The position numbers were made by a program, and so were the translations under genes. A stretch of 16,083 nucleotides of DNA from Thermoplasmatota archaeon (lineage in GTDB: Archaea > Thermoplasmatota > Penumbrarchaeia > Penumbrarchaeales > Penumbrarchaeaceae): the NCBI GenBank assembly GCA_965234725.1, contig CBDDUX010000085.1, forward strand, positions 1 through 16,083. Direction: 5' to 3'. This document shows, piece by piece, positions 1 to 16,083 of the stretch. The notes under the pieces are model-generated. The model was not told the DNA's origin. It did no database searches and saw nothing but the letters and a program-made list of their open reading frames with translations. Positions within the stretch are counted from its first letter, which is position 1. Every line of letters starts with the position of its first letter.

Positions 1-50
1 TACCATCCAGAAGATGACAGTGACTATTTGAACCAACCTATTTTCATAGC

Positions 51-395
51 AAAGAGGAGATCCTTCAATTCACCATCAGTCAGTTAGAGCAAAGATATCC
101 CGGAATCACTAATAAGATTGAAGTAACGGATGTCTGTAATCCAATGACCTTCCAGCGTTATGCAAATACCTACAACGGAACTTACATGACATGGATCACC
201 ACTCCGAAAAACAGTGGTAAATTGATGAAAATCAAGAAGACCGTTCCAGGGTTGGACAATTTCTGGATGTCCGGTATGTGGGTTTTCCCACCTGGAGGGC
301 TTCCCGGTGGTTTGGTCACATCAAGGTGGGTTATTCAAATAATCTGTAAAAAGGAGAAACAAAAATTCGTTACGAGTAATGCGGGAGTAAGTTAA
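51..395 (+). pseudogene. C-terminal remnant of a phytoene desaturase/dehydrogenase-like FAD-dependent oxidoreductase
   Basis: The frame of ORF 144..395 extends upstream as KEEILQFTISQLEQRYPGITNKIEVTDVCNPMTFQRY...VPGLDNFWMSGMWVFPPGGLP, typical of this family's C-terminus. In-frame TGA stops at 15-17 and 21-23 mean the N-terminal part is missing or frameshifted. Confidence 0.65.
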
Positions 396-414
396 TTATT
401 GACACCATATATCC

Positions 415-481
415 AACATTTAATACTTCCTGATAGTTCCAAATCTGATTAGTGATAGAATGTTTCAGTAGGTCATCCCAA
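415..481. repeat. Repeat P, copy 1 (orphan copy of the paralog upstream region)
   Basis: 59/67 identical, ungapped, to 4290-4356. Confidence 0.9.
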
Positions 482-542
482 AGTTGAATTAAGGTGATCC
501 CAATCTTATTTTCAAATGTAGATTTTTCTCTTTATAACGAGG

Positions 543-2348
543 TCATTCCTCTTTGCTATCTTCAGATATCTTGTCCTTTTTACTCTTACTCAAGGTAACT
601 GCAATGACAGCAATTATTGCAATAAGGATCAGCAATCCACAAAGACCACCAAATATTGGAAGAGCAGCGGAAGCCAGTTTTGAATCACTTTCAGCATCTT
701 TATTTTTATTTTTAAGGATGAAATTTCTTTCCTCGTAATCAATCTGATTCCCCAACCAATCGAAATTCTCAACTCTGACGGTATATTCCGAACTAGGTAG
801 ATTTCTTAAACCCAATTCTGCACTTATTGACCTGCCATCGGATTCTTCAGTCAACACAACCTTACCGTTTGAGTCTGTAACTGTGACCTGTGTTCTTCCT
901 ACCAACATTTTTCCTGCAATATCGTTCTTGTCTACACCAGCGGTGTCGATTTGAACAACCCCGTTCGCTTCAAATGTTTCTTTTTGGTCAGGGTAAAGAT
1001 CCAATATTTTCGAAAATTGATCATCCTCTACCCACCATAAATGTGACATAGTCATTATGTTGTCTTTTCGTTTTGGATCAGGTGTTGGAGGTTTCACCAT
1101 GTCAGAAGTATCCGTGATAGTAACACCCTCTCGATCTGCTATGACTGCGGTGGTTGTTTCTGGTAGTATTACAACATCGAAGATCCCTTGAAATTGGGGC
1201 TCTTGGTACGTCAGAATCACATCAATATATTCCTCGGTTTTCGCGTCATATACAGGGGAGGTGTACGTGACCGGTTCAAGAAAGGTCCTTAACTCGAAAC
1301 CGGTGGAAAAACCACCTTCCCAATTTGAAACCTTCTCATTTGAATTATCGAAATGAAATAATCCAATATTTCCTCCTTGGAAAAAAGGTCCAACTTCTTC
1401 TGAAAATCTTGGATGGATATCAAGTATTCGAGTTTCAATGTATACTTGGTTTTCCCCTGATCTGGTGATCTCTTCTCCTTGTGAAAGGAAGGCAGTTGGA
1501 AGATGAATGAATTTCGAAGTATCGTCTCTATCAAAACAGGCAAGATAGTAATCCTTACCTGTGGATGTTTCATTAAAATGGAATGCGACATAGATATCTC
1601 GTGTTGTGGTATCATACAGGAGTGAAAAGATCTCTCCGATCGGTGTGTATCCACTTTTATTGGCGATATCAGTTACATTGAAGATCTCAGTTGAAATTGT
1701 GTTTGTACTCAAATCCAAGGTTTGGATGTTCATATTTGTTTGGGTCCTTGTTGTAGAGAACCATAGCAGATTCTCTGTTGGTTCCTGGAAGAAGTCCAGA
1801 ATTCCTCCAGGCTTCAATCCTGAGTTCTTGTCCAGTTTGGTTGTGATATTCTGTGATCCGACATCGATTATCCATAGTCCATCATTACATGCAAGATATA
1901 GCGTATTCGTATCCGCATTGTATTCAAGATCATTGATCACATTTGCATAGTAATTCAACCACATCCTCTGGATGGTTCCATTCGATAGCCATATTGTTTC
2001 AAGTGTAGTCCTGTAGGCTTGATATCCACTACCTGTGATGGCAAACAGTACATTGTCATCTTCGTTGTAATGTATCTGATATACAGAGTTAGATTCAATA
2101 TCAGGTGCGGTTATATGCTCAATTGTATCGTTGTTTCTGTGGATCAATGATATTCCATAGTGCCCTGTATATGTTACAATAATAAGGTTACCATCTTGAC
2201 CTACCTCGACATGTTTTGGTTCACCTTTCAAAGGTGTCATAGGATCTTCTGTTGTAATGGTCTCGGTTTCAGCGTTTGCTATAACTGGGATAATTAATAA
2301 AAAAACGAACAAAAACGCTATTGTACATGCCAAATGTCTATCTTTCAT
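543..2348 (-). CDS. Secreted, C-terminally membrane-anchored beta-propeller-like protein (paralog A, 601 aa)
   Basis: Probable start is MKDRHL at 2348, preceded by a GGGGG RBS-like run and followed by a signal peptide. Blade-like motifs (LYLACNDGLWIID, ILDFFQEPTENLLWF), an Ig-like segment, then a TM helix and basic tail. Paralog of 2474..4240. Confidence 0.8.
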   Translation of the reverse strand: MKDRHLACTIAFLFVFLLIIPVIANAETETITTEDPMTPLKGEPKHVEVGQDGNLIIVTYTGHYGISLIHRNNDTIEHITAPDIESNSVYQIHYNEDDNVLFAITGSGYQAYRTTLETIWLSNGTIQRMWLNYYANVINDLEYNADTNTLYLACNDGLWIIDVGSQNITTKLDKNSGLKPGGILDFFQEPTENLLWFSTTRTQTNMNIQTLDLSTNTISTEIFNVTDIANKSGYTPIGEIFSLLYDTTTRDIYVAFHFNETSTGKDYYLACFDRDDTSKFIHLPTAFLSQGEEITRSGENQVYIETRILDIHPRFSEEVGPFFQGGNIGLFHFDNSNEKVSNWEGGFSTGFELRTFLEPVTYTSPVYDAKTEEYIDVILTYQEPQFQGIFDVVILPETTTAVIADREGVTITDTSDMVKPPTPDPKRKDNIMTMSHLWWVEDDQFSKILDLYPDQKETFEANGVVQIDTAGVDKNDIAGKMLVGRTQVTVTDSNGKVVLTEESDGRSISAELGLRNLPSSEYTVRVENFDWLGNQIDYEERNFILKNKNKDAESDSKLASAALPIFGGLCGLLILIAIIAVIAVTLSKSKKDKISEDSKEE

Positions 2349-2397
2349 AACGACCCCCCACAGATCTAATAAATATCCAATTGACAAACTAAGATTT

Positions 2398-2449
2398 AAC
2401 ATATAATACTTTTTAATGGTTCCAAATCTGATTAATGATAGAATGTTTT
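2398..2449 (-). promoter_or_regulatory. Repeat P, copy 2; contains the BRE/TATA-like promoter of paralog A
   Basis: Minus strand reads AAAAAGTATTATATGTT about 50 bp upstream of the ATG at 2348. Near-identical to 4290-4341. Confidence 0.65.
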
Positions 2450-2473
2450 CATTTTTTTTGTCCCTTTGGGTAT

Positions 2474-4240
2474 CTAGTCTATCTTCTTCTTGTTTAAAAA
2501 TACCAAGATTGCAGCAATTATTATACCAAGGATCAATAATCCGCAAAGACCACCAAATATTGGAAGAACTGCCGAAGCCAGTTTTGACCCACTCTCACTT
2601 TCAGATGGTTGATCAGGATTGTCCAGGATGAATTTACATTCCTCATAATCTATTGAATTACCGATCCAATCCGATCTTTCAACTCTTATGGTATATTCAG
2701 AACTTTTCAAACCAGATAATTGAAATTCCACTTCCATTTCTCTACCACCCGTTTCATGGGTATAAACCACGTTTCCTTTTGAGTCGGTAATGGTCAGTAA
2801 TGATTTGCCGATAAAAAATGAATCTAACGGATCTTCTCCTTCAAAGTCTTTGGTCAAGATCGAAATGTATCCTTCTGCTTTCACAGTTTCAATTTTCTCT
2901 TTATCCATATTTAATGACTTTCCAGCATCACTTTCATTTTTATAATATTCTGCCAGGAAGAGGCCACCTTTGATCTTAAGCATGGTTTTTGCAGGAATTA
3001 CCATATCGCCCAGATCATAGAAATATAAACCTTCAGATCGGCTGACAGTAGCAGTCGTTGAATCGGTTTCTACAACCACATCGTTTGGTCTCTCGATTTC
3101 CGGTTCTTCGTAATCTACTTCAATATCAACCCATTTCTCAGTCCCTTTGTCAAATCTAACTGAAGGACGTCTCACCGTTTTTGTGAAGGTTTTTATATTC
3201 AGCTCATCATCTGTTGTAGAGATCTTTTTAATCGGGGGATCAATATAGAATAGCCCTATTCCATATCCGCTGAATAAAGGACCCACTCCATTTTTGTTCC
3301 TTGAATGCATCCTGTTGATATGGAATATCTTCCAACCCAGATAATCATCGGATCTGGTGACCTCTTTCCCCTCTGAAAGATAGCCGGTGGGGAGAGGGAC
3401 AAAGTGTGATGTATCATCTCTGTCAAAACACGCCAAATGGAATATCTCACCTGTTATTGTTTTGTTGAATTGGAATCCAACATAGATATCTCGTGTGGTA
3501 GTATCATAGATGAATGTCAAGATAGGACCTTGTGGTGTGTATCCATTCCTAATAGCAATATCTGTTACATTAAAGATCTCGGAAGAAACTGTATTTGTAC
3601 TCATGTCCAGGGTCTGGATGTTTACATTATCCTTCGACCAGGATGTGACAAACCATAACAGGTTTTCTGTAGGTTCTTGAAAGAGGTCCCACACACCTTC
3701 AGATTTCAATCCGGTGTCTTTGTTCAATTTTTCAGTTATTTCCAATTCATCCACATCGATTATCCAGAGACCATCAGCGCATGCGAGATATAGTGTATTG
3801 GTAAATGCATTGTATTCCAGATCTGAAACTGAGGGTGCATAGTAATTGAGCATCACTTTTCCAATTGTATCGTTGTCAAGCCAGATGATCTCAAGTGTTG
3901 TATATCGGTTATCAAATCCAATACCTGTGACAGCAAATAGCACATTGTCATCTTCGTTGTAATGAATCCGATGTACCGAGCCTGAATGAATGTCCGGTTC
4001 AGTGATGTGCTCTATCGTATTGTCATTTCTGTTGATTATTGAAATTCCATAGTTATCTTGGTAGGATAAGAATATCAGGTTCCCGTCCTGTCCTGTTTCA
4101 ATATATTTTGGTTCACCCTTCAGAGGTGTCTCCGGATCTTCTGTTGTGATCATCTCCACTTCGCTGTTTCCCATCGCTGGGATCAAGGCAATAAAAATGA
4201 ATATGAACGCTGTTGCAACTGCCAATGAGCTCTCTTTCAT
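2474..4240 (-). CDS. Secreted, C-terminally membrane-anchored beta-propeller-like protein (paralog B, 588 aa)
   Basis: Probable start is MKESSL at 4240 with a GGGGGA RBS-like run. Signal peptide, the same motifs as paralog A, and the shared anchor SKLASAxLPIFGGLCGLLIL. Confidence 0.8.
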   Translation of the reverse strand: MKESSLAVATAFIFIFIALIPAMGNSEVEMITTEDPETPLKGEPKYIETGQDGNLIFLSYQDNYGISIINRNDNTIEHITEPDIHSGSVHRIHYNEDDNVLFAVTGIGFDNRYTTLEIIWLDNDTIGKVMLNYYAPSVSDLEYNAFTNTLYLACADGLWIIDVDELEITEKLNKDTGLKSEGVWDLFQEPTENLLWFVTSWSKDNVNIQTLDMSTNTVSSEIFNVTDIAIRNGYTPQGPILTFIYDTTTRDIYVGFQFNKTITGEIFHLACFDRDDTSHFVPLPTGYLSEGKEVTRSDDYLGWKIFHINRMHSRNKNGVGPLFSGYGIGLFYIDPPIKKISTTDDELNIKTFTKTVRRPSVRFDKGTEKWVDIEVDYEEPEIERPNDVVVETDSTTATVSRSEGLYFYDLGDMVIPAKTMLKIKGGLFLAEYYKNESDAGKSLNMDKEKIETVKAEGYISILTKDFEGEDPLDSFFIGKSLLTITDSKGNVVYTHETGGREMEVEFQLSGLKSSEYTIRVERSDWIGNSIDYEECKFILDNPDQPSESESGSKLASAVLPIFGGLCGLLILGIIIAAILVFLNKKKID

Positions 4241-4289
4241 AACGATCCCCCACAGATCCAATAAATATCCAATTGGCAAACTACAACTG

Positions 4290-4356
4290 AACATATAATA
4301 CTTTTTGATGGTTCCAAATCTGAGTAATGATAGAATGTTTTAGTAGGTCCTCCCAA
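4290..4356 (-). promoter_or_regulatory. Repeat P, copy 3; contains the BRE/TATA-like promoter of paralog B
   Basis: Minus strand reads AAAAAGTATTATATGTT about 50 bp upstream of the ATG at 4240. Homologous to 415-481 and 2398-2449. Confidence 0.65.
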
Positions 4357-4494
4357 TGATAATGATTTTCCTATACGATCATGATTATCAACACCTGTTA
4401 TCTGGCCGATCTGTGATTGATCATGCATTATCTGGTTTGTAGAGCATGAAATGTTAGAAAATAACGAAGTCACAAATCGATTTGAAAGATTCAA

Positions 4495-4908
4495 TCATGA
4501 TATTTTTAAATCCACTATTCCCGTGATCTCTCTCATTTTCTGGATCGTTCTTTCCGAAGGTTCCTCATTGACCATAATGAAGTAATATGGTGGATCATGA
4601 TAAGGCCCATCCAGTGTGTCTATCTCAAGAAGGTCCATAAGATCTTCGATCCCATCAAGATCATCCTCGAATTTCTCTGGGTCCTTCACATATATTCGGA
4701 TGAAAAAGAGTGTTCCATCTTCTTTTTGTTTCTTCATCTTCCTTTGGTCATCCCTGTAAGAGTGCAATTGGTGAGATGAAAGTGTTATTCTGGGTAACGG
4801 ATCTCCCTGCCATCCACAAAAAGTACATTTATTCATCTTTTTTCCTTTATCATTCGAAAATGATTCGATATCAAATATCCTGCAATCTGGACAAATGGGG
4901 CCACTCAT
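4495..4908 (-). CDS. Zn-ribbon protein with a possible ACT/ferredoxin-like C-terminal domain
   Basis: CPDC...CTFCGW at the N-terminus. The C-terminus shows an alternating strand/helix pattern ending TIQKMREITGIVDLKIS. TATA-like TTATATAT about 25-30 bp upstream suggests a leaderless transcript. Confidence 0.7.
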   Translation of the reverse strand: MSGPICPDCRIFDIESFSNDKGKKMNKCTFCGWQGDPLPRITLSSHQLHSYRDDQRKMKKQKEDGTLFFIRIYVKDPEKFEDDLDGIEDLMDLLEIDTLDGPYHDPPYYFIMVNEEPSERTIQKMREITGIVDLKIS

Positions 4909-4978
4909 TATATCGAGATAAAATGAGAAATATCAATATATAATTCCTTCTAGTATTTTCACTAAAGAAAGATTCATT

Positions 4979-5359
4979 CTAATCGCCAATATTCAAACCC
5001 AGTTCCACATCAAGGTCTTTGATCCGTGTTATCAATGCGGATCTAATATCGAAATCATATAGAATAATATCCTTTAAAAGGGAAATATATCTCTCTCTTT
5101 TGGCAACTGCTTCCTCGATTTGATTGAAATCAGATAGGTCCATTTCATTCATGATATTGAGGATCATCCTAAAGGATGATTCCCGATCCATCATTTGAGC
5201 TTGTCTGAAACCGGGTCCTGAATTCATGCATTCTGGACAGTTCCCTTTGGTCTCCGGGTAGATCAGGTCACAGTAGATACAACTTTGAATGGCTCCCTGC
5301 TCGGGTTGATTTGGAATCTGAGATAGCTCTTCCATGAACTCATATGTGAATTCATGCAT
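4979..5359 (-). CDS. Hypothetical Zn-ribbon protein
   Basis: 126-aa ORF with CIYC-x9-CPEC and a helical C-terminus, co-oriented with its neighbours. Confidence 0.7.
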   Translation of the reverse strand: MHEFTYEFMEELSQIPNQPEQGAIQSCIYCDLIYPETKGNCPECMNSGPGFRQAQMMDRESSFRMILNIMNEMDLSDFNQIEEAVAKRERYISLLKDIILYDFDIRSALITRIKDLDVELGLNIGD

Positions 5360-5389
5360 TTTATAGGTTCACTCTATTTGTTATTGTAA

Positions 5390-5731
5390 TCAACCATGAA
5401 GTCCTTCGAAAATGAAAAAAAGTAGTTCTCCCACTTCATACTGGCCCTCCCAGGGGGGACGATTGGGTGTAATAATATATTGAGACGATATTTCGATCTT
5501 CCCATCTCCAAGGTATTTCAAATTGCCTCTGTATGGAATTCTTTCTTTGGTTTCCCTTACGGTTTTTATCGATTGAATGTAGTAATATTCATCTGATTTT
5601 AATTGATCCAGACCGGGTCCGGAAGGATATTTATTCAGATCAAATTTCAAATAGTAATTATCATTATCTTTACAAATAATACCAATGTACATTTCACTTT
5701 CCTTCATATCTTCGATCGATAACATTTTCAT
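5390..5731 (-). CDS. Hypothetical protein
   Basis: 113-aa ORF with GAGGT just upstream, separated by short gaps from co-oriented neighbours. Confidence 0.65.
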   Translation of the reverse strand: MKMLSIEDMKESEMYIGIICKDNDNYYLKFDLNKYPSGPGLDQLKSDEYYYIQSIKTVRETKERIPYRGNLKYLGDGKIEISSQYIITPNRPPWEGQYEVGELLFFIFEGLHG

Positions 5732-5766
5732 ACCTCATATCCTAATCCAATTGGATGAGAATTATC

Positions 5767-6066
5767 CTAATCTACTTTCTTAATATTCCTATGATAACTA
5801 CCAAGTGTTTCAATACTCGGTGAATATGTTTCTTCAATATAGAATCCTTTTTCAGTTGGATCCATGAATTCATTTTCTGTAATTTCCTCTGGATCAATAT
5901 CAATAACCGATTGTAACTTATCAAGATCCCCTGGATCCTCAATTAAATAATAAAATTTCGTCTCTTCAATAATTTCATAACTTTCACATGAACATGCTTT
6001 GGGTGGCAGAGGATATTTCTTTTTACAATTTGGACAGATATAAGGTTCGTTTGAATATTTGATCAT
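5767..6066 (-). CDS. Hypothetical Zn-ribbon protein
   Basis: 99-aa ORF with CPNC-x10-CSC and an acidic C-terminus. Confidence 0.65.
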   Translation of the reverse strand: MIKYSNEPYICPNCKKKYPLPPKACSCESYEIIEETKFYYLIEDPGDLDKLQSVIDIDPEEITENEFMDPTEKGFYIEETYSPSIETLGSYHRNIKKVD

Positions 6067-6085
6067 AATCAGATGAAGGTTTCAT

Positions 6086-6103
6086 CCACAGATAAATCTG
6101 TGG
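6086..6103. promoter_or_regulatory. Palindromic operator candidate
   Basis: Perfect inverted repeat CCACAGAT-aa-ATCTGTGG 20 bp upstream of the start at 6066. A second IR, GATGAA-ggt-TTCATC, is adjacent at 6072-6086. Confidence 0.4.
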
Positions 6104-6275
6104 GTATTGACCATACGTTCTTGTAATAATTGAAATCAATAAAATATTGGTTTACTAGATAGCAGATTAAAACGATCTTGAACTGGAATAAATTGGCCAG
6201 AGATAAATCACTAGTCGAGTGCCAACCATTGAGGTGACGGGATCTCACTACATTTTGCCATATTCAAGGGTTGAA

Positions 6276-6296
6276 GTGTCAGGGACTGGGTTTGAA
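6276..6296 (-). repeat. att-like tRNA 3'-end fragment, copy 1
   Basis: Minus strand reads TTCAAAC-CCAGT-CCCTGAC-A-C: 7-nt T-loop, 5-nt T-stem strand, 7-nt acceptor strand, discriminator. Confidence 0.65.
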
Positions 6297-6419
6297 AGAA
6301 TCCTTAAAACTTCCAGAAAATCAAAGATTTTCCTTACATTGAAGGTTGTGATCTTCAAGATGTCAAAAAGGTATCAAAAATTAAAGAATTTATCTGAATT
6401 GCCTTCGGGAGAGATCAGA
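6297..6419. repeat. Conserved cassette left end, type A, copy 1
   Basis: Homologous to 8912-9037. Contains hairpins GAAAATC-aaa-GATTTTC and TTGAAGGT-tgtg-ATCTTCAA. Confidence 0.85.
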
Positions 6420-6726
6420 CTGGAAAAGGAAAGGGCCCGGTTTCCGAGCCTACTTATTCCATCTTTGACCATTTGTTAATTAATTCATCCAAAGGATAGC
6501 AGATTCCATTATTATACTCGCGGAGTAATCTATAGAAAAAAATGTCAAGGGAATAATAAATTGATATGATATTTATTAAAAAGTGAAAAAAAAGTTATCT
6601 TCATGAACATCTCTGCACTTGATTCGGCTAAATTATTTTCATATAGGTATTTAAAAGGCCACTCTTAAAATCTAAAATTATATATTCCTTCAATGCTTAT
6701 ATATCTATCAATTAGGTGGAGATGAA

Positions 6727-8577
6727 ATGAAAAGAATCTGGATATTGATACCGTTCATACTAATTGGTATGCTTCTCATACCCTCCATTATCTGGGCAGA
6801 GAAGACTGATGAGCTTCCGATCAGGGTCATTGTAATGTTCCAAGAGAATGTAGATCCATATTCCGTTGTGACCGAGGATGATGTACAATTAGAACTTGAG
6901 ATCATCAACGGAGTAGCAATGATGGCAACCCCGGCAAAGATTAAAACTTTGAAGAATAGAGATGATGTCAAGTCGATTACAATGGATAATCCGATTAAAG
7001 CTGCAGAATCCACACCTTACACAAGACTCCCATGGGGTGTAAACAGGATGGATGCGGATATGGTCTGGAATCATGTCGATCCTGATACAAGTGTGGGAAA
7101 TGGTGTGACAGGGGATGGGATCCATGTTGCTGTTCTGGACACGGGGATAGATCTCGATCATCCTGATCTGGTCAGCAACATAGGTACGGGAATTAACTAT
7201 GTCCAGACGGTCAACCCACGTGGAAAGGTCATGTCATACGATCCCACCGCATTCGACGATGATAACGGACATGGAACCCACTGCGCTGGGATCATTGCCG
7301 GTGATGAAGCTAATGTTGGTAACGGTATGATAGGTGTTGCTAGGGATGCTACGGTCCACCCTGTTAAAGTTCTGGACAAGAACGGGAACGGATACACCAG
7401 CTGGCTTGTGAGCGGCATTCAGTGGTGTGTAGATGATGGCAATATAGATGTCATATCCATGTCACTCTCGTCCACATCAAGTGATCCGAACGTCGAGACT
7501 GCCTGCAATGTTGCGGAGTCAGAGGAAATCATTCTTGTTGCAGCTGCTGGCAATTACGGAGATGGGGATCTGGATACTGATGAGATCGAATATCCTGCTT
7601 CATACAGCAGTGTGATCTCTGTCGGCGCAACTGACCGTCACGATGTTCTTGCTGAATTCTCCTCATCAAGTCCTTATGTGGAAGTTGCAGGACCAGGGGT
7701 AGACATCTACTCGACCTATATGGGAGACGGATACGCGACAATGAGCGGAACATCCATGGCTTGCCCTCATGTCGCTGGGACGGTAGCATTGATGCTGGAG
7801 AGTGGGATCCCACCTATTTCTGATAACGAGGAGGTGTTGGATGTCCGAGATAAACTGACTTCTTTAGCTGATGATATCGGGGTTTCTGGTTGGGACTCCG
7901 GATCTGGAGCGGGTCTGGTCGATGCTCTAATAGCATGTGGTTTCGATGACAATTTCGCACCCATGATAATAGAGGTAAGTTCGGTCGTGACAGATGACTC
8001 CGCCACCATCAGCTTCCTCACCGATGAGCCCGCTACGGCCGGGATAGAATACTGGGCGGAGGGAGAAACAACTCATTCCGACTCCTCCGATTCAATTGAT
8101 AAGATCTATCATTCCATCTACATCAACGACCTTGAAGAAGGTACGAAGTACTTCTATCAGATCTCGGCCGTAGATCTCTCAAATAATCTAGGGGGAGAGG
8201 AAAGGGCGGAAAATAGAGAGTTCACCACCACCGGTGGAGTAACGCCACCTCCAGATGAAGATGCCATGCATGTGAAGGACATTTCGGTAACTACAAGTAC
8301 CAAAGGTGCGAACAAGTATATCGCCACAAAAGTACTCATCGTTGATTCTTTGGGGGTTGCAGTGGGTGGTGCAACTGTTACCTTAGAGATCACTCTTGGA
8401 TCTGATACCATTTCCACATCAAGTTCAGTCACCGGATCAGATGGATATGCTTCCTTCAGTCAAAAGGTGAAATCCACTGGAATATACACCATTGTAGTCA
8501 CGGGAGTTGTGAAGACCGGTTGGATATACGACAGCTCAAGCGACGAAGTGACATCGGCTGAAGCTAAATTCGATTGA
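6727..8577 (+). CDS. Secreted S8 (subtilisin-family) serine peptidase with C-terminal Fn3/Ig-like domains
   Basis: Signal peptide, propeptide and catalytic triad motifs VAVLDTGID, NGHGTHCAG and SGTSMACPHVAG. Oxyanion motif AAAGN. RBS-like AGGTGGAG upstream. Confidence 0.95.
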   Translation: MKRIWILIPFILIGMLLIPSIIWAEKTDELPIRVIVMFQENVDPYSVVTEDDVQLELEIINGVAMMATPAKIKTLKNRDDVKSITMDNPIKAAESTPYTRLPWGVNRMDADMVWNHVDPDTSVGNGVTGDGIHVAVLDTGIDLDHPDLVSNIGTGINYVQTVNPRGKVMSYDPTAFDDDNGHGTHCAGIIAGDEANVGNGMIGVARDATVHPVKVLDKNGNGYTSWLVSGIQWCVDDGNIDVISMSLSSTSSDPNVETACNVAESEEIILVAAAGNYGDGDLDTDEIEYPASYSSVISVGATDRHDVLAEFSSSSPYVEVAGPGVDIYSTYMGDGYATMSGTSMACPHVAGTVALMLESGIPPISDNEEVLDVRDKLTSLADDIGVSGWDSGSGAGLVDALIACGFDDNFAPMIIEVSSVVTDDSATISFLTDEPATAGIEYWAEGETTHSDSSDSIDKIYHSIYINDLEEGTKYFYQISAVDLSNNLGGEERAENREFTTTGGVTPPPDEDAMHVKDISVTTSTKGANKYIATKVLIVDSLGVAVGGATVTLEITLGSDTISTSSSVTGSDGYASFSQKVKSTGIYTIVVTGVVKTGWIYDSSSDEVTSAEAKFD

Positions 8578-8820
8578 AAGATGGGTTAATAAAGGTAATA
8601 TACCCGAGAAGTCAGGTCCAACTTGTGTTATCACTTATTAATACTTACGCATCTATAAGAAGCTTCCATATCTTGAATAGGAAAGGTAAGAAGAATTCTC
8701 CCCCTGCGAGGACCTCTATGGCGTTCCTGCTCTTGAAGTTGATGAAGAAGGATTGACAACTTCAGAGTTGAAAGACTATATTCACGAACAGATCGAGGAT
8801 CTTGAAGGAAAAGAATGAGG

Positions 8821-8890
8821 TGTCAGAGACGAAAATTGATGTCAACATTGGAAAAATATATATATTTATTCTAATATAATATTCAATAAA
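8821..8890. repeat. Conserved cassette right end, copy 1
   Basis: Aligns with 11624-11691 (TGTCrGrGACG...CAACATTGGAAAA(A)TATATA...ATAAT...). Abuts att-like copy 2. Confidence 0.8.
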
Positions 8891-8911
8891 GTTTCTGGGA
8901 CTGGGTTTGAA
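8891..8911 (-). repeat. att-like tRNA 3'-end fragment, copy 2
   Basis: GTTTCTGGGACTGGGTTTGAA, 19/21 identical to copy 1. Confidence 0.6.
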
Positions 8912-9037
8912 AAGACCCTTAAACTTCCAGAAAATCAGAGATTTTCCTTACCTTTGAGGTAGTGACCTCCAAGATGTCAAAAAAGATACTCAAAATGAAT
9001 GAACCTCTTCTGGATGCCTTCAAGATAGATGATCAGA
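8912..9037. repeat. Conserved cassette left end, type A, copy 2
   Basis: Homologous to 6297-6419, with both hairpins retained. Confidence 0.85.
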
Positions 9038-9140
9038 TCAAACTACTAAATCATATACGATCTCAGATGTTATTTGGGTGATTCCCATGAGAATGGAACA
9101 GGTCCAATCAGGAAGTCCTCCCGAAAAGGACAGGAAATAA

Positions 9141-11360
9141 TCAATCAACAGTGAGAGTATACGGTACGGAGAAACTCCCGTCAATGGTCTGAAATTCAAT
9201 ATATCCAGTCACCGATTCTGGATCCATGGATCCGGAAAATCCCGTGAACATCTCGCCACCTTTTTGCTTCACAGAGAACCTCGATGTTGTCCCCGATACG
9301 GACTGATCGATGTTTATCGGTCCATCCGATGGTATACAAGCGATATGCGGACATCCACCAACCCCTGTGGCCGACCATTCTCCGGAGAACTGAAGCATTC
9401 CGGCCATCTTCCCGTCCTCCTGCACTTCTGCAAAAAAGGTGCCGGTCATGACAACATAATATTCGAACGTGCTCGCAACTACACCGCACAGCGGGCAATT
9501 GGTCGTCCGTGTGAACGTAGCCGAGCCATCAAACGTTCCCGAATAGGCTATCCGGCCGGGCAGGACCTGAGGGATAGCGTCCTCAAACGGAATGCTCGAC
9601 CCGTCCTTTAAAATGCACAGTTTCTTGACGGGTGCGCCAGGCTCACCCTTGAAAAGTGTCCTCAGCTCATCTGATGTGCTGGACATCTTGTTGTCAGTGA
9701 GCACCACTCCTCCCCTAGGTTCTCCGGCTCTGAATCTTTTGGCCTCCTCCAGTCCTTCATCGAACTTCTTGAGAAGGCCAAGCTGGTCCTTGAACAGCGC
9801 TATCACCGGAACTCCCATTTTGTCGTCGGAGACGGTTTCCAACGCAGTCTGCAATGTTCCCGAGGGAGTCGGGATCTCACCGGTCGCCAGTTGGGTGAGC
9901 CATGATGTTCCCACCGCGATTGCCACTTGAGCCGCGAGCCCTATCGCAAGCGGAGCCCCGCCGACGATACCTGTTACCATATTGAATAGACCGTAGCAGA
10001 ACTTACCTGCCGCAGGGACCAACTCACTGCCGATCTCGTACTGCTTCATCGGTATCTCCCTGAACTGTCTATAATCCTCCCTCCAGGATTCCGGCAGCTC
10101 ATCACCAGAGACCGGGTCAGACCTCGTGAATGATCCCGCACGGGTTTCGTTCGAGGGGAATACATTGACGATACGATGCACGGTGTTCAGGAGCAATCTA
10201 TCCATTTCTATTATGCCCTCAGTATCCATCAGGGTCGTTTCGTAGTCGATCGTATTCAGGGCGATCGACCCCCGATCTCCCGCAATCAACTCATCCAACT
10301 GGAGCATCAACTCTGCGAGCGATGTACGATGGTCCCACAAACGGGAGATTAAGTCTGGGTCCGTAGCATTAGTGAGGATCTCATCCAAGCTGTCCAGGCA
10401 GGCAGAGATGAATAGATGTGTGTATACTCCGGTTCTGATCGTATCACCCATCTCCAGCATGGGCCTGATCTCCAGACCCTCCAGGACGTTGGAGGTCATG
10501 ACCCGGTCCTTTGAAACCTGTACGACCTTCACATCGGTCCTTCCGCTCAGGAACCGGTCCGAACCGTTCAGGAAAGGCGGAACCACGACCTCAACCCTTT
10601 TCTCATCCGCATATGTCGCGGGGATCAATACGGTAATGCCACCATCTTGCCCCGTGAAGGCCACAGATATCGCGGAGCCTTCGGGATCGAAGCCCGAGCC
10701 CGTAATATTTAACAAGGTCATTGGATCCACACTTGAAGCTCCCATAGAATCGATGTGGATGAATCGGACCTTCTCTTCATGATCGACCGCGTAGAATACA
10801 ATTACACCTGTGAAAATCGTAAGGAGGAGAAGAACGACTAAAATAATGGTGACCGTTCCCATACAAATTATAGGTCCCTTGAAACTCGTCTCCTTACAGG
10901 CTGAAGAATGTGAGTTCCTTGAAGGACCTTTGTCGGGGCTTGTTTGTTTTTTAGTGACATGTGGTCTGACCTTGGGGCTATTTTTTTCTTCGACTGTACC
11001 AGAGGTCTTTTTCTTTGATCGTCTTGATATTACTACTACCAAGATGATAATGAGTAGGATCAGTAACGCTCCACCTGTCATGCATGAACCACAAATGAGG
11101 ATCCTTACCAGGATTGAGATAAGGGTCAGATCCTTCCCCGAAAGCTGATTTGTCGAATTTGAAGGATCGATCCAAGTGTTATTTTCTTCGTCATTTTCGG
11201 AGGGTCCGATTGTGTTGTTGGCAGATAGGATCTCCCTGGAAGGATTGATGATCGTGGATCCGCCCTCTAACGTGTCGTTGCCCATGATTGGGAGGACAGC
11301 GATCAGTGTGACGGTAATCATGGCTAAAGAAAAAATCAGAATGAAATATCGTTTCAGCAT
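9141..11360 (-). CDS. Membrane-anchored protein with an IPT/TIG-like domain
   Basis: 739-aa ORF with an N-terminal signal and two further hydrophobic helices. LLNITGSGFDP...VAF...RVEVVVPP is IPT/TIG-like. The C-terminus is beta-rich with four Cys. Confidence 0.75.
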   Translation of the reverse strand: MLKRYFILIFSLAMITVTLIAVLPIMGNDTLEGGSTIINPSREILSANNTIGPSENDEENNTWIDPSNSTNQLSGKDLTLISILVRILICGSCMTGGALLILLIIILVVVISRRSKKKTSGTVEEKNSPKVRPHVTKKQTSPDKGPSRNSHSSACKETSFKGPIICMGTVTIILVVLLLLTIFTGVIVFYAVDHEEKVRFIHIDSMGASSVDPMTLLNITGSGFDPEGSAISVAFTGQDGGITVLIPATYADEKRVEVVVPPFLNGSDRFLSGRTDVKVVQVSKDRVMTSNVLEGLEIRPMLEMGDTIRTGVYTHLFISACLDSLDEILTNATDPDLISRLWDHRTSLAELMLQLDELIAGDRGSIALNTIDYETTLMDTEGIIEMDRLLLNTVHRIVNVFPSNETRAGSFTRSDPVSGDELPESWREDYRQFREIPMKQYEIGSELVPAAGKFCYGLFNMVTGIVGGAPLAIGLAAQVAIAVGTSWLTQLATGEIPTPSGTLQTALETVSDDKMGVPVIALFKDQLGLLKKFDEGLEEAKRFRAGEPRGGVVLTDNKMSSTSDELRTLFKGEPGAPVKKLCILKDGSSIPFEDAIPQVLPGRIAYSGTFDGSATFTRTTNCPLCGVVASTFEYYVVMTGTFFAEVQEDGKMAGMLQFSGEWSATGVGGCPHIACIPSDGPINIDQSVSGTTSRFSVKQKGGEMFTGFSGSMDPESVTGYIEFQTIDGSFSVPYTLTVD

Positions 11361-11623
11361 GGAGAGACCATCTTATGGACGCCTGTTGATTTAGATTTAT
11401 GGAGTTGTCTTGTTATTAATGGCTTCTTCTTCCGTTATAAAAAAAATAAAAATGGAACGGGATCTGGATATTCTCCCTGATCGATATTGGGAATATCTCT
11501 ATTGAGTTCCAGTTCCGAATAAATACGTAAAATGATTGACAACCAACGAGTTATAATACTAATTAATGTAAAGGTGCAAGAACTCTTAGGATCAAAATAA
11601 AGTGAAGGGTTCTAACTCTCAAA

Positions 11624-11691
11624 TGTCGGGGACGGAATCTTTGCCAACATTGGAAAATATATACAATAATTTTAAGATAATGGTAAAATAA
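11624..11691. repeat. Conserved cassette right end, copy 2
   Basis: Aligns with 8821-8890 and begins with an internal partial att motif, TGTCGGGGACGG. Confidence 0.8.
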
Positions 11692-11707
11692 GTGTCGGGG
11701 ACGGGGT
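11690..11707 (-). repeat. att-like tRNA 3'-end fragment, copy 3
   Basis: AAGTGTCGGGGACGGGGT, an exact 18-bp direct repeat of 11966-11983. Confidence 0.75.
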
Positions 11708-11965
11708 CCTCTTCCTCATCAATTACAATTTGATTCCGCAAAACCTTCGGTTTTGCTCAGGTTGAGCATTTTTGATCGTCGATTCCAAGACACCAGATGC
11801 TCAACCACCTGGACCGATTACATATTAATTATTGGGGTTCAATCTATGAAAAATCAAAGATTTTTCAGACCTCCTCGCCCCTTATAAATTCCAAATTAAT
11901 CTTCCACTCGGAGGACCCCTAAGTCACCGAAAACTACTATCTACCATTGCTTAACAATGGTAGTA
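11703..11965. other. Gene-less, highly structured mini-unit between two att-like repeats
   Basis: Closing IR GGGGTCCTC (11703-11711)/GAGGACCCC (11911-11919). Hairpins at 11738-11756, 11760-11806, 11847-11867 and 11941-11963. Confidence 0.6.
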
Positions 11966-11985
11966 AAGTGTCGGGGACGGGGTTT
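11966..11985 (-). repeat. att-like tRNA 3'-end fragment, copy 4
   Basis: AAGTGTCGGGGACGGGGTTT; the minus strand reads AAAC-CCCGT-CCCCGAC-A-C. Confidence 0.75.
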
Positions 11986-12130
11986 ATCTAGTTAAGTCAA
12001 ATGATCTGGAAAATGCTCCGAAAAACCCCTTTTCGAGAAAAGATTTCCGAGCGGATGACGGATGGAAGCGAACGGACCGAGATATAAAGAAGCCCCTTTC
12101 AATGCGTCGGGAGGGGCCTCGCTCTTTTAA
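11978..12130. repeat. Conserved cassette left end, type B, copy 1
   Basis: Homologous to 15720-15875, with an identical 27-bp block (12021-12047 = 15762-15788) and a GC-rich hairpin at 12089-12120. Confidence 0.9.
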
Positions 12131-12146
12131 TTTCCTTTAAAAAGAT

Positions 12147-12698
12147 TTATTCCTTATACTTCAATATCTCCTTCTTCAATCTCAGGAAAGTTTCCTTATC
12201 GATATGTTCTTCAGAAAGATCCTTAACAAGAAGTAAAAGCATCTCATCAATTATTAAATCACGATTAATGATTCTATAGCAGATCTCATCACCATTTCTT
12301 TTCTCAATAATTATCTTTTTTCGGAGAAATTGATCAATGGTATAGGAAATTTTTCTTTTATTTTCCGAAGTTAAATTCAGAAGTTCGCCTCTTGTGATAT
12401 TCGGTCTTGTTTCTATCAGCTTCAATATCCTTTTCTGATATTGTTTGAGTGAAGATTGATAGGTTTCATAACCGTTATTTTCACCGATGAACAAGGATGC
12501 AAAATAACAATTTTTTCCATTCTTAAGACATGATCTGATATTATCTTCTTTGATCAGGAAATTCAAATGGTATCTCAATGTTCCTTTGTTAAGGTTGAGC
12601 ACATTCTTTATCCTCCCAAAGGTGGCTCCAGGATTATCCCTGATATAATTGAAGACCAGTTCCCTGTTCCTGTTATCAGGTGAAGATTGATTTTTCAT
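12147..12698 (-). CDS. Tandem winged helix-turn-helix transcriptional regulator (COG3398-like)
   Basis: NRELVFNYIRDNPGATF...LNKGTLRYHLNFL, then a second wHTH, QKRILKLIETRPNITRGEL...ISYTIDQF. Probable start MKNQ at 12698 with RBS-like AGGTGG; the ATG at 12734 is an alternative. Confidence 0.88.
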   Translation of the reverse strand: MKNQSSPDNRNRELVFNYIRDNPGATFGRIKNVLNLNKGTLRYHLNFLIKEDNIRSCLKNGKNCYFASLFIGENNGYETYQSSLKQYQKRILKLIETRPNITRGELLNLTSENKRKISYTIDQFLRKKIIIEKRNGDEICYRIINRDLIIDEMLLLLVKDLSEEHIDKETFLRLKKEILKYKE

Positions 12699-12730
12699 AA
12701 GGTTAAAACCACCTTCGCTGAATTCTCTCC

Positions 12731-15451
12731 TCATTCTTCAGAGCCGTCAAGTACACTGAGTGCCGAAAGAAAAATCCTTCGGTCAATAATTCCATTTTCG
12801 TATTTTTTTCTTAGATTCCGTCTCAATTTTCGTTTGGCATTTTTCTCCATATCAAGTTCTTTGAACGAAAGGGCTCTGTTTTCAAGAACTCTGAGATACT
12901 TCTCATCTTTGAAATTCATATCTTCCAGGATCTCTGGATCACAGTCTAACTCACTAATAGAGGTCATATGGACATTCCTATATCTCATCCTACCGGTGCC
13001 TTCAAGTTCGAGAAGACCAAATTTTACTTCAATCTCATTGTTAGGATAGCTTGGAGGTCCATCGGGAGATCGAATATTAATGGCTCCAGGCGTACCCATA
13101 TGATCCTCTATTGTATTATCGGAAATTCGTCCCCTTATCTTTCTCTTAAAGATTACAAAAGAAATGACAATTGATACCACCAGGACAATAATGAGAATAA
13201 TAAATATCAAGATCCCGAGATTGAGATCATGATCCGGATCTACTCCTGCATCGGTTTCTTTTACCATGACCTGTCTCGATATATTGATCCATTCGCCCTT
13301 TGCATCTGTTATCCTTAAAGTGAGGTTGTATTCACCTGCTGATAGGTTCAACAGGATCGAGAGACCATATCCCGCGATCTGATTTTCATCAAGGAACCAT
13401 GTGAAATTCAGATCCTCAAGATCAAGATCATTTAACAAACTAGTGTTCAAGGAAAAGGTCTGATTCCTGCCTTCAAATATTTCTTCATCACCAAGATCGA
13501 TGCCAATATCCAGGTCTTCGATATCCTCGACCATAATCCCTTTGATCACTTCAAATTGGAGAATGGCAGAATCAGTACCTCCATTTCCATCTTGTACAGA
13601 TATGTTTACCCAATAGGTTCCAACTTGTGATATGGTTGGAGTACCAGAAAGTAACCCGGTCGAATTATCTATCACGAGAAAACTGCAGTTGGTAGTGAGA
13701 GACCACACTAAAGTGTTATTTGTGGGATCGATGTCATGAGCCATGACAAGGAACAAATATGCATTCAATGCTTTAGCATCTGGAAGAATACTTGTGGTTA
13801 TCCTTGGAGGATCATTAACATTCCAGACTATCAATGTATAATTTAGATAGCGAAGAGCTTCCCCGCTGGCAACCGAGACATTGACAAAGTAACTTCCCAC
13901 ATCATCATTTACTGGAATTCCATTGATAACTCCAGTTGCTTGATCTATCTGGAGGAATGAAGCATTCGTTGTGAGGGACCACGTAATGGCTTCATCCCAA
14001 CTGGCATCGAAATCCATGAAATAGTGACTGTCCTCAAAACAGTAGTTCATATCCGATGACTCGTTGTATATAATTCTCAAAGGAGCAGGATCTCCCGGTA
14101 ACACGGTTATTGTGAAATTAATGAATAATTGTGATTTCTCGTCTTCAACTGTAATGTTCACCCACCAATCTCCAACATCCGATGGTTTTGGATTCCCACA
14201 GAGGTCATAAAATGGAGGGTTTAAAAGTTGAAGCCATGTTGAATTGGTACTGAAGGTCCATTCAAGATCGTCCAAAGGTGTATCGGCGTCTATAAATTGA
14301 TTACCATAACTATCAAAGATTGTGCCCCCTACATTCACTTCTTCTCGTTTCACACCCCTGAACACAGGTGGATAGTTTGTAGTATGGGGTGATACAAGAG
14401 GATATCTATCTTTTGAATTACCACATTCATATGGTATATCAAATGTACCATTTGGCAGAGCATTTGCAGAAGAATATCTTTTTGCATAATCATTCCAATA
14501 ATTACCCAATTCGATCAGACCCCAATAACCCCAATAATTTATCGAACCCGCTTCCGCTTGAACTCCCCCGTCATTATTGGAATAGAAATTGTTGCCGATA
14601 ATCCGATTCCCGTCACTTGAGACTATTCTGATTCCAAGTCCATTGCAATCCTTAATATTGTTTCTCATAATATTATTTCTATCGGATCCATTACTGATCG
14701 ATATTCCAATACCTTTGCTCCCTTCAATCGTAGAATTCACTATCTTATTCTTGATCGAATTATTGATTTCTATGGAGTTTTGCCCGGAGTAAATAATTGA
14801 ATTTCTAATTGAGTTTAGGCTCCCATCAATAATCCTTATCCCAGATGTATTCCCGGTGATAATACTAGTATCAATTGTAATATTCTTTGATTGCTGGATA
14901 TTGATTCCAAATCTGTATGCGCTTATATCACACTTTTCGATGGTTACTCCATCACCATTTCGAAGATCGATCCCGGCAAGGCTGTGGTTCTTGATTTTGC
15001 ATTCTTTAATCTCGGTTCCTGGTTCTGAATTATTGTTAAAATGGATCCCTGACCAATTGTAAGATAAAGGGTCATCCATCTGAGAAGCTATTCCTGAGAT
15101 GTTTAAACGTTCGATCGAACAATATGAGGTGTTGATGGAGATTACATGACCTTTACCGTTTCCTTTGATAATTGGAAGATCTGGAATTGCTCCAACAAGT
15201 TTCACATCCTTATCGATTACAATATTTTCATTGTAGACACCAGGTGACACGAATATCGTTTGGTTCTCCCCTATGGTCGAATTATCGATCGCCTCCTGAA
15301 TAGTTGAAAAATCTAAATCAACCCCCACATAGAAAGTGGACGATCTAGACACCTTTCCTTCCGATCCCGATGATGGAAGATGCATCACAGGGAAAATCGA
15401 CATAATAACAATAAGGATGAGGGCCATTATCGATCGAATTTTGATATTCAT
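12731..15451 (-). CDS. Cell-surface protein: NosD/CASH-type parallel beta-helix, cadherin/putative-Ig repeats, PKD-like domain, C-terminal TM helix
   Basis: Signal peptide, FSTIQEAID...IFVSPGVYNENIVIDK, GI-x-I...N-x-I-xx-N repeats and GNYWNDY. Three Ig-like repeats ending G-x-P...VG-x-Y/W-x-VN. TM helix before a basic cytoplasmic tail. RBS-like GGAGTGA. Confidence 0.9.
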   Translation of the reverse strand: MNIKIRSIMALILIVIMSIFPVMHLPSSGSEGKVSRSSTFYVGVDLDFSTIQEAIDNSTIGENQTIFVSPGVYNENIVIDKDVKLVGAIPDLPIIKGNGKGHVISINTSYCSIERLNISGIASQMDDPLSYNWSGIHFNNNSEPGTEIKECKIKNHSLAGIDLRNGDGVTIEKCDISAYRFGINIQQSKNITIDTSIITGNTSGIRIIDGSLNSIRNSIIYSGQNSIEINNSIKNKIVNSTIEGSKGIGISISNGSDRNNIMRNNIKDCNGLGIRIVSSDGNRIIGNNFYSNNDGGVQAEAGSINYWGYWGLIELGNYWNDYAKRYSSANALPNGTFDIPYECGNSKDRYPLVSPHTTNYPPVFRGVKREEVNVGGTIFDSYGNQFIDADTPLDDLEWTFSTNSTWLQLLNPPFYDLCGNPKPSDVGDWWVNITVEDEKSQLFINFTITVLPGDPAPLRIIYNESSDMNYCFEDSHYFMDFDASWDEAITWSLTTNASFLQIDQATGVINGIPVNDDVGSYFVNVSVASGEALRYLNYTLIVWNVNDPPRITTSILPDAKALNAYLFLVMAHDIDPTNNTLVWSLTTNCSFLVIDNSTGLLSGTPTISQVGTYWVNISVQDGNGGTDSAILQFEVIKGIMVEDIEDLDIGIDLGDEEIFEGRNQTFSLNTSLLNDLDLEDLNFTWFLDENQIAGYGLSILLNLSAGEYNLTLRITDAKGEWINISRQVMVKETDAGVDPDHDLNLGILIFIILIIVLVVSIVISFVIFKRKIRGRISDNTIEDHMGTPGAINIRSPDGPPSYPNNEIEVKFGLLELEGTGRMRYRNVHMTSISELDCDPEILEDMNFKDEKYLRVLENRALSFKELDMEKNAKRKLRRNLRKKYENGIIDRRIFLSALSVLDGSEE

Positions 15452-15665
15452 ACAGAATCACTCCATATTTGTTTTCAAAGAAAGGATATAAGAACAGTAT
15501 TTAGATAAGTTATCAACCAGGTTTTTTGTATATCTGGCCTAGATGGTTTATATTAAATTTGTGTGAAATTGATCGTTCTTTTTCAAGTGATTTATATTCT
15601 GAAAAAAACCTGTAACTGGTACGAATTGAGATTTGGACATTTGATTCTCTCGTGTTCAAACACTG

Positions 15666-15700
15666 TGGTGTCGTATAACTATGTCATGGTGTCGTAAAAC
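15666..15700. repeat. Tandem 14-bp direct repeat TGGTGTCGTAwAAC with a 21-bp period
   Basis: 15666-15679 and 15687-15700 differ at one position. Confidence 0.75.
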
Positions 15701-15719
15701 AACCCCAAATTTTGTAGAT

Positions 15720-15875
15720 CGGGGTTTAATGAAAAAAGCTAAAAAACAAGAAAAAGGTCTAAAAAACCCCTTTTCGAGAAAAGATTTCTAAGCGGATGAT
15801 GGAAAGAAGAGATTCGGACCAAGAAGAAAAAGAAGCCCCTTCCAAACGTGTCGGGAGGGGTTTCGCCCATTTTTT
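15720..15875. repeat. Conserved cassette left end, type B, copy 2
   Basis: Homologous to 11978-12130. The hairpin at 15832-15864 is followed by a T-run. Confidence 0.9.
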
Positions 15876-16039
15876 TTCTTCCTGTTTTAAAAATGAAAGT
15901 AGGTTTTGGTTTCATTCCATTTTGCATTGTTAATTGAGCTTATGCAACTGGAAGACATCATTCGAAATCAAATTATTACATGCCTCACAATAAGAGTGAA
16001 AAAATGAAAAATTAATCTATAATCCGAAAAAACAAAAAA

Positions 16040-16073
16040 AGCATTCCTACGGAATGCTCGAGCCTAACGGCTC
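16040..16073. other. Double hairpin
   Basis: AGCATTCC-tac-GGAATGCT followed one base later by GAGCC-taac-GGCTC. Confidence 0.6.
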
Positions 16074-16083
16074 TTTAGATCAA

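Follow-up and report, generated by a model that had tools for sequence, protein, structure and literature searches.

Tandem tRNA(CAU)-tail repeats mark a probable accretion island of integrase-less, CIME-like cassettes in a Thermoplasmatota archaeon

The stretch of DNA analysed here (the window) is the whole of contig C85 of genome G000, 16,083 nt in length (CBDDUX010000085.1, assembly GCA_965234725.1). We consider it probable, at roughly 0.75, that the window is the far end of a tandem accretion island of integrase-less, CIME-like cassettes behind a tRNA(CAU) gene. The process itself is already known; here it is unusually extensive, and mostly without an enzyme gene.

The repeat that delimits the cassettes, GTGTCRGGGACKGGGTTT, occurs four times in the window when up to three mismatches are allowed, always on the plus strand (6276, 8891, 11692 and 11968). 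The chance expectation is 0.01, and none of 200 shuffles gave four. Read on the minus strand, each copy is a tRNA(CAU) 3' fragment. Copy 1 (6276..6296) is cTTTCAAACCCAGTCCCTGACAC, or TTCAAAC-CCAGT-CCCTGAC-A-C, with 2 mismatches in the 18-mer; copy 2 (8891..8911) is TTCAAACCCAGTCCCAGAAAC, with 3; copy 3 (11692..11709) shows identity from A59 on (ACCCCGTCCCCGACAC); and copy 4 (11968..11985), gatAAACCCCGTCCCCGACAC, is identical to the tRNA gene at 18/18 positions, the other three having 2-3 mismatches. The preliminary description of this DNA had read copies 1 and 4 in this way and had noted that the 5' T-stem strand is absent. Both readings stand; the copies have ATTCT or CTAGA where the real tRNA has GCGGG. 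Copies 1 and 2 have the variant CCCAGT and the left arm in common, which would be consistent with gene conversion or with a crossover lying further right. An 86-aa ORF spanning copy 1 has no Pfam match. ARAGORN finds no tRNA within the window itself, and an Rfam search of the window and contig C75 at E<=1 returned only two tRNAs, both on C75, and a chance match to IsrM.

The matching tRNA gene lies on the plus strand of C75 (14887-15005), in the same genome. It starts with GTCGGGG, has discriminator A and ends in GGGTTCAAACCCCGTCCCCGACACC (TTCAAAC-CCCGT-CCCCGAC-A-CC), with the 18-mer at C75 14987-15004. It scores 54.1 bits against the Rfam tRNA model, with anticodon CAU and an intron of about 45 nt; the ARAGORN label Ser(aga) results from a misplaced intron and was rejected. 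This intron-bearing tRNA(CAU) gene is probably that of the elongator tRNA-Met. Three further copies of the delimiter follow just downstream, in the same orientation. Both the GTCGGGG start and the discriminator A had been predicted from sequence alone, a prediction that is checkable and that holds. We also looked for the contrary case, that no tRNA of this genome ends in the predicted way, and found that the C75 gene does.

The tRNA had further been predicted on the minus strand, beyond the right end of the window, and here the support comes from synteny, not from contig overlap. In G004, a genome of the same genus, homologues of window 4466-6108 lie on the same contig as a nine-copy minus-strand array that runs to the contig end. 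Because the window is an entire contig, its adjacency to the tRNA is not demonstrable by overlap. No exact contig-end overlaps join C85 to C75, and BLAST of the ends finds the last 52 nt of the window in identical form at the ends of 12 further contigs, which leaves the neighbour of C85 ambiguous. In a contig from run X1, a possible source of this DNA, position 11985 continues into the reverse complement of the tRNA body; this evidence consists of contigs only, with the length of the side at 11985 not given. An intact tRNA in the same orientation as the repeats stands at one end on C75 and in G001, G003, G007 and G009; the window contig itself carries no such tRNA, and synteny with G004 supports its link to one. 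Genes for DUF4352 and FG-GAP proteins lie 5' of the tRNA in G000, G003 and G001.

The conserved tRNA-distal flank of the island consists of four small zinc-ribbon-like genes (4495..6066, minus strand; ORFs without a Pfam match), 90.5% identical over 1644 nt to positions 3-1645 of G004 locus L010, on the contig of the G004 array. A P'-arm-like flank of family d1' follows copy 1 (6174..6275, minus) and resembles the flanks behind the cores at C106:12240, C75:16030 and G004 L010:16476 and 18413. On the other side of copy 1, sequence comparison identifies the A-type left (P) arm of the subtilase cassette (6294..6415, minus), 78-79% identical to window 8879-9030, C75 15637-15796 and 18043-18205, and C22 14119-14234. 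A-type arms differ from C-type arms by an insertion of about 50 nt in the A type. The cargo is a secreted subtilase with Peptidase_S8 and Ig-like domains (6727..8577, plus; PF00082, E=1.4e-56), with a 68% DNA match in only 1 of 40 relatives. Beyond it lie a remnant, the 3' end of a surface-protein gene (8671..8824, plus; 83-90% identical to C37, C27, C92 and C17, 77% to C72), and an AT-rich P' arm of family d3 (8825..8890, minus), with a degenerate second partial core at 8820-8832.

The cassette past copy 2 has an A-type left arm (8909..9042, minus) and encodes a 739-aa membrane or secreted protein of no assigned family (9141..11360, minus; ORF and Pfam scan), which has no close DNA match among the 40 relatives. 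A partial, weaker extra core, TCCGTCCCCGACA (11623..11640, minus), sits within its d3 P' arm, an arrangement that recurs behind the tRNA in G001 (L017 1097-1183). Between copies 3 and 4 is a non-coding mini-unit (11710..11967, minus) made up of a d2 palindrome, an inverted T-arm-like box, two hairpins and the T-loop mimic GGAATCAAAT. It is 80% identical to C75 15777-16047; its nhmmer family has five members in G000, the other three behind tRNA-Gly(ccc), tRNA-Gly(tcc) and tRNA-Glu(ttc). Copy 4 adjoins a B-type left arm, a terminator-like hairpin plus about 130 nt (11986..12140, minus), which is 87-91% identical to two copies each on C53 and C72, to C44 19289-19451 and to C102, and 76-85% identical to two further C44 copies. 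The cargo here is a wHTH regulator of the HVO_0163 type (12147..12734, minus; PF24266, E=3.9e-8) and a 906-aa beta-helix/He_PIG/PKD surface protein (12731..15451, minus; PF13229, E=3.4e-24; PF05345, E=8.6e-17). ParE and AbiE toxin-antitoxin pairs are among the cargo of sister contigs. In the units, conserved arms flank the repeat on both sides; the arms are 71-91% conserved across three genera, and the window cargo is without a close DNA match in 40 relatives.

The preliminary description counted a copy at 15720 as the most eroded one, at odds with a simple age gradient. This site instead belongs to a second junction family, with only AAACCCCG in common with the other copies. The family, AAACCCCG followed by ATCTACMAAATTTGGGG, has six members in the genome when up to 5 of 25 positions may differ, and eight copies in the alignment. 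Its window member (15640..15727, minus) comprises AAACCCCG, an ATCTAC..GGGG hairpin and then ACGACAC repeats phased at about 21 nt. Adjoining it is the B-type left arm of the next, tRNA-proximal cassette (15728..15878, minus; 80% identical to window 12009-12134 and 88% to C44 16217-16367). As the site is a different junction form, the age-gradient caveat falls away. The window holds at least five junctions. B- and C-type left arms each pair with both right-hand forms, and AAACCCCG is all that these forms have in common.

The identity starts inside the T-loop in every junction type, at this and at other tRNAs: at T54 with A and C arms, at A57 with B and E arms and in G009, and at A58/A59 with the D arm. 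Such starts would fit a crossover in the T-loop or T-stem. A, B and C arms lack the 5' stem strand, and a T-arm mimic, GCGGAATCAAAT, is found in the D arm only. A class of integrases that cross over in the T-loop had been invoked for this DNA; the identity starts agree with that idea, but no array contig of G000 carries an integrase. Neither an integrase nor PF00589 was found in the window or in array contigs C75, C53, C106, C90 and C92, and there is no integrase in the 26 kb annotated around the G004 array (22 ORFs scanned). The SSV-type integrase domain PF16795 has 0 matches in the genome, the best score for the integron integrase TIGR02249 is 33.1 bits against a cut-off of 265, and no serine recombinase is linked to the arrays, one resolvase lying beside a tRNA-Cys gene on C62.

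An enzyme gene is present in G009, a genome of the same family, where a 4.7-kb element between tRNA and repeat encodes a 388-aa PF00589 integrase (E=3.3e-36) beside attL. The left arm of this element aligns with A/C-type arms (z 3.2-4.7 in 6 of 7, with z 1.5 for C72:18117); against B, D and E arms z is <=1.5. A class-wide search at E<=1e-30 detected the integrase in 1 of 37 genomes, its own, with no homologue in the remaining 36, and a related-locus search found only the integrase itself. Its matches in G000 are only 25-27% identical, to XerA-like genes, with 27% the best.

Across G000, the 18-mer has 18 sites at up to 2 mismatches on nine contigs, on a single strand within each multi-site contig; the reversed-pattern control gave 0 matches. 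It is present in 13 of 41 genomes searched. The tRNA with downstream copies is seen in G001, G003, G007 and G009, and one-strand arrays stand behind the tRNA in five genomes. G004, which is 83% complete, has nine copies, all on the same strand, within 17 kb of a single contig (its assembly has 20). Site occupancy differs, with one short unit in G003 and G007, nine cores in G004 and at least nine in G000 on C75 and C85, and the cargo is not common to them. G000 C106 and G004 have an AbiE cassette in common that is 99.3% identical over 1875 nt, compared with 81-92% in neighbouring genes. This identity sets in at the core's left edge, and what lies next to the cassette is not the same in the two species.

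G000 is a 114-contig MAG with 2.54% contamination. Copies on separate contigs may therefore stem from co-occurring strains, and the two 80%-identical mini-unit versions on C75 and C85 hint at such strains. In run X1, unitigs break at every junction and depth drops along the window (2333, 1910, 1770, 1663, 1318, 1163), which is a hint only, depth being no share of cells. The run X1 joints 6311->11966, 12068->15827 and 15713->11979 were rejected as excision products, having short sides or reflecting other B-module copies, and the run X1 contigs show no excised circle or empty site for any window cassette.

We propose that the delimiter serves as the attachment-site core in a system of site-specific recombination that targets tRNA genes, being a displaced 3' part of tRNA(CAU) reaching from the T-loop to C74/C75. 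A circular element with a matching stretch would recombine either with the tRNA gene or with a copy displaced before. The tRNA would be completed by the copy from the element, the old one would move downstream, and repeated insertions would build the tandem island. The cassettes share one layout, made up of a core, a right (P') arm in which CGACAC repeats are phased, cargo that has its own promoter, and a left (P) arm belonging to type A/C, B, D or E. Strand exchange may occur in AAACCCCG, which covers the T-loop's 3' half and the 3' strand of the T-stem, with a predicted 6-8-bp overlap within TTCAAACCCCG. A tyrosine recombinase supplied in trans may still move the cassettes. As for CIMEs, it may be the integrase of a related element, which the AbiE cassette found in two species suggests indirectly.

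Non-coding units of about 150 nt with tRNA-tail repeats also stand behind many other tRNA genes, at a fixed distance. At 13 of 16 such loci of other tRNAs, the repeats start 15-24 nt before the tRNA end. They reproduce the 3' part of the respective tRNA exactly and often extend 10-16 nt into its private 3' flank. Displaced 3' fragments occur elsewhere in the genome for 30 of 46 tRNA calls in the stricter count, and at same-contig downstream offsets for 15 of 47 tRNAs; a count of 43 of 47 was discarded, being inflated by T-arms common to several tRNAs. Four identical 143-nt tandem units lie behind tRNA-Arg(gcg), and the mini-units keep three hairpins despite differing stem sequences. It is conceivable, if doubtful, that part of the family (3 of 7 genera searched) has a general system of tRNA-T-loop cassette capture, with non-autonomous units, a recombinase in trans and many tRNA genes as targets. 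Units would then be defined only by their structured arms, from 0.14-kb non-coding minis to 7-kb gene cassettes, possibly with a CRISPR-Cas locus among them. The recombinase would insert, stack and swap units, the tRNA(CAU) island would work like an integron whose integrase is not linked to it, and the mini-units would be the 'MITEs' of integrative elements.

The cassettes could also be inert relics, decayed from elements that once bore integrases and no longer moved by site-specific recombination; deletion, duplication and homologous recombination between the arms would then be all that reshapes the array. The lack of an integrase on every G000 array contig, the degeneracy of distal copies 1 and 2 and the gene remnant at 8671-8824 are in line with this, the tRNA-Arg(gcg) units resemble products of unequal crossing-over, and decay is the usual origin of CIMEs as PMC5704250 presents it. 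We nevertheless regard it as unlikely, because both arms flanking the core are kept across genera and the cargo is not, because left arms of one type occur with either of two right-hand forms, and because the near-identical AbiE cassette breaks off at the core amid differing neighbours. Much less probable still is an integron-like platform, in which a resident recombinase would capture and shuffle cassettes at AAACCCCG with the tRNA(CAU) T-arm as one natural target. Its candidate, an RHH + XerA-like + 177-aa module directly behind tRNA-Thr on C44 and C102, adjoins a hairpin-form B junction and at least two cassettes. C44 has three co-oriented B junctions (9225, 16361, 19451), followed by the 310-aa recombinase and tRNA-Thr, and C102 is alike; this XerA/XerD-like protein is the sole G000 integrase physically beside these modules. 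Yet it has homologues in only four genomes besides G000 (E<=1e-40), close ones (69-70%) only in G005 and G015, and none was found in G001, G003 or G004, though G004 has the nine-copy array. No integron integrase reaches its cut-off, the junction folds into local hairpins (z -1.78) and not into one attC-like hairpin, and the cassettes are not co-oriented, the subtilase gene lying on the opposite strand. Near the C44/C102 recombinase modules, there are no tRNA-Thr 3' fragments at up to 2 mismatches.

That the units are functional RNA or regulatory elements, such as processing or termination signals co-transcribed with tRNAs whose tRNA likeness serves that function, is highly improbable. Such a role would suit the three hairpins kept while stems differ, the fixed distance behind tRNA genes and the terminator-like start of the B arm. 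Against it, no Rfam family covers the units at E<=1 in the window or C75, the repeats copy each tRNA's own 3' part and often its private flank, they bound kilobase cassettes that differ in content between species, and the same ends occur on the integrase-bearing element of G009. Scarcely credible, finally, is an assembly or binning artefact that merged strain variants of one short locus into one MAG. The fragmentation and contamination of the MAG, the unitig breaks at every junction and the falling depth (again no share of cells) would fit, but five copies lie on the window's single contig and nine on one contig of the G004 assembly.

The preferred reading, an accretion island of CIME-like cassettes, has several relatives among known systems. 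The T stem-loop is one of three tRNA sublocations of att sites (Williams 2002, as described in PMC8371274), a class for which strands are expected to be cut at the T-loop borders and the stem arms to act as binding sites; elements with tyrosine recombinases form arrays through site re-use according to PMC6563490, and CIMEs and accretion are concepts set out in PMC5704250. Like CIMEs, the units keep both att sites (attL/attR-type tRNA 3'-end repeats) without integration and transfer genes, stand one after another behind a single tRNA gene, and have toxin-antitoxin pairs and surface proteins as cargo. CIMEs are known from bacteria; the present units are archaeal, more numerous (at least five window junctions, 18 sites in the MAG) and as small as 0.14-0.3 kb without a gene, they have several arm families conserved across genera, and no conjugative or viral helper was identified. 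The Prochlorococcus tycheposon islands, as described in 10.1101/2020.12.28.424599, are likewise variable islands beside particular tRNA genes, with partial tRNA copies between elements, older ones scattered, and elements far rarer than islands. In contrast, the Thermoplasmatota units have recognisable arms on both sides, and no recombinase/replication module of the tycheposon type was found. Archaeal elements with non-suicidal tyrosine integrases of the pNOB8 and related types share an att made of the tRNA 3' part with a variable 5' limit and the use of intron-bearing tRNA genes, in the account of PMC8371274, and the G009 PF00589 integrase lies beside attL. However, att identity is 16-21 bp here and 40-60 bp in the Sulfolobales and Methanococcales covered by that source, and most units here are without an integrase. 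The suicidal SSV type, with att inside the integrase ORF and int fragments at both ends of the element, does not apply: PF16795 has no match in the genome, and the ORF across copy 1 none in Pfam. Integrons and CALINs also have small integrase-less cassettes of variable cargo, toxin-antitoxin included, between conserved recombination sites; unlike them, the array here has no IntI and no attC single hairpin, its cassettes differ in orientation and have upstream regions of their own, and recombination would use a tRNA 3' end as the site.

These results identify the main hypervariable island in the genome of an uncultured sediment archaeon. It is a store of surface proteins, proteases and toxin-antitoxin/abortive-infection systems that turns over between species. 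The displaced fragments of 30 of 46 tRNA calls point to an unusually pervasive T-loop-directed recombination activity. If the cassettes and mini-units are indeed mobilised in trans, they would be the archaeal equivalent of CIMEs or integron cassettes, and a source of short natural att sites.

The 18-nt delimiter, GTGTCRGGGACKGGGTTT, stands at 6276, 8891, 11692 and 11968 (copies 1 to 4), always on the plus strand, in a scan allowing ≤3 mismatches; the chance expectation is 0.01, and four copies were reached in 0 of 200 shuffles. The minus-strand readings of the preliminary description, TTCAAAC-CCAGT-CCCTGAC-A-C for copy 1 and AAAC-CCCGT-CCCCGAC-A-C for copy 4, are confirmed. From them it had predicted a target tRNA starting with GTCGGGG, and such a gene is present in the same genome (G000, 3.54 Mb in 114 contigs). 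ARAGORN called no tRNA in the window and, with introns allowed, found a gene on contig C75 (14887-15005, plus strand) with the GTCGGGG start and the end GGGTTCAAACCCCGTCCCCGACACC. The Rfam tRNA model matches it at 54.1 bits (E=4e-9). The anticodon loop contains CUCAU, after which ~45 nt are inserted, and this makes the gene a CAU tRNA with an intron at the canonical position. ARAGORN's label, Ser(aga), results from a misplaced intron and was rejected. The remaining two CAU tRNAs of the genome start with AGCGGGG and GGGCCAGT, and the second of these shares its start with tRNA-Ile(GAU). The C75 gene is probably elongator tRNA-Met, by elimination and by identity rules that we take to point the same way.

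Across G000, the 18-mer occurs at 18 sites on nine contigs (≤2 mismatches): one each on C22, C44, C90 and C92, three on C53, two each on C72 and C106, the tRNA itself and three downstream sites (15777, 16030 and 18187) on C75, and three in the window (all 16,083 bp of contig C85), where copy 2 adds a fourth at three mismatches. On every multi-copy contig all copies lie on one strand. At ≤1 mismatch the 18-mer was found in 13 of 41 genomes, with 13 copies in G000, four in the runner-up and none for a reversed control.

The tRNA was also predicted to lie to the right of the window on the minus strand, and synteny with relatives supports this. Four of them (G001, G003, G007 and G009) carry the same intron-bearing tRNA with at least one copy downstream, and DUF4352 and FG-GAP genes 5' of the tRNA are common to C75, G003 and G001. 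G004, of the same genus, has nine copies (≤3 mismatches) that all share a strand of a single contig, spanning ~17 kb and reaching the contig end. Past the far end of this array comes an acetyl-CoA-carboxylase-like gene, and beyond it the window's four small genes have their homologues; positions 3-1645 of the G004 sequence L010 are 90.5% identical to window 4466-6108. The window is thus the tRNA-distal part of an island. Exact contig-end overlaps gave no link for the window. Its last 52-54 nt (16030-16083) recur unchanged at 12 other contig ends, and its first 55 nt at three. Two small hairpins, GCATTCC..GGAATGC and GAGCC..GGCTC, lie within the right-end sequence. Either a dispersed repeat has broken the assembly here, or the shared ends are overlaps of the assembly graph. 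A further observation comes from run X1, marine-sediment metagenome contigs that are possibly the source of this DNA. In one X1 contig, position 11985 of the window is followed by GAACCCGCGACCTCCGGATTTCTCCGGGTA, which is the tRNA body in reverse complement, so a form in which the tRNA is joined directly to the flank of copy 4 exists in the sample; its owner could be a co-occurring relative. On C22, the acetyl-CoA-carboxylase-like gene has a C-arm core (6639) on one side and an A-type arm (14073-14237) on the other, so the island has taken in, or been reshaped around, what looks like a housekeeping gene. Window 1-395 reads by eye as the 3' part of an FAD-oxidoreductase-like gene (its ORF at 144-395 has no Pfam match) and the left end of C22 (38-1180) as an apparent 5' part, and judging from these sequences the two left ends may abut.

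In tRNA orientation, every core is preceded by a left arm from one of a few families. A arms precede window copies 1 and 2 and C75:15777 and 18187; C arms stand on C22, C53:35, C72:18117 and twice on C106, and an A arm is a C arm with an insertion of ~50 nt. The B arm, ~165 nt with a terminator-like hairpin at its start, occurs in the window both at copy 4 and at 15728-15878, and also on C53, C72, C44 and C102; D arms belong to window copy 3 and C75:16030, and E arms to C90 and C92. Identity with the tRNA starts at T54 with A and C arms, at A57 with B and E arms and at A58/A59 with D arms, and ends at C74 or C75. Right arms follow the core, and in one family CGACACC recurs every ~21 nt, the first repeat being the tRNA's own acceptor end. 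The copy at 15720, earlier described as the most eroded, is not eroded. It is a second junction form, in which the B arm is followed by AAACCCCG, ATCTACAAAATTTGGGGTTG and ACGACAC repeats. The same form occurs at C44:9221 and 19447, C53:8113, and C72:347 and 22757 (six copies with the window's, ≤5/25 mismatches), with looser versions at C72:5182 and C102:4948; in the eight aligned copies the left arm is B or C. The same left arms pair with two right-hand forms that have only the octamer AAACCCCG (positions 57-64) in common, from which we infer that strand exchange would take place inside AAACCCCG.

Two comparisons bear on how such units insert and move. G009 belongs to the same family but a different genus. 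There, the tRNA and a repeat, GAACCCCGTCCCCGACAC, enclose a 4.7-kb element that encodes, beside the tRNA, a tyrosine integrase of 388 aa (PF00589, E=3.3e-36) with an additional SAM-like N domain. Its left arm resembles six of seven A- and C-type arms of G000 at z 3.2-4.7 (C72:18117 gave z 1.5), the four C arms among them with 46-48 identities in 74-76 columns; B, D and E arms scored z ≤1.5. We count this element as evidence for the integration mechanism. The AbiE cassette of C106 is 99.3% identical over 1875 nt to one in the G004 array, compared with 81-92% for flanking genes. The left edge of the core is the exact point at which identity begins. The left neighbour is a C arm preceded by cas genes in G000 but the B arm of another cassette in G004, and the sequence past the next core likewise differs. 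This comparison is evidence that cassettes lacking an integrase may move as units.

No integrase was found in the window, C75, C53, C106, C90 or C92, nor among 22 scanned ORFs of the G004 array. G000 has seven PF00589 matches, and C44 is the only array contig with one. There (19288-21807) and on C102 (4775-8345), tRNA-Thr(ggt) and tRNA-Thr(cgt) are immediately followed by a module of an RHH protein (173 aa), a 310-aa XerA/XerD-like recombinase and a 177-179-aa protein. The module adjoins a hairpin-form B junction, and on C44 two more cassettes as well. No direct repeat of tRNA-Thr was found at these modules. Close homologues of the recombinase (69-70%) occur only in G005 and G015, a patchy distribution among relatives, and none was found in G001, G003 or G004. 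The G009 integrase is the sole example among the class's 37 genomes. We found neither an integron integrase nor an SSV-type integrase, and the B junction is not an attC-like hairpin. Separately, C62 encodes a serine recombinase (PF00239, E=6.8e-36) at 27551-28422, and a second tRNA-Cys(gca) gene lies 360 nt away.

Among the window's cargo, a secreted subtilase is encoded at 6727-8577, a membrane protein of 739 aa at 9141-11360 and, at 12147-15451, a wHTH regulator together with a beta-helix/He_PIG surface protein of 906 aa. Sister contigs carry ParE/DUF7557 pairs, AbiEii/AbiEi pairs and more surface giants with wHTH partners; the G004 array carries ParE, AbiE (twice), DUF2202 and surface-protein genes. 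The window cargo has no close DNA match in 40 relatives (the subtilase reaches 68% in one genome), and the junction modules are 71-91% identical in seven (G001, G003, G004, G007, G011, G015 and G016). Beside the subtilase gene, 8671-8824 is a remnant of a conserved surface-protein C-terminal tail (77-90% to C37, C27, C92, C17 and C72), which suggests cargo replacement within the cassette. Further left, 543-4294 holds two tandem paralogous surface-protein genes (~72% DNA identity), each beside a conserved 67-nt element (415-481 and 2398-2464) with a third copy after the pair (4290-4356). A homologue of the first gene (543-2453) sits within the G004 array at 92% identity. On C106, a C-type arm and core mark the end of a CRISPR-Cas set (251-12257; Cas2-like and Cas4-Cas1-like by N-terminal sequence, Cas3 by Pfam), which may itself be island cargo.

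The 258-nt unit between copies 3 and 4 (11710-11967) belongs to a family with a 104-nt core and five matches in G000. Three lie ~50 nt behind tRNA-Gly(ccc), tRNA-Gly(tcc) and tRNA-Glu(ttc), each followed by an exact repeat (20, 31 or 29 nt) of its own tRNA's 3' part. The core is present in 9 of 41 genomes (genera g1, g4 and g6), with a tRNA upstream on the same strand at 19 of 25 loci. Repeats ≥15 nt long that start 15-24 nt before the tRNA end were found at 13 of 16 loci, a set that leaves out two tRNA-Met loci and one contig-edge locus. Behind tRNA-Arg(gcg), four identical 143-nt tandem units and one further unit are unrelated in sequence and share the architecture: palindrome, inverted T-arm-like box, two hairpins and T-loop mimic. 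Overall, non-coding units of ~140-260 nt lie ~50 nt behind many tRNA genes (window 11710-11967, C109 20610-21115, C63 67934-68169, C26 23399-23674, C20 24644-25415 and C31 30898-31062); each is followed by an exact repeat of its own tRNA's 3' part, starting in or just past the T-loop, and their hairpin architecture is common to units of differing sequence. Genome-wide, a downstream copy of ≥14 nt on the same strand and contig was found for 15 of 47 tRNA calls, and 30 of 46 have an exact extra copy of the 13-nt T-stem plus acceptor strand outside tRNA genes (by hand estimate, ~0.1 expected by chance per 13-mer).

Parts of this picture are familiar. In earlier work, tRNA 3' ends serve as att sites, the T stem-loop being one of three sublocations, and their 5' limits vary in archaea (PMC8371274), arrays arise through re-use of one site (PMC6563490), elements decay to CIMEs and accrete (PMC5704250), tycheposon islands have partial tRNAs between and beyond elements (preprint, 10.1101/2020.12.28.424599), and integrations leave tRNA fragments behind (PMC9897764). 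A literature search, shallow for most matches, returned no account of such arrays or mini-units in Thermoplasmatota. The delimiter is real and the preliminary description read it rightly in essentials. What merits follow-up is the combination of integrase-less cassettes with non-coding mini-units at many tRNA genes. Given the displaced 3' fragments at many tRNAs, the tRNA(CAU) island would be the largest case of a lineage-wide, T-loop-directed process.

Follow-up and report, generated by a model that had tools for sequence, protein, structure and literature searches.

Direct repeats of a tRNA(CAU) gene end in a Thermoplasmatota archaeon: probable serial integration at one tRNA locus, followed by decay

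What kind of locus places the same short repeat, always in one orientation, between unrelated genes for secreted and surface proteins? The window analysed here, a stretch of 16,083 nucleotides from contig CBDDUX010000085.1 of a Thermoplasmatota archaeon, contains such a series, which the initial annotation took for a candidate integron-like system of minimal cassettes mobilised in trans, delimited by att repeats of a tRNA 3' end and apparently undescribed. The origin of the repeat, the make-up of the segments between its copies and the state of the same locus in relatives each bear on how the series arose.

The repeat is the end of a tRNA(CAU) gene

A scan of the window for the core motif GTGTCGGGGACGGGGTTT, allowing up to three mismatches, finds it at 6276 (two mismatches), 8891 (three), 11692 (two, being the final two bases) and 11968 (exact), all on the plus strand, as first reported; these four copies compare with a mean of 0.01 in 200 shuffles, none of which yielded four or more. 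An edit-distance scan (at most four edits) gives seven matches, again on the plus strand throughout (block shuffles: mean 0.37, maximum 2), and adds copies at 11623, 15848 (with a two-base deletion) and 9822, the last of which is probably a chance match with four edits within the gene of a 739-aa membrane protein. The window holds five to seven same-strand copies. No copy lies inside a credible gene, as had been claimed, the sole open reading frame across one (6219-6479, 86 aa) having no family match. The vestigial copy proposed at 15720 is real and is better described as a junction at 15716-15737 from which most of the core has been deleted. Three of the five junction cores carry two or three mismatches and one is deleted; this decay is ungraded along the array, both here and in a relative described below, so that a simple history in which the oldest core lies farthest from the tRNA fails.

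Reverse-complemented, the core reads as the 3' end of a tRNA(CAU) gene with an intron. In ten related Thermoplasmatota loci it directly adjoins an intact, intron-bearing tRNA(CAU) as seen with ARAGORN in intron mode, which supports the proposal of a tRNA 3'-end att repeat; the tRNA scores 52-55 bits against Rfam RF00005 in the five loci given to the Rfam search, and the intact target is present in relatives L019, L021, L024 and L026. An FG-GAP gene stands beyond the tRNA in L010, L019, L021, L024 and L026. An Infernal alignment shows the anticodon loop as CUCAU followed by a 46-nt insert, with CAU at positions 34-36. This placement and the short variable loop led us to reject the alternative assignment from ARAGORN intron mode, a tRNA-Ser (AGA/CGA) with an intron at an odd position. 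Because of the intron, ARAGORN in default mode misses the tRNA in the related loci too, and since intron mode mis-parses it, islands anchored on this tRNA are easily overlooked. Within the window no tRNA was found by ARAGORN in default or intron mode, by a search with a 20-nt pattern from the 5' half of the tRNA or by an Rfam E-value scan, and the array continues past the window's right end. Since the window holds no intact tRNA, integrase or integrase remnant, its links to the tRNA locus and to an integrase are drawn through the relatives.

Segments, cargo and arms

The cores, labelled A to D, and a fifth junction, E, separate the following features, given in window coordinates with their strand.

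6174..6275, plus: left arm beside core A, homologous to the corresponding arm of the L020 core at 16029 (window 6174-6415 and L020 15927-16169 are 74% identical by blastn)
6276..6293, plus: core A, matching the reverse complement of the tRNA(CAU) 3' end at 16 of 18 bases
6294..6470, plus: right-of-core arm of family 1 (long form), 81% identical to 8903-8983 and aligning with 11 other copies
6727-8577, plus: cargo of cassette 1, a secreted S8 subtilase with Ig-like C-terminal domains (Pfam Peptidase_S8, E=1.4e-56)
8703..8822, plus: what is left of a surface-protein gene's 3' end, with no long ORF, 84% to L008 17372-17491 (the end of ORF 17083-17487) and 73% to L024 963-1186 (spanning the end of a He_PIG/fn3 ORF at 64-1074)
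8819..8890, plus: left arm type x, with an AT-rich stretch and, some 70 nt upstream of core B, a degenerate copy resembling the core
8891..8908, plus: core B, 15 of 18 bases
8909..9085, plus: right-of-core arm of family 1 (long form)
9141-11360, minus: cargo of cassette 2, a 739-aa membrane protein of no confident family
11497..11691, plus: second gene-end remnant and left arm type x, with a degenerate core at 11623-11640; 73% to L024 970-1181
11692..11709, plus: core C, 16 of 18 bases, the last two differing
11710..11967, plus: the part right of core C of a gene-less 276-nt element (cassette 3, no ORF in 11692-11967), ending in left arm type y
11968..11985, plus: core D, exact
11986..12134, plus: right-of-core arm of family 2, 84% to 15750-15812 and 87% to L007 4158-4324, ending (by eye) in a degenerate core-like box at about 12104-12121 and then a T-run
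12147-12734, minus: cargo of cassette 4, a winged-helix transcription regulator of 195 aa (Pfam HTH_HVO_0163_N, 3.9e-08; HTH_24, 1.6e-06)
12731-15451, minus: cargo of cassette 4, a 906-aa beta-helix (NosD-like)/He_PIG surface protein (Pfam Beta_helix, 3.4e-24; NosD, 4.5e-20; He_PIG, 8.6e-17)
15640..15719, plus: left arm type z, with repeated GGTGTCGTA boxes
15716..15737, plus: junction E, the core largely deleted (GTAGATCGGGGTTTAATG), by eye against the left flank and core at L014 718
15738..15878, plus: right-of-core arm of family 2, 87% to L020 17976-18135, with a T8 run and a two-base-deleted core at 15848-15863

The last of these arms begins another segment, which continues beyond the window. 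The contents first assigned to the segments (a subtilisin, a membrane protein, no gene, and a two-gene unit) stand except for the label of IPT protein, as Pfam gives no IPT/TIG domain in the 739-aa protein at E<=0.01. That adjacent segments share conserved ends is borne out, for example by the match between the arms right of cores A and B, and so is the absence of a recombinase: none of the 13 window ORFs scanned matches a recombinase family, and tblastn at E<=10 finds no remnant of one. The cargo genes stand on strands plus, minus, minus and minus, with upstream regions of 250-450 nt, and the two genes of cassette 4 overlap by 4 nt. The cargo of cassettes 1 and 2 is of foreign composition, with a GC content of 0.42-0.53 in cassette 1 and 0.47-0.57 in cassette 2, the surroundings and arms being at 0.26-0.41. 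The gene-less element recurs elsewhere, at 90-91% identity in L008 (17563-17679 and 17691-17761), 77% in L021 (9763-10020) and 71% in L014.

Family-1 arms, about 180 nt long, are conserved in 12 copies from four MAGs and the window around unrelated cargo, in an alignment that includes the right-of-core arm of the integrase-bearing element in L026. Compensatory changes maintain their hairpins; these are confined to local hairpins, and the RNAalifold consensus for the family is weak (-6.3 kcal/mol). Small ORFs within these arms (MSK..., MKE...) were considered as genes and rejected, since their reading frames are not conserved over the 12 copies. Arm type y carries an inverted box, core-like and resembling a tRNA T-arm, followed by the hairpin CTACCATTGCTTAACAATGGTAG, which shows covariation. 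Individual arm families recur from one MAG to another, and type z is also found between integrase and core in L026 and beside an integrase remnant in L003. Arm types are mixed and mosaic rather than uniform, and no cassette of the window joins both arm types of L026. A search of phage and plasmid collections gave no DNA match to window 11600-12140. Taken together, the conservation of the arms and their compensated hairpins fit a retained function at least as well as they fit passive decay.

Turnover among relatives, and an integrase at the same site

A motif scan of a genome collection that does not include the window's own genome returned 27 loci, of which 17 (15 contigs, 13 MAGs) are of Thermoplasmatota type, the other ten having only the 18-mer in common; at none of the loci do two exact copies stand 276 nt apart. 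Exact cores are restricted to one or two contigs per MAG and, in the window and relative L020, to a single strand. The repeat is thus a one-strand, one-locus array, without the hallmarks of a MITE or other dispersed repeat that the initial annotation had named as an alternative. It had also named a lack of empty sites and of a matching tRNA as grounds against its view; relatives have the matching tRNA and near-empty sites, namely L024, which has no cassette between a surface-protein gene and the tRNA, and L018, L022, L001 and L011, which have a single core.

Contig CAWEDU010000013.1 shares the window's left flank: its locus L020 matches window 4911-6108 over L020 positions 1-1198 at 90%, and three small proteins are 77-95% identical. 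At the same locus it has at least ten same-strand cores within 17.4 kb, with ParE and a partner, two AbiEi/AbiEii pairs, DUF2202 and surface proteins as cargo; exact cores bound several small integrase-less segments, such as 17966-20132. If the arms and the gene-less element are left aside, this contig repeats just one of the window's 12 proteins (par1), and that one at another position. Cassette content therefore does vary, as the initial annotation had proposed to check: two relatives about 90% identical in the flank share almost nothing inside the array.

The search for a tyrosine recombinase near the array had a divided outcome. None is encoded in the window, and no PF00589 match occurs in the 25.7 kb covered of the array of CAWEDU010000013.1; at the same site in L026, however, stands a cognate-looking tyrosine integrase. 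L026 contains a 4.75-kb element bounded by the same repeat. Its core at 22 is followed by three ORFs, then by the gene of a 388-aa PF00589 integrase (E=3.3e-36), located at 3543-4709, and by a core at 4773 with the tRNA. The integrase adjoins the tRNA, 64 nt from the core, and is whole although integrated. The element belongs to another species than the window and is the only complete integrase element found; no replication module is recognisable in it, one of the three ORFs being a LITAF-like zinc ribbon. Integrases of this family are rare, with seven proteins at 54% identity or more in the protein set searched and an integrase at one of 14 archaeal loci, and arrays are common; in phages the relatives are XerD-like only, at 29% identity or less.

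Traces of lost integrases are found beside other cores. An 82-aa C-terminal remnant adjoins the core in L003, and a 28-aa integrase tail (E=1.8e-4) lies beside core 16029 of L020, just upstream of the arm homologous to window 6174-6275. Within the window, truncated gene 3' ends lie inside the cassettes at 8703-8822 and 11497-11600, degenerate cores are nested, and two-base-deleted cores occur within family-2 arms; tblastn found no integrase fragments at the window cores of the kind left by SSV-type split integrases, int(N)/int(C). These integrase remnants, truncated gene ends, decayed or deleted cores and nested degenerate cores point to accretion followed by decay. A reading of the segments as minimal cassettes built for the purpose is not supported.

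Accretion, other readings and known systems

We consider it probable that the array arose by serial site-specific integration ("accretion") at one tRNA, and then decayed. The cores copy the last ~18-23 bases of the minus-strand tRNA(CAU) gene, comprising T-loop, T-stem, acceptor strand and three to five trailer bases, and would be att sites. A non-suicidal, lambda/pNOB8-like tyrosine integrase would put small circular elements into the tRNA end, every insertion restoring the tRNA and leaving one displaced core copy, and further insertions at the tRNA or at any older core would build a stack in one orientation (tandem accretion). Later deletions would strip integrase genes and parts of cargo genes, so that short segments framed by cores and conserved element arms would be left over, in the window four to five of them and none with an integrase. 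Cassettes 1-3, with two good cores each, may still be excised or moved by the integrase of a related element, in the manner of bacterial cis-mobilizable elements, and by this analogy mobilisation in trans of integrase-less segments is possible; cassette 4, its right core lost, would be fixed. We infer that integrases of the L026 family built the window's array, as we do the order of events and any present-day mobility.

It is unlikely, although several observations suit the idea, that the locus is instead an active integron-like exchange platform at tRNA(CAU), in which integrase-less cassettes of 0.2-5 kb (surface proteins, proteases, toxin-antitoxin or abortive-infection genes within ~180-nt hairpin arms) would leave the array as circles, change their order and pass from cell to cell, so varying surface proteins and defence genes, through a rare tyrosine integrase that is encoded elsewhere, acts in trans, recognises the conserved arms and is able to use any core. 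Such a platform would have an integron-like function by way of double-stranded tRNA-end att sites and not attC hairpins. Arms retained around unrelated cargo with their hairpins preserved by compensation, the small segments between exact cores in L020, the near-total difference in content despite similar flanks, and an integrase so rare beside arrays so common would all accord with it, and core decay unordered by distance is as expected when any core is a target. Against it stand the integrase and gene remnants within and beside cassettes, the mismatches or deletion in four of the window's five junction cores, the mosaic of arm types, the presence of genes on both strands, each with its own upstream region, and the failure to find a platform integrase, attI or common promoter.

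Unequal crossing-over or segmental duplication of the flank downstream of the tRNA, with unrelated genes drifting in and no site-specific recombination, is very improbable. Arm type x and its gene-end remnant do occur twice in the window (8703-8890 and 11497-11691), and tandem paralogues with a repeated 67-nt upstream block (families D1-D5) just left of the array indicate that duplication is active in the region; but the duplicated unit always stops exactly at the tRNA-derived core, the flanks are several unrelated arm families, these families recur across MAGs, the L026 integrase element is bounded by the same core, and the cargo has foreign GC. The reading of the motif as a regulatory or RNA element, for instance a box close to promoters or the 5' end shared by a family of small-RNA genes, prompted by TATA-like AT-rich stretches ~30 nt upstream of cores B and C, the T-runs ending family-2 arms and the conserved hairpins, is scarcely credible and was dropped, given that the motif matches the tRNA gene end base-for-base in relatives, that cores A and D have no AT-rich box, that Rfam yields no family in the window (single match, E=0.45), and that the tRNA itself, on the other strand, requires such an AT/T-rich flank as its 3' trailer.

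Integrons, which are reported in Archaea too, consist of an IntI/attI/Pc platform and cassettes bounded by attC sites, which are imperfect palindromes. The array resembles them in that short units of variable content, mostly with one or two genes and without a recombinase, follow one another in one orientation. However, it has no such platform, its boundaries are direct repeats of one tRNA-derived core (as judged from the sequence, not with an attC model), and its genes lie on both strands with upstream regions of their own, unlike the mostly promoterless, co-oriented genes of integron cassettes. The locus is not an integron, and the integron-like part of the initial annotation is not supported.

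If the array is as it appears, it shows how secreted and surface proteins and defence genes are acquired and turned over at one tRNA hot spot in uncultured Thermoplasmatota. Accretion of this kind has reportedly been described, together with cis-mobilizable elements (CIMEs), by Pavlovic et al. in 2004 for Streptococcus islands of the ICESt1 type. Like those CIMEs, the segments here are att-bounded (cassettes 1-3 by cores with zero to three mismatches, cassette 4 having lost its right core), stand in one orientation at one target, have no recombination or transfer genes of their own, and would be deletion derivatives of autonomous elements; a candidate autonomous relative, the element in L026, shares the core and a family-1-like arm but belongs to another species. 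The direct repeats correspond to the 3' part of the tRNA, as in tRNA-targeting elements with a tyrosine integrase, but the window has no tyrosine integrase of its own. Unlike the Streptococcus cases, the host is archaeal, the target is tRNA(CAU), and the segments are far smaller (0.3-3.8 kb), more numerous and not known to have a conjugation partner; their mobility as candidate CIMEs is a possibility drawn from analogy.

The system cannot be called undescribed in general, since the cited portions of earlier accounts set out tandem accretion, CIME-like islands and, for archaea, tandem integration accompanied by loss of the integrase (PMC3146451; 10.1101/2020.12.28.424599; PMC8371274), although keyword searches of the literature gave no description of such an array in Thermoplasmatota, which is not proof of absence. 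According to the relevant part of one of these (PMC3146451), the ssrA islands of Dehalococcoides show more than a dozen direct repeats of a small-RNA gene 3' end downstream of the gene, with strain-variable tandem islands; fifteen islands are without an integration module, and for these an identity as CIMEs was proposed, of which some may be fixed. The direct repeats of a small-RNA gene end and the tandem, variable segments without an integration module are common to both systems; the Dehalococcoides islands differ, in the same passages, in their serine recombinase, tmRNA target, reductive dehalogenase cargo and bacterial host (PMC3146451). In Prochlorococcus, as far as the cited section goes, tyrosine-integrase elements at tRNA genes (tycheposons) displace their older counterparts inward, the islands are strewn with partial tRNAs and integrase fragments, and intact elements make up a small fraction of the material (10.1101/2020.12.28.424599). 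Tycheposons as characterised there are cyanobacterial, 10-20 kb long and equipped with replication modules, whereas here even the L026 element shows no recognisable module of this kind.

'Gene capture' by integrated elements in archaea was reportedly described by She et al. in 2001. The classical archaeal cases involve SSV-type suicidal integrases in Sulfolobales and Thermococcales that leave int(N)/int(C) halves, whereas the L026 integrase stays whole, and the array strings very small segments together in a long row, in Thermoplasmatota MAGs that look mesophilic. Archaeal plasmids and viruses are described, in the part of the review drawn on here, as integrating at tRNA genes, where they may stand in tandem and often lose the integrase, trapping genes in the chromosome (PMC8371274). 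The array described here carries the picture of tandem accretion and CIMEs, drawn from Streptococcus, Dehalococcoides and Prochlorococcus, over to an archaeal phylum that has been little studied. It also offers parts that can be tested directly: the core is defined, the arm families number three or four, and there is a candidate for the integrase.

Core copies and the identity of the motif

The 18-mer GTGTCGGGGACGGGGTTT is found four times in the window at up to three mismatches, each time on the + strand; shuffled sequences gave a mean of 0.01 matches, and none of 200 shuffles reached four copies, so the motif recurs in one orientation, as the initial annotation proposed, at a level far above that of shuffles. 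A scan of the window allowing up to four edits, indels included, returned seven hits on the + strand and none on the - strand, where block shuffles averaged 0.37 hits and never exceeded 2.

Cores, core-like hits and intervening segments (cassettes 1-4)
6276, +: core
6727-8577, +: S8 subtilase gene (cassette 1)
8891, +: core, with another degenerate core copy about 70 nt upstream
9141-11360, -: gene for a 739-aa membrane protein (cassette 2)
9822, +: core-like hit inside a gene, four edits, probably chance
11623, +: extra core-like copy, 69 nt upstream of 11692 (scan at up to four edits)
11692, +: core, opening the gene-less cassette 3 (11692-11967)
11968, +: core
12147-12734 and 12731-15451, -: HTH gene and beta-helix/He_PIG gene (cassette 4)
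15716-15737: junction E
15848, +: extra core copy with a 2-base deletion (scan at up to four edits)

The copy at 15720 previously called vestigial is a real site, better described as a junction with the core mostly deleted: GTAGATCGGGG is joined directly to TTTAATG, and in L014, a related locus, GTAGATCGGGG precedes an intact core. The gene content first assigned to the intervals between cores was borne out, and the 13 window ORFs scanned against Pfam, NCBIfam and PHROGs gave no match to any recombinase family, in line with the absence of a recombinase noted earlier. The IPT label of the 739-aa protein lacks confirmation from Pfam, which gives it no IPT/TIG domain at E<=0.01.

A genome collection lying outside the window's own genome was scanned with the exact 18-mer AAGTGTCGGGGACGGGGT, each of the 27 resulting loci comprising the match and 10 kb on either side only. 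Ten loci are from bacteria or a Micrarchaeota MAG and their likeness to the window ends at the 18-mer; by estimate, this is about the chance number for a collection of this size. The other 17 (15 contigs, 13 MAGs), nearly all labelled Thermoplasmatota, Thermoplasmata or Thermoplasmatales, are similar to the window in the surroundings of the motif. At ten of them (L001, L004, L010, L011, L018, L019, L021, L022, L024 and L026) the motif continues directly into the reverse complement of an intron-containing tRNA gene, which ARAGORN detects in intron mode and misses at the loci in default mode; the Rfam tRNA model scores 52-55 bits in all five loci submitted. Infernal aligns CUCAU as the anticodon loop, followed by a 46-nt insert, and the anticodon is therefore CAU. 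Together with a G1-C72 pair (by eye), this identifies a predicted elongator tRNA-Met or tRNA-Ile2. ARAGORN intron mode returned a Ser identity with an oddly placed intron, which was rejected.

The motif takes in the last part of the T-loop, the 3' strands of the T-stem and acceptor stem, the discriminator base and 3-5 bases of trailer, which is the classic site of a tRNA-end att core; the guess that it is a tRNA 3'-end repeat was thus right. No tRNA body was found in the window by ARAGORN in either mode or by a tRNA 5'-half pattern. We note that L004, from another clade, labelled Candidatus Saliniplasma, carries two cores 119 nt apart beside its tRNA (9077-9196), a very small insertion that has no gene and is the analogue of window 11692-11967.

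Arms beside the cores

Sequences to the right of the cores group into two families and a third type, and those to the left likewise sort into three types.

Arm types
Right, family 1: right of 6276 and 8891, about 180 nt
Right, family 2: right of 11968 and of the 15720 junction, about 150 nt
Right, third type: right of 11692
Left, x: degenerate core-like copy, CAACATTGG and an AT-rich stretch
Left, y: inverted tRNA-T-arm-like box and a hairpin
Left, z: a TGTCG(G/T)GGTTC-like box in three direct copies, at a spacing of about 20 nt

Family 1 aligns with 10 more copies, in the related contig CAWEDU010000013.1, in L002 and, more loosely, in L026; family 2, whose last part is a degenerate core followed by a T-run, is also present in L007, L014 and the related contig. 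Arm x is accompanied by the 3' end of a surface-protein gene, truncated here and intact at L024 64-1074 and, in the relative, at L008 17083-17487. The hairpin of arm y varies in sequence among loci with its pairing kept, both sides having changed at six pairs, and the arm z type sits in L026 between the core and an integrase gene. By analogy, the junction layout of core, P' arm, cargo, P arm and core resembles that of integrated lambda-like elements.

The family-1 arm contains a hairpin at window 6340-6360 and 8955-8975 (columns 90-103 of alignment A2), its pairing kept through changes on both sides (GAGGT/ACCTC, GAGGC/GCCTC, GAAGG/CTTC). The arm ends in a GC-rich hairpin, likewise variable in sequence and constant in pairing, with T-rich runs flanking on both strands, and this may be a bidirectional terminator. 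Arm y and its core form a long imperfect palindrome (window 11905-11985, L008 17681-17761, L014 445-525, L021 9940-10020, L019 1546-1626, L020 11336-11416) in the order core, inner hairpin with the six covarying pairs, and inverted box, which resembles another tRNA in its T-arm and acceptor end. The palindrome may be a terminator common to once-convergent tRNA genes, or part of the recombination site. L007, a 4.8-kb contig binned as Promethearchaeota, has two cores with family-2 arms 86-87% identical to the window's. The contig is probably a Thermoplasmatota fragment placed in the wrong bin; otherwise it would point to transfer.

Turnover of content, an integrase and signs of wear

Loci L005, L008 and L020 merge, with overlaps checked as identical, into 25.7 kb of CAWEDU010000013.1, whose left flank is common to both contigs (90% identity to window 4911-6108). 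Five small - strand ORFs of 85-137 aa without a family match occupy window 4237-6066; three of the five are 77-95% identical to ORFs of the relative, and the last (5767-6066) has a CxxC...CxC zinc-ribbon-like spacing (by eye). The relative has 10 same-strand cores within 17.4 kb, to the right of a large acetyl-CoA carboxylase gene that is not in the window, and the contig stops 18 nt past the last core. This giant eukaryote-like carboxylase lies between left flank and array at L020 1303-7645 and L021 1697-8023, with 2108 aa in L021 and a split into 5 ORFs in the related contig; at window 6066-6276 the flank directly adjoins the array.

Content of the relative's array
Two 191-aa ORFs
One 344-aa ORF
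ParE and a small partner
A DUF2202 protein
A homologue of window gene 543-2546
Two AbiEi/AbiEii pairs
A cluster of DUF7948, beta-propeller and He_PIG surface proteins
A gene-less element 90-91% identical to window 11692-11967

In a comparison of 12 window proteins with the relative, none of the four cargo proteins of the window's array has a counterpart in the relative's array, save for common He_PIG-type domains; the single shared gene, par1 (85% amino-acid identity), is part of the relative's array but is not within that of the window. Near-empty sites are present: in L024 the surface-protein gene leads straight into arm x, a lone core and then the tRNA, and L018, L022, L001 and L011 have a single core. 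None of the findings that the initial annotation named as telling against its reading (scattered copies, an invariant order of genes, lack of a tRNA or an empty site) was encountered. The GC content of the cargo of cassettes 1 and 2 (0.42-0.57 at 6750-8550 and 9150-10800; arms 0.26-0.41, rest of the window 0.31-0.41) fits a foreign origin and suggests a higher-GC donor.

Other observations concern neighbouring genes. Window 415-4356 holds two tandem paralogues (543-2546 and 2474-4294; amino-acid identity about 50%, judged by way of the relative) with a 67-nt block upstream in three copies, at 415, 2398 and 4290; the orthologue of 543-2546, beside an integrase-tail remnant in the relative's array, appears broken. 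In relatives, toxin-antitoxin and abortive-infection modules are plentiful among the cargo adjoining the same cores (L020 11540-12108, 16320-17881 and 18289-20016; L001 9251-9914; L007 2964-3989), the modules being ParE, AbiEi/AbiEii in three places and MNT/HepT, and the site may serve as a defence island too.

Locus L026 contains a 4.75-kb element, from a core at 22 to a core at 4773 that abuts the tRNA, with three small ORFs and a 388-aa tyrosine recombinase (3543-4709; PF00589, E=3.3e-36; N-terminal SAM-like domain) whose gene stops 64 nt short of the core. The gene remains whole in the integrated state, and the integrase is therefore not of the suicidal SSV type. Its family is small, with 7 proteins at 54-100% identity in the searched protein collection, and phage relatives reach at most 29%. 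With this protein, tblastn finds an 82-aa C-terminal remnant beside a core in L003 (56% identity) and a 28-aa remnant beside a core at L020 16029 in the relative (61%, E=1.8e-4), where the adjoining arm is homologous to window 6174-6275; in the window it finds none at E<=10. Gene ends are truncated at window 8703-8822 and 11497-11600, the core is deleted at junction E, deleted cores are nested within family-2 arms, and family 1 is a mosaic of long and short forms, all of which look like wear rather than design.

Origin of the array and comparison with known systems

The evidence establishes att identity, an array, turnover, one autonomous element and remnants, and we consider it probable that the array arose by tandem accretion followed by decay. 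A tyrosine integrase would integrate small circles of element DNA at the 3' terminus of tRNA(CAU), the tRNA being restored by the element's own core copy and receiving its trailer from the element's left arm; read on the tRNA's strand, arm y is a hairpin followed by T-rich sequence. Later insertions, at the tRNA or any earlier core, would pile up elements in one orientation, and deletions would then strip integrase genes and parts of the cargo. We propose an integrase of the L026 type as the builder under accretion. That the segments are functional cassettes mobilised in trans seems unlikely to us, given the wear described; in its favour are arms strongly conserved around unrelated cargo, hairpins kept through compensatory changes and core decay unordered along arrays. 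Cassettes 1-3, with two recognisable cores each, could in principle be excised by an integrase acting in trans; for cassette 4 the deletion of the right core precludes this. The two other readings, duplication that involves no site-specific recombination and a motif with a regulatory or small-RNA role, are, even taken together, improbable in the face of the att identity and the autonomous element.

The array is real and biologically meaningful, and the earlier interpretation is supported in part: it holds as to a tRNA-end att array without a recombinase and finds no support as to an integron-like system. It is not an integron, since it lacks an IntI/attI/Pc platform, is bounded by direct repeats of a tRNA end in place of attC palindromes, and has genes on both strands. 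The closest described systems are Streptococcus CIMEs, Dehalococcoides ssrA islands, tycheposon islands and archaeal integrated elements. Streptococcus CIMEs reportedly arise by deletion and tandem accretion, as Pavlovic et al. 2004 are said to have described, and a 'gene capture' idea for archaeal integrated elements is attributed to She et al. 2001. Being att-flanked and recombinase-less, the window array is a CIME by structure alone. A keyword search of the literature found no description of such an array in Thermoplasmatota.

In Dehalococcoides, more than 12 direct repeats of the ssrA 3' end bound tandem islands that vary by strain, and 15 islands without an integration module are proposed CIMEs, some possibly fixed (PMC3146451). 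The tycheposon islands of Prochlorococcus contain partial tRNAs, fragmented integrases and older elements pushed inward by newer ones (bioRxiv 10.1101/2020.12.28.424599), and a review of archaeal integrated elements reports that these can insert in tandem at a single locus and, once integrated, lose their integrase gene (PMC8371274). By analogy, the window array appears to work as these and the Streptococcus cases do. It belongs to a known type of system, in which serial site-specific integration builds up an island anchored on a tRNA and leaves integrase-less, att-bounded remnants, and what is new here is such an array in an under-studied archaeal phylum.
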